Source of the DNA: Synergistaceae bacterium
GTDB taxonomy: Bacteria; Synergistota; Synergistia; Synergistales; Aminobacteriaceae
Reading direction: 5' to 3'
NCBI GenBank assembly: GCA_031267575.1
Contig: JAIRYN010000034.1
Location: forward strand, 1-45,271
DNA length: 45,271 bases
Shown here: piece by piece, positions 1 through 45,271 of the stretch
Position numbering within the stretch: position 1 is the stretch's first letter
Layout of the letters: every line of letters starts with the position of its first letter
Notes under the pieces: model-generated
The model's input: the letters and a program-made list of their open reading frames with translations, nothing else
Database searches by the model: none
What the model was told of the DNA's origin: nothing
Position numbers and translations under genes: made by a program

Positions 1-438
1 AGAAGTTCGGGGTCGTCCACCTGGTCCGTCTTGTTCATGAACACCACCAGAGCGGGAACGTTGACCTGGCGGGCCAGCAACACGTGCTCGCGGGTCTGGG
101 GCATGGGGCCGTCAGCCGCGCTTACCACCAGGATCGCGCCGTCCATCTGAGCCGCGCCCGTGATCATGTTTTTGATGTAGTCCGCGTGGCCGGGGCAGTC
201 GATATGGGCGTAATGACGCTTATCCGTCTGATACTCCACGTGGGCAATGTTGATCGTGATTCCGCGCTCGCGCTCCTCCGGGGCCTTGTCGATCATATCA
301 TAGGCCGTGAAGTCCGCCAGCTTCTGCGTCGCGAGGCATTTCGTAATCGCCGCCGTCAACGTGGTCTTACCGTGATCGATATGCCCGATCGTGCCGATAT
401 TCAAATGCGGCTTGTTGCGATCAAATTTTTCCTTCGCC
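1..438 (-). CDS. tuf: Elongation factor Tu, N-terminal part; the 3' end runs off the window start
   Basis: Reverse translation from ATG (complement of 436-438) gives [34 protein letters not shown]...[26 protein letters not shown]. These are the EF-Tu G1 (GHIDHGKTT) and DCPGH motifs. An AGGAGGG RBS lies 8 nt upstream and there is no stop before the window edge. Confidence 0.95.
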
Positions 439-706
439 ATAGTGTTTTCTCCCTCCTGCCAATATTCTCCCTGAACTACGTCCATCCAATCAGTGATCCG
501 AGTAGACGATCTTCGGTTGCTTCCTCATTTAACATACTCCCACGACTAAAGTCATGGGATTCTAAGATCGACAAAGACAGCCGACTAAAACCGGTCTTAC
601 GTCTTCTCCTTTAAGAGTGGATGCCCCCACTCTGAGAATATTTACATCCACATTGATATCCTGGTCGTGTTCCGCCCCGCATCTCACGTTGATAAGCCAT
701 AAAAGG

Positions 707-735
707 AGTTTAACATGAAAATAGACATATGACAA
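707..735 (-). promoter_or_regulatory. Sigma70-like promoter within copy A, likely driving tuf
   Basis: On the minus strand: TTGTCA, a 17-nt spacer, then TAAACT. The same arrangement (TTGCCA-17-TAAACT) is conserved in copy B. Confidence 0.5.
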
Positions 736-774
736 GAAACCAAATACAAAACAAACGCCGCCGTTGACGGCGTT
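736..774 (-). terminator. Rho-independent-type terminator hairpin at the upstream edge of repeat copy A
   Basis: On the minus strand the stem aacgccgtc..gacggcgtt is followed by tgttttgtatttggtttcttg. Copy B carries compensatory stem changes (aacaccacc..ggcggtgtt). Confidence 0.5.
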
Positions 775-1233
775 GCGATTCTCATCCAACGGCTGAAGCC
801 ATTGGCTTTCTCATCGCTTTATCGTAATTTTAACAAAAAATTTCATCTTTTATCTATACACATATCTATACACAAAATGCCCGGAAAGAAACGCGCCTTT
901 TCCAGACTTCGCTCACTTTTTATCCGAAGGTGATCTTAGCATAAATCATGCTAATCTTAGCATAAATCTTCGAAATTTTGGGATTCTGCTCATCGTTCTT
1001 GCGTATCAGTAAGCGATCAACGACGACCATCGCCCGTGCGAGGTGTATAATCCGTAAATCATGACTGAGAATGAATACTGACTGAGAATGAATATTGAGA
1101 ATGAATATATAGAAGAGCTTCATATTTTGTTTGCTCGGACTACTCTGTGCCTGGTCCGCTTGATTGGGCGGCCATGACTAACAAGCAATGATAAATCGTT
1201 GAATTGACTATCAACTTTTCATAGGAGGAAATC

Positions 1234-1929
1234 ATGGCACAAAAGAGAGAAAACATTCTTATTCTTGCTAAAACATACCCTACCCCCAGCGCAAAAAACG
1301 TAGAAACAACATGTATTGCTGGGATCAACGAGGATGGAGAAATGCGTAGGCTTTTCCCTGTCCCTTTCAGGTTACTGACGAAAGAGTCTCAATTTCACAA
1401 ATGGCAATGGATTAATGTGGCAATTGAAAAGAGTTCAACAGACAAAAGAATAGAAAGCTACAAAATCTCTTTTGAAGATATAAGGCCGGGAGTTATCCTC
1501 AATACCAAACAAGATTGGGAAAAACGTATCGCGTGGATAAATCGCGTTCCTGTCGTTACAAAATTTTTACCCGATCGTTCTTCTCCACATCTACAAAAAG
1601 ACCAGTCTCTTGTGTTGTATAAACTCCAAGAGCCAGTAAGACTCGAAATTGTCTCGTCATCTACGGAATGGACCACGGAAGAACTTCGTAAATTAAAGCA
1701 AGACGGAAGTTTGTTTTCACGTGAAGAAGCGCTTTTGCCTCCCGCGCTGGAAAAAATCCCCTTTGATTTTTATTATCGTTTCAAAGCAAACACTGCTGAC
1801 GGAACAGGACATGAGATCAGAATCAAGATTACCGATTGGGAAGCAGGCGCCCTTTATCGCAATTGCTTCCGGTTTTATAGAGAACAATGGCAAAGTCAAT
1901 TTCAACAAAGATTAGAGAGAGATGAATAA
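1234..1929 (+). CDS. Hypothetical protein of 231 aa with no recognisable motif, inside a low-GC islet
   Basis: Long ORF with a strong RBS (GGAGGAAATC before ATG). Local GC is far below the window average. Confidence 0.6.
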   Translation: MAQKRENILILAKTYPTPSAKNVETTCIAGINEDGEMRRLFPVPFRLLTKESQFHKWQWINVAIEKSSTDKRIESYKISFEDIRPGVILNTKQDWEKRIAWINRVPVVTKFLPDRSSPHLQKDQSLVLYKLQEPVRLEIVSSSTEWTTEELRKLKQDGSLFSREEALLPPALEKIPFDFYYRFKANTADGTGHEIRIKITDWEAGALYRNCFRFYREQWQSQFQQRLERDE

Positions 1930-2006
1930 CAAAAATCTTATGTTGTTACTTGGCAACATGCACCACTTTCAGGACCAATGGCTTATTATAAGCCTTCTCT
2001 ATCCCC

Positions 2007-2495
2007 CTAAGCAAAGCACGGCTCTGGCGCAGCAAATATCGTTACCATTTGACGAGAATTAACAGGATGTAGATTTTGGATAACTGTCTTATATTGCACA
2101 TCTATCCGCTGTGCGATAAGGAGGCGATGACATTTATTAGGATCGGCCTCAAAGCACATGAAAGCCGACGTAAATTTTTCAGAATAGCGCACAAGAGTTT
2201 CTAATGTTTCGAGATTACCTTCTAAATGCTCCTTAAATCTAAAACAATATTGCTGCCAATTACCGTTTTGGCAATATTCTTTTCTGATATCCGCGGGGCA
2301 CCCTAGTTTCTGGAAATGCTTATATTGTATTCCGAGAGCGCAAAGTCTCTCAGAGAGGAGATTTTTTGAAAACCCAGGCTTCCTCGATAAAGGTTTTTCT
2401 CTTACATCCGCCAAAAAATTGATTTTATTTTCTCGTAAGCAAGAAAGAAAAATTTCTAAACTTGTTCCTTCATAACCAATTGTATAAACTTTCAT
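2007..2495 (-). CDS. DUF488 family protein (YeaO-like)
   Basis: N-terminus MKVYTIGYEG...FLADVREKPLSRKPGFSKNLLSERLCALGIQYKHFQKLG matches the DUF488 signature. Start chosen at the Met preceded by GGAG; the ORF track extends it to 2516. Lies in the low-GC islet. Confidence 0.7.
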   Translation of the reverse strand: MKVYTIGYEGTSLEIFLSCLRENKINFLADVREKPLSRKPGFSKNLLSERLCALGIQYKHFQKLGCPADIRKEYCQNGNWQQYCFRFKEHLEGNLETLETLVRYSEKFTSAFMCFEADPNKCHRLLIAQRIDVQYKTVIQNLHPVNSRQMVTIFAAPEPCFA

Positions 2496-2971
2496 ACAAT
2501 TCACTCTCCAGTGCATATGAGTTAAATATAATATATATCATATCGTATCGTATAAAAAGCAGTATAACAAAATTTACTGACCAATTTAATTTTACTTATA
2601 ATAAGGAAACATTCCAGTTTTAATTTTGTCTCCCACTCGTGCTGTTTTTAAAATTTTTGCCCTGAGTGACTAATATAAATTCATTAAGATAAAGTGATAC
2701 ATTAAACAATATTCCTGAAATGCCACTTAGGATTTTTTAACCTGTACCATTTTATTTTTATTTATAGATTCTTTTCGTGTCGGGACAATGGGAAGAGGAT
2801 CGTTTAGCGACCTCAGGTCAACGCGGCACGAGAACGTTGCCACGGCCCAATTGTTTCAGTCACCATCTGGCATTAGATTTGTAACCGCTTTCGTCTTTTT
2901 TCATCATCGTTCTGGGGATCGCCATAAGCGCGATTTTCTCCACACTGTGCTGGAACGTCAAAAGTTATAGA

Positions 2972-3457
2972 TCACCGCGTCACCTCCCGCCATTCGTTTC
3001 GCGAGATTAGATCCGTTACGCGATGGGCGGCCCTTTCCACGGCTTCGGAGAGAGAGGCGCCCAGCCGCAAGGTCGAAGGTTGGATACCCAGGACGACGAT
3101 CTCGATGGAATCCATGAATGGCCCCAGCAAAACCGACAGAGGAATACCGTGACTTGAGTCCATGACGGCGTTCAGCTCGCCGACGGAAAACCTGCGAAAC
3201 TCGCCGGGAGCGAGTCCCATATTCGCGGCGTCCACAATCAGCAGGGTGCGAGGGGAAATCTTGCGCAGCGTCGCCACGTAGTTTTCCGGCATCGTCCCAC
3301 ATACAACGACCCCTGGCATTCCCCGCTCCAATAGAAGTTCCGCCACCTTGCACCCCACCGCGTCGTCTCCCAAAAGCACGTTGCCCACACCCCAAACCCA
3401 CGGCTTCTCCTCGCTTGACTTCTCCGCCAACTCCTTCATCAACTCCTCCAAACTCAT
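2972..3457 (-). CDS. Hydrogenase maturation endopeptidase (HycI/HyaD family)
   Basis: WVWGVGNVLLGDDAVGCKV...VCGTMPENYV...LLIVDAANMG matches the GNxLxxDDG / DGG / IVDA pattern of hydrogenase maturation proteases. Confidence 0.75.
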   Translation of the reverse strand: MSLEELMKELAEKSSEEKPWVWGVGNVLLGDDAVGCKVAELLLERGMPGVVVCGTMPENYVATLRKISPRTLLIVDAANMGLAPGEFRRFSVGELNAVMDSSHGIPLSVLLGPFMDSIEIVVLGIQPSTLRLGASLSEAVERAAHRVTDLISRNEWREVTR

Positions 3458-3623
3458 TAAAAGTCGCGCTCCTTTCTCTAAAAATTATTATAACTTCTTC
3501 ATTAAGTTTTTGTGCTTTTCATACAGGATCGTGTATCATGGGCTCATGAGAAAAGTTGGATGAGAAAGGCTGGATGAGAAAAGCCGGAGTGGAGGAGTGG
3601 AACGAGTGCGGGAGTCTTCGCGG

Positions 3624-5171
3624 ATGGTGCGTCATGCCTTGTTGATGATGTTGGGTACTTGTGTCAGCCGTGTGCTGGGGTTGATTCGCGAGGTGGTGAC
3701 AGCGGCGTTTTTCGGCACATCCGCCCAGCTCGACGCTTTCAACGTCGCCTATACTCTGGCGAACTTGACGCGGCAACTGGTGGCGGAAGGCGCGTTGTCC
3801 GCGGCTTTCGTTCCCGTGTTCTCCAAAGTCCTGGCAACAGACCGAAAGCAGGCCATGTCCTTGGCGCGGCAAGCGATGAGCGTCCTTATCCTGACATCCT
3901 CGGCCGTAGTGGTCCTTGGCATCATAGTAGCGCCCTTTCTAACTCTCCTCATGGCTCCGGGCTTCGACGGGGAAACCGCGCGTCTGACCACGAGTTTGAC
4001 ACGGTGGATGTTTCCGTTCTTGTTTCTCGTTTCCTTGGCGGCGTTAGCGATGGGGATGTTGAACAGCTTGGGCTCTTTTTTTGTACCCTCTTTGGCGCCC
4101 GCCTTCAGTAACTTGGTCTTTATTGTCTCCGCGCCCTTTTTCGCGCTCCGCTTCGGAATTCTTGGACTGGCCTTTTCCGTCCTGGGGGGTGGAAGCGCTC
4201 ACTTTCTCGTCCAATGGCTGTGGAGTAGACGCGTCGGCGCGTTCCTGATTCCAGAACGTCCCGACTTTTCTAACCCCGACCTTCGGCAAATGATGACTTT
4301 GTTTCTCCCTTACGCCGCGGGACTCTCCCTCAACCAGATCAACCCCATAATGAGCCGGATGCTGGGTTCTTTTCTGGAGGAAGGCAGCATTTCTGTCCTT
4401 AACTACGCCAACCGAATAGTACAACTGCCTTTGGGGCTCTTTGTCATCGCCGTGTCCCAGGCCGTGCTGCCACAGCTTTCACGCGCTCAGGACCCGGAGG
4501 ATTTTACCTCGACTCTCGGCGAGGCGCTCCGTTTCGCCCTCTTCATCGTTTTGCCTGCCACCGTGGGACTGATCGCTATTGCTAAGCCCTTCGTACATCT
4601 GGTATTTGTTCGGGGCGCGTTCGGTGAACAGGCTTGGCACATGACCTCTTGGGCTTTGACTTTGAGCCTTTTGGGGCTGCCCGGCATGACCTGCTCGACG
4701 ATCGTGACACGTGGGCTGTACGCGCTTTCCATGTCTCGGGTGGCTTTCGCCACGACGCTTTTCAGCGTCGGTAGTACAGTTGTTTTGTCCTTTTTCTTGA
4801 TGTTTCCTATGGGATATGGAGGGCTGGCCTTGGCCCCTAGTGTCGCTTTTTCTTTCGCGGGGCTCTTGGGACTTCACTGCATCCGCAAAAAAATAAAACA
4901 CTCGACGAGCGGTAGCCCTGAGAACGCGGGGTTTTTTCCGTTGATCTCGATAGTGTGGTTGACCAAGATGGTTACCGCGCTGGCTTTGATGGGCTTGGCC
5001 TTGGGGTTCTACGGCTTCCTGTTGCCTTATGCGCCTTTCGCGGGACTGGGGACGAGAGCAGGATGGTGTCTGGGGGCGATAGCTGTTGGAAGCGGAGTTT
5101 ACGGAATCGCGAGCTGGATTCTGAGATTCGAGGAATGGCGCTGGATCAGCGATGCCCTCGCTAGGAAATAA
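3624..5171 (+). CDS. murJ: Lipid II flippase MurJ/MviN
   Basis: N-terminus MVRHALLMMLGTCVSRVLGLIREVVTAAFFGTSAQLDAFNVAYTLANLTRQLVAEGALSAAFVPVFS is the MurJ signature, with about 14 TM helices. The ATG at 3624 is preferred over the GTG at 3597 on N-terminal length and RBS spacing. Confidence 0.85.
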   Translation: MVRHALLMMLGTCVSRVLGLIREVVTAAFFGTSAQLDAFNVAYTLANLTRQLVAEGALSAAFVPVFSKVLATDRKQAMSLARQAMSVLILTSSAVVVLGIIVAPFLTLLMAPGFDGETARLTTSLTRWMFPFLFLVSLAALAMGMLNSLGSFFVPSLAPAFSNLVFIVSAPFFALRFGILGLAFSVLGGGSAHFLVQWLWSRRVGAFLIPERPDFSNPDLRQMMTLFLPYAAGLSLNQINPIMSRMLGSFLEEGSISVLNYANRIVQLPLGLFVIAVSQAVLPQLSRAQDPEDFTSTLGEALRFALFIVLPATVGLIAIAKPFVHLVFVRGAFGEQAWHMTSWALTLSLLGLPGMTCSTIVTRGLYALSMSRVAFATTLFSVGSTVVLSFFLMFPMGYGGLALAPSVAFSFAGLLGLHCIRKKIKHSTSGSPENAGFFPLISIVWLTKMVTALALMGLALGFYGFLLPYAPFAGLGTRAGWCLGAIAVGSGVYGIASWILRFEEWRWISDALARK

Positions 5172-5336
5172 TCAAAATAATCTCCAAATCTACAGAATTT
5201 GAATGACATTAAAGAACTCTTTTAACTATTCTAACTTTAGTTCTTTTAATTTTATTTACTTCACTATCGGGCCGGATTGTTTTTGGGGAAACGGCGCAAA
5301 AATGACATGCAATATGGACAGCATAACTAACCGAAC

Positions 5337-5368
5337 AAGAGGGCCGCCCAAATAATGAGCGGCCCTCT
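5337..5368. terminator. Bidirectional terminator hairpin between convergent murJ and hppA
   Basis: agagggccgc / gcggccctct form a 10-bp stem with a T-rich flank on the plus side. A second hairpin (aaagaact...agttcttt) lies at about 5210-5247. Confidence 0.55.
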
Positions 5369-5417
5369 ACCCAATTTTTACCCGATTTCAATCATCAACA
5401 GTCGATACGAAACTTAA

Positions 5418-7502
5418 CTATACAAACAGAGGTGCCATTACCAGAGCGACAACCGTCATGAGCTTGATAAGAATGTTCAGGCTGGGGCCCGCCGTGTCCT
5501 TGAAGGGGTCTCCCACCGTGTCGCCAACCACTGCCGCCGCGTGGTTGGGTGTGCCTTTGCCGCCGCAATTTCCCTCTTCGATGTATTTTTTCGCGTTATC
5601 CCAGGCTCCGCCTGCGTTGGCCATGAAAAGCGCCAACATGACTCCTGTGACAATCGCGCCTCCCAGAAAACCTCCCAGCGCCGCTTTGCCCAGGATCAAT
5701 CCAATAGCCAGCGGGGAAACCAAAGCCAGAATGCCGGGAATAATCATTTCTTTTAGGGCCGCGGCTGTGGAAATAGAGACACATTTTTCGTATTCGGGCT
5801 TGGCTGTTCCCTCCATGATGCCCGCGATGTCGCGGAATTGACGGCGCACCTCCGCGATCATAGACTGAGCGGCGCGACCCACGGCTTCGATACAAAAGGC
5901 GCAGAGCAAGAAGGGCAGCATTCCACCCAGCAACATTCCCACGATGACCTTGGGGTCCATCAGGTCAATGTGCGATAACTGGGCGGCTTGACTGTAGGCT
6001 ACAAACAACGCCAAAGCCGTCAAGGCGGCTGAGCCAATAGCCAAACCTTTCCCCATGGCGGCGGTCGTATTGCCGATGGAGTCCAGTTTGTCCGTGATTT
6101 TCCGTACATCAGGTGGAAGTTGGCTCATCTGAGCGATGCCTCCCGCGTTGTCGGCAATCGGACCATAGGCATCCACGGAAAGAGCGATGCCCGTGATAGA
6201 CAGCATTCCCACCGCCGCGCAGGCTACACCGAAAACTCCCGCTAGCCAGTGGCTGATCAAGATGGAAAGGACGATTAAAATTACGGGGCACACCAAAGAT
6301 TTCATGCCCAAGGAAAAGCCCGCCAAAATAACGGTGGCCGGACCGGTTTCGGAGGCGTTAGCTACGTCTTTGACGGGGGAGTAATCGCTTGACGTGTAGA
6401 GTTCCGTGGTGTAGCCGATCAAGACGCCCGCCAGAACTCCTGACGTCACGGCCAGGAAAATATGGAAGGTCTTGGTGAAGAAGCACAACAAACTCAAAAC
6501 GAAGGTGCCCAAAATCATGATTCCGCCGGCGGCGAAGATCCCCACCCTCAAGGCGAAAGCAGCGTCTCCTTCATGGATACGGTCCAAGATCTTTTTGACG
6601 CAACCGATCTTTCCGATATAGTGAAACGTCAAATCGACCCATTTTTCCAAGTAGCGGACCTTGGAGCTGATCAACAGGCAGCCGATGATGGAGGAGAAGA
6701 TACCCCAACCCGCCAGGAGCATGGGAAAAGCTACACCCCGAATTCCCAAGGCCACGCCTCCGTATAGGTCTGTGCTGATGAGTCCGATAGTCATGGCCGC
6801 GATGACGGAATTAACGTAGGACTCGAACAGATCCGCGCTCATGCCCGCCACGTCCCCAACGTTGTCCCCAACGTTGTCCGCGATGACCGCTGGGTTGCGG
6901 GGGTCGTCTTCCGGGATGCCCGCCTCGACCTTGCCCACGAGATCCGCGCCCACGTCTGCCGCCTTGGTGTAAATACCGCCCCCAACCCGGGCGAAAAGAG
7001 CGATGCTACTGGCTCCCATGCCGAACGCCGCTAAGGAACTCACGCTCAGGAAAAGATACGCTACCGCGATGCCGGCCAGACCTACGCCCACCACCAGCAT
7101 TCCCACGACACTGCCTCCGGAAAAGGCCATTTCCAGGGCTTCGCCCGGACTACGGGTAGCCGCAAAGGTCGTGCGTCCATTGGTCTGAGTCGCGACGTAC
7201 ATCCCTAGCCAACCTGTGGCCGCACTGCAAAGGGCTCCCAATAAAAAGGCAAAAGCAGGGCCGGCTCCGAAACCCACTTTCCACATCCCCAACAAAAGCA
7301 CGGTAACGCCGCCGACAAAACACGCCAGCCAAGTGTACTCTTTTTTCAAAAAGGCCATAGCCCCTTTGTGGATGATTTGAGAGAGTTCCATTATTCGTGG
7401 GTCATCCACCACAAAGTTCGTTATCTTTTGATGGACCAACCACGCGTAAAGAATCGCCACCACGCCCAGGGCAAAAGTTAACAATACCAATAAAATCGTC
7501 AC
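5418..7502 (-). CDS. hppA: Membrane-bound proton- or sodium-translocating pyrophosphatase
   Basis: 694-aa polytopic membrane protein carrying the [14 protein letters not shown] and DNAGGIAQM motifs typical of H+-PPases. Confidence 0.9.
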
Positions 7503-7708
7503 TTCAGAAACCTCCTTAACCTTAACAAATTTTGTTTCGTCAACATTGTTGCTTTTCGCCTTTTTATCAATTGATTTTATGATTATAGCTTAAAATTTTG
7601 CCAGAAAAAGCCCTCCGGGCCCCAAGGAGAAAAAATCATTATTTTCTCCGTAAAAATCTCGATAGGGTTTGAGTAAAAAGAGCGTAAATTTTAACATTTA
7701 GGATTGAT

Positions 7709-9712
7709 TTAATATAACACTTTTCGCGACCGGTAGATTTTCTTGATCCTTTGCCTTAGCTTCTGATGGAGTTCCGAGTCCATAGGGCGGTCCCGGTAAT
7801 AACACCCCTCGAAGTTCCGAACAAAGGGCAGGGCTAGGATCCGTAAGTTGGCGTCGTCCACGCGTTCCAGAAACTCCGAAAGCCCCTCGCTTTCGTGGCG
7901 ACGGTAGCCGTTGCGCCGCATGGCGCGCAAGAAGTCATTTAGAAGAACGATCTCCGGCCGGCGTTTTTTCAGGGTATGGACGAGGATAAAAAGCGCGACG
8001 CAGGCCGCGAGAACAGCCAACACTGTGGCGGGAAAAGACAGAGCGGCTCCCAGACGCCGAAATCCATCCTGGGTGGGAGGAAGCGACGCACGCGGGTTGT
8101 GAAGAACATCTCTCAAGTTTCGCGCCAGGTCTATTTGCGTATCCCAATTGTAGTTTATCAACTTCGACCACTGGTAATCCAGCAAATCCAGATACATTGA
8201 GAAGGTATCGTAGGAGGAAAGAGCGGAGCTCAAGACGGTGCCCGCAGGGGTAGGCTCATGGCGTACCCAAACCTTTTTTTCCGAGTCCCAAGCCTCGACC
8301 CATACGTGAGCGTTCTGCTCCTGCACCATGTAATATCCGCCCGCTTCGTTATAGACTCCGCCTCGATATCCTGCCACTAATCGAGCCGGAACCCCTGCCA
8401 TGCGGAGCATTACACCCATAGCCGCCGCAAAGTACTCGCAGTTGCCCCTTTTATTGACGAAGATGAACTGCTCCAGAGCATTCCCCGTGTTGGGCAACCC
8501 TTCGAGGGAATACAAAAACTCCGATGAAGATAGAAAGCCCATCACGGCGGAGACTTTTTCCCGATTGTTCATCCCTTGGATCATGTTCTCTACCAGAGAA
8601 CGAAGCCGGGGAATGAAACCAACGGGCAACGTCAAATAGCGTCTAGTATCGACCGTAAACGCCGGCCTCATCTGAGATGACACCACCGACATAGCTTTGT
8701 ACCGCAAGCGTCGGCCTACGTTACGGGAACGGTAGCGAAAAGCCCCGTCTCCGTCCAAGATGGTGTCCACTCCTAGTATGGCGAAGGGTTGGTCTAGGGC
8801 GAAAAGAACACCCCGGTTCCCAGCCTCCAGAACGATTTCCTGTTCTATACGAGGCGCGTCTGCCTCCGGGATGAAATTGCCTCTACCGAGGGTATTTCGA
8901 GAGGAAACCCACACCCGTCCCTCGAAAATATCCAACACCATACCGCGCCAGTAAGGGTCATTATAGTTCAGGGGCGCCATTTTCGCGCGAAAGGCCAGTT
9001 TGTTGTTGGACTGAATATGGGACACGTCTCCCAATTGGACTTGTTCGGAAAACCCCGTGGCGGCGATTCCATAGCGCCCGCGTGTTCCAAAGATAGGAGA
9101 ATTGATCCGGGGCAGACCGAAGAAAAGGAGCAGACACAGTGGCAACATGGCGAGGAAGATGACCCCTGTACGCGTGAAAAGTTGCCGCAGCTCCCTGACA
9201 CTCACAAAAGCGCGGGGATCCTTGTCAAGCCAAGTGGAAAGAAGCAGGATCAAAGTGGACGTTAGTCCCATTCCGAAACAGTAGACGATGAAGTCTTTCT
9301 CAGCGGAGAGCATCGAGTAGCAGAGCAAGGAAGCCACTCCTAGCAGCACGATCTGAACATAGTCGCGGGGGTGTTTGTCCTCCAGCATTTTAACGGCGAC
9401 CATTAAGAGAATTGACTCCATAAGGGCCTCGATAAGGAAGTTGAACCGCACGCGGACGAAAATCGCGACTAAAGCGGCCACAGTCGTCAGGTTGATCAAA
9501 ATACGGGACGGGTGAGGAAGCGCGCTGTGGTCAATGAAAAACGCGACGGCTAACAGGCCCAAAAACCCCCAGGCGTAGAGCGCCCCGATCAGCTCTCGGC
9601 CCATGAAAAAAACCAGGATCGCGAAAATAGCCACAGCGAAGTTTAGGACGCTTTTCAGGGGAAAAGACGTGCCGGTGCTTGTTATTCTCGGGGCCATCGT
9701 TCTGCTACACAT
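7709..9712 (-). CDS. Transglutaminase-like membrane protein (TgpA-like)
   Basis: Multi-TM N-terminal half followed by the GNCEYFAAAMGVMLRMAGVPARLVAGY transglutaminase core. Overlaps the upstream DUF58 gene by 8 nt. Confidence 0.8.
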   Translation of the reverse strand: MCSRTMAPRITSTGTSFPLKSVLNFAVAIFAILVFFMGRELIGALYAWGFLGLLAVAFFIDHSALPHPSRILINLTTVAALVAIFVRVRFNFLIEALMESILLMVAVKMLEDKHPRDYVQIVLLGVASLLCYSMLSAEKDFIVYCFGMGLTSTLILLLSTWLDKDPRAFVSVRELRQLFTRTGVIFLAMLPLCLLLFFGLPRINSPIFGTRGRYGIAATGFSEQVQLGDVSHIQSNNKLAFRAKMAPLNYNDPYWRGMVLDIFEGRVWVSSRNTLGRGNFIPEADAPRIEQEIVLEAGNRGVLFALDQPFAILGVDTILDGDGAFRYRSRNVGRRLRYKAMSVVSSQMRPAFTVDTRRYLTLPVGFIPRLRSLVENMIQGMNNREKVSAVMGFLSSSEFLYSLEGLPNTGNALEQFIFVNKRGNCEYFAAAMGVMLRMAGVPARLVAGYRGGVYNEAGGYYMVQEQNAHVWVEAWDSEKKVWVRHEPTPAGTVLSSALSSYDTFSMYLDLLDYQWSKLINYNWDTQIDLARNLRDVLHNPRASLPPTQDGFRRLGAALSFPATVLAVLAACVALFILVHTLKKRRPEIVLLNDFLRAMRRNGYRRHESEGLSEFLERVDDANLRILALPFVRNFEGCYYRDRPMDSELHQKLRQRIKKIYRSRKVLY

Positions 9713-10595
9713 ATAACGCCAACCTCGTCAAAAGATTTTTTTTATGGGTGAGTCCCGGATCCGGCAATAGGGTCTCTTGGCGGCTTCGCATCCCGATGGC
9801 TAAACCCGACTTCATGGACTCCGTCACCGCGTAGGCGGCCATGGACAATCCGCGCTCCACGTCGTCGGCGGGCAAGTTGTCTAAGTTGATAACCCATCCG
9901 CTCTGGGCGGTGGCGCTCTCGTAGATCCGGCTTTGCAGCTTTCCCGTGCGGGCGGAGGATTTCCAGTGGACGCGCTTGATGGGGTCGCCTTCCACGTAGG
10001 GACGAACCTCCACAATGTCCGTTTCTTCCGCGGCCGTGGCTGCGGCGCTTTCGCCTTCGTCATCTTGAGGGAGAATATGGACAAAAAGAAGCTCTAGGTC
10101 ACAGGGGAGAGGGTAGGGGAACACCGTCACCGCGGTCTTGAAGGCAACAGGCCAGTAGCGCACGAAAAAATTGAAAGGATAGACGGAGGACAGCTCCACG
10201 TTTTCGACTTTATGGGCTCCTCGGTAGGGGAAAGTGGTGAACAACGACCGGCTTTCGGTTTTCCCTGGCTGAACCACGGGGAAAAAAACGCGCTCTTTGC
10301 CCCCCGCCAGAGCCACCTCGATGAGGAAAAGGGGGACAAGACGGCTTTTATTAGAGACGTGCACGGTAACGGCACAGGGAACTTGGGCGTAGATCTCGTC
10401 GGGGAAAGATAAAGATACCGACGCGTTGCGGATGTTGCTTCGCCCGGCCAGGCCAGAGGCCAACATATACCCCAACATCACCGCCGTTCCCAGGTACAGC
10501 AGGTTGTTGCCGCTATTCACCGCCACGACCCCGACAATTATCGAGATGACGATGTAGATCATTCCCGCTCGGCGCGTCCGGACGACGCGTTTCAT
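9705..10595 (-). CDS. DUF58 domain protein, a MoxR-associated partner
   Basis: Two N-terminal TM helices and the motif VRPYVEGDPIKRVHWKSSARTGKLQSRIYE (DUF58 signature RxYxxGDxxRxIxW). Confidence 0.8.
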   Translation of the reverse strand: MKRVVRTRRAGMIYIVISIIVGVVAVNSGNNLLYLGTAVMLGYMLASGLAGRSNIRNASVSLSFPDEIYAQVPCAVTVHVSNKSRLVPLFLIEVALAGGKERVFFPVVQPGKTESRSLFTTFPYRGAHKVENVELSSVYPFNFFVRYWPVAFKTAVTVFPYPLPCDLELLFVHILPQDDEGESAAATAAEETDIVEVRPYVEGDPIKRVHWKSSARTGKLQSRIYESATAQSGWVINLDNLPADDVERGLSMAAYAVTESMKSGLAIGMRSRQETLLPDPGLTHKKNLLTRLALYV

Positions 10596-10617
10596 ACCTG
10601 GTCGCCTTTCGGCATTG

Positions 10618-10684
10618 TCTTCATTAATATTACCTTTATTAATATTGCCTTCATTAATATTACCTTCATTAAAAAATTGCCTTC
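10618..10684. repeat. Tandem repeat of about 16 bp with roughly 3.5 copies (ttcattaatattRcct) between moxR and the DUF58 gene
   Basis: Direct reading: cattaatattaccttt attaatattgccttc attaatattaccttc attaaaaaattgcc. Confidence 0.8.
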
Positions 10685-11627
10685 ATACGATGGTTGGTAC
10701 TTCCGAAAAAATCGCGCTCAGCACCTCGCGCTTAGTAGATCCCGATCCCTGGCGTAACTGTAAACGGTGGAGCAACACATCCTCCGCCATCACCTTTACG
10801 TCCTCAGGGATCACATAGTCTCGGTTCTGCATCCAAGCCAGAGTTTTGGCCAATTGCAGGAGCGACATGGCGCCCCGCGTGGAAATTCCGGCCGCAATAT
10901 TGGGAAAGACGCGGGTTTTTTCGGTTAGGGTCAGCATGTAGTCCAAAATCTTGTCGGAAACCATGACGCTGCGCTCAATGTCCGAGTGGATCCTCAGAAT
11001 TTCGTCAGGAGAAAACAAGGCCGAGATGTTTGAAAGTTTTTCTTTCTGGCTACCGGCTTTCAGTATTTCACGCTCGGCGGTTCTGGAGGGATAGCCAATG
11101 GAAACCTTCATCATGAAGCGGTCCATCTGGGACTCCGGAAGGGGAAAGGTTCCAGAGTGCTCCACGGGGTTTTGGGTGGCGACAATGAAAAAAGGCCGAG
11201 GTAACCGGTAGGTTTTTCCGTCGATTGTAACCTGCTCCTCCCCCATAGCCTCCAACAGGGCGCTCTGAGTTTTGGGTGTCGCGCGGTTGATTTCGTCCAC
11301 CAGTACCAAATTATTGAAAATGGGGCCGGGATGAAACTCAAATTCGCCCTTTTCCGCCTTGAAGATATTGAGTCCCGTGACATCCGTAGGTAAAAGGTCG
11401 TTCGTGCATTGGACACGACCGAAACGCAACCCTAGAGTTCGAGCCATGGCGATGGCCAAAGTTGTTTTGCCTAAACCGGGCAAGTCCTCCAATAAGAGGT
11501 GTCCATTTGAAAAAAAGCAGGCCATCATTTTTACTAAAACCCCGTCCTTGCCGTGCAACAAAGGCGAAAGATGCGCAAGCGCCTCCTTGATGCGAGGGTT
11601 GACCGCGAAAAAAGGAACATTAGACAT
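10683..11627 (-). CDS. MoxR-like AAA+ ATPase
   Basis: Walker A motif LLEDLPGLGKTTLA, a Walker B region, and a C-terminal MoxR lid. Sits in the classic MoxR-DUF58-transglutaminase gene order. Confidence 0.9.
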   Translation of the reverse strand: MSNVPFFAVNPRIKEALAHLSPLLHGKDGVLVKMMACFFSNGHLLLEDLPGLGKTTLAIAMARTLGLRFGRVQCTNDLLPTDVTGLNIFKAEKGEFEFHPGPIFNNLVLVDEINRATPKTQSALLEAMGEEQVTIDGKTYRLPRPFFIVATQNPVEHSGTFPLPESQMDRFMMKVSIGYPSRTAEREILKAGSQKEKLSNISALFSPDEILRIHSDIERSVMVSDKILDYMLTLTEKTRVFPNIAAGISTRGAMSLLQLAKTLAWMQNRDYVIPEDVKVMAEDVLLHRLQLRQGSGSTKREVLSAIFSEVPTIV

Positions 11628-11688
11628 ATTATACTCCTTTGTTGATTTCAGCTTGTACGCGCCTTTTCGGACTGGATTGAGTCAAGCC

Positions 11689-13104
11689 CTATACATTTAC
11701 CATCCCGCAAATGGCGCGCGCAGCGACGACTCCGCTGGCGGCGGCTTGAACAATACCACGACTGACCCCGGCTCCGTCTCCCGCCATCCAGAGCCCCTCT
11801 ATCGAAGGAACCGACAGGTTTTTGTTCAGCTCCAGGCGCAGCGAATAGAGCTTAATCTCCACGCCGTAGAGCAGTGTGTCGCCGTGATTGACGCCTGGCA
11901 TGATCTGGTTCAGGGCGTCAAGAAACTCCACGATGTCCATAACGTAGCGGTGTGGCAAAACGAGACTCAAGTCACCCGGCTGAGCCGAGACGGTGGGCTC
12001 CACCATCCCCCGATCGATGCGGGACTGAGTGGAACGCCGGCCACCCCGCAAGTCGGCCAGGCGCTGCACCAGGATAGCACCCCCCGCCAGCATGTTGGCC
12101 AGTTTCGCGATATGGGTGGCGTAGCCGATGGGGTCGCTGAAAGGCTGTGTGAAGTTCTTCGTGACCAGAATCGCGAAGTTCGTATTGCCGGATTTCTTGT
12201 TCTTCAGGCTGTGCCCGTTGACCGTCACCAGACGATGGGCCTGATTGAACTCGTGCACCACAAAGCCCGATGGGTTCATGCAAAAAGTGCGACATCGATC
12301 ATCGAAAGTGGGGGTGTTGTAAAGGCATTTGACCTCGTAAAACTCTTGGGTCAAGGATTCGCACACACTGTCAGGCACTTCCACGCGCACACCGATATCG
12401 ACGGGCATAGAGGCGATGGGCAACTCGAGCTTACCAATGAGGCTTTCGAGCCAAGGCGCGCCCTCCCGCCCTGGAGTCACCAAAACGTTTTCGCCACGCA
12501 CCTCCCGGTAGTCCTCGAACCGAACCCCCACGGTTCTTTCGCCGGAGGGGCCGCTTTTGGTCAGAATTTCCTTCACGGTGGACTCCATCTGGATATCACA
12601 CTTGGTAACTAGGTCCTTGTACATGTTGTTTAGGACCTCTCGGGACGCGTCCGTGCCGATGTGGCGAATGCGCGCGGGCAACACCCGTAGGCCCACTTGG
12701 GCGCCTCTGCGAATGGTGTCGTAAACCATCTCCGCCTTGGCCTCGTAGCAATGAGGGTCCGCGCCGAAGCGAACAAAAGCGTCGTCCACGTACTTGATCA
12801 TCGAAAGCAGCGCGGCCTGGCCAATGTACTCCTCCAAGTTTCCTCCGAATCCGGTGGTGAGAGTCAGCTTACCGTCCGAGGCCGAACCCGCACCCCCCCA
12901 TCCAGAAACCACGGCGCAGGAGTCGCAGTGAACGCAGCTCTTTACCAGGCCGTTAACCACAGGGCACCGGCGATCACTGATCAGTTTGCCTTTATCCGCG
13001 ATGAGGACCTTCTTGCCGTTGGCGATCAGCTCCGACGCGGCAAAGATCCCCGCGGGCCCGGCGCCGATAATGATGGCATCATAATGCGAGGTGGACATTT
13101 TCAT
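11689..13104 (-). CDS. FAD-dependent oxidoreductase (COG2509-like)
   Basis: N-terminal DAIIIGAGPAGIFAA Rossmann fold and a CPVVNG..C.HCDSC cysteine cluster. The plus-strand ORF 11359-12612 is antisense to this gene and is rejected. Confidence 0.7.
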   Translation of the reverse strand: MKMSTSHYDAIIIGAGPAGIFAASELIANGKKVLIADKGKLISDRRCPVVNGLVKSCVHCDSCAVVSGWGGAGSASDGKLTLTTGFGGNLEEYIGQAALLSMIKYVDDAFVRFGADPHCYEAKAEMVYDTIRRGAQVGLRVLPARIRHIGTDASREVLNNMYKDLVTKCDIQMESTVKEILTKSGPSGERTVGVRFEDYREVRGENVLVTPGREGAPWLESLIGKLELPIASMPVDIGVRVEVPDSVCESLTQEFYEVKCLYNTPTFDDRCRTFCMNPSGFVVHEFNQAHRLVTVNGHSLKNKKSGNTNFAILVTKNFTQPFSDPIGYATHIAKLANMLAGGAILVQRLADLRGGRRSTQSRIDRGMVEPTVSAQPGDLSLVLPHRYVMDIVEFLDALNQIMPGVNHGDTLLYGVEIKLYSLRLELNKNLSVPSIEGLWMAGDGAGVSRGIVQAAASGVVAARAICGMVNV

Positions 13105-13754
13105 TCCACCGAATTCCTGCCAGGGGGAAACTTGTCGGGGAAAAAGGCTTTGACCTCGTTCAAAAAATGATCCACCCGATGGGGTGTATGGATAAATTTG
13201 GGGTCAGAAAGGTCCAGTACCAGAAAATTCGGAATGTCCATCTCCGACTTGACAAAGTCGATAAAAGGAATATAAGCGGAGTACAGAGAACGCCAGTATT
13301 CCTCCCCGGCGTCCAGCTCGTCCCCTCGACCGCGCTCGCGGATGCGGCGCATGATTTCCTCAAAAGGGCAATAGACGAGGATCAACAACTGCGGAGCCTT
13401 GGTGTACTTAAGGAGGGAATCATAAAGGGTCAGGTAACATCCATATTGGCTGTCTTTGAAATAGCCCTGTTTGTAGTACAGCGTGGCGTAAACCTTGTCG
13501 CCGAAAATGCTGCGATCCATGATGTAGCAATTTTCCTCGGAGGCGCACAGGTACTGCGCGAAGCGCGTCACCAAAAAGTTGAGCTGCATAGGAAACGCCC
13601 AGTTTCGGTCGTGATGAAAGCGGCTCAATAGATCATACTGGTCGCGAAACTCCTCCGGCATGATCTTGAACCCCAGTCGTTCGCCTAAAAGATTGACGAT
13701 GGTCGACTTTCCGCTGGCGGTCATTCCCTCTACAATAATCTGAATCTGTCCCAT
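13101..13754 (-). CDS. Deoxynucleoside kinase (dAK/dGK/dCK family)
   Basis: P-loop IVEGMTASGKST, a DRS motif (YIMDRSIFGD), and the typical 217-aa size. Overlaps the upstream gene by 4 nt. Confidence 0.8.
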   Translation of the reverse strand: MGQIQIIVEGMTASGKSTIVNLLGERLGFKIMPEEFRDQYDLLSRFHHDRNWAFPMQLNFLVTRFAQYLCASEENCYIMDRSIFGDKVYATLYYKQGYFKDSQYGCYLTLYDSLLKYTKAPQLLILVYCPFEEIMRRIRERGRGDELDAGEEYWRSLYSAYIPFIDFVKSEMDIPNFLVLDLSDPKFIHTPHRVDHFLNEVKAFFPDKFPPGRNSVE

Positions 13755-13797
13755 TTACTTCGCGCCGCCTCCAGTTTTATCGCGTTTTTGTTTTATT

Positions 13798-15693
13798 TTA
13801 CGCTCGCTCGATTATTTGTTTACTTTGCTTATTTTGTGAATTATCGGGGTCCTCTCGGGCCTGAACGGTCCGGTTCCCGCCCTCTCGTTTGGCTTCTACC
13901 ATCGCGTCATAGGCCGCGGCCACAAAAGCTGTGATATCCATGGACTTCCGGTACTCCGCGACACCGGCGCTAAAAGTCAAAGACCGGTTTTCTCCGAACA
14001 CGTTGTGCTCCACCATATCTCGAAGTTTCTTCGCCAATTGGGTGGCCGCGAACAAAGGCAACGACGTCAGTAGAGCGAACTCATCGCCCCCCCAGCGTCC
14101 CAGGTAATCCACGTTGCGAATGCGAGTCTTGATGGCTATGACCACCTCTTGAAGGATCCTATCGGCGGCGGCGTAACCGATCTGCTCGTTTGCATATCGA
14201 AATCCATCGATATCCAGCACGATCAGTGACAAAGAACCATGGTATCGGACCGTTCGCTCGATCTCCATAGAGATAACACGCTCCATACCTTGACGGTTCA
14301 GGACCCCCGTGGAGATATCCGTGGTGGACACCCGCTGAAGCTGCTCTTCTGTGCGGCGTAATCGAGTATTATCCATGCAGCTAACTAGCGTCATGACGTC
14401 CGCTTCCCAGCTCATGCGTATCCCACTTAGTCCCAGAGAGAGGACTTCTCCATCTTTGGTGCATACGCGGCACTCCAGTTCTTCGAAAGATTTTCCCTGA
14501 AGCGCATGATGCAGCCTTTCTTTCAGCTTCTCGTTTACCGGGTCACTCTCCAGCGCCAGGCTCGCTAACAAATGACCCACCACGTCGTCTCGCTTCAATT
14601 TCAGTGTTTTCAAAAAATTAGTGTTGGCCTCAATACAAAAACCCTTGTCGTCCACGACGCAAAACATTCGCGGAATGATGTTCAGAAGTTCGATTTGAGC
14701 GGGTTCGAAGCGGTCGGTGGGCCGCGAGATCTCCTTCGCGCCCGATTTTTCTGGATTCACCAGAAACGGAGGGGCTTCCTGCTCTTCGTGCCGCATCATC
14801 GACGCGAGATACACAACAGCCCCCGCGACCTCGTTTGAAGGGGTCACCAGAGGCGCTACCGTCACGTTCCATCGGTTGTTGTTCTGGGCGCTTCTTTCCA
14901 CCAGCACGGTGGTGGCCGTATTTCCCAAGAATGCGTCCTGTATCAGTTCCTGCAACTCCATGTCGAATACCGTTTCGAGGCTGACAGGATAAGGGAAACC
15001 CATCACGCATTCATGACCCAGGAAACGTTTGGCGATTTCCCGATACCCGCGGGTAGAGTAGAGCAAGGTTCCTTTTTTGTCCACAGCAAAACAAAGCAGT
15101 CCCGGGCAACTGTTCAAAATCCGTATGGCATAGGCAGGACTGTCCTCGGCCTCCGGGTAAGAGGCGGATACTTCCTCCGCCTTTCCCTTCATCAAATTGG
15201 TGATGTCGAACGCGATGATCTGTATTGAAGGCTCGCCCTGGTAAACGGAGGCGAAAAGCTCCATGTCCAACCATCCCCACGTGGCGTCAGCGCGGATGAT
15301 AGGCAGAACGGCATGGGCGTTTTTCGCTATCGCCTCTTTTAGCATGGACTCCACCTCGCCCTCGTCTCCCGGCGTGGAAAGTGATTGCAACGTCACACCA
15401 CCTCCCAATTTTACCTGGAATCCGAAGAACTCCTCCGCTCGGCGATTCATGACGCGAAAGGTTCCGTTAGGAGCGAGGAGGACATACAAAAAGACAGTGC
15501 TCTCCATAAAAATCAGATAGCGCTGCTCCATTTCGTGCAGGACCTTTTCGGTACGCCTCATCCTCATCAGTTCTCTCTCCAGCTCAACGGAATACTGGCG
15601 AAGACTACTATTTTCTCCTTCGACTTCCGTCCGATATTCCTCGGAGTAGAGAGTGTGTTCAGACATAAATATCCTCCCTTTCGGCTCCACCAA
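13798..15693 (-). CDS. PAS-domain sensor diguanylate cyclase (GGDEF)
   Basis: C-terminal GGDEF domain with the active-site motif RWGGDEFALL and a preceding GVLNRQG...LIVLDIDGFRYANEQIGYAAAD segment. PAS-like regions lie upstream. Confidence 0.85.
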   Translation of the reverse strand: MVEPKGRIFMSEHTLYSEEYRTEVEGENSSLRQYSVELERELMRMRRTEKVLHEMEQRYLIFMESTVFLYVLLAPNGTFRVMNRRAEEFFGFQVKLGGGVTLQSLSTPGDEGEVESMLKEAIAKNAHAVLPIIRADATWGWLDMELFASVYQGEPSIQIIAFDITNLMKGKAEEVSASYPEAEDSPAYAIRILNSCPGLLCFAVDKKGTLLYSTRGYREIAKRFLGHECVMGFPYPVSLETVFDMELQELIQDAFLGNTATTVLVERSAQNNNRWNVTVAPLVTPSNEVAGAVVYLASMMRHEEQEAPPFLVNPEKSGAKEISRPTDRFEPAQIELLNIIPRMFCVVDDKGFCIEANTNFLKTLKLKRDDVVGHLLASLALESDPVNEKLKERLHHALQGKSFEELECRVCTKDGEVLSLGLSGIRMSWEADVMTLVSCMDNTRLRRTEEQLQRVSTTDISTGVLNRQGMERVISMEIERTVRYHGSLSLIVLDIDGFRYANEQIGYAAADRILQEVVIAIKTRIRNVDYLGRWGGDEFALLTSLPLFAATQLAKKLRDMVEHNVFGENRSLTFSAGVAEYRKSMDITAFVAAAYDAMVEAKREGGNRTVQAREDPDNSQNKQSKQIIERA

Positions 15694-15705
15694 GAAACCT
15701 CGTTC

Positions 15706-16227
15706 TCAGAGTCTCTTGGGAAACCACCCTCCCGTACATTGCTTGACGTCGGATATTGTGACAAAACCTTGATGATCAAACAATTTCTGTATGGTCATGA
15801 CATCGTGCCGGTGACAAAAGATTTCGACCATCAATTTCGGCCCGTCGCGCCCCATTCCGTTGATGACCGTCGCGCCAAGGCCCATATGACGCACTTCAGC
15901 AATCGCCGACCGACTGCCCTCGTTGTCGTCCAAGATCACTTTCGCCAAAATAAAAGAATTCAACAATCGCTCTTCCATCCAGGATCCAACGTAAGTGCCG
16001 GTGGCAAACCCTCCGCAGTAAAAAAGCAGTTCTACGTAAGTCAAACCTTTGCCACCGCCCAAAAGATAACTCAAAGCCAGCATATAGACCATAACCTCGA
16101 AAAAGCCAATGCAGCACGCGATGAAACGCCGTCCTTTTACAAGAAATAGGATGCGCACAATGTTGCAACTAACGTCAATAATGCGCGCGAAAAAGATTAG
16201 GAAAAGCCCCAGTATATTTAGCGCCAT
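15706..16227 (-). CDS. UPF0316/DUF2179 family membrane protein
   Basis: MALNILGLFLIFFARIIDVSCNIVRILFLVKGRRFIACCIGFFEVMVYMLALSYLL resembles the UPF0316 (YebE/YitT-C-like) N-terminal membrane domain. It is followed by a DUF2179-like soluble part. Confidence 0.6.
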   Translation of the reverse strand: MALNILGLFLIFFARIIDVSCNIVRILFLVKGRRFIACCIGFFEVMVYMLALSYLLGGGKGLTYVELLFYCGGFATGTYVGSWMEERLLNSFILAKVILDDNEGSRSAIAEVRHMGLGATVINGMGRDGPKLMVEIFCHRHDVMTIQKLFDHQGFVTISDVKQCTGGWFPKRL

Positions 16228-16362
16228 TCACACCACTCTCCCCGCTTGTCAGTGACTTGCATTTCATTTTGTACATTCTTTCTTTATGGTAACACACAAA
16301 CGAGCTGTTCGGGCGCTTCGTTTCTTCCCGTGGGACTTACTCTAACTTTATGGCTTTTACAT

Positions 16363-17166
16363 TTACAAATTCACTGTATCCCGTTGTTTGGGCTCGAACG
16401 CCTTCTCCATAAAGGGCTTCAACAAGTCGATAGGGATGGGAAAGAAGGTGGTGGAGTTTCGCTCTCCCGCGATTTCTCGAATCGTCTGAAGATAACGCAG
16501 TTGGAGCGTGACGGGGGAAACCTCCATCTGTTTAGCGGCTTCGGACAGTTTCGTTGCGGCCTGAAGTTCGCCCTCAGCGGCGATGATCTTAGCTCGGCGT
16601 TCGCGTTCGGCCTCGGCTTGACGGGCCATGGCGCGTTTCATTCCCTCGGGAAGCTCCAGCTCCTTCACCTCCACGGCACTGACTTTGATACCCCAGGGGT
16701 CAGTGCGTTCGTCAATGATTTTTTGGAGTTCGTGGTTGATCTTCTCACGGGAAGACAGCACTTCGTCCAGCTCAACGGAGCCCACCACCGAGCGCAAGGT
16801 GGTTTGGGCCAACTGACTGGTGGCCATGACGTAGTTCTCGACCTCTACGACGGAATGTGAGGGATCCATGACCCTGAAATAAACCACGGCGTTCACCTTG
16901 ATGGGGACGTTGTCCTTCGTGATAACCTCTTGGACGGGGACGTCCATTGTCAGGATACGCAGATCGACGTTCATGACGCGGTCGATCATGGGGATGATGA
17001 AGACGATACCGGGGCCACGGCTTCCTGCTAGACGCCCCAGGCGGAAAACGACGAGTCTTTTGTACTCCGGCACGATCTTTACCGCGGAGGAAAACACCAA
17101 TAGCGCGATGAAAATCACGCCGAACCAACTACCGATGTTGGAAAGTATTTCGAATACGTCAATCAT
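16363..17166 (-). CDS. SPFH/band-7 (stomatin-like) protein
   Basis: N-terminal TM helix, then [18 protein letters not shown]...IIPMIDRV...[33 protein letters not shown], the stomatin/HflC core. C-terminal coiled coil. Confidence 0.85.
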
Positions 17167-17503
17167 AACAATCTCTCCTTATATTATTCCGGCTCCCGGC
17201 CGAAAAAATTATAGATGCGACCTTAAAGAAAAGCGCAACAGGCTACGCCCTTATAACTTTAACGGATTGGTGTTTTTTTCTCAAGTGTGAAAGTATGTTA
17301 AAAGTGTGAATTGGCGTCTGCCTTCATTAAACTTCATCCGTTCGTTTCTCGATTCCGACGTATCCGATTTTGAGTTTGAATATTTCATCTTAATATCCCT
17401 CCTAAAATTAAGAGCTTTACTCTATAATACAAGAATAGTCTAGTCTTCAAAAGAGACTTAAGTTGTCTCTTAACTTTAAAAGAATTTCAAGGAGACTCGT
17501 TCG

Positions 17504-18448
17504 ATGCAAATTCTTGTAGCTCTTTTTCTCGACACACTGTTGGGTGACCCCAAGTTCATGCCTCATCCAGTAGCCGGCGTGGGGGCGATGATTCGTTTCT
17601 GGGAAGGGCGTTTTTACCCCGGACCTGACAAAAGACAAGGAGGAAGGTTTCTATGCCTTGCCGTTTTGCTCACGACGGTGGTGATCGTGGGGTTGATTTT
17701 GTTATGCGCCTCACTGAACCGATGGCTTTACGAGTTAACGACCCTTTACCTTCTTTACACGGCCTTGGCCTGGCGTTCGTTGAAGGACCACACTCTACCC
17801 GTAGTCCTGGCGTTATCGAGGGGAGACTTGGAGACCGCAAGAGGAGCGCTTTCCCTTATTGTGGGACGTGACACGGAAAACCTGAATGAGAAGGACGTGA
17901 CCCGGGCCGCGGTGGAGACCTTGGGGGAGAACTTCATCGACGGGATTTTTTCAGTCTTGTTTTTTATGACCTTGGGAGCTCTGTGCGGCGGGAGAGCAGG
18001 AGCGGTTTTGGCGGCGTGGATTTTCAAGGCGGCGAGCACTCTAGACTCCACGGTGGGGTACGACGACGAAAAGTATCGAGACTTTGGGCGCGCCAGCGCG
18101 CGGCTCGACGATCTCTTGAACTTCATTCCCGCGCGTCTGGGAAGTTTAACCGTTCTGGCGGCGGGGACGTGCCTGGGGTATTCTTTCTCTCAGGGGTTTA
18201 AGATTTTTCTACGCGACCGTAAAAAACACCTGAGCCCCAACAGTGGCCATGGGGAAAGCGCCTTCGCTGGGCTTCTGGGCATACGGTTGGGAGGAGGGGC
18301 TTTTTACGGCGGAGAGTTCGAGGAAAGGCCCGTAATCGGTGACGCCGACTTTCGTGAGCCTGAAGCCGCGGACATTCTCAAAGCTTACGGGATTCTCGAC
18401 GCGTCGGTGGCACTTTCCGCTTTGGCGGTGTATTTTTTCCTTCGCTGA
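17504..18448 (+). CDS. cbiB: Adenosylcobinamide-phosphate synthase
   Basis: MQILVALFLDTLLGDPKFMPHPVAGVGAMIRFWEGRFY is the CbiB/CobD membrane-protein signature. RBS AAGGAGA. Confidence 0.85.
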   Translation: MQILVALFLDTLLGDPKFMPHPVAGVGAMIRFWEGRFYPGPDKRQGGRFLCLAVLLTTVVIVGLILLCASLNRWLYELTTLYLLYTALAWRSLKDHTLPVVLALSRGDLETARGALSLIVGRDTENLNEKDVTRAAVETLGENFIDGIFSVLFFMTLGALCGGRAGAVLAAWIFKAASTLDSTVGYDDEKYRDFGRASARLDDLLNFIPARLGSLTVLAAGTCLGYSFSQGFKIFLRDRKKHLSPNSGHGESAFAGLLGIRLGGGAFYGGEFEERPVIGDADFREPEAADILKAYGILDASVALSALAVYFFLR

Positions 18449-18456
18449 CCTCCTTC

Positions 18457-19530
18457 ATGTCCCTTTTGGAACGGTCTCACGGCGCGAACCCCGAAAAACT
18501 CTACCAGGCGATGGGTTTTCCTATGCCGGAGAGGATTTTGGACTTCAGTACAAACACCAATGCCCTCCCTTGGGAAGGAGATTTGAGTATCGACCTTCGT
18601 CGATGTTTGGCCTCCTATCCCGACGACGAGGCCACGGAGCTGCGGCGGACAATCGCGGAACACGAACGCCCCTTCGTTGAAGACTGCTCTTCCGAAAACG
18701 TTTTGGTTGTGAACGGGTCCAACGAAGCCGTCTATCTTATCGCCTCGTTTCTCGGAGGCAAAAAGGCGGCTCTCTGGCAGCCGGTTTACGGGGAATACGC
18801 CCGTGCCCTCTCTGCCTACGGGGCGAAGGTCCAAGGCGTGTTTAACGGCGTGTTTAACGCGGAAAATCTGCCGAATCTACCAGAGGGTACGGAGGCATTC
18901 TTTTTGTGCAATCCCTGCAACCCCACGGGGGGATACGTAGAACGCGAGGCGCTGGAAAACCTGCTCCAGCGTTACCCCCATACCCTCTTTGTGGTGGACG
19001 AGGCCTATGCCGACTTTCTGAGGGGTGAGCACCGCAGGCTCGATTTTGTTCGGAATCAAAACCTGATCGTCCTTCGTTCGTTGACGAAAATTTTTCACCT
19101 ATGCGGCGCGCGCGTCGGCTATGTTCTGGCCTGCGAAGCGCGTATCGCGCGACTAAAGGCGCGGCAACCCACTTGGAGCGTCAATGCCATAGCCCAGGCA
19201 GCAACCTTAACCTTTATGCAAGACAAAGAGTTTACCCGCAAGACACGAAACTTCTACGCTGCAGAAACGCCCCGCTTCATCGCAAAAATCGAAAAGGCGG
19301 GGTTTCTGGTCTTACCCACCCGAACCCACTTTTTCCTCATTCAAGTAGATGAGGACCGTCCACTAATCGTTTTTCTCCTGAAGCGAGGTCTGGTGGTGCG
19401 CCACACACGGAATTTCCCCGGACTTGACGGAAGGTACATCCGAGTGAGCACTCGCGCTCCGGAGGAAAACGATATCCTTATCCGCGCCTTATCCGACTTC
19501 AACAATCACAATCGGAATCGGGCGGACTGA
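18457..19530 (+). CDS. cobD: L-threonine-O-3-phosphate decarboxylase (class I/II aminotransferase fold)
   Basis: LDFSTNTNALPW..., a PLP-lysine region LRSLTKIFHLCGARVGY, and its position immediately after cbiB. Confidence 0.8.
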   Translation: MSLLERSHGANPEKLYQAMGFPMPERILDFSTNTNALPWEGDLSIDLRRCLASYPDDEATELRRTIAEHERPFVEDCSSENVLVVNGSNEAVYLIASFLGGKKAALWQPVYGEYARALSAYGAKVQGVFNGVFNAENLPNLPEGTEAFFLCNPCNPTGGYVEREALENLLQRYPHTLFVVDEAYADFLRGEHRRLDFVRNQNLIVLRSLTKIFHLCGARVGYVLACEARIARLKARQPTWSVNAIAQAATLTFMQDKEFTRKTRNFYAAETPRFIAKIEKAGFLVLPTRTHFFLIQVDEDRPLIVFLLKRGLVVRHTRNFPGLDGRYIRVSTRAPEENDILIRALSDFNNHNRNRAD

Positions 19531-19562
19531 GTCGAGCGGACTGAGTCGAGTTGAAGAACCTG

Positions 19563-19937
19563 CTATTCTACTCCTGCTGGGTGGAACTTGAAAAGCTCCT
19601 TATAGTTCTCCCAGAAAAGCGCGACTTCCTCGGTACTCCAGTCCCACGTATCCAGAACGATATCCTCGGTACGATGCTCGCGGCGCATTCGGTTGTGCCA
19701 CGTCCGGTCTTTTTTATATCGTCTGTAGGTGTGGCGGTTGGCGGGTAGGTTTCGCTCCACGCGCCAAAGGGTATAGCCCGCCTCGTATTTCCAACCGGCA
19801 GGCAGGGCATTTTTGTTGTAAGCGAGATTCTTTTCATACTGTTTTCGGCTTTGCTGAGACTGAGCCGCCCACACCCTTTCCCCAAGACAGTCCAAAGACA
19901 GCAGCAGCAAAACGAGAATCGCAAATTTTTTTTTCAC
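19563..19937 (-). CDS. Small secreted hypothetical protein of 124 aa
   Basis: N-terminal signal peptide MKKKFAILVLLLLSL...VWA|AQ. Start overlaps the stop of the upstream GGDEF gene (ATGA-type coupling). Confidence 0.5.
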   Translation of the reverse strand: MKKKFAILVLLLLSLDCLGERVWAAQSQQSRKQYEKNLAYNKNALPAGWKYEAGYTLWRVERNLPANRHTYRRYKKDRTWHNRMRREHRTEDIVLDTWDWSTEEVALFWENYKELFKFHPAGVE

Positions 19938-22402
19938 ATTCGCTCAGCTCCTTCAGCTCGTTTTTTTCTCGCCAGTTTTTTGATGTACATGGCTTCATCC
20001 GCCAGATTGATGGTTTCCAACAGACTGCACGCGGTTCCGGGATAGATCGCGAGACCGAAATCCATGACTATCTCAATCAGAGGCGCATCCGGGTTGGAGT
20101 CGTCGCTATAGACCTTCTGCTGTTTCAACTCCACCTCGATCCTGTTGAGCACCACTTCCGCGTCTTGAAGCGTCACGTTCGACAACAAAATGATAAACTC
20201 GTCGCCTCCATAGCGTCCTACGCTGTCGCTGAGGCGCAGACTTTTTTTAATGGCCGAGACCGTCTTCACCAGGACCTCGTCCCCTTTGATGTGCCCGTAA
20301 TTGTCGTTGATCTGTTTAAAGCTCCCCATGTCTCCGATGACTAGACAAGCGTTGCCGCCATAACGGGCGATGCGGTCGCTTTCCTCCTGAAGGCGGCGGA
20401 TCATATAGCGACGGTTCCATATTCCCGTCAGTGGGTCGATGAAAGCCTCTTCCTCGCGTGTGGCCATAAGGTCGTAGAGCATCCAGAAACTCGAAACGTA
20501 ATCGGTCAGTAACTGGTACATTTTGAGTTCCCTGGGCAGTATCCCTGACGGCTTGTGGAGATCCAGAGCTCCGATGCTACGCGCTTGAAAGACGAGAGGG
20601 GAAACATACCGCGTCTCCACGCCCTTTTCGTTGTAAACCATCTGCGAGGCTTTGTCGCGAATCGCCTCCATCACCAGGTCGCTGTTGGGAATGTGGATGT
20701 GTTCTTTTTCGTAATAAGCCAAGCGCTTCAATTTCTGAGAGTCCTTGCCGTTTTCGTCGAAAAGATAGATGGCACAGGCGGAATCCTTGACCATGTTTTC
20801 CAAGTACTTCAGAACCTCGTCCAGAAGATGTTTCCGATTTTGCGTCTGAAGCATAGAGTAAATGAGGCCATGGAGGCGCTGAAGCTGTTGAGCGTCGGTA
20901 TCCAACTCCGTGCGGTCGAACTGTTCCTCGAAATAGATTCCGATATTGCCTCCTAGAATGCTCATCAAGGTCACGTCTTGGTGCGTAAAGGCGTTTGAAG
21001 ATTCGTTTTCCAGGCCCATGACACCCCATGTCTTTCCTTTGTAAGCCAACGGAACGGCCAACACGGAACGAGCTTCGCCGAAATGTCGCTCCTCCCTGGC
21101 AAGTGGCGTCCGATCAACATAAGCTCGACCCAAGGGTCCTTCTCCCGCCAGGATCTTGGTCAGTTCCGCGTCGACCCTGTCCGCGTCAAGGGGTTCGTCG
21201 CAGAGGAACCAAGTTTTCTCTAAAAAAGACGGCACAATCAGCTTCAAGTGGGAAAAGGAGATCACCTTGGGCAAGTTTTCCCTCAGCGCTTCGAAGAGCT
21301 GTTCCACTCCCTCGAACTGATTGAATTGCTGTAGAAAGTCGAACAGCCAGTGTTGGTTCTCCGAAAGAAGTTTGAACTCGGCGGCGCGCTTTTTCTGCAA
21401 GGTAATATCGATGCCCGAAAAAACATAATTTAAGATGTTGCCATCAAAATCAATGAGAGGCGAAATCCCATATTTCAAAGTAACGCGCCGCCCGTCGCGG
21501 TGGGTAAAATCCTCCTCTAGGTGAGAAAATCGGTCGCCGTCGCTCTCGCATTCCGCCAAAAATTCTTCCATGGCGACCTTGCCCACTACTTCGCGATGGC
21601 CGTCCGAGAGGGATAACACGGGAACCTCATGAAGCTCTTTAGAGCTATAGCCAAGCATATCGTAAAAAGCCTGGTTCGCGTCTAGCAGTCTCCCTTTGTT
21701 GTCGGTGATGGCCATACCCTCCGGAGCGCTTCGGAAAATCATCTCGAGACGGCGTTCTGAGCTCTGCAGAGCCTCCATGGTTCGTTTATAGTCGTCGATG
21801 TCCAGCATCGCCCCAATGAGCCTGACGATTTTACCCCGAAAGCGTACAGCAACGTGACTCCGTGCGACAAACCACCTCCATTCGCCCTGAACGCTCTGCA
21901 TTCGGAGCTCCACATTGAATGTTTCATTCAATGTTTCATTCAAATTGAAGGTTTCGTCCAAATCCAAAGTGCCGTCGGAACGTAAGTGATTCGTGACCTT
22001 TTTGAAAAAATCCACGTCGTCAGGGTGAATTAAGGAGACGAAATCCTCATAGGTCTCCGCATCACGGCCAAAGATGAAACGTCCCTCAGGAAGTAGGCGA
22101 AAACGCCGATTTACGAGGTCCCATATCCAAGAGCAGCCTCCTGTGGTTTTCGTCATGATTGTCAGAAGAGCTTCCCAATGCCGTGCTTTTTCTCGCTCTT
22201 TGACGAACAAAACAAACTGGATCAGGGCCGCCGCGCCGAATATGAAAAACAGGGAAAGGGTCGCCGCGTCCAGTCGCAAAAACCACCACGCTACCCCAGC
22301 GACAAAAATCCACAGCGCCGCGTACAACCCTATTTGCAACACGCTGTTTCTTGTCACCTGGCGCCTGTCCACCGAAATCAAAGCGTTTTCTTCGTTCGTC
22401 AC
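19934..22402 (-). CDS. Membrane-anchored PAS/GAF sensor diguanylate cyclase (GGDEF)
   Basis: Two N-terminal TM helices and PAS-like segments. The C-terminus reads DPLTGIWNRRYM...GDMGSFKQINDNYGHIKGDEVL...RYGGDEFIILL, a GGDEF domain with an intact GGDEF motif. Confidence 0.85.
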   Translation of the reverse strand: MTNEENALISVDRRQVTRNSVLQIGLYAALWIFVAGVAWWFLRLDAATLSLFFIFGAAALIQFVLFVKEREKARHWEALLTIMTKTTGGCSWIWDLVNRRFRLLPEGRFIFGRDAETYEDFVSLIHPDDVDFFKKVTNHLRSDGTLDLDETFNLNETLNETFNVELRMQSVQGEWRWFVARSHVAVRFRGKIVRLIGAMLDIDDYKRTMEALQSSERRLEMIFRSAPEGMAITDNKGRLLDANQAFYDMLGYSSKELHEVPVLSLSDGHREVVGKVAMEEFLAECESDGDRFSHLEEDFTHRDGRRVTLKYGISPLIDFDGNILNYVFSGIDITLQKKRAAEFKLLSENQHWLFDFLQQFNQFEGVEQLFEALRENLPKVISFSHLKLIVPSFLEKTWFLCDEPLDADRVDAELTKILAGEGPLGRAYVDRTPLAREERHFGEARSVLAVPLAYKGKTWGVMGLENESSNAFTHQDVTLMSILGGNIGIYFEEQFDRTELDTDAQQLQRLHGLIYSMLQTQNRKHLLDEVLKYLENMVKDSACAIYLFDENGKDSQKLKRLAYYEKEHIHIPNSDLVMEAIRDKASQMVYNEKGVETRYVSPLVFQARSIGALDLHKPSGILPRELKMYQLLTDYVSSFWMLYDLMATREEEAFIDPLTGIWNRRYMIRRLQEESDRIARYGGNACLVIGDMGSFKQINDNYGHIKGDEVLVKTVSAIKKSLRLSDSVGRYGGDEFIILLSNVTLQDAEVVLNRIEVELKQQKVYSDDSNPDAPLIEIVMDFGLAIYPGTACSLLETINLADEAMYIKKLARKKRAEGAERM

Positions 22403-22576
22403 GGTCTACTACTTTTCGTATTCTTTCAGTACCGCGGCATACTCCGTCTCGCAACCCTTACGAATATCATAAACATATTCTTCACCGCGGCCTTTTTTCT
22501 TGATTGACCCTGTTCCCATAAGATTCGCACATCCTTTCCCCAACGCACCGTTTGCTCGCAATCGCGTGTGCCTCTG

Positions 22577-23476
22577 CTATTTTTTGCCTATGACATCCAC
22601 TTTTATCGCTTGATAAGCGACTTTGCCGCTTGGGGCAATGTCCACGCGAATATAGTGGTGAAACGACGCGGGTGTTCCCTTATCATAAAGGCCTCCTCCC
22701 CCTCCGCCCGTAATGATGTAGGGGGTTTTCCCCCACTTGCCGGTATAAAAGGAGTGAATATGTCCCGTGAAAATCATGGTGACGTCGTACCTATCAAAGA
22801 GGGCATTCAAGCGTTCCACGTCATGGGGGCGTTCGCTCATGTCGTGAGGTTTTTTTCGGTTGGAACGCGGGTCGCGCAGAGGGCGATGCATCATCACGAA
22901 ACGCCTCGCAAAGCTCTGAGACCTTTCGAGGGTCTTTTCCAGCCAAGAAAACTGGGTCTCGTTCAAGGACGTGTCCTGTCCGTTATCCAGCACGATAAAA
23001 CACGTGCTTCTGATCGCGAAGGAATAATAATGGGGTGAGCCGAAAAGGTGAGAATAATTGGCCGCGTTTTTGGACTTGAAGTGATCGTGGTTGCTGGCGC
23101 AGGTCAGAAAGGGCAAATCCAGACCGCGGACGTGACGGAAAAAAGTGCTTTCGTACTCTTCCGGGGTAGCGTAGTTCACTAGGTCTCCCAAGTTGAAAAC
23201 GAAAAGCAGGTTCTCTTCCTTCAGGATAGCGGGCAGAACCTGAGGAAACTTGGAATTTGGACCCTGAGTGTCGCCCACCACCACGAAAGAAAAAAACTCC
23301 TCGTGCCGGTTCTGAAGAACCCGCGCCAGATTATCGTCGTTCCAGCCCGCCCAAGCGGAAGATGCCTCCAGAAGCAGCAAAAACAGCAGCGTCGCGCAGA
23401 TCGTTTTTATCTTGTTGATATTGTTTGTTATATTTTTTATATTTCTTATATTTATCTTACAGATCATAGGACGCAT
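22577..23476 (-). CDS. Secreted calcineurin-like metallophosphoesterase
   Basis: Signal peptide, then VVVGDTQGPN...NLGDLVNY...GHIHSFY, the metallophosphatase motifs (GD / GDxxY / GNH-like). Confidence 0.7.
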   Translation of the reverse strand: MRPMICKINIRNIKNITNNINKIKTICATLLFLLLLEASSAWAGWNDDNLARVLQNRHEEFFSFVVVGDTQGPNSKFPQVLPAILKEENLLFVFNLGDLVNYATPEEYESTFFRHVRGLDLPFLTCASNHDHFKSKNAANYSHLFGSPHYYSFAIRSTCFIVLDNGQDTSLNETQFSWLEKTLERSQSFARRFVMMHRPLRDPRSNRKKPHDMSERPHDVERLNALFDRYDVTMIFTGHIHSFYTGKWGKTPYIITGGGGGGLYDKGTPASFHHYIRVDIAPSGKVAYQAIKVDVIGKK

Positions 23477-23585
23477 CCTCCGGTCTTGTTCCGAAATTTT
23501 CTTGTTACTCGCATGGATAAATCTTCCTCGACAGATCTAATTGGTTCAACAGATCTAATTGGTTCCACAGATTGTCGAGCAATTG

Positions 23586-26500
23586 CTACAGATCCAATTG
23601 GTTCAGCAGATTGTCGAGCAACTGCTTTTTGAACTGCTCTTGAGCGTCTAAATCATCGTCGCCTCCGCCCGGACCGGTGGGAATCCTGAGGTTGAATCGA
23701 ATTTTTCTTTCGCTTTCCTTGCGCTGGGTGGTCGTGTCGTTGCGTAAAGGTAGATATTCCTCAATGGATTTATCGATGGTGAGGTTCAAAAGTTGCAACT
23801 CCTTCCAGCTCCCCTTGAGTTGGAAAGTGACGTCTTGGAAATCCCGCTCGGAGTAACCTACCAATTTGCTCACCGCCTGGCGTAGCAACTGGCCATTTCC
23901 CGCAAGGGACCCTGTCATGAACTGCAAAACTCCTTTCAGAGCTCCCAGCACCGTATTGAGAGCCTGAACGTCGAAGCGTCCTTTGCAAATCAGAGCCAAG
24001 TCCTTGCCCAACAGGCCCAGAGGACCGTTGATCGAGAAATATTTGTAAAGCGGGGCTCCAGGTTTGGCCGTGGCCTGAGTACCTGGATTCAACCATAGGT
24101 CGTTGCCGTCCCAAAAAAACGATCCCCGTATTTCCTCGAAAGAGATACGTCCGTCTTTGGTTATATTTTTGAGTATGTCAAACTCGTGGATGTACCCCTC
24201 GCTGGACCGGAAATCTCCATTGGCGAAGACCATCATCAAGGGTCCGTAATTGCCTTTCAACTGGACGTTGACGTCGGCACTGCCCACAATGGCCCCTTGC
24301 GCCATAAAGGGGTGGGCTGCCTGGCCAATATTCAGCCCGGAGATCTTTGCCGTTGCTTTCCATTGCTGATCCGGCATGTTGACATCGGCATTGATGTCGA
24401 TTTTTCCGCCATAAGCGACACCCGTGCCCTCCCGCACCGACGCCCGTCCCTCCGAGACCCGAATGGGGAGGAAGATGTCCCGCAACTCCACGCCGGCCAC
24501 CGAAAAGACCGGAAGCGTCAGCATGACATTGGCGACCGCCGGACCCCTGTTTCTTCGTCCGTTCATACGACCCGTAACGCGGGCCTTGACGTTTCCCGCG
24601 AACTGTCCTTTCAGGGAGGGCATTTTGGCCGACACCAACTGATCCAGGTCCAGAATACTGCTCTCAGCGGCATAGCCCCAACCTTCTTTATTGCGCTCCA
24701 TGTGTCCCTTGAGTGTCAAGGCCAAATCCCCCAAGCGCCCCGACGCGTCCATGTCGAATTTGCCCCTGGCGGGAGAGATGATTGTCAGCATCAGGTGGTC
24801 CACCAATGTTTCCTGGATGGTTAGGGGAGAGGTAACCTCCAAGGCCAGCTCCGGCCGTAGGGGTGATCCCCGAAGCGACAGGAATCCATCCAGATATCCC
24901 CCGACCCCTCCGTCCAGGCCAAATTGGGCAAGCAGAGACCGGATTTCGATCCCTTTTACCTTCATACCGATTTGCAGTCTTCCACGTCGCCCGAAAGTGA
25001 GATTGCCATTTCCCTCCAGGGCGCCTTCGTTGATTTTCGCCTTTACGCTGCGTACTCTCACATTTCGGGTCGTACCCGTTACGTCGAGGTAAAGATCACG
25101 CACGTCGGTAGAGGCCACCATGATCGCGTTCGATCGGAGGGTGGCCGAAAGCGCGGCGTTGCTAACGGCGCCCGATACCTTGAGAGTGCCCTCTACTTTT
25201 CCTGTCACGTCCATATCCCAATCCTGGGCGATGCTTTCCAGATCCAGGTTCGTCAACGCGCCCGATAGGTTTAAATAAGGTTCTCCATTCTTGGACAGAT
25301 CGACATCGCCGCGGAAAGACAAGGACCCGCCCGGTACCTGTAGCGTCGTCTCAGGAAGGTAAACCTTGTTGTTTTCGTATGTTCCCGACAACTTCACGTG
25401 CCTGAGGGGCACTCCCGCCACCTTGTTTTCGTTGCTTATGAGCGTAACCATGACCCGAGGTGATGTAAGTGTTCCCTGAACTTCCAACGTCACGTCACAG
25501 AGTCCTTCAACCTGACTCAACTCCGGGATGGATTGTGGATTGAAGCCTTTAAGGTTTCCCGCGAAGCGAAGCTCGGAGGTGGTCAGATCAGCGGCGCCCG
25601 AAAAATCCAAGAGGGCTTTGTCGATCCGAGCTTTCAGATCTTCCAGGACAACGGTACCTTTTTCGTAACGCATAGAGGCTGACAGAGCGTCGAAACGCCT
25701 CCCAAAAAGGGTAAAAGCCTGGGATCGCGCCTCGCCTCTCACGGCAAGATCGTTACCGAGGCTCACGATGTGAGCGTCCGCGTCCAAAGTTCCGGAGAGG
25801 TCCAAGGGAGCGAGGGCGGGAAATGCGGTCGCCACTAGGTTGGATTTCATTTCTTTGAGGGTGAACTTCAGGGTTGAGTGCCAGAGTGCGTTTGACGCGC
25901 TCCGGAGAACTTCGCCCGCCCCAAAGACTTTTCCCCCAAAGACCTCTCCGGTGCAGTCCACCGCCAAGTTCCAATTCGGAGAAAGGACAAGGTTTGCCCG
26001 CAGCCCTTTGACGACCTCCTTGCCTTCCACTTTCAATTCAGGCAAACGCATGAAGACCTTGCCCGCCACGGCTCCTCCTTGGTCGGCCGAGGTCCAGAAA
26101 TCCACCATTCCCCCTTCGCCCTCCAAGCTCACCCCTGGCGATAGAAGGCGTTCCAGTTTTTTCATGGAGGCATTTCGGACGCTTCCCCGGGCGAAAAAGC
26201 GATCTGTCACCGGATTTGGTCGCAAGTCGGCGGAGACCTTCAGCTCGATATCGCCCGCTCCGCTTTCCAGCTTGGCCTGCGAGACGGAGAAATCCCCGGC
26301 TTTGTACCGCCAAGGTACGGAGGCTTCCACCGGAAAACCCGCGACTTGCCCGTCCTTTAAACGCAGTGTGCCCCAAGCGCCCAGGTTTTCACCTGCCCCC
26401 ATCACATCGATTTGCCCATCGATCTCGCCGCGTCCCTCTACTTGAGAAAAAACCGCCAATAACTCGTTGAGTTTCACAGACTGGAGAGAACCCTTCACCT

Positions 26501-27260
26501 TGAAGGGCGCCGTCAGTTTACCCGCGAAAAAAGCTCGCCCCGTCGTCCCCACTGACACATCTATGGAAAGGGCCTCGAGAGACTCGAAGGCCAATGTTCC
26601 GCGAAGTCGTACAGGGAGACCTCCCAGGTCGGCGGAAAGCATAATGGAGCCATCTTGAGTCAGGAAGCCCTCCTCCACGCCCACGGCGGCGAAAGGGGTA
26701 TCGAAAGTGATGTCGTGTAACAGAACCTGGATCGGACGGATTGAACTTGACCCCTCGCTTTTCTCTCCTCCGTAGTGAGCGGCCAAAGTTGAAAGATCCT
26801 CCACCTTCGCCTTCACTCCGTCGATTTCCAGGTCCGAAAGCCAAAGCGCTCCCTGCAGCAGGTCTTTCCAAGAGGGGCGCAGCATAATACGCCTGGCACT
26901 CAATAAGGAGGTGTCTCCCGAAATCAGTTCGACGCCATTCAATGTAAGCCCGGAATACAAAGACCCGTCCACTTTCGCTACCCTCAGGATGGGAACGATA
27001 TTTTCACCGTAACGGTGTACTAAAGGCTCGACCAAAAGGGGGCCAATCGGGCCCCAAACAGCCCCAATCAGGCAAAAGAAAAAGACTCCTGAGAAGGCAA
27101 TACAGGTCCACCACAACGTTTTTTGCAAGAACCTCAAAAATTCCAACCTCGATTCTCTGGCTCTCTCATATAGAGCAAAGTTTACAACAACAACATCACA
27201 TACAACCGTACTTAGAAAGCATCGGCGCTTGTTTGATCTCAGAATGGCTCGATTATACAA
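23586..27260 (-). CDS. TamB/AsmA-like translocation and assembly module protein of 1224 aa
   Basis: N-terminal signal-anchor TM, a very long beta-rich Gly/Val/Leu-repetitive body, and a DUF490-like C-terminal region. The C-terminal coding sequence contains nucleotide tandem repeats (23525-23640). Confidence 0.5.
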   Translation of the reverse strand: MYNRAILRSNKRRCFLSTVVCDVVVVNFALYERARESRLEFLRFLQKTLWWTCIAFSGVFFFCLIGAVWGPIGPLLVEPLVHRYGENIVPILRVAKVDGSLYSGLTLNGVELISGDTSLLSARRIMLRPSWKDLLQGALWLSDLEIDGVKAKVEDLSTLAAHYGGEKSEGSSSIRPIQVLLHDITFDTPFAAVGVEEGFLTQDGSIMLSADLGGLPVRLRGTLAFESLEALSIDVSVGTTGRAFFAGKLTAPFKVKGSLQSVKLNELLAVFSQVEGRGEIDGQIDVMGAGENLGAWGTLRLKDGQVAGFPVEASVPWRYKAGDFSVSQAKLESGAGDIELKVSADLRPNPVTDRFFARGSVRNASMKKLERLLSPGVSLEGEGGMVDFWTSADQGGAVAGKVFMRLPELKVEGKEVVKGLRANLVLSPNWNLAVDCTGEVFGGKVFGAGEVLRSASNALWHSTLKFTLKEMKSNLVATAFPALAPLDLSGTLDADAHIVSLGNDLAVRGEARSQAFTLFGRRFDALSASMRYEKGTVVLEDLKARIDKALLDFSGAADLTTSELRFAGNLKGFNPQSIPELSQVEGLCDVTLEVQGTLTSPRVMVTLISNENKVAGVPLRHVKLSGTYENNKVYLPETTLQVPGGSLSFRGDVDLSKNGEPYLNLSGALTNLDLESIAQDWDMDVTGKVEGTLKVSGAVSNAALSATLRSNAIMVASTDVRDLYLDVTGTTRNVRVRSVKAKINEGALEGNGNLTFGRRGRLQIGMKVKGIEIRSLLAQFGLDGGVGGYLDGFLSLRGSPLRPELALEVTSPLTIQETLVDHLMLTIISPARGKFDMDASGRLGDLALTLKGHMERNKEGWGYAAESSILDLDQLVSAKMPSLKGQFAGNVKARVTGRMNGRRNRGPAVANVMLTLPVFSVAGVELRDIFLPIRVSEGRASVREGTGVAYGGKIDINADVNMPDQQWKATAKISGLNIGQAAHPFMAQGAIVGSADVNVQLKGNYGPLMMVFANGDFRSSEGYIHEFDILKNITKDGRISFEEIRGSFFWDGNDLWLNPGTQATAKPGAPLYKYFSINGPLGLLGKDLALICKGRFDVQALNTVLGALKGVLQFMTGSLAGNGQLLRQAVSKLVGYSERDFQDVTFQLKGSWKELQLLNLTIDKSIEEYLPLRNDTTTQRKESERKIRFNLRIPTGPGGGDDDLDAQEQFKKQLLDNLLNQLDL

Positions 27261-27487
27261 GATTTACGAGCGAAAGCATAAAAAGATTACTGAAAGGTCG
27301 CTAGTGGATAAGTGGATAAGTGGATAAGTGGATAGTGTGGACGACCTTCAAATTCCAAAAAACCAAGAGGCGAAAACCCTTTCTCGTCTTGGACGATAAG
27401 GATTTTATTTTCCGCGTAATCGCGACGTTATAGAGACATATGATCGCGCGTCTCTACAAAGCGTGACGCTCGTGTTAAAATTTCAAA

Positions 27488-27949
27488 ATGCTTGTTAAAA
27501 ATAAGACGATCACTTTTGTTTTGGCATTGACAGCAGATATCGCCACAAAATATTGGGCCTTGTCCGTTCTTGCCGTGGCGAGTGAGAAAATGACGTTTTC
27601 TACTCTGCTTTCTTTGAGGTTGCGTTTCAATCAAGGGATTTCTTTTTCTTTGCTGGTTCGGCATCCCCGGGGCGCGTGGCTGGTGGCTGTTGTCAGTGTC
27701 GTTTTTTTGGGAATGTTGTGCGTGAAAAATGCGACGGTCCGTTCCTCCTCTGGTATGTCCTTTGGTATGTTCTTTGGTATGTCCTTGTTGTGGGCTGGGG
27801 GTTTAGGGAATTTGGCCGATCGTGTCTTTTATGGATATGTTGTGGATTAGATTTACATGGGCATATTCGTGAACTTGGCCGATTTTTGGCTATGCTTGGG
27901 TTCTGTTTTATTGTTAAAGCATTGTTGGAATAGACGCCTCGACTCTTGA
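27488..27949 (+). pseudogene. lspA: Lipoprotein signal peptidase II interrupted by an in-frame TAG at 27848-27850
   Basis: ADIATKY (catalytic Asp region) and GNLADRVFYGYVVD, then TAG, then IYMGIFVNLADFWLCLGSVLLL containing the second catalytic FNxAD motif. The two halves are collinear and in the same frame. Confidence 0.75.
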
Positions 27950-27999
27950 GTGACATACGGTAAAATAAATGTCGAAAACTTGATTGGGGAGGGATTTAA

Positions 28000-29202
28000 A
28001 TGAGGGTTGCCGTAGGGTGGATTCTTTTTTCATGGTTGTTGACGGCGAGCGTCGCTGATTCGGCTTCGTCTGAGACGGCGCCGTCCATGGTGAAGCCTTT
28101 GGCGACGACGAACGCACCAGTGGTTTCCATTGAATTACCGGCGTCCTTGGCGTCCTCTTGGGAGAGACTTTCCTCGACCCTAACGGACGCCTTGAACCTC
28201 CAGGACAAACAGGAGACCTTGCCGGAATCCTCCTACTTCGGCGCGGACAAAATCAGCAACACGAAAAAAATCAACGCGCTTTTGGACAAGGTCGTCGAGA
28301 TTTTGGTTCAGGGCGACGCTAGCGATCTGCGTAGGCAGGCGATTGCGTTACGTGAGACAGGGCTGCCCGCTTTGCGCCGAGAAGTGGATGACCTCCGTAA
28401 CAAGCGTATTTCCGCTCCAGAGACCTCCAAAGTGCCCTGGGTCAAAACGCGCTCCCAAATAGAAGCGCGCATCGCGGAGCTGGATGTGGAGATCAAAGAG
28501 AAAGAGCGGCTTGCGATGGATATCGACAGCAAGATCGCCGAAGCGTTGAGAAACATGGGCCTCGATTTGGACGACAAACAAATCGACATCCTGCTGACCT
28601 CCGTCACTGGTGACGATCTTTTTCAAAACACGGTGGTCTTCGCGAATGTCAAACACGTGGTGGAAAAGCTCGCGGAGCTTTCTCGGGAAGACCGGGACAA
28701 CTTGGAGATCAGCCGGCGTTATATCGGTATGTACCTGGTGTTGAACGACGTTTTGATTGCCACTCAAGAGGGACTGATCGAGAAAATCAATATGGACTAC
28801 AAACCACGATTGGCCGAGTTGAAGGCCGAGGCCGAAAAACTTCGCGCGGAAGCCTTAGGACGCGCAAAACAAGGACAGTACTCGAAGACCCAAAAAGAGG
28901 CATTTGAGGTCAACGCCAAGGCCAACGCCATGACGGCGCGAGTGGCAGAGCTTTACGCGGAGCTCCTAGAAGGACAACGCAAAAATTTCAAGGTGACCTT
29001 GATGGACCTGCAACGCAACCGCGACGTGGCGGAGAGTACCTACAAGACTGTCCGGAGTACGGGCGACCTGAGAAACCTAATCCGCGCGGGGCTCGATTTG
29101 TTTGACTCCATCCATCCTCTTTCCATGCCTCAGCTTCAATCTTTTGAAAACGAGGCCATCCGCAAGGAGTTCGAAGAAATCAACAAACGTCTGAGAAAAT
29201 GA
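28000..29202 (+). CDS. Secreted coiled-coil protein of 400 aa, function unknown (possibly TelA-like)
   Basis: Signal peptide MRVAVGWILFSWLLTASVADSA, then long heptad-rich Glu/Lys/Ala/Leu segments. The TelA resemblance is weak. Confidence 0.55.
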   Translation: MRVAVGWILFSWLLTASVADSASSETAPSMVKPLATTNAPVVSIELPASLASSWERLSSTLTDALNLQDKQETLPESSYFGADKISNTKKINALLDKVVEILVQGDASDLRRQAIALRETGLPALRREVDDLRNKRISAPETSKVPWVKTRSQIEARIAELDVEIKEKERLAMDIDSKIAEALRNMGLDLDDKQIDILLTSVTGDDLFQNTVVFANVKHVVEKLAELSREDRDNLEISRRYIGMYLVLNDVLIATQEGLIEKINMDYKPRLAELKAEAEKLRAEALGRAKQGQYSKTQKEAFEVNAKANAMTARVAELYAELLEGQRKNFKVTLMDLQRNRDVAESTYKTVRSTGDLRNLIRAGLDLFDSIHPLSMPQLQSFENEAIRKEFEEINKRLRK

Positions 29203-29229
29203 AAATACGCTATCTTTCGTTAAGAGATC

Positions 29230-29263
29230 TGTAATTATTATTAGAGGTCGCTGTATTATACAG
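29230..29263 (+). terminator. Hairpin terminator candidate after the coiled-coil gene
   Basis: Near-perfect palindrome ttagaggtcgctgta-tta-tacagcgacctctaa with an AT-rich flank and no clean T-run. Confidence 0.4.
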
Positions 29264-29675
29264 CGACCTCTAATGCCGGTGGACAGCCGGCTCACAACAC
29301 AGGGAGGTGTTGCGAAATTATATTAACACGCATTTTATATAAGGTATACTATAATAAATCTTAGGATATGACGTAAAAATTGCTTAAAAATATTATAATG
29401 AAGCTATAATTAAAATAAAATAAATAAGAATGATATTTGAAACAGTATTAAAACTTACTTTGTTTTACATCTATCCGTGTCGCTATGTCGGTTGTTTGTT
29501 TTTGAGTAAATATTTTATCGTTTTGAAGCGAAAGATATCCCTGACGCTGACGGCGGATCCCTTCTATATGTTTTATGCGCATGCTTTATGCGCATGCTTT
29601 ATGCGCGATGTGTAAATGAAGTTAGTGGTCGCCTTGTTTTTGTCCCTGGTATTCCCTCTCTGAAGTTTTTATTTT

Positions 29676-29989
29676 TACGATAAAGCGATCCTCATCCAAC
29701 AGCTGAAGCCGTTGGATGAGGATCGCAACACCACCGTTGGCGGTGTTTGTTTTGTATTTGGTTTCTTGCCATATGTCTACTTTCATGTTAAACTCCTTTT
29801 ATGGCTTATCAACGTGAGATGCGGGGCGGAACACGACCAGGATATTAATGCGGTTGTAAATATTCTAAGAGTGGGAGCATCCACTCTTAGTGGGGGCATC
29901 CACTCTTAAAGGAAAAGACGTAAGACCGGTTTCAGTCGGCTGTTTTTGTCGATCTTATAATCCCATGACTTTAGTCGTGGGAGTATGTC
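29676..29989 (+). repeat. Copy B of the promoter-leader repeat cassette, oriented toward cobQ
   Basis: Inverted relative to copy A at about 90% identity. Contains a 19-bp internal tandem duplication (29869-29906) and the conserved hairpin cccatgac-ttta-gtcgtggg at 29962-29981. Confidence 0.85.
29766..29794 (+). promoter_or_regulatory. Sigma70-like promoter within copy B, likely driving cobQ
   Basis: TTGCCA, 17-nt spacer, TAAACT. It is preceded by a hairpin plus T-run (29727-29768) that overlaps the -35 element. Confidence 0.5.
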
Positions 29990-30022
29990 AAGTAAGGAGT
30001 TTGTGCGTAAGGAGTTTGTGCG

Positions 30023-31639
30023 ATGAAGGGTATCATGATTCAAGGAACCAGCAGCGACGCGGGTAAAAGTTTTTTGGTGACGGGGTTGTGTCGCGTTTTC
30101 TCGGACAGAGGTTACAGGGTTTGCCCTTTCAAATCTCAAAATATGTCGAATAACTCTTACGTGACAAAAGACGGTCTGGAGATGGGCAGAGCCCAGGCCG
30201 TGCAGGCCGAGGCGGCGCGCCTCGACCCCCAGGTTTTTATGAATCCCATTCTTTTAAAACCCCGCAACGATGCCACCTCCGCAATTGTCTTGATGGGGCA
30301 AGAATGTACAGACGCACGCGCTGATTACTACCGAGCCTTCACGATGAACGAAGGGCTCTCGACGGTTCGGGCGGCGCTGGCTCACATCGAGAAAAATTTT
30401 GAAGCGGTGCTGATCGAGGGAGCAGGCAGCCCGGTCGAGATTAACTTGAATGCTACGGAGATCGTCAATATGCGCGTGGCTCGCGAGGCGGACGTGCCCG
30501 TTATCTTGACGGCGGACGTGGACAGAGGCGGGGCCCTAGCCGCTTTGGTGGGAACCCTCGATCTTCTGGAGGCAGACCGCGATCGCGTCAAGGGCATCAT
30601 CTTCAACAAATTCAGGGGAAACCTGTCGCTTTTCGAGCCCGCGGTCCGCTGGACGGAGGAACGTACCGGAGTCAAAGTTCTGGGCGTGATGCCTTGGACT
30701 CCGGCGCGCATTGCCAGTGAGGACTCTTTGTCGATTCGCTGGAACGCGCGCTCGCCGAAGGGTTTTCTCGATAATGAGATAGATAATGGGATAAATAACA
30801 GGATAAATAACAGGATAGATAACAGGATAGATAACAGGATAGGAAGCGAAGGTTTGGTAATTGGCGTCATTCGCCTGCCCTATATCTCGAACCACACGGA
30901 TCTGGAGGCATTCGAGGCGGAACCCGATGTGGAGTTGATCGAGGTAGACACGCATACATCCCTCCGTCGAGTTGACGCGGTGATCCTTCCGGGGACCAAG
31001 AGTACGGTGCTGGACATGAAAGTACTGCGTGACTCAGGACTTGCCGGACGGCTCCTGGATTTTCACCAAAGAGGCGGGTATCTTTTCGGCCTATGCGGCG
31101 GATACCAAATGTTGGGGCAATACATCGACGACCGCTATTTGCGGGACAACGACACACTGAAGGAAATCGAGGGGTTGGGCCTGCTTCCCGTCGTTACGAC
31201 TTTTGGGGAGAAGAAAACCACCCGTCGCCGCGAAGGATGGACGATTCACCCCCTGTTCACCTCGAACGCTGCCAGGGTTGAAGGGTATGAAATCCACTTT
31301 GGGGAAACGCGCTCAGTGGGGGAGGGCAGAGGAGACGGTCTTTCGGAAAAGGAGCGTTTTTATCCCCTATTCGTCTTAAACGGCTACGAAGACGGCATGG
31401 CTGACCGAGAACTCCGCGTGGCGGGAACATACCTACATAATGCCTTTCACAACGATATTTTCAGGGCTTTCTGGTTAAATGCTCTGCGAAAAAGCAAGGG
31501 TTTGCCTGAGCGTTCTGTCACTGACACCACCGCGGCGAACGAAGAGGCATACGACGTTTTGGCGGCGCGGATGCGAGAGCACATCGACATAGATTATATT
31601 TTCACGTTGTCCGGCCTCCTCGATAGAAAGGAGCAATGA
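30023..31639 (+). CDS. cobQ: Cobyric acid synthase
   Basis: MKGIMIQGTSSDAGKSFLVTGLCR is the CobQ/CbiP N-terminal ATPase signature, followed by a C-terminal GATase-1 domain (LFGLCGGYQMLG). The linker carries an in-frame repeat insertion coding DNEIDNGINNRINNRIDNRIDNRIG. Confidence 0.9.
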   Translation: MKGIMIQGTSSDAGKSFLVTGLCRVFSDRGYRVCPFKSQNMSNNSYVTKDGLEMGRAQAVQAEAARLDPQVFMNPILLKPRNDATSAIVLMGQECTDARADYYRAFTMNEGLSTVRAALAHIEKNFEAVLIEGAGSPVEINLNATEIVNMRVAREADVPVILTADVDRGGALAALVGTLDLLEADRDRVKGIIFNKFRGNLSLFEPAVRWTEERTGVKVLGVMPWTPARIASEDSLSIRWNARSPKGFLDNEIDNGINNRINNRIDNRIDNRIGSEGLVIGVIRLPYISNHTDLEAFEAEPDVELIEVDTHTSLRRVDAVILPGTKSTVLDMKVLRDSGLAGRLLDFHQRGGYLFGLCGGYQMLGQYIDDRYLRDNDTLKEIEGLGLLPVVTTFGEKKTTRRREGWTIHPLFTSNAARVEGYEIHFGETRSVGEGRGDGLSEKERFYPLFVLNGYEDGMADRELRVAGTYLHNAFHNDIFRAFWLNALRKSKGLPERSVTDTTAANEEAYDVLAARMREHIDIDYIFTLSGLLDRKEQ

Positions 31640-31827
31640 GATGAAAGTTTTTAAGGACGCGGAGAAGTTTGACGGCTACCTACTACCCTCTACCCACTAC
31701 CCACTACCCTCTACCCACTACCTTCCACTCTCCACAGCTCTTATGTCTATACAGCTCTTATGTCCATCATTACCGCTAAAGTCGTCGGACTTCACGGCCA
31801 CGAAAGAAGCGCGGAGCTGAAAGAAGG

Positions 31828-32892
31828 ATGAACAATTTTTCGCGTGTTCGGAATCTTCGCCTTCGCGTGGGCATCGTGGGCTACGGTAACCTGGGCCGGG
31901 CCGCGGTACACCTTTTGGACATGAAGCGTGAAAGCTGGAAGACTGAGGGCTTGGAATTGGACCTGACCTGTGTGCTTGGCAGGAGAGGCGGTCTCTTAGT
32001 TCCCGGTGGGTTGAGCTGCGGAGCGTTGGCGGAACACGGAGAGACCGGCGCGCCTCTTGATTGTTTTCCTGGTTTCGATAAAGGGGTAAACGTCGAGGAA
32101 ATCCTGAGAGGGCATCAGATCGACCTTCTCGTGGAGTTCACTCCCACGAATAAAGAGACGGGAGAGCCGGGTTTGACCCACATTCGTCAGGCGCTAAAGA
32201 ACGGTATTCACGTGACAACGGGCAACAAGGGGCCTGTGCTAGTGGCTTGGAAAGAGCTTTCGCAGTTGGCGTGGGAACAAGGCGTTCTTCTGGGTATCGG
32301 TTGTACCACGGGAGGAGCATTGCCTTCTCTCATCGCTGGGCGGGAGGCGATGGCGGGCTCTGAAATTTCCTTGGTGGAAGGCGTTTTGAACGGGACGACC
32401 AATTTCATTTTGAGCCGCATGGAGAGAGATGGAATCGACTACGAGGTGGCGTTGAAAGAGGCGCAAAGAAATGGAATCGCGGAGGCGGATCCGCGTATGG
32501 ACGTGGAGGGATGGGACACCGCCGTGAAGCTGACGATTTTGACGAAGGTGGTGATGAAGGGAGATCTGGAGCTGAAAGACGTCTCCGTGACAGGCATAAC
32601 GGGTCTTACGCGCCAGGAGATCCAACACGCCCAAGAGACGGGGCACAGGATCAAGCTAATCGGCAGGGCGTGGCGCAACGGAAAAAAGGTGCGCGCCTCG
32701 GTGGCTCCGGAGCAAGTGGAGGCCGCGCATCCCTTTTACGCCGTGGCGGAGAAGGATAAGTGCGTGCGTTACGTCTCGGACACGCTGGGAGACCTTTTCA
32801 TATCGGGCGGGGCCTCCGGTCCATTGTCTGCGGCCGCCTCCGCCATGCGCGATGTTCTTTGCGCCTGGAGAACGGGGCTTTTGGCGCGGTAG
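31828..32892 (+). CDS. hom: Homoserine dehydrogenase (short form, no ACT domain)
   Basis: LRVGIVGYGNLG Rossmann fold, then VEGVLNGTTNFILSRM...ALKEAQRNGIAEADPRMDVEGWDTAVKLTILT, the HSD catalytic domain signature. Confidence 0.7.
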   Translation: MNNFSRVRNLRLRVGIVGYGNLGRAAVHLLDMKRESWKTEGLELDLTCVLGRRGGLLVPGGLSCGALAEHGETGAPLDCFPGFDKGVNVEEILRGHQIDLLVEFTPTNKETGEPGLTHIRQALKNGIHVTTGNKGPVLVAWKELSQLAWEQGVLLGIGCTTGGALPSLIAGREAMAGSEISLVEGVLNGTTNFILSRMERDGIDYEVALKEAQRNGIAEADPRMDVEGWDTAVKLTILTKVVMKGDLELKDVSVTGITGLTRQEIQHAQETGHRIKLIGRAWRNGKKVRASVAPEQVEAAHPFYAVAEKDKCVRYVSDTLGDLFISGGASGPLSAAASAMRDVLCAWRTGLLAR

Positions 32893-32913
32893 GTCGAAGC
32901 GGGGTGATAGTTT

Positions 32914-33579
32914 TCATTTTCGTTTATGCCGTTCATGCCATTCCGCGAATCGTGCTCCTAACTCGAAGGCTTTCCGGCAGTCTTCGGGGAAGATCGTTTT
33001 GCGCCGAAGCCTCTTCTTGTTTTCATCGAACATTGGCGTTTCATATTGCGAGTAGTCGTTGAACTGGAGCGTGTCCGTCGCCAAAAGTGATTCGCAATGG
33101 CCAAATACACGTGCCATAAGGCTCTCCATAGCTTTGAAAGTGGTCGTGTATCCCGCAGGATCGAGCGCTTCTTGCGGCACGTTCATCGTGAGGATCCATC
33201 CCGTCGAAAGTTTTCCTTTGAAGAGCGAGCTGTGCTCCGTGTTGTACTCCAAGTACTGGAAGACCAAGCGTTCGAGAAAAGAACGCATTTCCCCCGTCAC
33301 CGCGCCTATGTAAATCGGCGAACCCAAAATGAGCGCATCAGCGACCTCGATTTTGTCGAAAAGAGGTCTCAGATCGTCGTTCACGACACACCTGCCACGG
33401 CTTGCCCCACCTTTCGTTTTACAGGCAAAACAACTGACGCAGCCTTTGTAGTTCAGATCGTACAGATGCGCGATCTCGGTATTCGCCCCTTTGGACTTTG
33501 CCCCGTCAATAGCGTGTTGTAACAAGGTCGCGGTGTTCCACTGCTTCCTTGGACTTCCGTTGATAGCAATTACTTTCAT
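32914..33579 (-). CDS. Flavodoxin-like NAD(P)H-dependent FMN reductase / iron-sulfur flavoprotein
   Basis: MKVIAINGSPRK...GCVSCFACK... is an Isf/NADPH-dependent FMN reductase-like N-terminus. Start taken at the MKVIAING Met; the ORF track extends it to 33621. Confidence 0.65.
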   Translation of the reverse strand: MKVIAINGSPRKQWNTATLLQHAIDGAKSKGANTEIAHLYDLNYKGCVSCFACKTKGGASRGRCVVNDDLRPLFDKIEVADALILGSPIYIGAVTGEMRSFLERLVFQYLEYNTEHSSLFKGKLSTGWILTMNVPQEALDPAGYTTTFKAMESLMARVFGHCESLLATDTLQFNDYSQYETPMFDENKKRLRRKTIFPEDCRKAFELGARFAEWHERHKRK

Positions 33580-33770
33580 ACACAGCACCCCCAAAAATTT
33601 TAAGACTATTGTTTGTTCCATGTTCTGTAAAGCCCCGTCCTTTAGGGTGGAAATATAAGTGGAAATATAATATAAGAAACATCCGCTAAAGACGGATACG
33701 GGTTAGTTCTGTCTTATGTTACAATATTTACGCAGATATGGGGTAAAATGTTGCGGCATTGAACGTAGCA

Positions 33771-33867
33771 GTATCCACTCTTAGAGAAGAAGACGTAAGA
33801 CTGGCTCCGGCCAGCAATCTTTGTCGATCCCAGAATCTTCTCGCTTTAGCGAGGGGAATATGTCAAG
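33771..33867 (+). repeat. Copy C: the 97-nt core of the leader element, upstream of rex
   Basis: Matches the 3' part of the copy A/B leader (atccactctta.ag.a.aagacgtaagac...tttgtcgatc...agaatc...hairpin...tatgtcaag). Its terminal hairpin cttctcgc-ttta-gcgagggg at 33837-33856 covaries with the copy A/B hairpin. Confidence 0.75.
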
Positions 33868-34118
33868 ATAGCATGTGGAAACGCTACGCCGAAGAAATTT
33901 CGCTCATCTCCAGGGCGTCGGACAGGTTTTTCCGAGGCGTTTTTTGTTTGTTTCTTCTGCTGCTCATGTCACTACCACAAATCCAACTTGCGATTTTGGG
34001 ATGTCTTGAGGAGCTTGACATTTGGGATATTATCGATATTATGTTATTGATAATGGAATACCGAAGATATCAATGTCTTCGCGGGCATCGAAAATCCTAG
34101 TGATCCGAGGTGTGAATA

Positions 34119-34771
34119 TGCAAGGCGTGTCGAAAGGATCTCCGAGCATATCGCGACAGGCGATAGGAAGATTTCCATACTATTTAAAAGTTTTGAACGG
34201 ATTGAATCAAGAGTGTATCGAGTGTGTTTCCGCCTCGACAATTGCGGCTTCCCTTCAGTTCTATGAGGTTCAGGTGAGAAAAGACCTGGCCGCCGTCAGC
34301 CGTTCCGCAGGAAAACCGGGAGTCGGGTTTCCGATTAAAGATCTAATCACCGACATCAAACATGCTCTTCGATATGACAACTTCGATGAGGCCGTACTCG
34401 TCGGGGTTGGACATCTAGGTAAAGCTTTGCTTTCTTACCAAGGCTTCGGTGATTATGGTTTTGACATTGTCGCGGCTTTCGATACGAATCCTGCTCTCCA
34501 AAACACGGAGTTCAATGGAAAGACCATTTTTCCACTCGAAAAATTGAATAATCTTTGCAAGCGGCTCGGCGTAAAAATCGGTATTATCGCGACCCCCGCT
34601 AACGCGGCGGGAGAAGTGTGCAACCTTCTTGTCGCCAGCGGTCTTCTTGCCATATGGAACTTCGCCCCGGTTTACTTAAATGTTCCCCCGCACGTTCTCG
34701 TTCAAAATGAAAATATGGCGGCTTCCTTGGCTCTCCTGTTCAAACACCTGTCCGAAAGAGACAAGGAGTGA
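34119..34771 (+). CDS. rex: Redox-sensing transcriptional repressor Rex
   Basis: ISRQAIGRFPYYLKVL (wHTH), then LVGVGHLGKALLSY...VAAFD Rossmann NADH-binding fold and a C-terminal swap helix. A larger ORF from 34022 is possible but gives an atypical N-terminus. Confidence 0.85.
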
Positions 34772-35724
34772 GGCACTTGAACACGCAGTACCTGAGGTAC
34801 GCCGTCGAAATCGAGCGCATGGGTTCTATCTCCAGAGCTGCGGAAAAACTTTACATGAATCAACCCCATCTGAGTAAAACGATACGCGAGTTCGAAGAAG
34901 CGTTGGGCATCGCCATATTCAAACGGACGTCTAAGGGAATGGTGCCAACTAAAAAGGGCTTAGAATTTCTGGCTTACGCGAAAAGTATCCTCGCTCAGGT
35001 AGATATGATGGAGAATCTGATGCGCAGGGAAAGCCCGCGAAAAACGGTTTTCAATATCGCCGTGCCGAGAGCGAGTTATATCGCTTACGCTTTTACAGAA
35101 TTTATAAAAGACCTTCCCGTTAATAGAACATTGACGATTGACTACAGAGAGACCAACTCCATTCGCGCTGCCCGTGACGTCGCGGATGGTGAAAATGACC
35201 TCGGCATCGTTCGCTTTCCCGTGAAGTACGAGAACTATTTCATTGATTTTCTGCGGGAAAAGGACCTGAACTTCGAGCCGATTTCCCATTTTGAATATCT
35301 GCTGTTGTTTTCGAGTGCTCATCCACTTGCTGAAGAGAGACATCTCGACCCTCTGAAGTTGGAAGAATATATTGAGATTGTGCATGGGGATGCCAACGTT
35401 CCTTCTCTCGTGAAAAGCAAAAAATTCTCCGATGGAGAAAGGGAAAAAAAAGAAATCGCCGTTTATGAACGAGGCAGTCAACTGGAGCTCTTGAGGCGTG
35501 TTCCCTTGACCTATATGTGGGTCTCCCCCATGCCGGAAGAGGTTTTATCGGCCTTCAGTCTGATTCAGCGCAGGTGTGACATACCGAAAAACTACCAGAG
35601 GGACCTCCTCATTTACAGAAATGGTCATCGTTTTACTAATGAAGAGATGAAATTCATTTCGCATCTGAAGGAGATTGTAAAAGAAATTTTGTTTTTTCAA
35701 ATAGAACACATGAAGGCTTCCTGA
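34768..35724 (+). CDS. LysR-family transcriptional regulator
   Basis: LRYAVEIERMGSISRAAEKLYMNQPHLSKTIREFEEALG is a LysR HTH, with a C-terminal substrate-binding domain. Start is a GTG at 34768 overlapping the rex stop, or a TTG at 34777. Confidence 0.8.
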   Translation: MRHLNTQYLRYAVEIERMGSISRAAEKLYMNQPHLSKTIREFEEALGIAIFKRTSKGMVPTKKGLEFLAYAKSILAQVDMMENLMRRESPRKTVFNIAVPRASYIAYAFTEFIKDLPVNRTLTIDYRETNSIRAARDVADGENDLGIVRFPVKYENYFIDFLREKDLNFEPISHFEYLLLFSSAHPLAEERHLDPLKLEEYIEIVHGDANVPSLVKSKKFSDGEREKKEIAVYERGSQLELLRRVPLTYMWVSPMPEEVLSAFSLIQRRCDIPKNYQRDLLIYRNGHRFTNEEMKFISHLKEIVKEILFFQIEHMKAS

Positions 35725-35806
35725 TTTATGACGTTTTAAATGATTTTATTTAGGTTATCGAATTCGAGAGTGACTACACGCAGAAAGGGCACCGATGAGG
35801 TTTTTT

Positions 35807-36505
35807 TCAAAATTTGTTGAGGCGCAGCTCGATCTTTGTGAGGACTTGCTCGATGAGAATGCAACAGCACCAGTAAATTATGGATACCACAATGTATGTT
35901 TCAAAAAATCGAAAGGAACGCGAACTGGTGATCTTGGCTTGAGCCATGATATCGACCACAGAGATACTGAAGACCAGGCTTGTTTCTTTCAGCATGGAAA
36001 TGAAGTTGTTGCCCAACGGTGGAAGGGCGACGACAAAGGTCTGTGGCAGGATGACGCGCCGCAGCGCGGTCCATGTACTCATGTTCACGCTGTGGCACGC
36101 CTCCATCTGCCCCTTATCTACCGACAGTAGCGCACTGCGTATGATCTCGGACATGTACGCCCCGCTGTTGAGAGACAACGCGATCACGGCGAACACTAGC
36201 CTAGGCACCGCGTTCACCGAAATATTCGTCCCGAACCGGGAGTTTATCGCGTTGAGAAAAATCGGCAGGCCGTAGTATACGAGTAGCAGCTGGACGAGTG
36301 CCGGAGTGCCTCGGATGAAAGAAATATACACCTTGCAGAGCTTCGATGCGATTTTTATGTCGAAATAACGGATCAATGCCACTCCGGAGCCGATAACGAC
36401 ACCGATGGCAAACGAGGTGATCGATAAAAAAAGAGTGATAGGCAGGAATTTAATAATTTCCGGCACGGTAGAGAGCATAAACTGAACGTCAAAAGTTTTC
36501 CCCAT
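35807..36505 (-). CDS. Polar amino-acid ABC transporter permease
   Basis: MGKTFDVQFMLSTVPEIIKFLPITLFL... and the EAA-like loop region. Start taken at ATG 36505, which overlaps the substrate-binding-protein gene by 17 nt; the ORF track extends it to 36727. Confidence 0.8.
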   Translation of the reverse strand: MGKTFDVQFMLSTVPEIIKFLPITLFLSITSFAIGVVIGSGVALIRYFDIKIASKLCKVYISFIRGTPALVQLLLVYYGLPIFLNAINSRFGTNISVNAVPRLVFAVIALSLNSGAYMSEIIRSALLSVDKGQMEACHSVNMSTWTALRRVILPQTFVVALPPLGNNFISMLKETSLVFSISVVDIMAQAKITSSRSFRFFETYIVVSIIYWCCCILIEQVLTKIELRLNKF

Positions 36506-37316
36506 GAATCCTGACTTTATCCGTTTTCTCACTGGAGTAATCCGCGCCGAGATATTTTTTGGAGAGTTCGGCAAGCGTCCCATTTTTGAGCAGAGTTTCA
36601 AGCGCGGGGTCGACCAATTTTTTAAGTCGCTCGCCATTAGTATTTTTCGCGAAAAGAACGAACGTGGGCTCTCTTTCTTTCTCCTTCCACGGAACCGAAT
36701 CAATGGGGATATTTTGTTCTTTGGCAAGCAGATTGATAGCGACAGCGCTGCCCAATAGCGCGTCTGCGCGCCCGGTCACGAGTTCCAGCAGCATTTTGGA
36801 AAAGTCGCCGTCGGAATAGGAGATCGTAATGAGATTCCCGTTTTCAGCGTTATACTTTTCAAGCCAGGCCGTGTAAGTACTCCCCAAGCTCGCAGTGACA
36901 GTTTTTCCGTGTAAGTCTTGGGTACTTCTGATATCGGTGCGTCCGCTTTTGAAAGCGATGACATTGGTGGAATACATGTAAGGAAGCTCGGAGAAAAGGT
37001 ATTTTACCTCGCGCTCAGCGTTTTTGTTCAGGTTGGTGGCAATGATGTCATATCTGCCCGACTCAAGCGCGACAAAAATCGCGGTCCACTCTGTGGGTTC
37101 AAAGACGAATTTGACGTCAGGAAGCAGTTCGTCCGCGGCTTTCATCACGGCAACGTTGAATCCATCCGCGTTGCCGTCCTTATCCACATAATTGAAAGGC
37201 GCGTAAGCTCCCTCGGTTCCCACGGTCACCTTTTCGACAGCGCATACCTCCCAGGGCGTCATCAGCAAGCACGTTATCCCCAGCAAGAACAGCACATATT
37301 TATCCGAATTTTTCAT
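36489..37316 (-). CDS. Amino-acid ABC transporter substrate-binding protein
   Basis: Signal peptide, then VTVGTEGAYAPFNYVDKDGNADGFNVAVMKAA, a family-3 periplasmic binding protein signature. Confidence 0.8.
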   Translation of the reverse strand: MKNSDKYVLFLLGITCLLMTPWEVCAVEKVTVGTEGAYAPFNYVDKDGNADGFNVAVMKAADELLPDVKFVFEPTEWTAIFVALESGRYDIIATNLNKNAEREVKYLFSELPYMYSTNVIAFKSGRTDIRSTQDLHGKTVTASLGSTYTAWLEKYNAENGNLITISYSDGDFSKMLLELVTGRADALLGSAVAINLLAKEQNIPIDSVPWKEKEREPTFVLFAKNTNGERLKKLVDPALETLLKNGTLAELSKKYLGADYSSEKTDKVRIHGENF

Positions 37317-37379
37317 ATCATTGATCCTCTTTTCATTGATCCTCTTTATTATATATTGATTATATATTGATTATATCAG

Positions 37380-37892
37380 TTATCTTTTGATCGCAAGAAC
37401 ACGGGGAGCAGCTATCAAAAACCAGACCGCGAACTCCTCCGGCGTTTTTCGCAGACGAGATGACAATTCGCCGAACTCGATCCACTTGGTCTCCATAATC
37501 TCATCCTCGTTCGCGCTCAATGCGCCGGAGTAGTCGGCAGCGAACACGTGATCGTACTCATGTTCATACAGGCAATCGTTGAACTTGTGCTCGTACACGA
37601 AGGAAAACAGCTCGACGGGCTTTATACCACGAACGCCGATCTCCTGCTCCAATCGACGAACCACGGCGAGTTCTGTCGACTCGTCCTCTCTTGGGTGAGA
37701 ACAACAGGCGTTGGCCCACAGGCCGCCAGAGTGGTATTTGCCCATCGCCCTTTGCTGTACCAGCATATATCCGTTATGATGAATAAACACCGAAAAAGCG
37801 CGATGTAGCTTCGGAGTCCTGTGAGCCTCCATTTTCTCCGCCGAGCCGATGGGCCGGTCAAACTCATCGACCAAAATAATTCTCTCCGTCAT
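37380..37892 (-). CDS. idi: Isopentenyl-diphosphate delta-isomerase, type 1 (Nudix)
   Basis: [38 protein letters not shown] closely matches the E. coli Idi core. Start overlaps the cysNC stop. Confidence 0.85.
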
Positions 37893-39817
37893 GCCCCTTC
37901 ACCCTCTAGAAAATGCACAATTCTCTCCGCCTCTTCTTCCGCGTTGCCGCTCCCGTTCACGACGAGTTCGGGATGTTCCGGGCGTTCGTATGGCGCGTTG
38001 ATGCCGGTAAAATTGGGAATCTCCCCGATTCTCGCTTTTTTGTAAAGACCTTTCGGGTCGCGCTGTTCGCAGGCTTCCAGCGACGTATCGACGAACACCT
38101 CGATAAATTCTCCGGGAGCGAACAGGGAGCGCGCGTATTCCCTGTCTTTTTGGAAAGGTGAGATAAACGCCACCAACACGATAAGGCCAGCGTCAATCAT
38201 CAATTTCGCCACTTCGGCCACGCGGCGGATGTTCTCCACCCTGTCTTCCTCGGTGAAGCCCAGGTCTTTGTTGAGCCCGTGCCTCACATTGTCGCCGTCC
38301 AGCACACAAGAACGCAATCCCATCGAAAAGAGCTTTTTGTCAACCAGATTCGCCACCGTCGATTTGCCGGAACCTGAAAGCCCCGTGAACCAAAGCACGC
38401 GAGGGGTTTGCCCCATCAGACGTGCTCTAGCCTCTTTCGTGATCTCGAACAAGTGCCATGTCACGTTTGCGGCCCTCCGCAAGGAATATCGAATCATTCC
38501 CGCGCCAACCGTGTCATTCGTGACGCGATCAATAAGGATGAAACCACCTAATTCCCTGTTTTCCGTGTAAGGTTCGTACACAATCGGTGTTCCGGTTTTG
38601 ATGTTGCCTATTCCGATTTCGTTCATAGCGAGGGTTTTGGCCGGTTCTATCGACAATGTTTCGACGCTTGTCTTGCCGCGTATTTCCGTCACGGTGGCCA
38701 ACACCGTCCGGTTCGATATCTTCAAAAGGTATTCGCGTCCGGGGAACAACCTGTTTTCGCTCATCCAGACTACGACCGCGCGGAAATGGTCCGTAACATC
38801 TGAAACAACCCGCGCGTCCGATAAAAAGTTGCCGCGGCTTATGTCCGTTTCTTTCGTAAGAGATATCTCCGCAGCTTCACCCTTTTTAGCCGCGTTTCGT
38901 TCTTTGCCGCTCACGATAAGCGACTTAACCGTATTTTTTTGACCCGACGGCAGAACGACAACATCGTCGCCCGTGCGTATCGTGCCCTCCGCGATTATGC
39001 CGCAGTAACCCCTAAAGCTCGCGCCGGGCCGGTTGACCCACTGAACCGCCATCCTAAATGGTTTTACCTTTTCTTTTAGCTTTTCTTTTAGCTTTTCTTT
39101 TTCGCCGCCCGGTTCGAGGGTTTCCAAATACTCCGCCAGCGTCGGACCACTGTACCACGGCGTATCGTCCTTACGCGCGAAAACGTTGTTCCCTTTTAGG
39201 GCAGAAAGCGGAATACAGGTCACGAAGAGTTCTCCCGTGTCGTGTTCCAGTTTTTTAATTTTTACCATTAAGCTCTCGTAGTCCTTCGATATTTCGTCGA
39301 AAATATCCCTCGACCATCCGACCAAATCCATCTTGTTCACCGCGAGCGCGATGTGGCGAATACCTAACAATACCGCGATGTACGTGTGCCTCACGGTCTG
39401 CGGCAAGATGCCGTTGCGCGCGTCAAGTAGAACAACGGCGGCCTCGCTGTTTGAAGCGCCGGTCACCATGTTTCTCGTGTACTGTTCGTGTCCCGGCACG
39501 TCTGCCACGATGAACTTCCTGTTTTTCGTTTCGAAATACCTATACGCCACGTCTATGTCTATGGTTATCCCCTGCTCACGTTCCGCCAAAAAGCCCTCCA
39601 TAAGAAGCGAGAAATCCAGTTCGCCGTCCATGTTTTTCTTCCAGCTTTCGCGGTGGAGGGAAGAGAGTTGATCATCAAAGAGACAGCCCGAATCATAAAG
39701 CAGCCTTCCTATCAGCGTGCTCTTTCCATCATCGACGCTACCGCAGGTTAAAAATTTCAGTTGCGTTTTATTTTCATGTGTTTTCTTTTTAGATTCGGAA
39801 AATGGCATTTTTAAAAA
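37889..39817 (-). CDS. cysNC: Bifunctional sulfate adenylyltransferase subunit 1 / adenylylsulfate kinase
   Basis: GTPase domain [16 protein letters not shown]...DVPGHEQY...NKMD, with a C-terminal APS kinase ([14 protein letters not shown]...). Start at MPFSESKKK (39817); the ORF track extends to 40054 through the cysD remnant. Contains an in-frame [10 protein letters not shown] repeat. Confidence 0.85.
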
Positions 39818-40560
39818 TACCCCTCCTGTTTTTTCTTCTCCATGGAACCGTCCTGGTCGTTGTCGATTAACCGGCCATGACGCTCCGAAAAACGCAATTG
39901 CCGTAACTCGTTGAAGACGTCCCGCGCGATAGCGGCGTTCGATTCGACAGCTCCTGTGAGCGGGTAGCAGCCCAGAGTCCTGAAATACACCATCCGAAAC
40001 TCCGGCCGTTCGTCCGGAACAAGTTTCATCCTGTCGTCGTCGATCATAATCCACGTGCCCTTGCGTTTCACTACCGGGCGCACGCTGGCGAAATAGAGCG
40101 GAACTATCGGAATATCTTCATCGACGATGTACTCCCACACATCATACTCCGTCCAGTTGGAGAGCGGGAACACACGCATGGTCTCCCCTGGCCCGAGGCG
40201 AGTAAGGGATTTATGCCTTCTTTGACGGCCTTTTCGTTCGTATAAGTGATCAGGCGCAACCCCAGTGTCTTTTCACTGTGGCGTCCCTGAAAGCGATCAT
40301 CTCTTTGAATTTCCACTCTTTGAATTTCCACGTCGTGTCTATATGCATAAGAGGCAACGGCGGCTTCGGTGGGTAAAAAGTCTTTATGGTGAGGCGAAGC
40401 ATGACCGACGAACCCTTATCTATGGATTGACTTACCGTTCTGCCCAACTTATGCAAACCTGAATAAATCCGATCAAATATGATCAGGAGCAAGTTTACTG
40501 TTGGCTTCCTGCTTCATCGAGGCCAGTTTCACCATCATCTCGCGACGACATAAAAACCGC
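39811..40560 (-). pseudogene. cysD: Sulfate adenylyltransferase subunit 2 (cysD), degraded by frameshifts and an internal deletion
   Basis: Three collinear fragments in different frames match CysD: [35 protein letters not shown].., then [17 protein letters not shown], then [18 protein letters not shown]...[14 protein letters not shown]...[12 protein letters not shown]. About 85 central residues, including the GGxRRDEE region, are missing. A 15-bp in-frame tandem duplication lies at 40300-40329. Confidence 0.8.
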
Positions 40561-40660
40561 AACATGAAGAAAACCCCTTATTAATTTATAATGATGATAA
40601 GCAATGAATGCCCGGAGGAACGTCATCCCCAATGTTTGGGTCTGCCCATGTTTTTGCTCG

Positions 40661-41389
40661 TTAATGAAAAGCTAAATCTCGCAGATCCGAGTACAATTTT
40701 TGGATATCGTCGGGCAGAACGTCCTCGCCAGAGTCAGGAAAGCGCGCCGACGCGGGTTCGTTCCAAAAAGAGGCAATATTGCGCCGCAGTGTTTCCAGAT
40801 CGATAGGTCGTCCGAGCCAGTTCAGTAGCTTGGCGAACGAATCAAGGGGTTCAAGGCAGAAGCGGTTGAAGTCGAAAATAAACGCGTCCATCCCCTCGGA
40901 GTTTTCGATAAAGCGTCGACTGTATTTGCCCCAGATACATAGGCCCTCGTCAAAATCCGTTCCGTAGCGCTTGCTCATTGAAGCCGCGACCTCGGCGGGA
41001 TGCCGTAAACAGAAAACCACCCGGCGAAGTTCCAGCCACACGTCCCGCCACGCCGCCAAAGTTAGGCAGAAGAGCGGGTCTTTGCAAAGTTCTCCGTCGA
41101 ACTCTTTCAAAAAGATCTGAAAATATTTTTGCCTTTTGGTGGCGAGCGCCATGATCTCGTCGCGCGGAGGTGGTGTAAAGATTCCCCAAAAAGGGCTGAT
41201 CTCGATTAGAAGCCGTTCGTTGACCGCGAAAAGCAAGTCGTGTTCAAAATGCCCCCTGGGGTTCATGGGCGTCGAGTTGCGCAGAACGCGGATATTGCGC
41301 CCCAGATCGAAACCGCAGAGCTCCAACAGGCCCGTGACGCAGCTTGTGCCGCTTCTCATCGGACCGGTAACGATGGTTGTTTCCCTCAT
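40661..41389 (-). CDS. Sulfotransferase family protein
   Basis: VTGPMRSGTS is the 5'-PSB (PAPS-binding) loop of sulfotransferases, on a roughly 240-aa scaffold. The start ATG overlaps the TGA of the upstream gene (ATGA). Confidence 0.7.
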   Translation of the reverse strand: MRETTIVTGPMRSGTSCVTGLLELCGFDLGRNIRVLRNSTPMNPRGHFEHDLLFAVNERLLIEISPFWGIFTPPPRDEIMALATKRQKYFQIFLKEFDGELCKDPLFCLTLAAWRDVWLELRRVVFCLRHPAEVAASMSKRYGTDFDEGLCIWGKYSRRFIENSEGMDAFIFDFNRFCLEPLDSFAKLLNWLGRPIDLETLRRNIASFWNEPASARFPDSGEDVLPDDIQKLYSDLRDLAFH

Positions 41390-43680
41390 GATTTTGCCTT
41401 TCCGTCCATAAGCGCAAGTGTCGCCCACGCGGAGCTCACGCCGCCCAGGTCCCGTGTGAAAAACAAAGTTCGCTCCCCGTCCTCCTCGAACCAGTAAGCG
41501 AGAATGGGCTCGCCTGCCCAGCCACCCGGCCCCTTGATTCTTCGCAGCCAGTCCCGACCCGGGTCAAGAGAGGAGGAGGAAGGCGACGCGACGGTCAGCG
41601 CCAGCAACGCGGCGGAAGTTTCGATGACGGAACCGCCCCACGCTCCCTCGTTTCCCTGGCCGCTTTGCAAGCGATAGACGGCCCGCGCCTCGACCTCCTT
41701 CAGAAGCTGGGAATCGTAGGGGGAACCTTCGAGGGAGGTAAAGAAACGCAGCGCGTACCAAATGGGGATTGTTTGTGAGGGAAACCACTTTCCGGGCCAT
41801 CCACCGCTCACTTGCTGGTTTCGCAGCAGATAATCGCGGCAGAGAGTAATTTCCTCCGCATAACGTTCAGGATCTATCCGCGTCAGCAACCATGCACAGA
41901 AGGCCGTTGCTGGGCAGTCCACGCCCCGCCAATAAGGCGCGCGCCCAGGCGCGTCGGCGGGAAGCGTGCCGAATCCCCCTTGTTCACGGTCAAAAAACAC
42001 GTCGACGAGCCTACGGCAACTTTCCCGCAAACACGTTCTATGCCTGCCGGTCGACAGCAAACCCTCCATAACGAGGGCACTATCCAAAGATGTAACGCCA
42101 TAATCCCTCTGATAGCCCCATAAACCGTCGACGGCCTCTTCCAGCAGATAACGCTCGGTTTCCCACGATTCTCCTTCGAGGAAAGACGTCTCGCCCTTTC
42201 CGGCCTTTTCTGCTTGAAGCAGAAGGCCATAATAAGCCACTGTACCATCGCGGAAAGTTTCGGTGAGTTGAGGGCCATTGCCGCCCATGCGGAGAACCGT
42301 GGTCTCGGCTAGAGGCATACGGCCAAAATCCACCGAAATCGGGCCGAAATCGTCTTTCAGGCAAAAAGCCGCCGCCCTGCGACCCGACGCTATCGCGGGC
42401 CACATGCCGTAAGGCAGCGCCGCGCCGTCCCACTCTGTATAATCCCCGGCCAAGACGACTCCTGGCATGGGACAAAGCCATGTCGCGGAAAAACCGCGAT
42501 AAGTCGACTCCTCGATAATGGGGCCGACTTCCGCCCAGCGCCGCGATTCCAGCAGAGAACAGTTCTTGACGGTAAATTCACCGACACTTGTCGCTTGCAG
42601 TTCCTCAATCATCATCCGCGTCAAATCCGCGTCGCTCATGCCTTCAGATGCCGCCATGCTTTCGCCCACAATGTAGCCTGTGACGACGACTTCGTTTTCG
42701 TTAGAAACGCCAGAAACGCCTGGAAGCTGATGGAAAATAAAGGTGTTGAAATGGCCCTGAGTGGAAACCAGATAGGACAATGCGCGCCGATTTTCGACAC
42801 GACAGTGGAGAACGACGGCGATTCCTCCACCGTAGCGGACGCGGCCGAGAAAATCGGAGGAGACGTTTTTGAATTCACTACATAATTTTTTAGCCTCAGT
42901 CGCTGGGACTGCTAGGATAATCTTTTGCGCGACGGCTTCTTCTTTCGCGCCGTTTCCGTTACGCCACAGAACTTTAACGGACTTGGAGCTTTGCCCTCCC
43001 ACCGAAAGACCTCGCTCAAGAGCCTCGGATTCTTGAGAATCTTTTTTGGGGACTAACTCGTACACGCGGCAAGCCGTTCGGATTTCTGCCCCGCCGCTCG
43101 CGGCTGTTAGGTTTGCGGCCATAGCCTGAATCATCGCTCCGTTTCCTCGCTGGAAATAATCTGCCCTGTGACGGAGGAGACAATCCCTGCGGCGGGTCGG
43201 AACAGCCTCGGTGGGTGTTCCGGGGTGGATGACGCGAAAGAAAGCCTTCATCGCCGCCCCCAGGTCTTCACCGATCATCGCCTCCTGTGGATTCGGCGAG
43301 GCGAGGAAAGACGATAGGCAGATCTGTTGCCGCGGCGCCGAGTTCAGCGAGCGAACGCAATCGACCACCGAGTCGCCGGTATGGAGCCGTCCCCGGTGAA
43401 ACAAACCCACGGGATTATCGTTCTCGTAGTGAGAACCCGCGTCCACGGGAAAGTCAAACCATTTGGGATTGAAAGCGAAAATCGACCCCGTTTCGTAAAC
43501 GATTCTATCCCGTTTCCCCGTGCGCACTTTACCGCCCAAACGGCCATCCGCTTCCAAGAGCAAAACTTTTTTTCTGGGTTTTCCCGTTTTCACGTTCAAA
43601 GAAACTTCGCAGGCGGCGGACAAACCCGCCAATCCGCCTCCCACGATGATCACGTCGTACTGCTCGTATTGTCGCGTCAT
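41386..43680 (-). CDS. Fusion protein: flavin-containing amine-oxidase/desaturase-like N-terminal domain plus squalene-cyclase/prenyltransferase-like repeat C-terminal domain
   Basis: N-terminus YDVIIVGGGLAGLSAA...LLEADGRLGGKV...GVVLAGDYT (amine oxidase FAD fold). C-terminus carries QW-type repeats QQVSGGWPGKW, QSGQGNEGAWGGS and KGPGGWAGEP, typical of terpene cyclase/prenyltransferase alpha-barrels. GGAGGTGA RBS before the ATG at 43680. Confidence 0.65.
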   Translation of the reverse strand: MTRQYEQYDVIIVGGGLAGLSAACEVSLNVKTGKPRKKVLLLEADGRLGGKVRTGKRDRIVYETGSIFAFNPKWFDFPVDAGSHYENDNPVGLFHRGRLHTGDSVVDCVRSLNSAPRQQICLSSFLASPNPQEAMIGEDLGAAMKAFFRVIHPGTPTEAVPTRRRDCLLRHRADYFQRGNGAMIQAMAANLTAASGGAEIRTACRVYELVPKKDSQESEALERGLSVGGQSSKSVKVLWRNGNGAKEEAVAQKIILAVPATEAKKLCSEFKNVSSDFLGRVRYGGGIAVVLHCRVENRRALSYLVSTQGHFNTFIFHQLPGVSGVSNENEVVVTGYIVGESMAASEGMSDADLTRMMIEELQATSVGEFTVKNCSLLESRRWAEVGPIIEESTYRGFSATWLCPMPGVVLAGDYTEWDGAALPYGMWPAIASGRRAAAFCLKDDFGPISVDFGRMPLAETTVLRMGGNGPQLTETFRDGTVAYYGLLLQAEKAGKGETSFLEGESWETERYLLEEAVDGLWGYQRDYGVTSLDSALVMEGLLSTGRHRTCLRESCRRLVDVFFDREQGGFGTLPADAPGRAPYWRGVDCPATAFCAWLLTRIDPERYAEEITLCRDYLLRNQQVSGGWPGKWFPSQTIPIWYALRFFTSLEGSPYDSQLLKEVEARAVYRLQSGQGNEGAWGGSVIETSAALLALTVASPSSSSLDPGRDWLRRIKGPGGWAGEPILAYWFEEDGERTLFFTRDLGGVSSAWATLALMDGKAKS

Positions 43681-43696
43681 GTCTCCGTCACCTCCG

Positions 43697-44902
43697 TCAT
43701 TGAATATTCCACGCTTGCCTCGCTTGCTTATCGGCGTCGGGTGACACACCCAGAATCGCGTTCCGCGGATTGAACAAGCTCAAAGCTAGACCAGGGCGGC
43801 TAACGGCGAGGTAAGCCTTTGCTTGCGTCAAAGTCCCCCGCGACAACGTGAGCTTCAGGTGGTGAATTTTCCTATAGGTATTGAGATAAACGACGCCGCC
43901 GGTGATGCGCTTGCGCAGAGGTGACGCAGTGATCCCGACGTAATCCTTCACGCCCTGCGCCTTTTCAGGCAAGCAGAGTCCCGCGCGCGTCAGTGCCTCA
44001 AGCAGCGGATGCCATTGCTTAGGGTCATCATCGAGCCATTCCTCGTAACACTCTACGCCAAAGACGTCGTCAACGCCTTCTTCCATCAGGTTGAAGCCGA
44101 AATTCAGATCACGGCAGAGCGGGAAAACGACTTCGAAGATCTTCCTCAACGATTCGATTTCGGCGGCGCCGGCCTCGGCCGTTCTAGTAGCGGACCGTAG
44201 TCTTGCGAGCCAAGTCAGAATTTTCCCTATGTCCATTCCTGCCTTCGACACGACTTTATCCACGCACAGCCTCATTCCAACGTCGTCCGCCCGGTCCAGC
44301 ATGAAACCAATCTGAAAAATCCTCGCTCCCTCAGGCAGGTCGTCGAAAAATTTTCGTAGCGCGCGCGCCTGGGAAGCGGGACGCTCGAACAGGGACATGA
44401 GCTCCCCGATCAGATCAAAGGTTCTCTCGTTGGACGTTTTCGGTTCGGGGCCGAAGAAAATATTGGGTTGCCGCAAAACCCTTTCCGCGTCCGCTCCAGC
44501 CAAATCCATTTCCAGCCAAAGGTTGTGGATATCGCGGTTCCATGGGTGGTCGAGATTGAGCCAATTCCGGGCGAGAACTCGAAGATTTTTCCAGACAGGA
44601 TAGACCTCGCACAGTTCGTCGATGGCAGAAGAGATTTCACCAGCAAGAAGAGCAGGACCGCAAGCCTCCTTCTTGATTTCAAACAAGATGTCGGAAAGGG
44701 GCTCCGGTTCGCCGAGACGGCACTCGAAACCCCAGAAGCTGGACAACTGTATCGGAAGGCGCGCGGCGACGCAGCGCATTTGCGCCCGGCATTCCTCTCC
44801 GAACAGACTTTCCGGCAGGGACGGCTCAATGTCATCCAAGACGTCGGTCAACGAAGGGACCGACGTCATAGCGGGCGCAACACGATTCGCGGGGCAATTC
44901 AT
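43697..44902 (-). CDS. Hypothetical protein of 401 aa with no recognisable family signature
   Basis: Long ORF in the operon between the precursor gene and the fusion enzyme. Acidic clusters FFDDLPEG and VDDVFGVECYEE are the only motif-like features. Confidence 0.55.
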   Translation of the reverse strand: MNCPANRVAPAMTSVPSLTDVLDDIEPSLPESLFGEECRAQMRCVAARLPIQLSSFWGFECRLGEPEPLSDILFEIKKEACGPALLAGEISSAIDELCEVYPVWKNLRVLARNWLNLDHPWNRDIHNLWLEMDLAGADAERVLRQPNIFFGPEPKTSNERTFDLIGELMSLFERPASQARALRKFFDDLPEGARIFQIGFMLDRADDVGMRLCVDKVVSKAGMDIGKILTWLARLRSATRTAEAGAAEIESLRKIFEVVFPLCRDLNFGFNLMEEGVDDVFGVECYEEWLDDDPKQWHPLLEALTRAGLCLPEKAQGVKDYVGITASPLRKRITGGVVYLNTYRKIHHLKLTLSRGTLTQAKAYLAVSRPGLALSLFNPRNAILGVSPDADKQARQAWNIQ

Positions 44903-44993
44903 TCATAAAGCCCTCATTTTAATATACGTGATGGACTTCTGAGCCCCTCACCATCTTGGACTAGAGAAAATCCCACTTTCTTTGTTTCCGTTT

Positions 44994-45271
44994 TTACCAA
45001 CGAGAGAGAGCCTTACCAATGGATATAATCACTGCTCCCCCGACGGCGGCACCAACGACAAGGGCAGCGGTCGATGTAACGATGCCACCCGCCACTTTTT
45101 CTAGTTCTTCTTCACTTAATTCGTCTTTCTTGTCCACTCCTACTTCCTTTGTCAGAGCTTCCGCGTCTTCTTTGGAGAACTCCAGGCCCAACGTTTTCGC
45201 ATAGGTAATCTGACCGTCTAGATCTCCTATGCCGATTTCTTTCGCCTTTTTGCGGACTTCCTCATTCTCTA
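44994..45271 (-). CDS. Nif11-like leader precursor peptide with a double-glycine site (N-terminus beyond window end)
   Basis: The ORF is open to the window edge. Leader: ...EEVRKKAKEIGIGDLDGQITYAKTLGLEFSKEDAEALTKEVGVDKKDELSEEELEKVAGG. Core: IVTSTAALVVGAAVGGAVIISIGKALSRW, then stop. The leader end LSEEELEKVAGG resembles the LSDDELEGVAGG of prochlorosin-type Nif11 leaders. Confidence 0.65.
   Translation of the reverse strand, partial: ENEEVRKKAKEIGIGDLDGQITYAKTLGLEFSKEDAEALTKEVGVDKKDELSEEELEKVAGGIVTSTAALVVGAAVGGAVIISIGKALSRW

Follow-up and report, generated by a model that had tools for sequence, protein, structure and literature searches.

The repeated module that precedes tuf and cobQ in the window, a 45,271-nucleotide stretch of Synergistaceae DNA, is a mobile element of an already known kind and does not have the status of a new regulatory RNA. 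Copies A and B are very probably two insertions of one gene-less, internally deleted derivative of an IS608-type IS200/IS605 transposon, similar to a PATE or MITE, and copy C is the more heavily deleted relic of a sister short form (Table 1), as judged by sequence comparison. Each segment of A and B maps onto a part of an IS200/IS605 transposon, and what a sequence-only reading had called a structured leader is therefore an omegaRNA scaffold followed by a right-end hairpin, both so assigned by homology, the hairpin with a predicted role in TnpA binding. We suggest that the repeated core is the scaffold of a predicted omegaRNA (reRNA) that would equip TnpB with a guide of ~16 nt taken from the flank.

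Table 1. Features of element copies A, B and C, in coordinates of the window
Feature	Position	Strand	Basis
Copy A, 295-bp element, left to right end	529..823	-	Repeats; alignment with B and relatives
TTAC, target/transposon-adjacent motif, abutting A left end	824..827	-	Homology starts right after TTAC
A left end: 18 nt closing in AAAG (left guide tetranucleotide), then subterminal hairpin CCAATGGC-TTCA-GCCGTTGG	786..823	-	Aligned with L005, L008
A left-end terminator hairpin AACGCCGTC-AAC-GGCGGCGTT and T-run	744..774	-	Scan: hairpin 774-754
A tnpA promoter, TTGTCA-17-TAAACT, TG extension	707..735	-	Scan; matches L005 promoter
A relic, tnpA codons 1-5 (ATG GCT TAT CAA CGT), then deletion junction	686..700	-	Left-end alignment
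A relic, last 39 tnpB codons (CGAEHDQDINVDVNILRVGASTLKGEDVRPVLVGCLCRS, then stop); 5' and central part of predicted omegaRNA scaffold	562..681	-	tblastn
A hairpin 1, AGAGTGG-GGGCAT-CCACTCT	614..633	-	Structure alignment of copies
A hairpin 2, CCGGTT-TT-AGTCGG, tip of a longer predicted stem	581..594	-	Scan, covariation
A right end: GAAT (right guide tetranucleotide), hairpin CCCATGAC-TTTA-GTCGTGGG (539-558), 10-nt tail	529..562	-	Comparison of copies
A predicted 16-nt omegaRNA guide ATGAGGAAGCAACCGA, from flanking tuf 5' region	513..528	-	Positional inference
Copy B, 313-bp element	29679..29991	+	Repeats, alignments
TTAC abutting B left end	29675..29678	+	Sequence, left-end alignment
B left-end hairpin, variant form, perfect palindrome; GAGAAAG replaced by CCTCAT	29685..29726	+	Scan, alignment
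B left-end terminator hairpin AACACCACC-GTT-GGCGGTGTT and T-run	29727..29759	+	Scan calls only the 5-bp core 29732-29745 (CACCG-TTGG-CGGTG) with T-run tail; stem 29727-29747 and T-run limit extended by eye from sequence
B tnpA promoter, TTGCCA-17-TAAACT, TG extension	29766..29794	+	Scan, alignment
B relic tnpA ATG	29801-29803	+	Left-end alignment
B tnpB 3' relic, two frames	29820..29955	+	tblastn, E = 1.3e-10; alignment
B hairpin 2	29926..29939	+	Scan, covariation
B right end: TAAT, hairpin 29962-29981, 10-nt tail closing in TCAA	29958..29991	+	Comparison of copies
B right flank, predicted guide; GTAAGGAGTTTGTGC in tandem duplicate	29992..30021	+	Alignment
Copy C, relic of sister short form	33713..33866	+	Local alignment, CM, tblastn
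C extended -10, TGTTACAAT	33717-33725	+	Local alignment
C hairpin 2	33801-33814	+	
C GAAT and hairpin 33833-33856; tail closing in TCAA	to 33866	+	

A repeat search of the window recovers A and B as two pairs of inverted-repeat arms, one of 194 nt (612-805/29696-29889, 90% identical) and one of 115 nt (522-636/29884-29998, 92%), in agreement with the earlier estimate of about 90% identity, and the exact limits of both elements lie within a few bases of those first proposed. Globally the copies align with 267 matches, 19 mismatches and 36 gap columns and are ~90-93% identical, and B and C share a direct repeat of 95 nt (29898-29992/33773-33867, 74%). In both A and B the same deletion junction joins the first five tnpA codons directly to ~39 codons from the end of tnpB; in B, hairpin 1 is duplicated in tandem (19 nt; 29870-29888, 29889-29907), which splits the tnpB relic between two frames. 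A covariance model of the right end (CM; R1 for A) matches all three copies, A at 529-650 with 138 bits, B at 29870-29991 with 121.5 bits and C with 108.6 bits. By tblastn, no tnpA, tnpB or tldR was found in the 45-kb contig. Two neighbouring reading frames, one of 400 aa upstream of B and one of 231 aa beside A, were considered as hidden TnpB or TnpA genes and rejected, since neither has a Pfam match; by eye, the former resembles a secreted protein of coiled-coil type, and the latter is a hypothetical protein of sporadic occurrence; its best homologues share 45-50% identity with it, and the named among them are in Proteobacteria. A small antisense reading frame in B (AAGGAG-N6-ATG) runs through the promoter and tnpA start on the opposite strand and was dismissed: only 5 codons of it are left in A, and L005 does not conserve its Shine-Dalgarno sequence.

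Both genes are found in autonomous relatives. A scan of 185,579 species genomes confined the core pattern to Fretibacterium/Synergistaceae, bar one chance coding match; L007 and L010, from a Thermodesulfobacteriota genome, were rejected as family members because they are chance matches inside a coding region. In the relative L005 the core overlaps the 3' end of a 379-aa tnpB reading frame with OrfB_IS605 and Cas12f1-like_TNB domains, which is preceded by a 132-aa Y1_Tnp reading frame (267-665 against Y1_Tnp, 1.3e-38), and L008 also encodes tnpA. Among PDB sequences, TnpA of the relatives matches ISHp608 TnpA (2a6m, E = 3.6e-30) and their TnpB matches ISDra2 TnpB (8bf8/8exa/8h1j, E = 1.5e-46). 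Residues 341-379 of the L005 TnpB, which are encoded by the core where the scaffold overlaps the tnpB 3' end, are 69% identical to the relic in A (tblastn, E = 3e-12), and the tnpB stop codon falls within the GAAT region, 32 nt ahead of the right end. The left ends of A, B, L005 and L008 likewise align along a common TTAC boundary, AAAG, hairpin, terminator, TTGTCA-17-TAAACT and tnpA ATG (in B, AAAG is lost and the -35 reads TTGCCA), and in L005 the same promoter as in A stands 6 nt upstream of the tnpA start (-10 ends at 260, ATG at 267). The hairpin with T-run and the -35/-10 pair with its 17-nt spacer that the sequence-only reading had picked out in A and B are thus both real parts of the module: the terminator hairpin of A is kept in L005, L008, L013 and the short elements, and an extended -10 promoter is kept before the scaffold in all copies, C included.

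The ends of the elements are those of the IS608 group. The motif TTAC abuts the element at all seven distinct left-end flanks (A, B, L002, the L003 group, L005, L012 and L017), and at 14 of 14 distinct insertion sites similarity ends at GTCAA (GTTAA in A), after which the flanks diverge; no target-site duplication spans the element. Both ends carry subterminal imperfect palindromes that resemble each other and terminal inverted repeats are absent, as is seen in A, while in B the tip of the left-end hairpin is unlike that of the right-end hairpin. The CM for the right end accordingly also matches the left-end hairpins of L002, L005, L008 and L017, weakly (E 0.02-0.07). The palindrome of the B left end amounts to 16 bp when read by eye and to 19 pairs in a scan that allows G-T, and both alternative hairpin forms recur in L017 and L002. 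AAAG precedes the left hairpin in A, L005, L008, L006 and L017. GAAT, which we take to be the right guide tetranucleotide (GR) of IS608, precedes the right hairpin in 12 of the 13 distinct copies, the exception being B with TAAT, and TCAA closes the right end in 12 of 13, the exception being A with TTAA. In IS608 (ISHp608 of Helicobacter pylori), TTAC is both target and left cleavage site, 19 nt from the foot of the hairpin, and AAAG is the left guide (GL) (PMC3201880). The left end of A fits this geometry in both the distance from TTAC to the hairpin foot and the AAAG. The family as a whole shares with IS608 insertion 3' of TTAC, a left cleavage site 18-19 nt 5' of the left hairpin with AAAG at its foot, a right end closed by TCAA 10 nt 3' of the right hairpin, and, in the autonomous relatives, a homologous TnpA with co-oriented tnpA and tnpB. 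Apart from its Synergistaceae host lineage, it differs in the window in that the copies lack both genes, with 5 tnpA and ~39 tnpB codons left, and in the altered tetranucleotides of A and B, the latter also without AAAG.

Three hairpins are present in the 3' part of the module, as had been proposed, and the compensatory changes reported in them withstand a quantitative test. Across 13 distinct copies, 3 from the window and 10 from relatives, 91.9% of cells are paired, compared with 81.1% in shuffles and ~40% with slid partners; 11 of 21 pairs have changed on both sides, a count reached by 0 of 500 shuffles. The search for further copies in relatives thus yielded 10 that are distinct and covary. 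Double changes fall in helix 2 (4 of 6 pairs) and helix 3 (5 of 8 pairs), and covariation is confirmed in both. Helix 2 is invariant in the coding copies and shows compensated variation in the non-coding ones, and helix 3 doubles as the DNA hairpin of TnpA, so that constraint on the RNA and constraint on single-stranded DNA by TnpA are inseparable by covariation there. The terminator stem, for which covariation between A and B had also been claimed, has one clean compensatory pair (G-C to A-T) but also one mismatch in B. Folded as a whole, the predicted transcript of A exceeds its shuffles in stability by a slight margin only (z = -1.83). Rfam, the suggested check for a known element, assigned no family to the window at the gathering threshold, and at E values up to 10 the window gave only chance-level matches, of the miRNA/snoRNA type seen across the window and relatives; in the relatives, Rfam found only tRNAs in L004 besides such chance miRNA/snoRNA matches. 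The earlier statement that the leader is not a cobalamin riboswitch is right, none being found with Rfam.

These features suggest the following mechanism. The left end would present an 18-nt linker closing in AAAG and then a subterminal hairpin to be bound by the Y1 transposase TnpA, while the terminator hairpin would shield the element against outside transcription. There would follow the tnpA promoter, the first 5 tnpA codons, the deletion junction and the last ~39 tnpB codons, and then the right end, with GAAT, its hairpin and 10 nt closing in TCAA. Guided by ~16 nt of flank together with the scaffold RNA, TnpB would cut the donor site once it is empty, such that the element is retained, and the compensatory changes would reflect selection on RNA and single-stranded DNA structures as the family spread. 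Transcription from the tnpA promoter would run through the scaffold and presumably on into tuf and cobQ.

The closest known counterparts are the PATEs, non-autonomous IS200/IS605 derivatives that encode omegaRNA and are described from Haloquadratum and, as ISGst, from Geobacillus stearothermophilus (Meers et al. 2023, PMC10055086). Like them, the window elements have both transposon ends and no protein-coding gene, keep the right-end omegaRNA scaffold on which TnpB would act in trans, and occur in multiple copies with autonomous relatives in related genomes. Unlike them, they retain the tnpA promoter and left-end terminator, feeding straight into the scaffold, and A and B sit directly 5' of host genes and are apparently both immobilised. 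With the ISDra2 TnpB-omegaRNA system the family shares a homologous TnpB and a scaffold that overlaps the tnpB 3' end, stops at the right-end boundary and draws its guide from the flank; the predicted transposon-adjacent motif is TTAC rather than TTGAT, the window scaffold shows no nucleotide-level relationship to that of ISDra2 and lacks an Rfam model, and no TnpB is encoded in the window.

At cobQ the insertion of B can be compared with a locus in a related MAG. The order lspA, 400-aa gene, cobQ is preserved in L019, where the element is absent, a comparison that is approximate as the CobQ proteins are only 78% identical. The two loci align across the junction, which in L019 reads CCTAC-GGCAAAGGAG...ATG, compared with TTTAC-GTAAGGAG...ATG for the window minus the element, so L019 has CTAC in place of TTAC. 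The flank sequence GTAAGGAGTTTGTGC is present once in L019, and at the B right flank it belongs to a tandem 15-nt duplication that holds the Shine-Dalgarno sequence of cobQ (ATG at 30023). For the A locus, no ortholog was found for an empty-site comparison. Given the changed cleavage or guide tetranucleotide in A (TCAA to TTAA) and in B (GAAT to TAAT, with AAAG lost), both copies are probably immobile, with excision no longer possible. We rejected the idea that A and B bound a 29-kb composite transposon or invertible segment, since the interior is housekeeping (MurJ, H+-PPase, MoxR, GGDEF, CobD and others); the intact synteny with L019 speaks against a current inversion. GC skew was uninformative on replichore orientation.

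Copy C has the common 3' core that was attributed to it, but not the role of a leader of rex. It keeps ~35 nt of the 5' part of the RNA, followed by a deletion of ~130 nt and then the right-end core; its local alignments score 44 (L013) and 40 (L004) against a shuffle mean of ~17 (sd 2.3), and it is 55% identical to the TnpB C-terminus by tblastn. Because a hairpin and T-run resembling a terminator (33918-33935) and a near-consensus promoter (TTGACA-16-TATTAT, 34015-34042) lie between it and rex, C does not serve that gene as a leader.

What the elements now do for their host is a separate matter. One reading, compatible with transposon origin and therefore a rival only over what selection now maintains, is that the immobilised copies are kept because the host depends on them, the tnpA promoter driving tuf and cobQ and the scaffold acting as a cis-regulatory 5' leader. 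The right end of B lies 1-2 nt from the cobQ Shine-Dalgarno sequence with the left-end terminator upstream to block incoming transcription, and so the tnpA promoter of B is probably now the operative promoter of cobQ. At tuf, the element promoter is the sole sigma-70-like match between the A left-end terminator and the ATG, one further match (856-827) lying upstream of that terminator. The unique tetranucleotide change in each copy fits fixation, and the flank around the ribosome-binding site of cobQ is present in duplicate. Nevertheless, we think host dependence of this kind possible rather than likely: C is cut off from rex, other family members face convergent genes or none, L019 is taken to have cobQ expressed without the element, and strong purifying selection on a leader is hard to square with the mere ~90-93% identity and the scaffold indels of A and B.

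The elements might instead be genes for trans-acting omegaRNAs or gRNAs that direct TnpB, or a nuclease-dead TldR-like protein encoded elsewhere, to the 5' regions of tuf, cobQ or rex and so regulate these genes. An omegaRNA guide is formed by the first ~16 nt of flank beyond the right end, and TldRs, domesticated TnpB transcription factors with adjacent gRNAs, provide a precedent (PMC10705468) with which the window copies share a TnpB-type scaffold and adjacent guide beside host genes. The promoter preserved before every scaffold and the compensated changes of helix 2 in non-coding copies would also suit such a role. TldR gRNAs, however, adjoin the tldR gene and have lost the transposon ends, whereas the window copies keep both ends and have no TnpB-like gene nearby. 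In the intact locus the guides match only their own flank, the predicted A guide occurring once in the window, and because that match lies beside the right end rather than beside TTAC, the loci themselves are no valid targets. Together with the scaffold lost from C and the duplication within that of B, this makes a stand-alone guide RNA very improbable. We give scarcely any credence to a novel cis-regulatory RNA or riboswitch, or to a native promoter copied by segmental duplication or gene conversion without transposition. The RNA is indeed structured and covarying and matches no Rfam family, but each segment is homologous to part of an element that bears tnpA and tnpB, similarity stops exactly at the TTAC and TCAA boundaries, and the orthologous cobQ locus in L019 lacks the element. 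The downstream genes, tuf, cobQ and rex here and others in the relatives, are unrelated, some being convergent and some elements facing no gene at all, so that a right end facing a gene start is not seen as a general rule among relatives. Thus, of the two possibilities raised by the sequence-only reading, the unrecognised regulatory RNA family falls away, and the mobile promoter-leader module survives in that the unit is mobile and has terminator, promoter and structured RNA, but not as a free-standing entity, its parts being IS200/IS605 ends and the tnpB 3' end.

With A and B placed as deleted IS608-type insertions, a further and rather improbable possibility is that the host has taken over two immobilised omegaRNA-bearing mini-transposons as the working promoters and 5' leaders of tuf, an essential translation gene, and of cobQ, wiring the expression of both through a TnpB-binding scaffold. 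If so, tuf and cobQ could be modulated by a TnpB or a TldR-like protein from another locus that processes or occludes these leaders, and the 15-nt duplication of guide and ribosome-binding site at cobQ would be a scar of capture or an adaptation. Should the element promoter indeed drive cobQ or tuf, a TnpB-family mini-element would neatly exemplify promoter donation. The candidate for a new RNA family is meanwhile removed, its covariation being traced to constraints on transposon ends and guide RNA, and the covariation that transposon ends produce is a useful caution for structure-based RNA screens. Synergistaceae/Fretibacterium are moreover shown to harbour an IS608-like family whose predicted transposon-adjacent motif is TTAC and whose right ends close in TCAA, and several gene-less forms of this family retain a promoter before the omegaRNA scaffold.

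The repeats reported in the sequence-only reading, A by tuf, B by cobQ and C by rex, exist as described and were recovered by repeat search and alignment, with 267 matches, 19 mismatches and 36 gap columns when A and B are aligned globally (Table). Pfam assigns the neighboring genes to EF-Tu, CobQ and Rex, and A and B are separated by 29 kb of unremarkable housekeeping sequence. Consensus scans of both copies also found the hairpin with T-run and the TTGTCA/TTGCCA-17-TAAACT promoter with its TG extension, pointing toward tuf in A and toward cobQ in B. Rfam gave zero matches at the gathering threshold and chance-level ones only at E up to 10. An 18/39-nt direct-repeat family occupies 23531-23626, near the start of a 1224-aa AsmA/TamB-like ORF.

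Further copies were located with the pattern AAGACGTAAGAC-N14-24-TTTGTCGATC, which joins a pair of blocks that A/B and C have in common, in a scan covering one genome per species plus metagenomes. All real matches came from Fretibacterium/Synergistaceae or metagenome contigs; L007 and L010 are a chance match within a coding region. When the right-end core was turned into a covariance model, its matches in the window were limited to A, B and C. Among relatives the model also picked up left-end hairpins with weak E-values, which fits the resemblance between left and right palindromes.

The nature of the repeats can be read from one relative, L005, where a 379-aa ORF (OrfB_IS605/Cas12f1-like_TNB) carries the core at its 3' end and is preceded by a 132-aa ORF (Y1_Tnp). 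By sequence, these match the solved structures of ISDra2 TnpB (1.5e-46) and ISHp608 TnpA (3.6e-30), respectively. The same tnpB and core occur in L008, L014 and L016, with tnpA as well in L008, and the inner parts of A and B can be aligned with the left ends of both autonomous elements, L005 and L008. In A and B, tnpA codons 1-5 are kept and the sequence then jumps directly to tnpB: TnpB residues 341-379 (CASIHDRDLNAAKNIERVGASTLKGEDVRPDVSGCLCRS) match A 681-565 with 69% identity (tblastn, E = 3e-12) and C 33765-33830 with 55% identity, while the match to B is split over two frames (E = 1.3e-10). No further tnpA or tnpB traces were found in the window by tblastn. The parts of the supposed cassette are therefore transposon parts: its "terminator plus promoter" is the tnpA control region of the left end, and its "leader" combines the 3' end of tnpB with the element's right end. 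Among the relatives, L008 and L014 carry a ~23-nt insertion in the hairpin-1 loop that alters the TnpB C-terminus to ...RVGARPKNGANFPLLREKT, and L001 (7700-7922) has 23 nt inserted within the right-end hairpin region and a second right-end tail plus flank ~60 nt downstream.

Table. Repeat copies in the window and left-end features shared by A, B and the autonomous elements L005 and L008
Feature	Position or motif	Strand	Detail	Basis
Copy A	529-823	minus		three-way alignment and global A/B alignment
Copy B	29679-29991	plus		three-way alignment and global A/B alignment
Inverted arms	612-805/29696-29889		194 nt, 90%	repeat search, window
Inverted arms	522-636/29884-29998		115 nt, 92%	repeat search, window
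Direct repeat	29898-29992/33773-33867		95 nt, 74%	repeat search, window
Left end, from flank	TTAC, then GA(C/T)A...			left-end alignment
Linker	AAAG at its end		18 nt	left-end alignment
Left-end hairpin			8 bp, 4-nt loop	left-end alignment
Stretch after hairpin	ATGA..GCAAC			left-end alignment
Terminator hairpin	AACGCCGCC...GGCGTT		plus T-run	left-end alignment
Promoter	TTGTCA-17-TAAACT		tnpA ATG 6 nt beyond	left-end alignment

The element boundaries have the same layout as that published for IS608 (PMC3201880). There, the element inserts at and is cleaved on the left at TTAC, 19 nt 5' of the left hairpin; right cleavage occurs at TCAA, 10 nt 3' of the right hairpin; and each hairpin has a guide tetranucleotide (GL = AAAG) at its foot. 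Similarity among the copies ends at ...GTATGTCAA (GTTAA in A) at every one of 14 distinct insertion sites, beyond which the flanks are different. All seven readable left ends adjoin TTAC. The right end consists of GAAT, a hairpin (8 bp, 4-nt loop) and 10 nt with TCAA last. Two forms of the left end recur across sub-lineages: a canonical linker with GAGAAAG before the hairpin (A, L017), and one with the heptamer replaced and the hairpin lengthened to a 16-20 bp perfect palindrome (B 29685-29726, L002). This looks like recurrent hairpin-templated conversion.

The covariation reported earlier was borne out in a set of 13 distinct cores. For the three hairpins, 91.9% of cells pair, versus 81.1% in column shuffles and 39-46% with slid partners, and both sides have changed in 11 of 21 pairs, a level reached by 0 of 500 shuffles. 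Helix 3 is the right-end palindrome bound by TnpA, so a DNA-level constraint suffices to explain its covariation. Helix 2 falls within the part that encodes TnpB. The coding copies L005, L008 and L016 all share one helix 2 sequence (CCGGACGTGTCCGG), whereas most gene-less copies show compensated variation there, which points to selection on RNA, presumably as an omegaRNA scaffold, once the coding constraint was lost. RNAalifold adds invariant pairs to helix 2, giving a longer stem. Folded in full, the predicted A transcript exceeds shuffled sequences in stability by only a small margin (z = -1.83).

Copy C extends beyond its 95-nt core, with 33713-33765 aligning to the promoter -10 and first ~35 nt of RNA of the short elements L013 and L004 (scores 44 and 40, respectively; shuffle mean ~17, sd 2.3). 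These belong to a sister short form, present in several copies in F. fastidiosum and MAGs, made up of a left end, terminator, extended -10, ~230-nt non-coding scaffold and right end; C has lost ~130 nt of the middle. The proposal that C is a leader of rex does not hold, since the two are separated by a T-run preceded by a terminator-like hairpin (33918-33935) and by a promoter (TTGACA-16-TATTAT, 34015-34042). At 1180-1692 of L013, a short element composed of a hairpin, terminator, extended -10, non-coding scaffold and right end directly follows another, AT-rich tnpB whose own 3' end is a weak covariance-model match; the junction has no TTAC, and the arrangement represents either nested or tandem elements or an omegaRNA with its own promoter downstream of tnpB.

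Comparison with L019, a Synergistaceae MAG with a 78% identical CobQ, suggests that B is an insertion rather than native sequence. The two share the order lspA, a 400-aa gene, cobQ, and the L019 intergenic region aligns with window 29200-29600, but the element is absent: L019 reads ...CCTAC GGCAAAGGAGCTTTCGCGATG, and removing the element from the window, together with one copy of a 15-nt duplication, would leave ...TTTAC GTAAGGAGTTTGTGCGATG. This tandem duplication (GTAAGGAGTTTGTGC x2, 29992-30021; single copy in L019) begins exactly at the right-end boundary of B and spans the Shine-Dalgarno of cobQ, a stretch that doubles as the predicted omegaRNA guide; the duplication could be a repair scar or an adaptation restoring spacing to the ribosome-binding site. 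Upstream of B, the conserved intergenic region (29210-29600; L019 1850-2230) contains a terminator-like palindrome, small hairpins GCCGGTGGACAGCCGGC and CAACACAGGGAGGTGTTG and a promoter-like TTAACA-16-TATACT (29323-29350), with zero Rfam matches, and may contain the promoter or leader that cobQ had ancestrally. Also upstream of B, at 29575-29608, is a short tandem repeat of ATGCGCATGCTTT (x ~2.5).

Both A and B have changed at their tetranucleotides: among 13 copies A alone has TTAA in place of TCAA and B alone has TAAT in place of GAAT, and the B left end has CCTCAT in place of GAGAAAG. Because mutated tetranucleotides abolish complex formation in IS608 (PMC3201880), A and B are probably fixed in place. 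Hairpin 1 of B also contains a 19-nt tandem duplication (29870-29907; AGTGGGAGCATCCACTCTT / AGTGGGGGCATCCACTCTT) that frameshifts the tnpB relic. At 830-2516, the inner flank of A starts out AT-rich with short tandem repeats (~930-975 and ~1060-1105). Next come an ORF for a 231-aa hypothetical protein, with no more than 45-50% identity to its best homologues (the named ones in Proteobacteria), and a DUF488 gene; this region is probably a horizontally acquired patch.

Gene-less IS200/IS605 derivatives (PATEs) that still encode omegaRNAs, which TnpB would have to use in trans, have been described (PMC10055086), and the omegaRNA itself is defined as ~16 nt of flank joined to a scaffold that covers the right end (PMC10705468). 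The window elements fit these descriptions with none of the testable defining features failing, while the TldR-type reading and the riboswitch-type reading are each contradicted on one defining feature. The original observation stands, but its interpretation as a mobile promoter-leader module or unrecognized cis-regulatory RNA gives way to a known kind of element: judged from sequence, an IS608-like family in Synergistaceae, including gene-less forms with the tnpA promoter as predicted driver. Family members in relatives face convergent genes or no gene, so facing a gene start is not a property of the family. What is new is possible promoter capture at cobQ and tuf. Because only 1-2 nt separate the right end of B from the Shine-Dalgarno of cobQ, and the left-end terminator is located upstream, the tnpA promoter of B would be the most plausible source of cobQ transcription. 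At tuf, the stretch from the left-end terminator of A to the start codon contains a single sigma-70-like match, the promoter of the element itself, with one more (856-827) upstream of that terminator, and here too the host gene may have captured a transposon promoter.

Follow-up and report, generated by a model that had tools for sequence, protein, structure and literature searches.

The window analyzed here is the whole 45,271-bp contig of a MAG of an uncultured Synergistaceae bacterium. On its plus strand, an ORF of 120 amino acids (27488-27850) terminates at a TAG codon (27848-27850), past which the same frame stays open for another 32 codons (IYMGIFVNLADFWLCLGSVLLLKHCWNRRLDS) until a TGA at 27947-27949. 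The stop-masked translation of 153 residues matched the Pfam Peptidase_A8 family (PF01252, cut-off 25 bits) with 80 bits, covering positions 2-139 of the 142 in the profile, and the first 120 residues alone matched it with 64.9 bits over positions 2-108. Because the tail raises the score by about 15 bits and supplies the C-terminal third that the match otherwise lacks, the codons behind the stop represent genuine LspA sequence rather than a frame left open by chance. Furthermore, a profile built from the clade aligns across the stop with the PDB LspA chains 6ryo, 9emz and 5dir. By these matches the gene at 27488-27949 is lspA, a member of the Peptidase A8 family. The initial annotation had proposed an lspA gene with an in-frame amber codon at 27848-27850, 32 in-frame codons downstream of it and the second catalytic Asp motif located 3' of the stop, and each of these points is borne out by the profile match, the frame and the alignment, respectively. 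As a consequence of the TAG, the window lspA lacks one uninterrupted ORF with all four transmembrane helices. The features of the locus are as follows, with L049, L050 and L051 denoting the three nearest orthologues.

27453-27481, plus strand: promoter-like site of putative function, consisting of TCTACA, a 17-nt spacer and a TG-extended −10 element TAAAAT (consensus scan)
27488-27850, plus strand: 5' part of lspA with helices 1-3, the first catalytic Asp (D120, GAT at 27845-27847) and the premature TAG (Pfam, alignment to 6ryo and the residue list of PMC6952399)
27599-27607, plus strand: 9-bp in-frame insertion (S-T-L, 3 aa) missing from the three nearest orthologues and of ambiguous exact position (codon alignment)
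27746-27786, plus strand: 12-bp tandem repeat of 3.4 copies with 89% matches (TRF)
27848-27850, plus strand: premature amber TAG, from TGG (Trp) via G>A at 27849 (codon alignment with L049, L050 and L051)
27851-27949, plus strand: 3' remnant of lspA, 32 codons and TGA, containing helix 4 with N129, A131 and the second catalytic Asp (D132, GAT at 27881-27883) (alignments)
27857-27859, plus strand: ATG (Met124) two codons past the stop, GTC or GTG (Val) in the orthologues; a conceivable restart without Shine-Dalgarno sequence (codon alignment)

The 120-aa product corresponds to database entry MDR1378366.1, 'MAG: signal peptidase II [Synergistaceae bacterium]', and was found on one contig only among ~15 billion proteins. 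Its nearest relatives are P0002 and P0003 from JGI metagenomes and P0004 from GCA_031276755.1, with 61-65% identity over local alignments, followed by relatives of 38-50% identity from 20 Synergistaceae/Synergistales genomes. The isolate and sample names of the clade members indicate that they are mostly termite-gut MAGs. The window and the contigs of the intact orthologues L049-L051 have in common the gene order of an AsmA-like gene (minus strand), lspA, a gene for a 400-aa protein and the CobQ gene, indicating that the window lspA is the positional orthologue of the intact genes rather than a stray additional copy. We also observed that lspA evolves faster than its neighbours, with 62-66% protein identity to the orthologues compared with 78-85%. 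The 400-aa protein adjoining lspA downstream (28000-29202 in the window; 616-1848 in L049) is a conserved, secreted, coiled-coil-like protein matching no Pfam family, and its identity to the orthologue is 85% outside a variable, repeat-like N-terminal segment rich in Pro, Ala and Ser.

The window lspA scored 60.7 bits against TIGR00077, the NCBIfam equivalog, and thus fell under the cut-off of 73.95. However, this cut-off was equally missed by P0002-P0005 and P0007, which are intact members of the clade (51.7-67.9 bits), indicating that failure against TIGR00077 is a trait of this divergent 'VVDW' clade rather than of the mutation. Despite their sub-cut-off scores, the tested members of the clade retain both dyad residues and almost every conserved residue. 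One MAG bin of the clade, Roe453_bin29, contains two lspA genes (L004 on JAITRO010000120.1 and L012 on JAITRO010000056.1) with 48% identity to each other and unrelated flanking genes; either second lspA copies occur in the clade as paralogues, or the bin is mixed.

Fourteen highly conserved residues have been described for S. aureus LspA (D21, K25, N52, G54, G102, N106, D109, R110, V116, D118, F132, N133, A135 and D136), with Asp118 and Asp136 forming a catalytic dyad supported by mutagenesis (Olatunji et al., PMC6952399). Alignment to 6ryo places their window equivalents, in the same order, at D17, K21, N48, G50, G104, N108, D111, R112, V118, D120, V128, N129, A131 and D132. The frame before and after the stop thereby retains 13 of these 14 residues, including both Asp residues of the dyad, with D120 corresponding to Asp118 and D132 to Asp136. 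The one departure, Val128 at the position of Phe132, lies at a site where the nearest orthologues, like most other clade members, have V, A or I. The motif after the stop reads VNLAD and not FNLAD as initially annotated. By alignment, the window gene has the same four-helix layout as the LspA structures 6RYO/6RYP (S. aureus) and 5DIR (P. aeruginosa), from which it differs in having a TAG that breaks the frame between the codons of the catalytic Asp pair, in the clade's 'VVDW' in place of 'VVDF' and in two lineage-specific in-frame insertions. Because the stop directly follows D120, helix 4 is removed together with N129, A131 and D132. Judging from the mechanism of the family, a 120-aa product lacking both helix 4 and the other catalytic Asp cannot work as an aspartyl protease.

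To identify what the stop replaced, we turned to the codon alignment, in which the codon aligned with the TAG is TGG in all three nearest orthologues. Trp occupies this site in 45 of 45 clade relatives (23 genome-derived and 22 metagenome-derived), a count that is partly biased in that one of the search patterns demanded W, and no relative among the 45 has a stop at the aligned site or an internal stop anywhere else. Since the orthologues read TGG, the change is TGG>TAG, one G>A transition at position 27849. The initial annotation had expected a Tyr or Phe codon here and a TAT to TAG change, and both proposals give way to Trp in this lineage: the TGG in three orthologues rules out a TAT, or TTC, ancestor, and Phe appears at this site only in distant LspAs. 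A second G>A change unique to the window, at 27857, replaces Val by Met and yields an ATG 6 nt past the stop; the closest orthologue has GTG at this position.

The 12-bp repeat that had been noticed within lspA was confirmed by TRF. Two extra repeat units account for 8 additional in-frame residues, GMSFGMFF (89-96), where helix 3 begins, an insertion that no homologue examined has. The 3-aa insertion at 27599-27607 is likewise unique to the window, and both insertions keep the frame. Such repeats are frequent throughout the contig, which has 24 tandem-repeat arrays (5.3 per 10 kb), compared with ~0.7 arrays for random sequence of the same composition and 1.6-2.6 arrays per 10 kb in larger sets of comparison loci. 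The intragenic arrays have periods divisible by 3, mostly 12, and the CobQ gene has an array of 5.4 copies of 12 bp, with 20 extra residues in the window compared with orthologue L049. Given that in-frame arrays recur contig-wide, also in intact-looking genes, the lspA repeat reflects a habit of the contig and is ruled out as a sign of decay. Examples of the arrays are found at 30778-30842, 39062-39101, 6852-6879, 21913-21943, 10614-10686 and 31676-31722, and the lspA of L069, another homologue, bears an FGLFGLFGL insertion.

The lspA ATG at 27488 is preceded by no Shine-Dalgarno sequence (−1.9 kcal/mol, compared with −7 to −13 kcal/mol for most genes), and the −10 element of the promoter-like site ends 6 nt before it. 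A TGnTAnAAT motif lies at the same distance in the orthologue spacers of L050 and L051 (TGTTAAAAT in the window, TGTTAGAAT and TGCTAAAAT in the orthologues). The lack of a Shine-Dalgarno sequence combined with the position of the −10 element suggests that lspA has a conserved leaderless mRNA. Further upstream, the spacer between the divergent AsmA-like gene and lspA (27261-27487) carries four copies of AGTGGATA at 27303-27334, which amount to three DnaA boxes (TTATCCACT, minus strand) that overlap and have one mismatch each. In the orthologues, the corresponding spacers (1849-2100 in L050; 534-751 in L051) retain several GTGGATAA-type motifs, including one perfect TGTGGATAA. This DnaA-box-like repeat could point to DnaA-dependent regulation or to a link with a replication origin. 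Both GC skew and gene orientation switch near 27.3 kb; however, the skew tracks the gene strand and flips back with it near 37 kb, so that a replication origin near 27.3 kb is not convincing.

Two other regions of the contig stood out in composition. Upstream of cobQ lies an 820-bp gene-free spacer (29203-30022; GC 0.33-0.43) with three tandem repeats of periods 13, 19 and 15. Despite the nearby B12-pathway genes, no Rfam family, the cobalamin riboswitch included, matched this spacer. A low-GC block at 1000-3000 (0.38-0.41 compared with 0.52 for the contig), which is preceded by several tandem repeats at 851-1114, harbors a 231-aa ORF without Pfam match and a DUF488 gene and may represent acquired DNA.

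The dN/dS ratio (Nei-Gojobori) of the window lspA against the orthologues is 0.14-0.31, similar to the 0.19-0.24 obtained for pairs of intact orthologues; these values apply to the gene as a whole, the 32 downstream codons being too few to be tested alone. They indicate purifying selection over essentially all of the divergence, and the stop is thus either very recent or not real. Together with the intact conserved residues, the normal dN/dS rules out an old decaying pseudogene. None of the other 33 ORFs of the window is disrupted, leaving lspA as the sole visibly broken gene. Twenty-eight of these ORFs match Pfam, with the long ones matching in full length (MurJ, 2-429 of 451; H+-PPase, 1-645 of 645; CobD, 1-279 of 282), and given the 33 undisrupted ORFs we reject a generally poor sequence quality as unlikely.

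On this evidence, we consider it probable, if modestly so, that lspA carries a real and very recent G>A null mutation and represents a young null allele or incipient pseudogene. Recent nonsense mutation had been one of the options of the initial annotation, and it is the one best supported by the normal dN/dS, the 13 of 14 residues kept and the clean contig. The lesion itself is of an ordinary kind, a one-base nonsense change in an orthologous lspA. It resembles other young nonsense pseudogenes and null alleles of bacterial genomes and MAGs in the single transition to a stop, the kept gene-order position and the unchanged selection signatures, and differs from them in that the gene hit is one that the model diderms E. 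coli and P. aeruginosa require for viability. Under the proposed sequence of events, a G>A transition at 27849 in a normally placed lspA would turn the invariant Trp codon into an amber codon, and translation, as the gene is written, would end at the first catalytic Asp after 120 residues, with no protease activity. The loss would probably be tolerated either because cleavage of lipoprotein signal peptides is less critical in a terrabacterial diderm devoid of Lol, or because another copy resides elsewhere in the genome. Both the reality of the base in the organism and the reason for a tolerated loss are points that we infer.

The likeliest competing possibility is that the TAG is an artefact of sequencing, assembly or consensus calling, or a minority variant picked by the assembler, and that the true gene reads TGG and is intact. 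A single substitution is the only frame-breaking lesion in a gene with conserved catalytic residues and normal dN/dS, and it hits a Trp that is invariant in 45 relatives. Moreover, nothing replicates the TAG: the sequence is carried by one contig only, and protein search, cluster look-up, a scan of genome contigs, two scans of metagenome contigs and exact-product look-ups of the 120-aa protein and its neighbour retrieved no second contig of the same species. The other G>A change unique to the window, only 8 nt away, could also indicate local base damage or error. By contrast, 33 other ORFs in 45 kb without stop or frameshift indicate a low per-base error rate, and we judge, as an estimate rather than a measurement, a random stop-creating error in a 45-kb contig to be much rarer than real pseudogenes, which make up a few percent. 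The sequencing error raised by the initial annotation is therefore accommodated equally well by the lack of further decay and disfavored by the cleanliness of the rest of the contig, and we regard an artefact as rather unlikely, though with an appreciable chance.

Alternatively, a real TAG might still allow some active enzyme to be made, either by UAG readthrough via a near-cognate or suppressor tRNA or by re-initiation at the ATG at 27857, resulting in a two-piece LspA. This could account for the undamaged state of the 32 downstream codons. Among the aligned LspAs, the stop position tolerates F as well as W, and E. coli LspA presumably has M there. As for re-initiation, the Val to Met change unique to the window has set an ATG right behind the stop, and the lspA mRNA is apparently leaderless; leaderless mRNAs are handled by 70S ribosomes, which are able to re-initiate nearby. 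The enzyme may perhaps also be needed in small amounts only. However, the ATG at 27857 is without a Shine-Dalgarno sequence, its −3.1 kcal/mol being equal to the median over all window ATGs, where most real starts reach −7 to −13 kcal/mol, and GTG is already present in the closest orthologue, so that the ATG may be a coincidence. Folding of the 121-nt stretch that begins with the stop is no better than that of shuffled sequences (z = +0.45), and neither a tRNA gene nor an Rfam family was found in the window. A split or a stop at this site is seen in no related genome, indicating that the arrangement is not conserved. Programmed UAG recoding, such as that involving pyrrolysine or readthrough signals, is similar in having an in-frame UAG followed by conserved coding sequence; it differs from the present case, in which the stop is kept in none of the 45 relatives and the window holds neither a stimulatory structure nor recoding machinery. 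Programmed or suppressor readthrough, which the initial annotation had listed, is not upheld, because TAG acts as a normal terminator here and comes with neither RNA structure nor tRNA gene in the window. Residual activity by any of these routes thus appears improbable to us. A functional split enzyme, in which the 120-aa fragment (helices 1-3 with Asp120) and a 30-aa helix-4 peptide (with Asp132) reassemble in the membrane as a two-chain aspartyl signal peptidase, is a more specific proposal to which we assign very little probability.

The reading of TAG as a sense codon, via pyrrolysine or a reassigned code, has nothing but the in-frame TAG itself in its favor and is hardly credible, because TAG replaces an invariant Trp, no pyl genes occur among the other 33 ORFs of the window, and TAG closes real genes at their natural ends. 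The H+-PPase ORF, whose profile match is full-length, closes with a TAG 5 residues beyond that match, and the AsmA-like gene has TAG as its stop as well. These cases indicate that TAG serves as an ordinary terminator in the window, for which a reassignment is effectively refuted, and we reject a genome-wide one. Furthermore, dropping TAG from the set of stops merges real genes no more than dropping TAA does.

Returning to a real and recent null mutation, the loss of LspA has to be reconciled with the role of this enzyme in diderm bacteria. lspA is essential in E. coli and P. aeruginosa and dispensable in monoderms such as S. aureus (PMC6952399). Synergistetes are listed in Terrabacteria, a group that practically lacks Lol and whose Bam and Lpt machineries come without outer-membrane lipoprotein parts (bioRxiv 10.1101/2021.05.31.446380). 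Given these absences, the known causes of lspA lethality need not apply. The statement of the initial annotation that signal peptidase II is normally essential in diderms is thus documented for E. coli and P. aeruginosa and weak for Synergistetes. A scan of 33 window ORFs found no convincing lipobox protein. The viable lspA nulls of monoderm Firmicutes (S. aureus) offer a comparison: there, the loss of LspA is non-lethal and the Lol pathway is absent, as it is in Terrabacteria. Unlike those monoderms, Synergistaceae bear an outer membrane, and we know of no member of the family in which dispensability of lspA has been tested. If the allele is a true null without a second copy, it would amount to an lspA knockout that arose in nature in a bacterium with an outer membrane.

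For users of the database, entry MDR1378366.1 'signal peptidase II' describes a product without half of its active site and should be treated as a disrupted gene. If the stop is real and the MAG has no second lspA, the locus would serve as a naturally occurring sign that a terrabacterial diderm lacking Lol can do without LspA. Dispensability of this kind, if true, would fit the view of lipoprotein-independent outer-membrane biogenesis in those lineages.

Follow-up and report, generated by a model that had tools for sequence, protein, structure and literature searches.

The question raised by the end of this contig is what would be made by an operon that places a peptide precursor beside enzymes of isoprenoid and sulfate metabolism. 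The window, i.e., the whole stretch of DNA analysed, is a complete 45271-bp metagenome contig of a Synergistaceae bacterium, and a preliminary description had read its region 37380-45271 as eight packed genes of an undescribed cluster type, making either an isoprenoid-modified, sulfated RiPP or a sulfated terpenoid. The reading preferred here, to which we assign a probability of about 70%, is that these genes belong, as its 3' portion, to a RiPP operon of the proteusin type, whose peptide would be prenylated, its isoprenoid cyclised, and the product sulfated. ORF calling placed seven genes in the region, all on the minus strand; the same-strand packing was thus as described, and the count of eight is reached only if the two cysD fragments are taken separately. 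The features are:

44994-45271, minus strand: precursor peptide gene, 5' end lost at the contig end
45084-45269, minus strand: Nif11-type leader, ending in ELSEEELEKVAGG
44997-45083, minus strand: core of 29 aa, IVTSTAALVVGAAVGGAVIISIGKALSRW, with C-terminal Trp; stop codon at 44994-44996
43697-44869, minus strand: predicted peptide prenyltransferase with ABBA (PT-barrel) fold, MppC family, 390 aa, or 401 aa from an alternative start at 44902
41386-43680, minus strand: fusion protein of 764 aa, FAD-oxidoreductase plus cyclase-like domain
42298-43680, minus strand: N-terminal part of the fusion (aa 1-461), an FAD-dependent oxidoreductase domain of the amine-oxidase/CrtI/PPOX superfamily
[quoted passage not shown]
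40661-41389, minus strand: predicted PAPS-dependent sulfotransferase, 242 aa, from fold and motifs
39811-40492, minus strand: cysD pseudogene (sulfate adenylyltransferase subunit 2), in fragments 40250-40492 and 39811-40179
37889-39808, minus strand: cysNC, sulfate adenylyltransferase subunit 1/APS kinase, 639 aa (NF004035)
37380-37892, minus strand: idi, type 1 isopentenyl-diphosphate isomerase (NF002995)

Both of the translational overlaps claimed earlier are present as ATGA junctions, one joining the fusion stop to the sulfotransferase start and the other the cysNC stop to the idi start; the remaining intergenic gaps measure 124 nt (91 nt if the alternative start is used), 16, 168, and 2 nt.

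Regarding the precursor, about 15 N-terminal codons are lost at the contig end, and the remaining translation runs through ELSEEELEKVAGG, which closes with the GG site, into IVTSTAALVVGAAVGGAVIISIGKALSRW and the stop codon, in agreement with the described Nif11-type peptide with a Cys-free, hydrophobic core and a C-terminal Trp. The peptide scores 27.4 bits against TIGR03798, below the cut-off of 32.3 because the gene is truncated; its full-length orthologues reach 35-62 bits. Matches to Bacteriocin_IIc and TIGR03949 span the GG site and the core. The cores are rich in Gly, Ala, and Val and contain no Tyr, and of 45 related precursor ORFs in 11 loci, a set that was not de-duplicated, about 40 have Trp as the last residue, several of them with PGW or GGW endings.

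The 401-aa protein, previously left as unknown, has no match in Pfam or NCBIfam. Its AlphaFold2 model (pLDDT 89.9) has ten strands in alpha-beta-beta-alpha repeats, and the best 50 PDB matches listed by Foldseek are aromatic prenyltransferases throughout, led by bacterial 5- and 6-DMATS (E 2e-6). The sequence shares 26% identity with MppC (E 2e-24), which was recognised in locus L019 through its W336/F340 positions (PMC12715784); fold prediction and homology together identify the protein as an ABBA-fold prenyltransferase of the MppC family. In vitro, MppC requires the leader to geranylate a Trp of its Nif11-leader substrate, and it rejects free Trp (PMC12715784), and the C-terminal Trp is probably the acceptor here. 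ComX, the reference suggested earlier for Trp prenylation, is unsuitable together with its enzyme ComQ, because the cluster encodes no trans-IDS-like prenyltransferase. As for the donor, neither the window nor the annotated relatives encode a polyprenyl diphosphate synthase, so gene content does not fix its length; a C5 donor would leave little substrate for a cyclase.

The cyclase is the C-terminal domain of the fusion. Searched as a profile against the PDB, this domain matches the 361-aa monodomain cyclase 8pak_A (E 3.9e-22), SHC (about 5e-18), 8paj (4e-14), and MstE (5.5e-5), while Pfam SQHop_cyclase_C gives a weak hit (3.5e-4). It carries two QW motifs, QQVSGGW and QGNEGAW, as had been noted; the canonical DxDD motif was not found in it, and a single invariant Asp, D533 (nt 42082-42084), lies in the motif W.Y..GYGVTSLDSALV.EGL, which aligns with DADSTA of 8pak. 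In addition, hhalign relates the domain to the C-terminal domain of P0337, a 750-aa prenyltransferase-cyclase fusion (probability 90%, E 1.7e-6), with a VTS.DSAL motif common to both. These sequence comparisons identify it as a class II cyclase domain, so that of the earlier wording, QW-repeat cyclase/prenyltransferase-like, only the first half holds, the prenyltransferase role belonging to the 401-aa protein. The N-terminal domain matches Pfam Amino_oxidase (2.4e-17) and NAD_binding_8 (1.4e-9), and in locus L012 the FAD domain is a separate 406-aa gene; its likeness to NCBIfam and PDB entries is confined to the dinucleotide-binding region and far under the family cut-offs, hence its reaction is only a guess.

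The 242-aa protein of the window has no Pfam match of its own, and among its 32 homologues 26 match Sulfotransfer_3 and 7 Sulfotransfer_1. Its AlphaFold2 model (pLDDT 93) retrieves sulfotransferases as the top 18 PDB matches in Foldseek (Stf9, CurM-ST, OLS-ST, Stf1, TPST1/2, and Teg12). R12-S13-G14 and S16 of a 5'-PSB-like loop are invariant in 32/32 sequences, with T15 conserved in at least 90%, and so are R129 and S137 of a 3'-PB-like motif. Fold, motifs, and family-level Pfam matches thus bear out the prediction that this is a PAPS sulfotransferase. Regarding supply, cysNC scores 869.7 bits against NF004035 (cut-off 715) and idi 154.1 bits against NF002995 (cut-off 127); the attachment of PAPS and Idi genes to the cluster is thus supported, as described. 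In related loci the sulfotransferase is flanked by a sulfate ABC transporter, cysD, and cysNC (L001) or by cysD (L007); the Leptospirales cluster L012 likewise contains an idi gene, whose linkage to the cluster is seen in only two loci.

As for conservation, the combination of precursor, prenyltransferase, fusion, and sulfotransferase is shared by Synergistaceae, Desulfobulbaceae, Anaerolineales, Leptospirales, and Moduliflexus and is also present in metagenomic loci. With about 15 loci, independent of one another and spread over at least five phyla, the arrangement is not due to chance. A PoyD-type radical SAM epimerase adjoins the prenyltransferase in 24 related loci (TIGR04517, 345-388 bits, cut-off 325), which makes the cluster proteusin-type. 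The RiPP assignment of the preliminary description is supported. Several relatives also encode B12-radical SAM enzymes, and the C39/ABC exporter and additional precursor copies foreseen in that description are found in relatives. The epimerase, exporter, and further precursors are absent from the window; by analogy with the relatives, the PoyD gene of this organism probably lies just beyond it.

Three other readings have to be weighed. It is improbable, though less so than a free terpenoid product, that sulfation is transient, with a sulfated Thr/Ser of the x-x-T-x-T core start, or a sulfated terpenoid alcohol, acting as a leaving group whose elimination or ionisation would yield a dehydroamino acid, an olefin, or a carbocation, and a mature product free of sulfate. 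The sulfotransferases of CurM, olefin synthase, and retinol dehydratase use sulfate in this way, and the CurM and Synechococcus olefin synthase domains are among the best structural matches of the 242-aa protein (E 7.6e-6 and 1.6e-5), retinol dehydratase following further down the list; however, Stf, TPST, and Teg12, which form stable sulfate esters, match equally well, and there is no obvious lyase or thioesterase-like partner. In clusters with this type of sulfotransferase, core position 3 is strongly conserved as Thr and position 5 as Thr/Ser, and position 5 is not Thr in the three cores of L013 and L014, which lack this enzyme; but this correlation amounts to three peptides from two loci, which encode a different sulfotransferase-domain protein. 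Somewhat less doubtful, yet still unlikely, is that the cluster of this organism is decaying or has lost part of its function; the peptide may then stay prenylated while sulfation, and perhaps more, is lost. The cysD gene is degraded, as was claimed: compared by tblastn with the intact 299-aa L001 orthologue it has lost residues ~101-169, and it contains two frameshifts, a 15-bp tandem duplication at 40301-40331 (TRF), and only fragments of PAPS_reduct (Pfam). This pseudogene and an orphan sulfotransferase copy, 81% identical, beside a DDE transposase fragment in the related contig L020 hint at decay in this lineage, and several short tandem repeats without mismatch, duplications located by TRF in cysD, cysN, and the idi-SBP spacer, together with degenerate precursor copies without the terminal Trp in L010, point the same way. 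Against this, five ORFs (prenyltransferase, fusion, sulfotransferase, cysNC, and idi) are intact, still translationally coupled, and 66-77% identical to their orthologues over the full length (77% for cysNC with L001); moreover, another ATP sulfurylase in the genome could provide APS, and the frameshifts may be assembly errors of the metagenome.

The remaining reading, a sulfated free terpenoid or indole-terpenoid, or primary metabolism of the hopanoid/carotenoid type, with the peptide gene encoding an unrelated, unmodified class IIb-like bacteriocin, is very improbable. It could draw on the weak HpnE, PPOX, and CrtI-like matches in the N-terminal part of the fusion, on the SHC-like C-domain, on idi in the operon, on the core scoring above the cut-off of TIGR03949, a class IIb bacteriocin model (27.8 vs 21.5), and on free-Trp DMATS enzymes being the closest structural relatives of the prenyltransferase. 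However, HpnE scores 38 bits vs a cut-off of 283, the cyclase is a 300-aa monodomain unlike the 630-aa SHC, and no squalene, phytoene, or polyprenyl synthase is present in the window or the annotated relatives; wherever a locus is informative, and across phyla, the three enzymes adjoin Nif11 precursors together with a RiPP epimerase, and the sequence-closest characterised prenyltransferase is the leader-requiring MppC (PMC12715784). The sulfated terpenoid offered earlier as an alternative is therefore unsupported, and none of the findings that the preliminary description named as contradicting its own reading was made.

Among the known systems closest to this proteusin-type operon is the mpp cluster of Moorena producens PAL (Wakeel, McShan & Agarwal, JACS 2025), whose product is called cryptic (PMC12715784). 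It shares the prenyltransferase family, the Trp acceptor, and, with the leader of the MppE precursor, L(X)4L and VAGG; a homologue of the fusion (30% identity), for which that paper gives no role, lies two genes from MppC, and the locus encodes a DUF7005 protein also found in relatives of the present cluster. However, mpp makes a class II lanthipeptide, with LanM and a 7-aa Cys-containing core, in place of the linear, 29-aa Cys-free core; MppC geranylates C5 of an internal Trp inside a lanthionine ring rather than a C-terminal one; and mpp has a Trp halogenase and neither the 242-aa sulfotransferase nor PoyD, whereas the relatives here carry PoyD, sulfotransferase, and PAPS genes. NctPC and ChrPC, as far as outlined in the accessible text of PMC13290415 and PMC12715784 (Hubrich et al., Chem 2024), yield RiPPs with a polycyclic isoprenoid: the ABBA-fold domain of NctPC geranylgeranylates Trp, and the chain is cyclised, as in the proposed pathway, by an MstE-like monodomain class II cyclase. 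There, the cyclase is fused to the prenyltransferase, as in P0337, which belongs to the same prenyltransferase family as the protein studied here, while here the prenyltransferase is free-standing and the fusion partner of the cyclase is an FAD oxidoreductase; the present hosts are anaerobes rather than cyanobacteria, and the same accessible text mentions no sulfotransferase or PAPS supply, both of which are present here. Proteusins of the polytheonamide type share the Nif11-type leader, the long, hydrophobic core rich in Gly, Ala, Val, and Thr, and the PoyD epimerase of the relatives; none of the known proteusins is characterised as sulfated, the literature searched having given no match. PalQ prenylates a C-terminal Trp with a preference for G-W or GGW ends (PMC10853753, PMC13290415), comparable to the PGW/GGW ends noted above; PalQ and ComQ-ComX differ in their trans-IDS-like, isoprenoid-synthase fold, vs the ABBA barrel, in their short leaders, and in having no cyclase or sulfotransferase.

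In the pathway that we propose, a precursor with a Nif11-type leader, cleavable at VAGG, and a Gly/Ala/Val-rich core ending in Trp would be acted upon by the PoyD-type epimerase, encoded before the prenyltransferase in relatives and here presumably just past the contig end. The ABBA prenyltransferase would then place on the near-invariant C-terminal Trp, as suggested also by homology, an isoprenoid, which would have to be C10 or longer for the cyclase to act. The cyclase domain would cyclise it by protonation, probably via Asp533, and the FAD domain may perform a coupled redox step, for instance desaturation, saturation, or isomerisation, this being the weakest step of the scheme; O2-dependent epoxidation is unlikely because the hosts are anaerobes. 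The sulfotransferase would move sulfate from PAPS to a hydroxyl formed on the cyclised isoprenoid or to the conserved core Thr/Ser at positions 3-5, where it would be either kept or used as a leaving group. The translationally coupled cysNC and idi would provide PAPS and DMAPP, respectively, idi also balancing isoprenoid supply. With cysD broken, sulfation in this strain is either impaired or dependent on APS made by other means. A comparable pairing of sulfotransferase and PAPS supply exists for the ribosomal peptide RaxX, where RaxST is accompanied by its own ATP sulfurylase/APS kinase genes, RaxPQ; RaxST sulfates Tyr, which the present cores lack, and RaxX involves no prenylation. Finally, in relatives, a C39-peptidase ABC exporter would cut after GG and export the product, presumably a membrane-active lipopeptide.

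In conclusion, the best-supported chemistry is that of a sulfated RiPP bearing an isoprenoid on its C-terminal Trp, as proposed at the outset, with the roles of the enzymes reassigned. The claim of an undescribed cluster type does not extend to RiPPs with a prenylated, cyclised isoprenoid on Trp, since Nif11 and proteusin-type examples appeared in 2024-2025, as outlined in the accessible text of PMC12715784 and PMC13290415; it holds for the FAD-oxidoreductase/cyclase fusion, the dedicated sulfotransferase with its PAPS supply, and the anaerobic hosts, which were not found described. The gene cluster is real and widely conserved, and it belongs with the peptide family first described in 2024-2025 rather than being a wholly new system; its C-terminal Trp probably receives a lipid-like isoprenoid that is then reshaped and sulfated.

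The candidate cluster comprises seven genes on the minus strand, one fewer than the eight counted in the preliminary description, whose account of the tight packing, the ATGA overlaps and the degraded cysD proved otherwise accurate when checked on the ORFs and junctions:

44994-45271, minus strand: precursor gene, truncated where the contig ends
43697-44869, minus strand: 390/401-aa ORF without Pfam or NCBIfam match
41386-43680, minus strand: 764-aa fusion
40661-41389, minus strand: 242-aa ORF without family match
40250-40492 and 39811-40179, minus strand: two cysD fragments
37889-39808, minus strand: cysNC
37380-37892, minus strand: idi, type 1

ATGA overlaps join the genes at two junctions, fusion/242-aa ORF and cysNC/idi, and the remaining gaps between cluster genes measure 124, 16, 168 and 2 nt. 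Promoter and terminator scans performed no better than on shuffled sequence, and an Rfam search gave no match. The window is an entire JGI metagenome contig of 45271 bp from a termite-gut sample, and NCBI assigns the same proteins to a Synergistaceae MAG. The remainder of the window is of housekeeping type, with cobalamin genes, GGDEF proteins, an H+-PPase, MurJ and an AsmA-like protein. Downstream of idi lies an SBP_bac_3 transporter, and Desulfobulbaceae have SBP_bac_3/SDF genes after the sulfotransferase; homology between the two was undetectable, and the transporter is treated as outside the cluster. Elsewhere in the window, G+C falls to 0.38-0.44 at 27000-30000 and 1000-3000 (against ~0.53), and Pfam gave no match for the ORFs at 28000-29202 (400 aa), 1234-1929, 84-614 and 9705-10595.

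As for its conservation, 30 related loci were collected and their genes mapped by blastp and tblastn. One or more precursors, the prenyltransferase (the 390/401-aa protein), the fusion and the sulfotransferase (the 242-aa protein) occur together in Synergistaceae, Desulfobulbaceae, Anaerolineales, Leptospirales, Candidatus Moduliflexus and several unbinned contigs; the co-occurrence in other genomes on which the preliminary description had made its proposal depend is thus seen across several phyla, and the cluster is real and conserved. Attempts to continue the contig beyond position 45271 gave no extension: the relatives found by an alignment-based scan are all at or below 42% identity, a scan of metagenome contigs for a close relative found nothing, and neither did an exact look-up of the 401-aa ORF.

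Beside the prenyltransferase or the precursors, 24 loci, including all informative Synergistaceae, encode a radical SAM protein of ~495 aa with a CSVGCWFC motif, which scores 345-388 bits against TIGR04517, the model of PoyD-type RiPP epimerases (cut-off 325). Because this epimerase adjoins the prenyltransferase in related loci, the cluster family, and with it probably the window cluster, is assigned to the proteusin type. The window, whose end falls within the precursor gene, lacks the epimerase gene; in the Synergistaceae locus L001 the epimerase comes first, followed by four precursors, the prenyltransferase, the fusion and the sulfotransferase, and the epimerase and further precursors of the window organism most likely lie just past position 45271. 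In the Desulfobulbaceae loci there are also a C39-peptidase ABC exporter, another ABC protein, DUF7005 and a protein of beta-lactamase fold, and in more distant relatives B12-radical SAM enzymes, YcaO and UPF0489/2OG proteins. Three loci, L013, L014 and L016 (Clostridiales, Desulfohalobiaceae and Catenovulum), are without the fusion and the 242-aa sulfotransferase and encode in their place a protein of 623-689 aa whose C-terminal domain is Sulfotransfer_4/3, so that the pairing of prenyltransferase and sulfotransferase exists in two non-homologous forms. The PoyD-type epimerase of L016 (8326-9915) may itself carry a leader-like domain, its N-terminus (residues 37-94) having a sub-threshold match of 29.1 bits to the Nif11-leader model TIGR03798 (cut-off 32.3).

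Regarding the precursor, the window peptide reaches 27.4 bits with TIGR03798, below the cut-off of 32.3 because ~15 N-terminal residues are missing; the full-length orthologues of L001, L003, L013 and L015 score 35.4-62.5 bits. Directly before the core, ELSEEELEKVAGG provides a double-glycine site and an acidic L(X)4L stretch, features found alike in the leader of MppE, the precursor of the mpp cluster, where they have been described (PMC12715784), and the identification as a Nif11-type precursor with a GG site is supported. Across loci, the leader ends in ELSE(E/D)(D/E)L(E/K)KVAGG, and the core starts with x-x-T-x-T and is rich in Gly, Ala and Val; a terminal Trp, usually in the context K/R-x-W, PGW or GGW, is present in ~40 of 45 related precursor ORFs. 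The window precursor also scores 27.8 bits against TIGR03949 (class IIb bacteriocins, lactobin A/cerein 7B; cut-off 21.5), but these bacteriocins are unmodified and have a short GG leader, whereas the window peptide has a long Nif11 leader and is set among modification enzymes. The precursor array of one related locus (L010, 28-1469) holds degenerate copies, truncated or without the terminal Trp (…SSSGSSNLE, …ARAEKWGD, REGTNKWGIPYV).

The 390/401-aa protein, which the preliminary description had left without a function, is by homology and modelled fold an ABBA prenyltransferase of the MppC family. Its AlphaFold2 model, built from 29 homologues (pLDDT 89.9, pTM 0.89), has ten strands in alpha-beta-beta-alpha repeats, the PT-barrel, and the best 50 Foldseek matches listed from the PDB are all ABBA aromatic prenyltransferases (TM ~0.5), with bacterial 5- and 6-dimethylallyltryptophan synthases at the top (E ~2e-6). 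In BLASTP it shares 26% identity with MppC over 386 columns (E 2e-24). MppC was located through the search for fusion homologues, one of which lies in the Moorena producens PAL locus (L019). There, the gene of the Nif11-leader peptide MppE (core ACWRWSG; W80/W82) adjoins that of a 390-aa protein that has W336 and F340, the positions described for MppC (PMC12715784). MppC, an ABBA prenyltransferase dependent on the leader, geranylates MppE at C5 of the Trp82 indole and rejects free Trp as a substrate (PMC12715784). The near-invariant C-terminal Trp of the co-encoded precursors would fit, indirectly, a corresponding predicted role, prenyl transfer to Trp of a leader-bearing peptide.

Two earlier suggestions change with this identification. 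The preliminary description had read the QW-repeat domain of the fusion as cyclase- or prenyltransferase-like; the cyclase part stands, and the prenyltransferase is the 401-aa protein, as its fold and MppC homology indicate. It had also taken the Trp prenylation of ComX as a reference point, which does not hold: ComQ and PalQ are trans-IDS-like prenyltransferases with the polyprenyl synthase fold, whereas that of the window has the ABBA fold, and there is no trans-IDS-like gene in the window or the annotated relatives. The MppC-like family, to which the ORF at 43697-44869 belongs, has no Pfam or NCBIfam model; a profile search gave 4425 representatives at 50% identity with E<=1e-3, and 2067 with E<=1e-30. 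Fusion partners in some members of the family are 2OG oxygenases, a methyltransferase, LanM and a cyclase; P0245, a prenyltransferase fusion of 622 aa, was rejected as a cyclase fusion, its C-domain not being cyclase-like, and many prenyltransferase fusions have 2OG oxygenase, methyltransferase or LanM partners in place of a cyclase.

The Moorena mpp cluster (CP017599.1, 189120-211270) includes an uncharacterised homologue of the fusion (30% identity), which overlaps translationally with a 354-aa protein similar to the N-terminal portion of the 630-aa proteins with a sulfotransferase domain in L013, L014 and L016; the mpp locus also carries a Trp halogenase and DUF7005. The 354-aa ORF, upstream of the fusion, had been considered as MppC and was rejected, since it has no similarity and MppC is the oppositely oriented ORF of 390 aa.

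In the fusion, residues 1-461 form an FAD-dependent domain of the amine-oxidase/CrtI/PPOX superfamily (Pfam Amino_oxidase, 2.4e-17), whose likeness to HpnE, PPOX, PigB and solved structures is confined to the surroundings of the dinucleotide-binding motif and lies far below the cut-offs (HpnE, 38.2 bits against 283; CrtID, 19.9 against 640). Residues 462-764 are a single SHC-like domain of ~300 aa. A profile of 14 C-domain sequences matched in the PDB the monodomain cyclases 8pak (E 3.9e-22) and 8paj (4e-14), squalene-hopene cyclase (~5e-18), MstE (5.5e-5) and other class II cyclases. Two QW motifs are present, QQVSGGW and QGNEGAW, and the canonical DxDD(T/S)A motif is absent from the C-domain; an invariant Asp, D533, stands in the motif W.Y..GYGVTSLDSALV.EGL (context T-S-L-D-S-A-L-V) and aligns within one residue to DADSTA of 8pak. 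This Asp is also conserved in P0337, a 750-aa fusion with an N-terminal prenyltransferase of the MppC-like family, which has the same cyclase domain and motif at its C-terminus (hhalign probability 90%, E 1.7e-6). By homology, the C-domain is of the monodomain class II cyclase type. An architecture like that of P0337 is reported for NctPC, which geranylgeranylates Trp and whose MstE-like domain cyclises the chain (PMC13290415, citing Hubrich et al. 2024). The Leptospirales locus L012 (11125-13275) encodes the FAD domain and the cyclase domain separately, in two neighbouring genes on the opposite strand.

The preliminary description had held that assignment of these proteins to hopanoid or carotenoid genes would speak against its proposal. 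Such a reading, in which the fusion serves a free terpenoid or a hopanoid/carotenoid pathway, is rejected because the HpnE and CrtID scores are so far below their cut-offs, because the window encodes no squalene or phytoene synthase, and because the genes are constantly linked to precursors and to the RiPP epimerase; the cyclase part, at only ~300 aa, is not a di-domain SHC, and no polyprenyl synthase is found within the window.

As for the 242-aa protein, homology and the modelled fold identify it as a PAPS sulfotransferase, in agreement with the preliminary description. The window protein itself has no Pfam match; among 32 homologues, 26 hit Sulfotransfer_3 (PF13469) and 7 Sulfotransfer_1. 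The best 18 PDB matches of its AlphaFold2 model (pLDDT 93) in Foldseek are all PAPS sulfotransferases: Stf9, CurM and olefin-synthase ST domains, Stf1, TPST1/2 and Teg12. R12-S13-G14, S16, R129 and S137 (R-x7-S) are invariant in all 32 sulfotransferase sequences, and T15 is at least 90% conserved; we take R12-S13-G14-T15-S16 and R129...S137 to be the motifs that bind the 5'-phosphosulfate (5'-PSB) and 3'-phosphate (3'-PB) of PAPS in SULT structures.

The supply genes accompany the sulfotransferase elsewhere: in L001 it precedes the genes of a sulfate ABC transporter, an intact CysD and CysNC, and in L007 it precedes cysD. Within the window, the proposed PAPS supply by CysD and CysNC stands for CysNC, which is intact (NF004035, 869.7 bits; cut-off 715), and fails for the complete CysD/CysN/CysC set, cysD (39811-40492) being a pseudogene that, compared with the intact L001 orthologue, has lost residues ~101-169 (~70 codons) and contains two frameshifts. 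With cysD broken, sulfation in this strain needs another APS source or is impaired. The IPP isomerase is confirmed above its equivalog cut-off (NF002995, 154.1 bits; cut-off 127); in L012, idi (1764-2327) has DUF7005 and a B12-radical SAM gene as its two neighbours within the cluster.

A perfect 15-bp tandem duplication occurs in cysD at 40301-40331; cysN has a perfect 12-bp x3.3 repeat at 39062-39101, an insertion relative to L001, and the spacer between idi and the SBP gene has perfect 15-bp x2 and 11-bp x2.6 repeats (37318-37376), together suggesting local slippage or assembly artefacts. On another Synergistaceae contig of 46 kb (L020), a sulfotransferase copy of 81% identity (10001-10705) adjoins a DDE transposase fragment, with neither a prenyltransferase nor a precursor nearby; as an orphan copy only, this locus was rejected as a relative of the cluster. 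A rival reading, that the cluster has partly decayed in this lineage, is suggested by the cysD pseudogene, the tandem duplications and the orphan sulfotransferase beside the transposase fragment.

By homology, one operon combines supply genes for PAPS and DMAPP with a precursor peptide of the Nif11-leader type, an ABBA prenyltransferase of the MppC family, a domain of class II cyclase type and a PAPS sulfotransferase. The prenyltransferase would prenylate the C-terminal Trp of the precursor with an isoprenoid chain of probably at least C10, since the cyclase needs a substrate; the cyclase domain would then cyclise the chain by protonation, and the fused flavoenzyme may perform a coupled redox or isomerisation step. 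The taxa hosting the cluster are anaerobes, so an O2-dependent epoxidase role of the flavin domain is unlikely, and CrtI-type desaturation, saturation or isomerisation appears more plausible. The sulfotransferase would sulfate a terpenoid hydroxyl or a conserved Thr/Ser, and the product would be exported after cleavage at the GG site. As a less likely alternative, the sulfate might act transiently, as a leaving group, which is compatible with the CurM-ST-like structural matches; transient and stable sulfation are indistinguishable on present evidence. The boldest reading, less likely than not at a probability of about 0.3, would be a new RiPP subclass in anaerobes: a membrane-spanning peptide containing D-amino acids, whose C-terminal Trp would bear a cyclised, sterol- or hopanoid-like isoprenoid, tailored by the flavoenzyme without O2 and O-sulfated to a ribosomally templated 'terpenoid sulfate' lipopeptide, or in which the sulfate would be a leaving group, by which RiPP biosynthesis would trigger dehydration or cyclisation in a new way.

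The discovery of ribosomal peptides with lipid or terpenoid decorations is very recent (2024-2025), and they are attractive for engineering. The general kind is known, since prenylated Nif11 lanthipeptides were described with MppC in 2025 (PMC12715784), and RiPPs with cyclised geranylgeranyl-Trp from the prenyltransferase-cyclase fusions NctPC and ChrPC in 2024, as reported in PMC13290415, citing Hubrich et al. 2024. Searches of the literature within reach gave no description of the FAD-oxidoreductase/cyclase fusion, of clusters of this kind that include a sulfotransferase together with PAPS and sulfate supply, or of their presence in Synergistaceae or other anaerobes, some of which Hubrich et al. 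2024 may already catalogue; they gave nothing relevant on sulfated Nif11 or proteusin RiPPs, nor on RiPPs pairing a terpene cyclase with a sulfotransferase.

In conclusion, the cluster and its ~15 relatives would extend this chemistry by a flavoenzyme physically fused to a terpene cyclase domain and by a dedicated sulfotransferase that comes with supply genes for PAPS and sulfate, and its range to strict anaerobes of gut and sediment (Synergistaceae, Desulfobulbaceae, Anaerolineales) rather than cyanobacteria. A predicted function is thereby assigned to a large family without a Pfam model (the 4425 representatives at 50% identity), and a role is suggested for the uncharacterised fusion gene of the 'cryptic' mpp cluster.

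Follow-up and report, generated by a model that had tools for sequence, protein, structure and literature searches.

We identified a decayed cysD gene in a Synergistaceae metagenome-assembled genome (MAG) on a contig stretch of 45,271 nucleotides (hereafter, the window). The remnant occupies 39811-40426 on the minus strand, is spread over three reading frames, and lies upstream of an intact fused cysNC gene and downstream of an intact sulfotransferase-family gene. We consider this region, with a probability of roughly 0.9, to be a true pseudogene of cysD, which codes for the PP-loop subunit of ATP sulfurylase, and one that arose recently in evolutionary terms. The initial annotation had read cysD as decayed into three out-of-frame pieces, and this was borne out by three-frame translation, tblastn, and alignment of the DNA with intact cysD orthologues, which together defined the following features.

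Structure of the cysD remnant and its lesions

39811..40203, minus strand: 3' fragment of cysD, codons ~170-299 and TAA stop (PDB, NCBIfam, tblastn)
39811..40179, minus strand: 122-aa open reading frame (ORF) within the 3' fragment, with ATG start and native stop
40203..40204, minus strand: junction of a 208-bp deletion, codons ~100-169 lost and frame shifted (DNA alignments to L081, L082, L083, and L092)
40204..40266 (about), minus strand: middle fragment, codons ~79-99, second frame (tblastn, translation)
40267..40268, minus strand: 2-bp insertion, frameshift at codon 79 (DNA alignment)
40269..40426, minus strand: 5' fragment, codons 32-79, third frame (tblastn, Pfam)
40301..40330, minus strand: in-frame 15-bp tandem duplication, TGGAAATTCAAAGAG twice (WKFKE twice; TRF: period 15, 2.1 copies, 100% identity)
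40409..40426, minus strand: ruined PP-loop, TCC ATA GAT AAG GGT TCG, reading SIDKGS (SIGKDS in homologues)

The surviving parts were 73-79% identical to CysD of Synergistaceae (sulfate adenylyltransferase subunit 2; PF01507 PAPS_reduct, TIGR02039/NF009214, 1ZUN chain A). With the closest intact CysD (P0001) as tblastn query, the 3' fragment was matched at 73% identity over residues 150-299, the middle fragment by residues 78-99 (18 of 22 identical), and the 5' fragment by residues 32-79 (39 of 53 identical), whereas the PDB comparison aligned the 122-aa ORF with residues 200-325 of 1ZUN_A (E = 3.5e-41). Pfam PAPS_reduct matched two fragments (E = 7e-14 and, for the 5' fragment, E = 3e-07) and NCBIfam CysD models matched the C-terminal fragment (E = 3e-53), so the homology of the fragments to CysD is not due to chance. 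The remnant also keeps the conserved C-terminal KKKQEGYF and its place directly before cysN(C), 2 nt separating the cysD stop from the next start. Unlike CysD, it does not form a single ORF of ~300 aa above a curated cut-off, it is missing ~31 residues at the N-terminus as well as residues ~100-169, and it carries SIDKGS in place of SIGKDS. The 122-aa fragment stayed under every full-length cut-off (181 bits versus 413 for NF009214 and 177 versus 396.6 for TIGR02039) and reached 164.7 bits on NCBIfam NF003587, where the cut-off is 195.

A loss of about 85 central residues had been reported initially; the gap is real, but its 208 bp correspond to about 70 residues (codons 100-169), and with them goes the central conserved segment including GGARRDEE...KER (residues ~100-170 of CysD). 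In the PP-loop, a G-to-D and a D-to-G change fall on columns that are near-invariant among 106 intact CysD sequences, and the S-x-G-K-D-S motif is lost. Counting these two, substitutions affect 5 of 87 near-invariant CysD columns in the remnant, compared with 0-2 in 105 of the 106 intact homologues; the five events are a thin indication that selection on the remaining cysD sequence may have relaxed. The 15-bp duplication, likewise noted earlier, proved real and is missing from all 4 orthologues (L081, L082, L083, and L092). Short tandem duplication is a habit of the whole contig, of which this is one example, and because the duplication is in frame and part of that habit, it is by itself no sign of decay.

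Outside the lesions, DNA identity between the remnant and its orthologues was 75-85%, which is the level found among the orthologues themselves. Since the remnant is as near to the orthologues as they are to one another, its decay is recent, in agreement with the recent inactivation proposed at first. Lineage-specific substitutions were distributed 7/8/12 over the 3 codon positions, as in intact lineages and with third positions saturated, a pattern expected if decay is recent.

Intact loci in relatives

Comparison with orthologous loci, which the initial annotation had suggested, placed an intact cysD at the same spot and in the same context in L092, L081, L083, and L082, and it was against these four orthologues that the lesions were defined. 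L092 (ENA ERZ28641791 scaffold_938), L081 (JGI 3300042636 Ga0466703_426323), and L083 all derive from uncultured Synergistaceae. The order in L092 is sulfotransferase-cysD-cysNC-idi, and the flanking genes of the window join in that order. An amine-oxidase gene followed by sulfotransferase-cysD-cysNC-idi is the order that the window has in common with L092, L081, and L083, with CysNC 77-80% and the sulfotransferase 76-81% identical, whereas these three loci carry an intact 299-aa CysD and the window the remnant. In L081, genes for a sulfate ABC transporter (Sbp, CysTW, CysA) additionally separate the sulfotransferase from cysD, and L083 differs in having an internally deleted idi. With an intact syntenic orthologue, frame-breaking lesions, and the loss of essential motifs, the remnant has the character of a unitary pseudogene.

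The adjacency of sulfotransferase, cysD, and cysNC, with or without the sulfate ABC genes before cysD, is conserved in the relatives and fits the earlier view that 3'-phosphoadenosine 5'-phosphosulfate (PAPS) is supplied to the cluster by a module of its own. Modules of this kind, devoted to PAPS supply and located beside sulfotransferases, include rhizobial NodPQ with NodH and mycobacterial CysDNC with Stf sulfotransferases. By analogy, the window would likewise place a pair of CysD and CysN/CysC type beside a PAPS-dependent sulfotransferase and not beside sulfate-reduction genes, with the difference that its CysD half is inactivated and that a peptide-type cluster probably yields the acceptor.

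Upstream of the remnant, alignment with the relatives fails and GC content shifts over one further feature.

40427..40660, minus strand: block of ~234 bp in place of the spacer and the first 31 cysD codons (alignment failure, GC)

At this spot the relatives have a 22-bp spacer and cysD codons 1-31 (115 bp). The block is AT-richer (43% GC versus 52% for the window) and only 35-45% identical to the orthologues, compared with 78% among them. No match to the upstream regions or cysD 5' ends of the relatives was obtained with blastn or tblastx, and Smith-Waterman scores against the same sequences remained within the range of shuffles. The assignment of 40427-40560 to an N-terminal cysD piece in the initial annotation was therefore withdrawn, given this identity and local alignment scores no higher than those of shuffles. 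The block matched only in 10 nt that resemble a ribosome-binding site, TAATAAGGGG-N8-ATG at ~40563-40583, like the cysD ribosome-binding site of L083. L081 might suggest that one large deletion took both the cysD 5' end and the sulfate ABC genes, but this was excluded by L092, in which the sulfotransferase is directly followed by intact cysD.

Neighboring genes

37380..37892, minus strand: idi, isopentenyl-diphosphate isomerase, conserved downstream neighbor of cysNC (NCBI name)
37889..39808, minus strand: cysNC, intact fused CysN GTPase and CysC adenosine 5'-phosphosulfate (APS) kinase, 639 aa (NCBIfam, Pfam, PDB)
39551..39562, minus strand: 6-bp tandem duplication, ATAGAC twice, in the cysN switch-I/G2 region (comparison to homologues)
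40661..41389, minus strand: 242-aa sulfotransferase-family protein, annotated as hypothetical, LBJ36_04950 (family profile)
41386..44902, minus strand: two cluster genes, encoding a 787-aa flavin amine-oxidase protein and a 401-aa protein of unknown family (Pfam)
44994..45191, minus strand: 65-aa double-glycine-leader precursor peptide (Pfam Bacteriocin_IIc, TIGR03949)

The cysNC gene starts with ATG 2 nt past the cysD stop and has its own ribosome-binding site (GGAGGGG). Its product had been described as intact at 643 aa; intactness was confirmed by NCBIfam NF004035 (bifunctional CysN/CysC; 870 bits versus a cut-off of 715), but the length is 639 aa in both the NCBI and the JGI annotation. 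Pfam GTP_EFTU, GTP-eEF1A_C, and APS_kinase domains were identified, and the protein aligned with 1ZUN_B (E = 2.6e-118). The 6-bp duplication adds 2 residues (ID) to the GITIDVAYR segment and is unique among 120 CysN(C) sequences, 117 of which carry GITIDVAYR, as well as among 85 locus-derived sequences; against 1ZUN_B, too, it shows up as an insertion. Deviations at near-invariant columns numbered 3 of 212, as in relatives, which is significantly below the number predicted from the rate of the cysD remnant (Poisson P = 0.002); a Fisher test gave p = 0.049 with the 212-column set and p = 0.12 with a 173-column set. A GTDB genome scan with CysNC recovered relatives only at 57% identity or less. 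Neither the 639-aa CysNC nor the 122-aa ORF gave an exact match in the contig index; CysNC was found as a deposited protein.

The 242-aa protein had no Pfam, NCBIfam, or PDB match by itself. Within its family, 27 of 34 members matched Pfam Sulfotransfer_3 (best E = 2.5e-08) and 6 of 34 Sulfotransfer_1, and the family profile had its strongest PDB matches exclusively with sulfotransferases (best E = 4.7e-4; 25 of 27 at E <= 1). The putative sulfotransferase contains the invariant R-S-G-x-S and R-x-P motifs, and a metagenome scan with it returned one locus at 54% identity. As claimed at first, it is intact, with 0 of 41 near-invariant sites deviating and no decay. The further suggestion that the cluster is turning cryptic found no support; the deviations in both the sulfotransferase and CysNC are as in relatives.

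Full-length counterparts of the 787-aa and 401-aa proteins, 66-73% identical, were identified in L081, L092, and L094, and the C-terminus of the 787-aa protein gave a weak squalene-cyclase-like Pfam match. The 65-aa precursor scored 29.1 bits with Bacteriocin_IIc (cut-off 27.1) and 28.8 bits with TIGR03949 (cut-off 21.5). Relatives have 3-5 double-glycine-leader precursor genes, and the contig stops 80 bp past the precursor gene of the window. The idi gene is found in the same position in L092 and L083. Rfam gave no match over the window, a promoter/terminator scan of 39600-40900 stayed at chance level, and neither sat nor a second cysD was found within the 45-kb contig, which is one contig of the MAG. 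For the cell as a whole, the broken PAPS supply proposed at first is a possibility.

Proposed history and source of APS

The ancestral order would have been sulfotransferase-cysD-cysNC-idi, as still intact in L092. The first ~31 cysD codons and the spacer were then replaced or scrambled, the PP-loop was destroyed by the two substitutions, and the frame was shifted by the 2-bp insertion and again by the 208-bp deletion, which removed the catalytic center; the 15-bp duplication was added in frame, and the cysD lesions would be independent of each other. Judged from its sequence, the remnant is predicted to be incapable of yielding active CysD. CysN would consequently be a GTPase without a partner to activate, and the operon would no longer convert sulfate to APS. 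From the established CysD-CysN mechanism, we infer that ATP-sulfurylase activity has been lost, with a consequence for sulfation of the cluster product. As cysNC, with its own ribosome-binding site and start, and the sulfotransferase still look constrained, the loss of cysD is recent. Either selection on these intact partners may not yet be visibly relaxed, or the APS-kinase half may still be used with APS from elsewhere.

The second possibility, a special case of the pseudogene reading, is conceivable but rather unlikely: sulfation would persist, an ATP sulfurylase not linked to the locus, either Sat or a second CysDN, would supply APS, and cysNC would be kept for its APS kinase only. The absence of a substitution excess in CysNC, the fully conserved sulfotransferase, and the restriction of the CysNC oddities (the ID duplication, D71E, and L73F) to the GTPase half, with standard APS-kinase motifs, are what such a supply would lead one to expect. 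However, the available 45 kb contain no gene for it, among the best matches, the two CysD proteins of Synergistaceae in NCBI belong, by accession, to other MAGs, and the recency of decay suffices to explain intact neighbors. Somewhat more doubtful still is the proposal that the orphaned CysN GTPase is starting to degenerate, as these three oddities might suggest (D71E and L73F being two of the three deviations of CysNC at near-invariant columns), with only the APS-kinase half needed and APS coming from an unlinked ATP sulfurylase. If true, the window would hold a natural intermediate between fused CysNC and a stand-alone APS kinase, inside an uncharacterized sulfated peptide-type cluster of Synergistaceae.

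Pseudogene or assembly artifact

The contig is metagenome-assembled, and the consensus of a single MAG contig could represent a minority or chimeric allele, so that the true genome would carry an intact cysD and the contig collapsed or chimeric strain variants. In line with this, JGI metagenome contigs lacked a 26-mer spanning the deletion junction, which leaves the junction without an independent copy, and some automated assemblies of relatives contain split cysNC calls that are possibly errors. We nevertheless regard an assembly or consensus artifact as improbable. Five kinds of lesion lie inside 850 bp, including non-synonymous changes at invariant residues, which indel-type errors cannot create. 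The other ORFs of the contig tile cleanly and without interruption, nine of them being identical to deposited NCBI proteins, and the flanking genes on both sides are ordered as in L092. All 8 tandem arrays within genes have a period that is a multiple of 3, compared with 7 of 16 elsewhere that do not, which argues that the sequence is selection-filtered biology and not assembler noise. The 122-aa ORF has no protein on record, whereas CysNC and the sulfotransferase are deposited; annotators probably already treat cysD as a pseudogene.

That the fragments still form a functional split or truncated CysD is highly improbable: the 122-aa C-terminal ORF does start with ATG and finish at the native stop beside the cysNC start, but the PP-loop is mutated, the N-terminus and ~70 central residues including the GGARRDEE region are missing, the two upstream pieces have no in-frame start codon, and the largest fragment reaches 181 bits against cut-offs of 397-413.

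Meaning for the cluster and its relatives

As a pseudogene, the remnant is a case of ordinary gene decay of an already-known kind, and cys-gene pseudogenes are known from the literature in other bacteria; a literature search yielded no description of the cluster. In predicting the product of the cluster from the present MAG, sulfation should not be assumed, and for expression of the cluster L092, L081, or another relative whose cysD is intact would be the better source of the PAPS module. In these Synergistaceae, cysD-cysNC is found together with a sulfotransferase and a peptide-type cluster instead of sulfate-reduction genes, and parts of the module are undergoing loss in several lineages.

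Decay of cysD

We checked the cysD region by three-frame translation of the minus strand (39811-40602), tblastn with the closest intact CysD (P0001), and DNA alignment to the intact cysD of four related loci, and all three agreed on a remnant spread over three minus-strand frames, as the initial annotation had described. The pieces, and the lesions relative to orthologues, were as follows.

40426-40269, minus strand: codons 32-79
~40266-40204, minus strand: codons 79-99
40203-39811, minus strand: codons 170-299 and the stop codon
40409-40426: PP-loop, SIDKGS (SIGKDS in orthologues)
40301-40330: in-frame 15-bp tandem duplication, TGGAAATTCAAAGAG x2, also seen in the initial annotation
~40267-40268: 2-bp insertion
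between 40204 and 40203: 208-bp deletion, with codons ~100-169 lost, a gap of ~70 residues rather than the ~85 first estimated

The nearest CysD proteins came from uncultured Synergistaceae, with 73-79% identity across the surviving parts. A 122-aa ORF within the codon 170-299 piece matched residues 200-325 of the solved CysD chain 1ZUN_A (E=3.5e-41). The same ORF reached 181 bits on the NCBIfam CysD models, whose cut-offs are 397-413. Among the near-invariant CysD columns covered by the remnant, 5 of 87 deviated (PP-loop G to D and D to G, A to T, F to L, and R to Y), compared with 0-2 deviations in 105 of 106 intact homologues. No protein has been deposited for the 122-aa ORF, whereas both flanking genes have deposited proteins, which suggests that annotators already treat cysD as a pseudogene. 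A well-known gene has here decayed in place to a pseudogene, an instance of ordinary gene decay; pseudogenes of cys genes are on record in the literature for other bacteria.

Upstream of codon 32, the window carries ~234 bp (40427-40660), where relatives have a 22-bp spacer and 31 codons (115 bp). Part of this block (40427-40560) had been taken for an N-terminal cysD fragment; the block is not recognizable as cysD, with 35-45% identity to orthologues that share 78% among themselves there, and local alignment scores to cysD no higher than those of shuffles. The sole trace of the original is TAATAAGGGG-N8-ATG, which resembles the cysD ribosome-binding site of L083, a related locus from an uncultured Synergistaceae.

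State of the partner genes and timing of the loss

CysNC (37889-39808) scored 870 bits on the model for bifunctional CysN/CysC (cut-off, 715 bits) and aligned end to end with 1ZUN_B, the solved CysN chain, and with APS-kinase structures. Its identity to the CysNC of four related loci (L081, L082, L083, and L092) was 77-80%, equal to their mutual identity, and 3 of 212 near-invariant columns deviated (2-5 in Synergistaceae relatives). The gene is intact, as first reported, at a length of 639 aa in both NCBI and JGI annotation rather than 643 aa; it keeps a GGAGGGG ribosome-binding site and an ATG placed 2 nt past the cysD stop. A 6-bp tandem duplication in cysN (39551-39562, minus strand) puts an extra "ID" into the switch-I motif GITIDVAYR, extending it to 11 residues; 117 of 120 CysN(C) homologues carry the unaltered motif and none besides this CysNC has the duplication, which may be a first lesion in the orphaned GTPase domain. 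A separate 12-bp repeat (x3.3; 39062-39101, minus strand) encodes 11 residues in the linker that joins domains I and II of CysN, an insertion specific to the window and lacking in 84 other CysN(C) sequences.

The 242-aa neighbor (40661-41389) had no profile match when searched alone. The sulfotransferase label appears reasonable because Pfam Sulfotransfer_3 is matched by 27 of the 34 members of its family and because the family profile had sulfotransferases for all its strongest PDB matches (25 of 27 at E<=1). None of its 41 near-invariant positions deviated, in line with the intact gene first described.

Outside the lesions, the remnant retained 75-85% DNA identity to orthologues, the level found between orthologues, and carried 27 lineage-specific substitutions (20-32 in intact lineages). 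Because both values match those of intact lineages, cysD inactivation is recent compared with the split between these lineages, as had been proposed, and recent loss by itself can account for the healthy look of the partner genes. At the remnant's invariant-site rate, ~12 CysNC deviations would be expected and 3 were observed (Poisson P=0.002), a hint of continued selection on CysNC once cysD had been released. The numbers are small, and Fisher tests gave p=0.05-0.12, varying with the column set.

Consequences for PAPS supply

In the CysD-CysN enzyme (structure 1ZUN), sulfate is adenylated by the PP-loop subunit CysD, which the GTPase CysN drives. An operon without CysD would be unable to make APS, so the CysC domain would be left without a substrate to phosphorylate unless APS arrived from elsewhere. 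For the route encoded by the cluster, and for that route alone, the earlier inference of an apparently broken PAPS supply is fair. An unlinked source still supplying APS or PAPS to the cell seems rather unlikely; no sat or second cysD was found within the 45-kb window, and the best matches included two CysD proteins from NCBI Synergistaceae entries, which judged by accession belong to other MAGs. The further suggestion that the cluster is becoming cryptic found no support in its other genes. Overall, the initial observation was confirmed and its interpretation partly supported.

Accuracy of the sequence

An assembly artefact or minority allele is a very unlikely source of the cysD lesions. A 26-mer spanning the deletion junction was not found in JGI metagenome contigs, which would fit such an origin, but the five substitutions at near-invariant columns are beyond what indel-type sequencing errors can produce, uninterrupted ORFs tile the contig outside cysD, and nine window ORFs have exact counterparts among the proteins deposited for one 45,271-bp contig of a metagenome-assembled Synergistaceae bacterium (locus tags LBJ36_*; MDR1378353-376), so that the window is a complete MAG contig. 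Short (7-39 bp), near-perfect tandem duplications are unusually frequent on the contig, with 23 arrays (including 6852-6879, 10614-10686, 23531-23626, 27303-27334, 30778-30842, 37318-37376, and 39062-39101), or 5.1 per 10 kb; the density was 0.9 per 10 kb across 75 other loci, and shuffles gave ~0.2 per 45 kb. Array periods were multiples of 3 in 8 of 8 cases within genes, and 7 of 16 elsewhere were not; this contrast is a signature of selection-filtered real mutations, unlike assembler noise. Together, the abundance of arrays and their periods suggest that duplication or slippage is common in this genome and that selection purges frame-breaking events.

The array at 30778-30842 (plus strand) is a 12-bp unit, GATAGATAACAG x5.4, in frame inside the cobyric-acid synthase gene cobQ. 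Upstream of cobQ, an 820-bp stretch (29203-30022) without an ORF of at least 120 aa holds three tandem arrays. An Rfam search of the whole window identified no cobalamin riboswitch or other family at gathering score, despite several cobalamin-biosynthesis genes.

Related loci and the surrounding peptide-type cluster

Comparison with orthologous loci, as the initial annotation had proposed, found intact cysD in relatives. L092, from an uncultured Synergistaceae, has the window's order (amine-oxidase gene ... sulfotransferase-cysD-cysNC-idi), with an intact 299-aa cysD starting 22 bp past the sulfotransferase, and so makes unnecessary a single deletion removing transporter genes and the cysD 5' end, which we rejected. 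L081, likewise from an uncultured Synergistaceae, carries, in order, genes for precursor peptides, a 440-aa protein, an amine-oxidase/cyclase-like protein, and a sulfotransferase, then those of a sulfate ABC transporter (Sbp, fused CysTW, and CysA), and finally intact cysD and cysNC.

The same module shows further decay states in relatives. In L083, cysD-cysNC is followed by idi with an internal deletion of residues ~78-147 (L083:4911-5197); L091:9134-10705 has a lone sulfotransferase gene beside a DDE-transposase fragment, without the cluster or cys genes; and cysNC was called as two ORFs in L085:10878-12754, L087:10900-12721, and L089:3852-5673, where frameshifts and assembly errors are both possible.

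A peptide-type gene cluster is conserved both among uncultured Synergistaceae and in more distant relatives, at the following positions.

window 40661-45271, minus strand, truncated by the contig end after one precursor
L081:1-6129
L094:1-7366, with an additional radical-SAM gene
L090:4384-10708

It comprises several Nif11/double-glycine-leader precursors, a 373-440-aa protein, a flavin amine-oxidase protein whose C-terminus faintly resembles squalene cyclase, and a member of the sulfotransferase family. Genes for sulfate uptake, cysD-cysNC, or both often follow the cluster. A literature search found no paper describing the cluster, which is a more interesting object than the cysD pseudogene.

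What the first reader, a model, noticed from the sequence alone, without database searches (positions are those of the whole stretch)
41386..43680. Unusual single-polypeptide fusion of a flavin amine-oxidase/desaturase-like domain with a squalene-cyclase/prenyltransferase-like QW-repeat domain
The N-terminal roughly 450 aa show the classical GxGxxG ... LEADxRxGGR ... GxxxAGD FAD amine-oxidase / phytoene-desaturase / HpnE-like fold. The C-terminal roughly 310 aa carry three QW-type repeats (QQVSGGWPGKW, QSGQGNEGAWGGS, KGPGGWAGEP) characteristic of class II terpene cyclases and prenyltransferase beta subunits. I do not recognise this architecture as a described family. It recalls a squalene-epoxidase-plus-cyclase or HpnE-plus-SHC logic compressed into one protein. 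It is coupled directly to a sulfotransferase through an ATGA overlap.
Basis: partly seen in the sequence, partly recalled or inferred. Interest (0 to 1): 0.7.

Follow-up and report, generated by a model that had tools for sequence, protein, structure and literature searches.

The report
Flavoenzyme–terpene-cyclase fusion in a peptide pathway
The gene is a real, conserved fusion of an FAD oxidoreductase to a small class II terpene-cyclase domain, and it sits in a ribosomal-peptide gene cluster where it most likely oxidises and cyclises a prenyl chain attached to the peptide's C-terminal tryptophan, a variant of a recently described kind of peptide modification.

Summary

About 38 full-length homologues (26-74% identity) and a split-gene version rule out an assembly artefact.

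The squalene reading is not supported; the context is a proteusin-type RiPP cluster. Upstream lies a Nif11-leader precursor whose only invariant core residue, across 15 aligned precursors from six loci, is the C-terminal Trp; two more precursors in a seventh locus also end in Trp. Between precursor and fusion lies a Pfam-less 401-aa protein whose confident model (pLDDT 91.5) matches only ABBA indole prenyltransferases. Downstream, joined by an ATGA overlap, is a sulfotransferase-like gene, then cysD (degraded), cysNC and idi.

Elsewhere the same prenyltransferase family is fused directly to a homologous cyclase domain, the architecture published for NctPC.

Best reading (about 0.6): the prenyltransferase prenylates the terminal Trp, and the fusion cyclises and oxidises the adduct, which is then sulfated. 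The chemistry is inferred, not shown. This is a new variant of a known kind.

The parts
41386..43680 (-). [quoted passage not shown]
42346..43680 (-). N-terminal FAD domain (residues 1-445), amine-oxidase/PPOX/phytoene-desaturase fold. GGGLAGL at 43621..43641, LEADGRLGGK at 43528..43557, LAGDYT at 42436..42453
41389..42318 (-). C-terminal (alpha/alpha)6-barrel class II terpene-cyclase-like domain (residues 455-764). QW motif at 41785..41817; candidate acid Asp588 in YWRGVDCPATA at 41902..41922
43697..44902 (-). ABBA-fold aromatic (indole) prenyltransferase-like protein, 401 aa (390 aa from the second Met); no Pfam family
   Evidence: AF2 pLDDT 91.5, pTM 0.91. The Foldseek PDB top 50 are all ABBA prenyltransferases, mostly Trp/indole PTs. 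Invariant Arg/Lys/Tyr/Glu/Asp lie on the barrel strands. Orthologue lies directly upstream of the fusion in L001, L004, L006 and L011. The family is fused to a homologous cyclase domain in P0226
44994..45271 (-). Precursor peptide gene, 5' end cut by the contig edge. Nif11-type leader ending VAGG, core IVTSTAALVVGAAVGGAVIISIGKALSRW
   Evidence: Translation; Bacteriocin_IIc double-glycine hit 29 bits; alignment with 14 orthologous precursors shows the C-terminal Trp as the only invariant core residue
40661..41389 (-). Sulfotransferase-like gene (242 aa), start overlapping the fusion's stop (ATGA)
   Evidence: Overlap; PMRSGTS and RHPAEVAAS motifs; profile hits are cytosolic sulfotransferases, E 0.004; Pfam Sulfotransfer_3 in 3 of 4 orthologues; orthologue present in L001, L003, L004, L006 and L011
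39811..40660 (-). cysD (sulfate adenylyltransferase subunit 2), degraded: needs three reading frames and lacks an internal segment
   Evidence: PAPS_reduct fragments in two ORFs; three-frame translation
37889..39808 (-). cysNC (sulfate adenylyltransferase subunit 1 / APS kinase), PAPS supply
   Evidence: NCBIfam NF004035 870 bits. The match begins at residue 88 of the long GTG-initiated ORF, so the real start is near 39808
37380..37892 (-). Type 1 isopentenyl-diphosphate isomerase (idi), start overlapping the cysNC stop
   Evidence: NCBIfam NF002995 154 bits, cut-off 127; coordinates

Best explanation
The protein is a bifunctional 'oxidoreductase-cyclase' maturase of a proteusin-type ribosomal peptide pathway.

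Proposed sequence of events:
1. The Nif11-leader precursor is made. Its hydrophobic Gly/Ala/Val-rich core ends in an invariant Trp.
2. The adjacent stand-alone ABBA-fold prenyltransferase attaches an isoprenoid chain (length unknown) to that C-terminal Trp. The operon's idi helps to balance IPP and DMAPP.
3. The fusion's C-terminal monodomain class II cyclase folds and cyclises the chain by acid catalysis, with Asp588 as the likely proton donor.
4. Its FAD domain carries out a two-electron oxidation of the prenyl-indole adduct, either to prepare the electrophile for ring closure or to re-oxidise or oxygenate the product.
5. The translationally coupled sulfotransferase sulfates the product using PAPS from cysNC.
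6. The leader is removed at the Gly-Gly site by a C39 peptidase-ABC exporter, a gene seen in orthologous clusters.

Shown here: the two folds, the reality and conservation of the fusion, the ABBA fold of the neighbour, the invariant C-terminal Trp, the conserved gene order, and the existence of prenyltransferase-cyclase fusions built from the same two families.

Inferred: every chemical step, the order of oxidation and cyclisation, the chain length and the sulfation site.

For: Real fusion. About 38 full-length homologues exist. A split version has a 431-aa amine-oxidase gene overlapping a 331-aa cyclase gene by 4 nt.

RiPP context. The order precursor(s) - [PoyD-type rSAM epimerase] - prenyltransferase-like - fusion - sulfotransferase-like is seen in L001, L004 and L006. 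The same gene set, rearranged, is seen in L003 (partial prenyltransferase ORF) and L011; L012 has the set without the sulfotransferase. The epimerases score 357-385 bits against TIGR04517, cut-off 325. At least 10 contigs carry both a fusion homologue and a prenyltransferase homologue, judged by matching contig lengths.

Acceptor. The C-terminal Trp is the only invariant residue of an otherwise hypervariable core in 15 aligned precursors. Two more precursors in L012 also end in Trp.

Prenyltransferase. The model has pLDDT 91.5. All top-50 PDB matches are ABBA prenyltransferases, mostly Trp/indole-specific.

Rosetta stone. P0226 (750 aa) joins this prenyltransferase family to a domain homologous to our C-domain (hhalign 96%, E 2e-9). 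It sits behind an NHLP precursor containing Trp.

Published precedent. NctPC is an ABBA prenyltransferase fused to an MstE-like cyclase. It geranylgeranylates Trp and then cyclises the chain. PalQ prenylates C-terminal Trp (review PMC13290415).

Isoprenoid link. idi lies in the same operon. Distant family members lie between a UbiA prenyltransferase and an iron oxygenase-like gene.

Candidate acid. Asp588 is invariant in the RiPP clade and aligned with an Asp in P0226; the L011 fusion has the same W-x-x-x-D spacing by inspection.

Against: No chemistry was tested.

The canonical DxDD/DxD acid motif is incomplete. The RiPP clade has D-C-P-A-T-A, so the position aligned with the catalytic SHC Asp376 is Pro. 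The cyclase domain could therefore be altered in function or inactive.

Pfam SQHop_cyclase_C is below its cut-off for this protein.

The FAD fold is not the one used by known terpene epoxidases. Its reaction cannot be read from sequence. The amine-oxidase Lys is missing.

No prenyl-diphosphate synthase lies in the cluster, so the chain length is unknown.

The window lacks the PoyD epimerase and exporter genes seen in orthologous clusters, because the contig ends inside the precursor gene.

cysD in the operon is degraded.

The sulfotransferase assignment rests on weak scores.
Confidence: 0.6

Rival explanations
1. The fusion belongs to a peptide-independent pathway for a sulfated terpenoid or meroterpenoid lipid. 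Its position next to the RiPP genes would then be coincidental.
For: idi, cysNC and a sulfotransferase are in the same operon. Distant family members sit between a UbiA prenyltransferase and an oxygenase-like gene with no precursor peptide. Other members are split or carry lipoprotein-like signals in non-RiPP contexts.
Against: In the clade that contains the window protein (41-74% identity), the gene is always flanked by the ABBA prenyltransferase-like gene and Trp-terminated precursors, in loci from Synergistaceae, Ca. Moduliflexus and a Deltaproteobacteria MAG. There is no squalene, phytoene or polyprenyl synthase in the window's operon. The cyclase is a monodomain of MstE size, not a triterpene cyclase. 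The clade has its own active-site motif, DCPATA rather than xxD/ExTA.
Confidence: 0.12
2. The FAD domain acts directly on the peptide, for example by oxidising a Lys/Orn side chain, the new N-terminus or the terminal Trp backbone. The cyclase-like barrel would be a non-catalytic substrate-binding or scaffold domain, and no terpene cyclisation would occur.
Against: The Lys that defines true amine oxidases (LAAO K326) is Ala or Val here. The LAAO substrate-binding region does not align. The barrel keeps many invariant polar and aromatic residues, including Asp588, Asp533 (near-invariant), Glu539 and Asp744. The same barrel is fused to the prenyltransferase family elsewhere. An ABBA prenyltransferase-like gene is always adjacent.
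Confidence: 0.15
3. The fusion is an assembly or frameshift artefact that joins two separate genes.
For: The contig is from a MAG, and a neighbouring gene (cysD) carries frameshifts. Split versions of the two domains exist in other organisms.
Against: About 38 independent full-length homologues of 700-765 aa come from different samples and sources. The alignment is continuous through the linker. A confident single-chain model has pTM 0.73.
Confidence: 0.01

Closest known systems
NctPC / ChrPC bifunctional prenyltransferase-terpene cyclase RiPP maturases (Hubrich et al., Chem 2024; known to me only through review PMC13290415)
   Same: RiPP context with long proteusin-type leaders. Trp is the prenyl acceptor. 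There is an ABBA-fold prenyltransferase of low similarity to cyanobactin prenyltransferases. There is an MstE-like monodomain class II cyclase. A P-C fusion built from the same two families as the window's genes exists (P0226).
   Different: Here the prenyltransferase is a separate protein and the cyclase is fused to an FAD oxidoreductase instead. A sulfotransferase is translationally coupled. The acceptor is the strictly C-terminal Trp. The hosts are anaerobe MAGs (Synergistaceae, Ca. Moduliflexus, a Deltaproteobacteria MAG). I could not read the primary paper, so I cannot exclude that it mentions this architecture.
MstE (merosterolic acid synthase) and the unpublished-to-me monodomain cyclases 8PAJ/8PAK
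   Different: MstE is a stand-alone enzyme using a DxD acid motif (PMC12414744). The window domain keeps only the first Asp (DCPATA) and is fused to a flavoenzyme.
Protoporphyrinogen oxidase / phytoene desaturase / L-amino-acid oxidase flavoenzymes (Pfam PF01593)
   Different: Only 14-20% identity over the aligned regions. The amine-oxidase Lys is absent. The substrate domain does not align with LAAO. No NCBIfam family is matched beyond the first ~60 residues.
CpaO (beta-cyclopiazonate dehydrogenase) and prenylcysteine oxidase
   Different: They are more distant than PPOX or LAAO, act on small molecules and have no fused cyclase.
PalQ, C-terminal tryptophan prenyltransferase of RiPPs (PMC10853753; review PMC13290415)
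   Same: A RiPP prenylated on a C-terminal Trp that must be terminal.
   Different: PalQ has a trans-isoprenyl-diphosphate-synthase-like fold, not ABBA. It has no cyclase, flavoenzyme or sulfotransferase partner.

Membership tests
Flavin amine-oxidase / PPOX / phytoene-desaturase superfamily (PF01593) | Pfam model scored above the gathering cut-off | tested here: met
   64 bits against a cut-off of 19.8
Flavin amine-oxidase / PPOX / phytoene-desaturase superfamily (PF01593) | Two-domain FAD-binding fold with N-terminal GxGxxG...E...GG and a C-terminal GD motif | tested here: met
True amine oxidases (MAO/LAAO/PAO/LSD1) | Conserved Lys bridging a water to flavin N5 (LAAO K326) | tested here: not met
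   In the HMM alignment, LAAO ...SGTK(326)IFL aligns with YGGGIA(288)VVL. The family has A/V/S/I at this position
Class II terpene cyclases (SHC/OSC/MstE superfamily) | (alpha/alpha)6 barrel fold | tested here: met
Class II terpene cyclases (SHC/OSC/MstE superfamily) | Sequence-family membership (Pfam SQHop_cyclase_C / profile homology) | tested here: inconclusive
   The window protein alone scores 20 bits, below the cut-off of 26.1. The family profile gives E 5.8e-23 to 8pak and 1.7e-20 to SHC. Many homologues carry a precomputed PF13243 hit
Class II terpene cyclases (SHC/OSC/MstE superfamily) | QW repeats | tested here: met
   One canonical motif (615-628), one Q...GxW core (675-681) and one degenerate motif. 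The first aligns with an SHC QW motif
Class II terpene cyclases (SHC/OSC/MstE superfamily) | Acidic DxDD (or DxD in MstE) proton-donor motif | tested here: inconclusive
   The aligned segment is V-D588-C-P-A-T-A. The first Asp is invariant in the clade, but the position of the catalytic SHC D376 is Pro. Distant clades have the second Asp/Glu, or both (P0038, DIDSTA)
Class II terpene cyclases (SHC/OSC/MstE superfamily) | Protonation-initiated cyclisation of an isoprenoid | not testable with these tools
   Requires an enzyme assay
RiPP prenyltransferase-cyclase ('PC') maturase systems (NctPC/ChrPC) | Precursor peptide with a Trp acceptor encoded next to the enzymes | tested here: met
   The C-terminal Trp is invariant in 15 aligned precursors; two more in L012 also end in Trp
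RiPP prenyltransferase-cyclase ('PC') maturase systems (NctPC/ChrPC) | Peptide prenyltransferase (ABBA or trans-IDS-like fold) | tested here: met
   The neighbour's model has pLDDT 91.5, and all top-50 PDB matches are ABBA prenyltransferases. Activity was not tested
RiPP prenyltransferase-cyclase ('PC') maturase systems (NctPC/ChrPC) | Prenyltransferase and cyclase fused in one polypeptide | tested here: not met
   The prenyltransferase is a separate gene (43697..44902). The cyclase is fused to an FAD domain instead. A true P-C fusion of the same families exists elsewhere (P0226)
Proteusins | Long Nif11/NHLP-type leader with a Gly-Gly cleavage site | tested here: met
   The leader aligns over its whole held length with orthologues, some of which (L003, L004, L011) carry weak or faint Nif11 Pfam hits. 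The window fragment alone scores below the TIGR03798 cut-off, E 5e-4
Proteusins | PoyD-type radical SAM epimerase in the cluster | tested here: inconclusive
   Present above cut-off in L001, L004, L006 and L011. Absent from the window, whose contig ends inside the precursor gene
PAPS-dependent sulfotransferases | 5'-PSB and 3'-PB motifs and family-model match | tested here: inconclusive
   PMRSGTS and RHPAEVAAS are invariant or conserved. The profile's top hits are SULT1A enzymes at E 0.004, aligned on RNPKDVAVS. Pfam Sulfotransfer_3 hits 3 of 4 orthologues (best 3.4e-5) but not the window protein
LanC-type lanthionine cyclases / protein prenyltransferase beta subunits (other alpha/alpha barrels) | Zn-binding Cys/His ligands and a Cys-containing substrate | tested here: not met
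   No invariant Cys or His in the C-domain. The window's core peptide has no Cys. No LANC_like or Prenyltrans hit for the window protein

The most novel reading that the evidence does not exclude
The cassette makes a class of ribosomal peptide not yet described: a hydrophobic, probably D-amino-acid-rich proteusin whose C-terminal Trp carries an oxidatively cyclised and sulfated terpenoid. In this reading the FAD domain and the cyclase barrel cooperate in a flavin-dependent initiation or termination of a class II-type cyclisation. The substrate would be handed from the flavin site to the barrel within one polypeptide. That mechanism is not known for class II terpene cyclases.
Probability: 0.3. 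Interest if true: 0.85.

Novelty: new variant of a known kind. Interest (0 to 1): 0.65.

Why it matters
Cyclised terpene groups on ribosomal peptides were reported only in 2024, made by prenyltransferase-cyclase fusions. This locus points to a second way of building such systems, from four separate parts:
- a free ABBA prenyltransferase from a very large, unannotated family (4471 cluster representatives);
- a cyclase barrel welded to a flavoenzyme;
- a dedicated sulfotransferase;
- a strictly C-terminal Trp acceptor.

If the inferred chemistry is right, it adds oxidation and sulfation to peptide-terpene hybrids. It would also give a compact, genetically encoded route to amphiphilic lipid-anchored peptides, and provide a natural case of flavin chemistry coupled to class II cyclisation. 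It flags two Pfam-less or mis-annotated families ('hypothetical protein', 'FAD-dependent oxidoreductase', 'protoporphyrinogen oxidase') for re-annotation. The hosts are uncultured anaerobes (Synergistaceae, Ca. Moduliflexus, a Deltaproteobacteria MAG), which are poorly explored for natural products.

Tried and rejected
Literature
- Four searches for the architecture found no description of an FAD-cyclase fusion.
- PDB codes 8PAK/8PAJ are not cited in the held library.
- The primary NctPC/ChrPC paper, the MstE paper and a 2026 review are not held. Comparison with published systems therefore rests on one review and one evolutionary study.

Searches that gave little
- Single-sequence PDB searches for the 401-aa and 255-aa neighbours gave only chance hits. 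The profile of the 401-aa family hit nothing; only structure prediction revealed the ABBA fold.
The rest were generic FAD N-termini or SHCs.
- The third homologue search, with the C-domain profile, returned mostly fragments.
- One context look-up had no DNA.

Ideas rejected
- LanC-like cyclase or protein-prenyltransferase beta subunit: no Zn ligands, and no Cys in the core peptide.
- Canonical amine oxidase: the defining Lys is absent.
- Triterpene (squalene) cyclase: the domain is a monodomain, and no squalene synthase is present.
- Assembly artefact: refuted by the full-length homologues.

The two prenyltransferase-containing fusions P0205 and P0251 have no cyclase-like part.
Full report
**1. 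The observation**

The minus strand carries an uninterrupted ORF at 41386..43749. It lies 10 nt behind a GGAGG and 16 nt after the stop of the upstream gene, and gives 764 aa. All quoted motifs are at the stated places. The stop overlaps the start of the next gene in an ATGA.

Pfam places residues 1-445 in the flavin amine-oxidase family (PF01593, 64 bits, cut-off 19.8). The squalene-cyclase model reaches only 20 bits, below its cut-off of 26.1. I therefore tested the C-terminal half independently.
- A profile of 13 family C-termini hits the monodomain cyclase 8pak_A at E 5.8e-23, Alicyclobacillus SHC at 1.7e-20, 8paj at 1e-17, drimenyl-diphosphate synthases at about 1e-10 and MstE at 2e-6.
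- An AlphaFold2 model built on 28 homologues has pLDDT 87 and pTM 0.73.

Both folds are therefore real. Only one QW motif is fully canonical, and motif counting alone would be weak evidence.

**2. Not an artefact**

The protein collection holds about 38 full-length relatives of 700-765 aa at 26-74% identity. They come from independent JGI, ENA, NCBI and Logan assemblies and align continuously through the linker. In locus L035 the two halves are separate genes, an amine-oxidase of 431 aa and a cyclase-like protein of 331 aa, overlapping by 4 nt. That is the expected ancestral or derived state of a genuine gene fusion. The window is the whole 45,271-bp contig of a Synergistaceae MAG. NCBI annotates the protein only as 'FAD-dependent oxidoreductase'.

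**3. Surroundings in the window**

All the following genes are on the minus strand.
- 44994..45271: a precursor-peptide gene that runs off the contig end. It encodes a Nif11-type leader ending ...EKVAGG and the core IVTSTAALVVGAAVGGAVIISIGKALSRW.
- 43697..44902: a 401-aa protein with no Pfam, NCBIfam or PDB sequence match.
- 41386..43680: the fusion.
- 40661..41389: a 242-aa sulfotransferase-like protein.
- About 39811..40660: a degraded cysD.
- 37889..39808: cysNC (NF004035, 870 bits).
- 37380..37892: a type 1 IPP isomerase whose start overlaps the cysNC stop.

The genes beyond idi are an amino-acid ABC transporter, a LysR regulator and housekeeping genes.

**4. The same cassette elsewhere**

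Contexts of homologues show the same arrangement (with BLAST). One to seven Nif11-leader precursors come first, followed by a PoyD-type radical-SAM epimerase, an orthologue of the 401-aa protein, the fusion, and an orthologue of the sulfotransferase-like protein. The epimerases score 357-385 bits against TIGR04517, cut-off 325.

Further genes are often present: a beta-lactamase-fold protein, a C39-peptidase ABC exporter, B12-radical-SAM enzymes, a peptide arginase (FlmR_OhkR_N) and YcaO/TfuA. These are proteusin-type RiPP clusters.

Named sources include Candidatus Moduliflexus flocculans (L011) and a Deltaproteobacteria MAG (L012). At least ten contigs carry both a fusion homologue and a homologue of the 401-aa protein, judged by matching contig lengths.

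**5. The precursor**

I aligned 15 precursors from six loci. The leader and the VAGG cleavage site are conserved and the core is hypervariable. The only invariant core residue is the C-terminal Trp, usually preceded by Lys or Arg within three residues. Two further precursors in L012 end in NSW and VGW. The Trp is the only Trp, and usually the only aromatic residue, of the core.

**6. The 401-aa neighbour**

A model built on 35 homologues is very confident (pLDDT 91.5, pTM 0.91). It consists of five alpha-beta-beta-alpha repeats, giving ten strands. All of the top 50 Foldseek hits in the PDB are ABBA aromatic prenyltransferases. Most are Trp/indole enzymes: 5- and 6-DMATS, MpnD, FgaPT2, PriB, IptA, CymD and AmbP1/3. 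NphB and EpzP also appear. TM-scores are 0.5-0.55 over the full length.

The invariant residues of the family lie on the barrel strands. They are E49, R51, D60, E120, D122, R200, E273, H337, K339, K351 and Y353 in P0043 numbering. ABBA enzymes bind the diphosphate and the aromatic acceptor at these positions; that statement about ABBA enzymes rests on my own knowledge.

The family is large and unannotated, with 4471 representatives at E<=1e-3. Some members are fused to methyltransferase, 2OG-oxygenase, FAD_binding_4 or sulfotransferase domains.

One member, P0226 (750 aa), carries the prenyltransferase-like domain at residues 4-377. At 411-710 it carries a domain homologous to the window's C-domain (hhalign 96%, E 2e-9, 249 columns). 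It sits directly after an NHLP precursor whose core contains Trp.

That is the architecture published for NctPC, an ABBA prenyltransferase fused to an MstE-like cyclase that geranylgeranylates Trp and then cyclises the chain (review PMC13290415). The same review reports that PalQ prenylates a strictly C-terminal Trp.

**7. The sulfotransferase-like gene**

Orthologues share an invariant VTGPxRSGTSC segment and a conserved CLRHPxxVAxS segment. By inspection these correspond to the 5'-phosphosulfate and 3'-phosphate binding motifs. The profile's best PDB hits are cytosolic sulfotransferases, at a weak E 0.004, with RNPKDVAVS aligned to RHPAEVAAS. Pfam Sulfotransfer_3 matches 3 of 4 orthologues.

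The gene is present in six loci, counting a split copy in L006, but not in L012. In the window it is followed by PAPS-synthesis genes.

**8. Active-site clues**

*Cyclase domain.* In the HMM alignment with SHC, the DxDD-TA segment (374-379) aligns with V-D588-C-P-A-T-A.
- Asp588 is invariant in the 20 RiPP-clade sequences.
- It aligns with an Asp in P0226 (HWCQADFTT). The diverged L011 fusion shows the same W-x-x-x-D spacing by inspection (HWCQADYATT).
- The position of the catalytic SHC Asp376 is Pro.
- The distant clades carry the acid two residues later (SLDATA, SVETTA, SADTTA), or both Asp residues (DIDSTA in P0038).
- MstE is reported to use DxD (PMC12414744).
- Asp588 is therefore the best candidate acid, but the motif is non-canonical.
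- Glu539 and Asp744 are invariant, and Asp533 is nearly so.

*FAD domain.* The dinucleotide motifs are intact. The Lys that marks true amine oxidases (LAAO K326) aligns with Ala288, and with A/V/S/I across the family. The LAAO substrate domain does not align. The domain thus resembles PPOX and desaturases at least as much as amine oxidases.

**9. Family structure**

Relatives at 28-36% identity are not in RiPP clusters. Several (L007, L008) lie between a UbiA prenyltransferase and a Haem_oxygenas_2-type gene. This is a meroterpenoid-like setting that again links the family to prenylated aromatic substrates. Others have lipoprotein-like N-termini (P0035, P0038, the L035 cyclase). A distant member of the prenyltransferase-like family sits beside a Nif11 precursor without Trp, together with YcaO, ThcOx and a methyltransferase, in Kovacikia minuta. 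The prenyltransferase family is therefore not restricted to Trp or to cyclase partners.

**10. Explanation**

The evidence fits a pathway in which the ABBA enzyme prenylates the terminal Trp. The fusion then cyclises the chain in its barrel and oxidises the adduct with its flavin domain, and the coupled sulfotransferase adds sulfate. idi and cysNC supply precursors.

- Shown: the folds, the fusion, the synteny, the invariant Trp and the Rosetta-stone fusion.
- Inferred: all the chemistry, including whether oxidation precedes or follows cyclisation, the chain length, and the sulfation site. The site could be a hydroxyl generated by the fusion, water capture at the end of cyclisation, or a Ser/Thr of the conserved V-T-S-T segment at the core's N-terminus.

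I put about 0.6 on the general role. The rivals are weaker for the reasons given in their entries: a free sulfated terpenoid pathway (0.12), a peptide-directed oxidase with a non-catalytic barrel (0.15), and an artefact (0.01).

**11. Comparison and novelty**

The system works like the published prenyltransferase-cyclase maturases, but it fails their defining architectural feature. Here the prenyltransferase is free and the cyclase is fused to a flavoenzyme, and a sulfotransferase is added.

I found no description of an FAD-class II cyclase fusion in the searchable literature. I could not read the primary 2024 paper. I rate the finding as a new variant of a known kind, interest 0.65.

**12. 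Limits**

- The contig ends inside the precursor gene, so the upstream half of the cluster is missing. No epimerase, exporter or beta-lactamase-fold homologue lies elsewhere in the window.
- cysD appears to be a pseudogene or mis-assembled.
- The sulfotransferase assignment rests on weak scores.
- No biochemical test was possible.

Noticed in passing
window 39811..40660 (-): cysD is degraded. Its reading frame must be pieced together from three frames. About 70 aa are missing between 'GINP' and 'RVFPLSNW', judged against E. coli CysD recalled from memory. A 15-bp tandem duplication (GTGGAAATTCAAAGA, giving [10 protein letters not shown]) is also present. It is either a pseudogene or an assembly error, whereas cysNC next to it is intact.
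   Followed up: partly
window 37380..37892 and 37889..40054 (-): The idi start overlaps the cysNC stop by 4 nt, so isoprenoid and PAPS supply genes are co-transcribed with the RiPP genes. The long GTG-initiated cysNC ORF overstates the gene; the family match starts at residue 88, so the real start is near 39808.
   Followed up: partly
window 44994..45271 (-): The precursor gene runs off the contig end, with about 15 leader residues missing. The PoyD epimerase, beta-lactamase-fold protein and C39 exporter found in orthologous clusters are not anywhere in the window, so half of the cluster is probably on another contig.
   Followed up: yes
L035 4688..6975: A split version of the fusion: an amine-oxidase gene (431 aa) and a cyclase-like gene (331 aa, lipoprotein-type signal FSGC) overlap by 4 nt. 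They lie in a non-RiPP context next to a trypsin-like protease and a spermine-synthase-like gene.
   Followed up: partly
L007 7907..11624; L008 1288..5188: A distant clade of the fusion (28-36% identity) lies in a conserved UbiA prenyltransferase - fusion - Haem_oxygenas_2 triad with no precursor peptide. This is probably a meroterpenoid pathway. Its cyclase motif carries the acid two residues later than the RiPP clade.
   Followed up: partly
P0043 family; L033 392..3100; L009 9509..11077: The ABBA-like prenyltransferase family has no Pfam model but 4471 cluster representatives. Members are fused to methyltransferase, 2OG-oxygenase, FAD_binding_4, sulfotransferase or cyclase domains. Some sit beside NHLP or Nif11 precursors that lack a terminal Trp, for example in Kovacikia minuta with YcaO/ThcOx.
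   Followed up: partly
L011 (Ca. Moduliflexus flocculans DF820457.1) 3024..17144: A large proteusin cluster. It has seven precursors all ending (K/R)(R/G)W, two PoyD epimerases, the prenyltransferase-like gene, a diverged 779-aa FAD-cyclase fusion, two B12-radical-SAM enzymes, a peptide arginase and YcaO. The sulfotransferase orthologue lies on the opposite strand at the cluster edge.
   Followed up: partly
window 1..3000 and 27000..30000: Low-GC patches (0.38-0.44, against about 0.53 elsewhere), and a 400-aa ORF (28000..29202) with no Pfam match.
   Followed up: no

What the first reader, a model, noticed from the sequence alone, without database searches (positions are those of the whole stretch)
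44994..45271. Nif11-like double-glycine precursor with an atypical Cys-free, Gly/Ala-rich core ending in Trp
The leader has the hallmarks of Nif11/prochlorosin-type leaders: an acidic helix and ELSEEELEKVAGG immediately before the core. The 29-aa core IVTSTAALVVGAAVGGAVIISIGKALSRW has no Cys, which excludes a classical lanthipeptide. It has five Ser/Thr, an internal GG and a C-terminal Arg-Trp. Nif11 leaders usually pair with LanM enzymes or a few other known tailoring classes. Here the neighbours are a flavin oxidase/cyclase fusion and a sulfotransferase instead.
Basis: partly seen in the sequence, partly recalled or inferred. Interest (0 to 1): 0.8.

Follow-up and report, generated by a model that had tools for sequence, protein, structure and literature searches.

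The report
Precursor of terpene-capped, sulfated ribosomal peptide
This is the truncated gene for a small precursor peptide whose conserved final tryptophan is most likely given a lipid (terpene) cap and a sulfate by the neighbouring enzymes, which would make it an uncharacterised variant of a recently discovered kind of bacterial peptide natural product, found here mostly in anaerobes.

Summary
A minus-strand ORF (45269..44994) runs off the contig end. It encodes a Nif11-type leader ending ELSEEELEKVAGG and a 29-aa Cys-free Gly/Ala/Val-rich core ending in Trp. About 14 N-terminal residues are missing.

It belongs to a family of at least 63 precursors of about 95-130 aa. 29 of 30 members match the Nif11 leader model, and 55 of 62 cores end in Trp.

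It encodes an unannotated protein with an ABBA aromatic prenyltransferase fold that is closest to tryptophan/indole prenyltransferases. After it come a flavin oxidase fused to a single-domain class II terpene cyclase, a sulfotransferase, sulfate-activation (PAPS) genes and IPP isomerase.

This gene set recurs with such precursors in Synergistota, Desulfobacterota, Chloroflexota, Spirochaetota and Moduliflexus. In all those loci a PoyD-type radical-SAM epimerase is also present, so here it probably lies beyond the contig end.

Best reading: this is a RiPP precursor whose C-terminal Trp is prenylated. The prenyl group is then cyclised and redox-tailored, and the product is sulfated.

The closest known systems are the Trp-geranylgeranylated, terpene-cyclised RiPPs made by NctPC/ChrPC. 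The flavin-cyclase fusion and the sulfation appear to be undescribed. All the chemistry is inferred.

The parts
44994..45269 (-). Precursor peptide gene, truncated at the 5' end by the contig end. The Nif11-type leader is 45084-45269. The 29-aa core IVTSTAALVVGAAVGGAVIISIGKALSRW is 44997-45083. The stop codon is 44994-44996.
   Evidence: Translation. HMM matches to PF10439, TIGR03949 and TIGR03798. 63 homologues. Family alignment A1 with a near-invariant C-terminal Trp.
43697..44869 (-). ABBA-fold aromatic prenyltransferase of 390 aa (the ORF could start at 44902). It has no Pfam or NCBIfam model. It is the proposed Trp prenyltransferase.
41386..43680 (-). Fusion protein of 764 aa. The N-terminal flavin amine-oxidase/PPO-superfamily domain is about 42343-43680. 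The C-terminal single-domain class II terpene cyclase is 41389-42342. Its start overlaps the prenyltransferase stop.
   Evidence: Pfam Amino_oxidase, NAD_binding_8 and SQHop_cyclase_C. Full-length profile against PDB: L-amino-acid oxidases 1e-23, PPO 2e-15. Cyclase-domain AF2 model: pLDDT 88.4. Foldseek top hits are single-domain SHC-like 8pak/8paj, drimenyl-PP synthase and MstE. Cyclase profile against PDB: SHC 6e-23, MstE 1.7e-4. The motif TSLDSA sits at the DxDD position.
40661..41389 (-). Sulfotransferase-family protein of 242 aa. Its ATG overlaps the stop of the fusion gene (ATGA).
   Evidence: It is 48-76% identical to orthologues in L002, L003 and L004. Those match PF13469 Sulfotransfer_3, and the L003 copy scores 27.4 bits against a cut-off of 27. 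It is always next to the fusion gene. PAPS genes are adjacent. By my reading, it has TGPMRSGTS (5'-PSB-like) and RHPAEVAAS (3'-PB-like) motifs.
39811..40492 (-). Degraded cysD (sulfate adenylyltransferase small subunit). Two fragments lie in different frames. There is a 15-nt tandem duplication, and roughly 230 nt are missing.
   Evidence: The fragments match CysD model positions 26-74 and 173-294. Sequence.
37889..39808 (-). CysN/CysC bifunctional sulfate adenylyltransferase and APS kinase, which supplies PAPS.
   Evidence: NF004035 at 869.7 bits (cut-off 715). Pfam APS_kinase and GTP_EFTU. The start at 39808 was read.
37380..37892 (-). Type 1 IPP isomerase, which supplies the prenyl donor. 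It overlaps the cysNC stop and is the last gene of the minus-strand run.
   Evidence: NF002995 at 154.1 bits (cut-off 127). An IDI also lies near the cluster in L013.

Best explanation
The ORF is the 5'-truncated structural gene of a RiPP precursor. [quoted passage not shown] The hydrophobic 29-aa core carries two family hallmarks: an xxTxT motif at its start and a single Trp as its last residue.

Proposed pathway (steps 1-4 are inferred; step 5 rests on genes seen in related loci):
1. The adjacent leader-dependent ABBA prenyltransferase alkylates the indole of the C-terminal Trp with an isoprenyl diphosphate. The IPP isomerase supports donor supply.
2. The class II terpene cyclase domain of the next protein cyclises the prenyl chain. 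Its fused flavin domain carries out a coupled redox or isomerisation step. Because most hosts are anaerobes, this step is probably oxygen-independent.
3. The small sulfotransferase, fed by the clustered CysD/CysNC PAPS pathway, sulfates the product. The site is unknown: it could be a terpenoid hydroxyl, a core Thr/Ser or the indole.
4. In related loci a PoyD-type radical-SAM epimerase also converts some L-residues to D-residues. In this genome that gene probably lies just beyond the contig end.
5. A C39-peptidase ABC exporter removes the leader after GG.

The product would be a membrane-active, proteusin-like lipopeptide with an anionic terpenoid cap.
For: Shown directly:
- The sequence and its motifs.
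- Leader and family membership.
- 55 of 62 homologue cores end in Trp, and 53 contain exactly one Trp.
- The terminal Trp is kept in Desulfobulbus/Desulfobulbaceae, Anaerolineales, Clostridiales, Leptospirales, Desulfohalobiaceae and Moduliflexus precursors.
- 59 of 64 leaders have L(X)4L before the AGG.

Enzyme identities:
- Prenyltransferase fold.
- Terpene cyclase.
- Flavin domain.
- Sulfotransferase.
- PAPS genes and IDI.
- PoyD-type epimerase, TIGR04517, 343-388 bits against a cut-off of 325.

Functional linkage:
- Precursor, prenyltransferase, fusion and sulfotransferase occur together in the window, L002, L003, L004, L007, L008, L009, L011, L013 and L015.
- A search seeded only with the prenyltransferase recovered Nif11 precursors in 9 of 9 loci that have at least 33% prenyltransferase identity and enough flanking sequence.
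- The stop and start codons of the genes overlap in the window.
- Fusion proteins link the families: prenyltransferase + cyclase (P0258, cyclase HMM E 9e-33), sulfotransferase + prenyltransferase (P0257) and LanM + prenyltransferase (P0285).
- In L013 the FAD and cyclase domains are separate genes.

Precedent:
- NctPC is an ABBA prenyltransferase plus an MstE-like cyclase. It geranylgeranylates Trp and then cyclises the chain (review PMC13290415).
- MppC is a leader-dependent Trp geranyltransferase acting on a Nif11-leader peptide (PMC12715784).
- PalQ prenylates a C-terminal Trp (PMC10853753).
Against: - No chemistry was observed. The acceptor residue, donor length, cyclisation, flavin reaction and sulfation site are all inferred.
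- Fold similarity of the prenyltransferase to indole prenyltransferases (11-15% identity) does not fix the acceptor.
- The cyclase keeps only one Asp (TSLDSA) where canonical enzymes have DxDD. The alignment is ambiguous as to whether it matches the catalytic middle Asp.
- The flavin domain belongs to the oxidase/dehydrogenase superfamily, not to the epoxidases.
- The window's own sulfotransferase has no significant Pfam or PDB hit. Its assignment rests on orthologues.
- cysD is degraded in this contig.
- The epimerase and exporter are not in the window.
- Some variant loci (L012, L014, L016) lack the flavin-cyclase fusion.
Confidence: 0.68

Rival explanations
1. This is an ordinary, unmodified class IIb (two-peptide, Blp/lactobin A/cerein 7B-type) bacteriocin, as NCBI names it. 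The neighbouring prenyltransferase, cyclase and sulfotransferase genes would then belong to an unrelated sulfated-terpenoid pathway.
For: PF10439 and TIGR03949 score above their cut-offs. 27 of 30 family members match TIGR03949. The cores are Gly/Ala-rich and helix-like. Several paralogues occur per locus.
Against: - The leader is about 76 aa and of Nif11 type, not a short class II leader.
- The precursor genes lie next to the same enzyme set across at least five phyla, which is not expected for an unrelated pathway.
- A RiPP-specific PoyD epimerase accompanies them.
- The prenyltransferase family is also found fused to LanM.
- The TIGR03949 match covers mainly the GG junction and low-complexity G/A sequence.
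Confidence: 0.05
2. The peptide is a scaffold. The C-terminal Trp is prenylated, cyclised, oxidised and sulfated while attached. It is then cleaved off to release a small sulfated indole-terpenoid, by logic similar to pearlin or ammosamide-type pathways.
For: The only strictly conserved core residue is the terminal Trp. The flavin domain's best solved relatives are L-amino-acid oxidases. These are weak and indirect.
Against: - No protease or peptidase other than the C39 exporter is conserved in the loci.
- The cores keep a conserved length, hydrophobic composition and xxTxT motif, and they diversify as paralogues.
- An epimerase acting on the backbone would serve no purpose for a scaffold.
- By my reading of the sequences, the LAAO carboxylate-binding Arg is not evidently conserved.
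Confidence: 0.1
3. It is a modified RiPP, but the prenyltransferase targets another nucleophile, such as the conserved Thr/Ser hydroxyls or the new N-terminus. The terminal Trp would then serve as a recognition element or a membrane-interface anchor.
For: ABBA peptide prenyltransferases are known to O-prenylate Ser/Thr/Tyr and to N-prenylate (review PMC13290415). The xxTxT motif is conserved.
Against: - Trp is more strictly conserved than the Thr residues. L012 and L014 cores lack the second Thr.
- By my reading of the papers cited here, all characterised RiPP prenyltransferases that pair with terpene cyclases, or that act on NHLP/Nif11 leaders, modify Trp.
Confidence: 0.12

Closest known systems
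RiPPs with polycyclic isoprenoid moieties: NctPC/ChrPC systems, product name 'steromaze' (Hubrich et al., Chem 2024, as summarised in PMC13290415 and PMC13647313)
   Same: A ribosomal precursor, an ABBA-fold peptide prenyltransferase with low similarity to cyanobactin prenyltransferases, and an MstE-like single-domain class II terpene cyclase acting on the prenyl group, with Trp as acceptor. The window's prenyltransferase and cyclase families also occur fused as prenyltransferase + cyclase in one protein (P0258).
   Different: Here the prenyltransferase stands alone, and the cyclase is fused to a flavin amine-oxidase-type domain instead. A sulfotransferase with its own PAPS, sulfate-import and IDI supply is part of the cluster. 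The Trp is strictly C-terminal. The hosts are mostly anaerobes rather than cyanobacteria. The primary paper could not be read here, so overlap with its bioinformatic survey cannot be excluded.
Proteusins: NHLP/Nif11-leader peptides matured by PoyD-type radical-SAM epimerases (polytheonamide-type)
   Same: A long Nif11/NHLP-type leader with a GG site, a hydrophobic Gly/Ala/Val/Thr-rich core, and a TIGR04517 epimerase next to the precursors in every related locus.
   Different: The epimerase is not in the window because the contig ends. Prenylation, cyclisation and sulfation are not classical proteusin tailoring steps.
MppC/MppE (leader-dependent lanthipeptide Trp C5-geranyltransferase, PMC12715784) and PalQ/PalX (C-terminal Trp prenylation on an NHLP precursor, PMC10853753)
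   Same: A Nif11/NHLP leader with L(X)4L, Trp-specific prenylation and, for PalQ, a preference for a C-terminal Trp.
   Different: MppE is a lanthipeptide with Cys and a LanM. PalQ is a trans-IDS/ComQ-like enzyme, not an ABBA one. Neither system has a cyclase, a flavin enzyme or a sulfotransferase.
Class IIb bacteriocins, lactobin A/cerein 7B family (TIGR03949, PF10439), which is the current NCBI name for this protein
   Same: A double-glycine junction followed by a Gly/Ala-rich hydrophobic peptide. The HMM scores are above the cut-offs.
   Different: The leader is about 76 aa and of Nif11 type. Conserved tailoring enzymes are present and the terminal Trp is conserved. Class II bacteriocins are by definition unmodified.
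Sulfated RiPPs: RaxX/RaxST with RaxPQ, methanobactin MbnS, sulfonated lanthipeptides (PMC11143521)
   Same: A PAPS-dependent sulfotransferase in a RiPP cluster. As with raxPQ, dedicated CysD/CysNC-type PAPS genes are clustered.
   Different: The core has no Tyr. The sulfotransferase family is different and very divergent. The sulfation site is unknown and may be on the terpenoid.

Membership tests
Nif11-like leader peptide RiPP precursors (TIGR03798 / PF07862) | The N-terminal domain matches the Nif11 leader model at or above the curated cut-off. | tested here: inconclusive
   The window fragment scores 27.4 bits against a cut-off of 32.3. It matches model positions 16-68 only, because about 14 residues are cut off. 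29 of 30 family members match at E of 1e-3 or better, best 1.2e-14.
Nif11-like leader peptide RiPP precursors (TIGR03798 / PF07862) | A double-glycine cleavage motif ends the leader, preceded by an acidic L(X)4L segment. | tested here: met
   ELSEEELEKVAGG. 59 of 64 homologues have L(X)4L before the AGG.
Nif11-like leader peptide RiPP precursors (TIGR03798 / PF07862) | A C39-peptidase-domain ABC exporter lies in the locus. | tested here: inconclusive
   None is in the window, since the cluster is cut by the contig end. One is present in L002 and L003 (Pfam Peptidase_C39), and strong homologues of the L002 exporter are in L009, L013, L016 and L018.
Class IIb bacteriocin, lactobin A/cerein 7B (TIGR03949; Pfam Bacteriocin_IIc) | HMM score above the curated cut-off. 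| tested here: met
   TIGR03949 27.8 bits against 21.5. PF10439 28.0 bits against 27.1.
Class IIb bacteriocin, lactobin A/cerein 7B (TIGR03949; Pfam Bacteriocin_IIc) | A short double-glycine leader of about 15-30 aa and an unmodified mature peptide, with no dedicated tailoring enzymes. | tested here: not met
   At least 62 aa of leader are visible, and about 76 aa in full-length relatives. Conserved prenyltransferase, cyclase, sulfotransferase and epimerase neighbours are present.
Proteusins (NHLP/Nif11 leader + PoyD-type rSAM epimerase) | A PoyD-family radical-SAM epimerase is encoded next to the precursor. | tested here: inconclusive
   It is absent from the window, where the contig ends inside the precursor gene. 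It is present in all related loci L001-L016. Three were tested against TIGR04517: 343, 351 and 388 bits against a cut-off of 325. In L004, one of the closest relatives, it lies upstream of the precursors.
Proteusins (NHLP/Nif11 leader + PoyD-type rSAM epimerase) | D-amino acids in the mature peptide. | not testable with these tools
   This needs chemical analysis.
Terpene-cyclised prenyl-Trp RiPPs (NctPC/ChrPC type) | A peptide prenyltransferase (ABBA fold in NctPC). | tested here: met
Terpene-cyclised prenyl-Trp RiPPs (NctPC/ChrPC type) | An MstE-like single-domain class II terpene cyclase. | tested here: met
   Foldseek: 8pak TMq 0.73, MstE E 8e-8. Profile search: SHC 6e-23, MstE 1.7e-4. QW-type repeats are present. 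The catalytic DxDD is reduced to TSLDSA.
Terpene-cyclised prenyl-Trp RiPPs (NctPC/ChrPC type) | Prenyltransferase and cyclase fused in one bifunctional protein. | tested here: not met
   In the window they are separate genes, and the cyclase is fused to a flavin domain instead. A prenyltransferase + cyclase fusion of the same families exists elsewhere (P0258).
Terpene-cyclised prenyl-Trp RiPPs (NctPC/ChrPC type) | Trp is the acceptor and a C10-C20 prenyl donor is used. | not testable with these tools
   The only support is conservation of the terminal Trp.
Lanthipeptides (prochlorosin-type Nif11 precursors) | Cys plus Ser/Thr in the core, and a LanM/LanB/LanC enzyme in the locus. | tested here: not met
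   The core has no Cys. No Lan enzyme is in the window or in related loci.
Tyr-sulfated RiPPs (RaxX/RaxST type) | A Tyr acceptor in the core. | tested here: not met
   The window core has no Tyr. Only 5 of 62 family cores contain Tyr.

The most novel reading that the evidence does not exclude
These clusters would define a new RiPP subclass from anaerobes: D-amino-acid-containing, channel-forming proteusin-like peptides whose C-terminal Trp carries a cyclised terpenoid that is then sulfated, giving an anionic, sterol-sulfate-like membrane anchor.

In this reading the flavin domain fused to a class II cyclase with a degenerate DxDD motif performs oxygen-independent chemistry. That could be flavin-assisted protonation or isomerisation, as in CrtY, CrtISO or IDI-2, or a dehydrogenation. 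Such chemistry has no precedent in peptide maturation.
Probability: 0.3. Interest if true: 0.85.

Novelty: new variant of a known kind. Interest (0 to 1): 0.74.

Why it matters
Terpene-peptide hybrids made on the ribosome were first reported in 2024, and sulfation of RiPPs is rare. A conserved cluster that combines Trp prenylation, a flavin-coupled terpene cyclase, dedicated PAPS supply and sulfation, and backbone epimerisation would extend both themes into strict anaerobes from digester, sediment and gut-type habitats.

It would also supply new leader-guided enzymes for peptide lipidation and sulfation.

The work shows that a very large prenyltransferase family has no Pfam or NCBIfam model and is currently annotated as 'hypothetical'. 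The family has at least 4,500 clusters at 50% identity.

It also suggests that NCBI's label 'Blp family class II bacteriocin' for these precursors is misleading.

Tried and rejected
- Exact-sequence look-ups of three window proteins, meant to extend the contig, found nothing on record.
- Sequence searches of the prenyltransferase and the sulfotransferase against PDB gave no significant hits. The sulfotransferase's best hit was Teg14 at E 0.48. A predicted structure was needed for the prenyltransferase, and orthologue Pfam hits for the sulfotransferase.
- The search for related loci with the 55-sequence alignment failed for lack of a conserved stretch. It worked with a narrower alignment.
- The AFDB50 fold library was unavailable.
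- The primary papers were not held: Hubrich 2024 and Moosmann 2020 on MstE. Their content is cited only through reviews.
- Literature searches found no description of this cluster. The searches combined Nif11 or proteusin with sulfotransferase, and prenyltransferase, cyclase and sulfotransferase together.
- The promoter and terminator scan around the precursor gave nothing above shuffled expectation.
- No Nif11-type precursor was found near the most distant prenyltransferase homologues in L016 and L017, and L018 gave only weak partial matches.
- Lanthipeptide, rejected: no Cys and no Lan enzymes.
- O2-dependent epoxidation followed by OSC-like cyclisation and sulfation of the resulting hydroxyl, set aside as the primary model. 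It is chemically neat. However, the flavin domain is of the oxidase/PPO type, and the hosts carrying the fusion are anaerobes.
- LAAO-like recognition of the C-terminal carboxylate, set aside. By eye, the carboxylate-binding Arg of LAAOs aligns with Phe in this family.
Full report
**1. The observation**

The feature lies on the minus strand. Translating 45269..44997 gives 91 codons: ENEEVRKKAKEIGIGDLDGQITYAKTLGLEFSKEDAEALTKEVGVDKKDELSEEELEKVAGG followed by IVTSTAALVVGAAVGGAVIISIGKALSRW. A TAA stop follows at 44996-44994, and the other two frames are closed. The reading frame is open to the window end.

The identical protein is on record as 'MAG: Blp family class II bacteriocin, partial [Synergistaceae bacterium]' on a contig of 45,271 nt. 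The window is therefore a whole MAG contig, and the gene is cut by the contig end.

The core has 29 aa, no Cys and five Ser/Thr. It has an internal GG and ends in Arg-Trp.

**2. It is a real gene of a defined family**

The fragment matches three models:
- Pfam Bacteriocin_IIc at 28.0 bits (cut-off 27.1).
- TIGR03949, class IIb lactobin A/cerein 7B, at 27.8 bits (cut-off 21.5).
- TIGR03798, the Nif11 leader model, at 27.4 bits (cut-off 32.3). The match covers model positions 16-68 only, as expected for a truncated copy.

A search of about 5.8 billion proteins returned 63 relatives of about 95-130 aa, most of them 99-113 aa. Most are named 'predicted ribosomally synthesized peptide with nif11-like leader', and there are often several per contig.

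In the alignment the window copy lacks about 14 N-terminal residues (consensus MSVENLKKYGKLCx). The leader is highly conserved up to ELSEE(D/E)LKKVAGG. 29 of 30 members match TIGR03798 (best E 1.2e-14), and 27 of 30 match TIGR03949.

The cores have a median length of 30 aa. Their composition is A 23%, G 14%, V 13% and T 10%. 55 of 62 end in Trp (22 in PGW), and 53 contain exactly one Trp. An xxTxT motif follows the cleavage site.

**3. The neighbourhood in the window**

All the genes below lie on the minus strand, and several starts and stops overlap:
- Precursor (45269-44994).
- A 390-aa protein with no family hit (44869-43697).
- A 764-aa flavin/cyclase fusion (43680-41386).
- A 242-aa protein (41389-40661).
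- A degraded cysD (40492-39811).
- cysNC (39808-37889).
- Type 1 IPP isomerase (37892-37380).

Further along the same strand come a cystine-type ABC transporter binding protein and permease (35807-37316). The other large ORFs examined, between 18457 and 35724, are housekeeping genes.

**4.

The 390-aa protein has 84 homologues. None has a Pfam domain, and every source name given is 'hypothetical protein' or equivalent.

An AlphaFold2 model built from a 55-sequence alignment is confident, with pLDDT 92.3 and pTM 0.91. It shows the repeated helix/strand-pair pattern of the ABBA barrel.

Fold comparisons agree:
- Foldseek against PDB gives 47 hits at E of 1e-3 or better, and all 50 matches listed are ABBA aromatic prenyltransferases. 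They are led by bacterial Trp/indole enzymes: 5-DMATS, MpnD, IptA, DMATS1, 6-DMATS and PriB.

The family-invariant residues E49, E120, R200, E273, K339, K351 and Y353 lie on predicted barrel strands, and D122 lies just after one. That is where ABBA enzymes bind the diphosphate and the acceptor.

An exhaustive profile search finds 4,509 clusters at 50% identity with E of 1e-3 or better. This is a very large family with no Pfam or NCBIfam model.

**5. The fusion protein**

The N-terminal part of about 445 aa is a flavin amine-oxidase/PPO-superfamily domain (Pfam Amino_oxidase 2.4e-17, NAD_binding_8). A profile search against PDB gives L-amino-acid oxidases at 1e-23 to 1e-20, protoporphyrinogen oxidase at 2e-15 and MAO at about 1e-12.

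The C-terminal 318 aa model well, with pLDDT 88.4 and pTM 0.89. They form a single alpha/alpha barrel. The best structural matches are:
- Single-domain squalene-hopene-cyclase-like enzymes 8pak/8paj (TMq 0.73).
- Drimenyl-diphosphate synthase.
- MstE (E 8e-8, TMq 0.67).

A sequence profile of this domain hits SHC at 6e-23, 8pak at 2e-17 and MstE at 1.7e-4, through clear QW-type repeats.

At the position of the DxDD general-acid motif (SDVDDT in SsDMS) the family has an invariant T-S-L-D-S-A with a single Asp. HMMER aligns that Asp with either the second or the third Asp of DxDD. Catalytic competence is therefore plausible but not established.

**6. The sulfotransferase and its supply**

The window's 242-aa protein has no significant Pfam or PDB hit. 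It is, however, 48-76% identical to the orthologues in L002, L003 and L004. All three of those match PF13469 Sulfotransfer_3, and the L003 copy scores above the gathering cut-off.

By my reading it carries P-loop-like TGPMRSGTS and RHPAEVAAS motifs, which resemble the 5'-PSB and 3'-PB PAPS-binding motifs. cysD, cysNC, or both flank the cluster in the window, L002, L004 and L007, and an APS-kinase-like gene lies in L012. L004 also has a sulfate ABC importer.

**7. Conservation**

Look-ups seeded with precursors gave four loci:
- L002: two precursors, a radical-SAM gene, prenyltransferase, fusion, sulfotransferase, CysNC/CysD and a C39-ABC exporter.
- L003 (a 10-Mb genome): precursor, radical-SAM gene, prenyltransferase, glycosyltransferase, fusion, sulfotransferase, HlyD and C39-ABC exporter.
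- L004: radical-SAM gene, four precursors, prenyltransferase, fusion, sulfotransferase, sulfate importer, CysD and CysNC.
- L001: three precursors, then the radical-SAM gene.

An independent scan of GTDB species genomes, seeded only with the prenyltransferase, returned 14 loci. They come from Synergistaceae, Desulfobulbus/Desulfobulbaceae, Anaerolineales, Clostridiales, Leptospirales, Desulfohalobiaceae, Ca. Moduliflexus (UASB14), Catenovulum and Hormoscilla.

HMMs built here gave these results:
- Precursor, prenyltransferase, fusion and sulfotransferase occur together in the window, L002, L003, L004, L007, L008, L009, L011, L013 and L015.
- Every locus with at least 33% prenyltransferase identity and enough flank (9 of 9) has Nif11 precursors.
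- All the intact precursors end in Trp, for example KAW, KSW, RVW, GGW and KRW.
- In L013 the flavin and cyclase parts are separate genes, with the sequence TAG TGA between them and then a new start.

The variant loci L012, L014 and L016 lack the fusion. They instead have radical-SAM enzymes (B12-binding in L012 and L014) and long proteins with C-terminal Sulfotransfer_3/4 domains. Prenyltransferase plus sulfotransferase is therefore the recurrent pairing.

Fusion proteins support the functional coupling:
- Prenyltransferase + class II cyclase (P0258; my cyclase HMM E 9e-33, motif TSIDSA).
- Sulfotransferase + prenyltransferase (P0257).
- Prenyltransferase + 2OG oxygenase, and prenyltransferase + methyltransferase.
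- FAD_binding_4 + prenyltransferase.
- LanM + prenyltransferase.

**8. The epimerase**

The roughly 500-aa radical-SAM protein next to the precursors is present in all related loci, L001 to L016. The three copies tested (L003, L007, L008) match TIGR04517, 'radical SAM family RiPP maturation amino acid epimerase' (PoyD type), at 343-388 bits against a cut-off of 325.

In L004, one of the closest relatives of the window cluster, this gene lies upstream of the precursors. The window's copy is therefore expected just beyond position 45271. This places the family among the proteusin-like RiPPs.

**9. Mechanism**

Shown here:
- The precursor's anatomy.
- The identity of the enzymes at fold or family level.
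- Their conserved linkage.

Inferred:
- The ABBA prenyltransferase alkylates the invariant C-terminal Trp in a leader-dependent manner.
- The cyclase domain cyclises the prenyl chain.
- The flavin domain performs an associated redox or isomerisation step.
- The sulfotransferase adds sulfate from locally made PAPS.
- The epimerase introduces D-residues.
- A C39-ABC exporter cleaves after GG.

The hosts that carry the flavin-cyclase fusion are strict anaerobes (established knowledge for Synergistaceae, Desulfobulbaceae and Anaerolineales). I therefore consider O2-dependent epoxidation unlikely. The flavin chemistry and the sulfation site remain open.

**10. Comparison with what is known**

The closest described systems are the RiPPs with polycyclic isoprenoid moieties (Hubrich et al., Chem 2024). 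The primary paper is not held. As summarised in PMC13290415, NctPC is an ABBA prenyltransferase domain fused to an MstE-like cyclase domain. It geranylgeranylates Trp and then cyclises the chain. ChrPC uses a trans-IDS-like prenyltransferase domain instead.

Related precedents are:
- MppC, a leader-dependent Trp geranyltransferase acting on a Nif11-leader lanthipeptide with an L(X)4L motif (PMC12715784).
- PalQ, which prenylates a C-terminal Trp of an NHLP precursor (PMC10853753).

Sulfation of RiPPs is described as rare (PMC11143521). No paper pairing Nif11 or proteusin precursors with a sulfotransferase together with a prenyltransferase or terpene cyclase was found.

The system works like the NctPC type, but it fails the architectural criterion of a fused prenyltransferase-cyclase. 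It also adds a flavin domain, sulfation and PAPS supply. I rate it a new variant of a known kind. The caveat is that I could not read the primary 2024 paper and its genome-mining survey.

**11. Verdict**

The NCBI name, class II bacteriocin, is probably misleading. Interest is fairly high. The cluster is conserved and cross-phylum, it is uncharacterised, it has chemically unusual tailoring, and it is directly testable by heterologous expression.

Noticed in passing
window 39811-40492 (minus strand): cysD is degraded. Two fragments in different frames match CysD model positions 26-74 and 173-294. There is a 15-nt tandem duplication (TGGAAATTCAAAGAG x2, near 40300-40330), and roughly 230 nt of the gene are missing. 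This is either a pseudogene or an assembly artefact.
   Followed up: partly
window 43697-44869; proteins P0065-P0307: The ABBA prenyltransferase family has no Pfam or NCBIfam model and is annotated 'hypothetical'. Yet it has 4,509 clusters at 50% identity with E of 1e-3 or better, and 2,274 at 1e-30.
   Followed up: yes
P0183, P0191, P0202, P0220, P0236, P0243, P0257, P0258, P0265, P0285, P0296: The prenyltransferase domain occurs fused to several other domains: 2OG-Fe(II) oxygenase (Leptolyngbya, WP_190650324.1), a methyltransferase, a sulfotransferase, an FAD_binding_4 oxidase, a class II cyclase, a LanM-like DUF4135 protein (Stellaceae, HWI28177.1) and a second prenyltransferase domain (tandem).
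   Followed up: partly
L012 10977-15668; L014 11053-16312; L016 11137-14550: These variant clusters lack the flavin-cyclase fusion. They carry additional radical-SAM enzymes (with B12-binding domains in L012 and L014) and 624-706-aa proteins with a C-terminal sulfotransferase domain and an unassigned N-terminal domain. L016 is from a cultured strain, Catenovulum sediminis D2.
   Followed up: partly
L013 11059-13209 (minus strand): In a Leptospirales MAG the flavin domain (407 aa) and the terpene cyclase domain (308 aa) are separate adjacent genes. The sequence TAG TGA separates them, and a new start follows.
   Followed up: yes
L015 2943-6742: Ca. Moduliflexus (UASB14) carries seven or eight tandem precursor paralogues, all ending in (K/R)(R/G)W, plus two copies of the PoyD-type epimerase. 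Its cyclase-containing protein is very divergent.
   Followed up: no
L003 13108-14328: In the 10-Mb genome locus a family-2 glycosyltransferase is inserted between the prenyltransferase and the flavin-cyclase fusion. The conserved Thr/Ser residues may be glycosylated there.
   Followed up: no
window 35807-37316 (minus strand): A cystine-type ABC transporter binding protein and permease lie directly downstream of the IPP isomerase on the same strand. L004 has a sulfate ABC importer at the equivalent place. This may be sulfur supply for the cluster, or it may be coincidental.
   Followed up: no
window 3-524 (minus strand): A partial ORF at the other contig end resembles the GTPase part of CysN/EF-Tu (phmmer E 1.7e-16 against the window's CysNC).
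   Followed up: no
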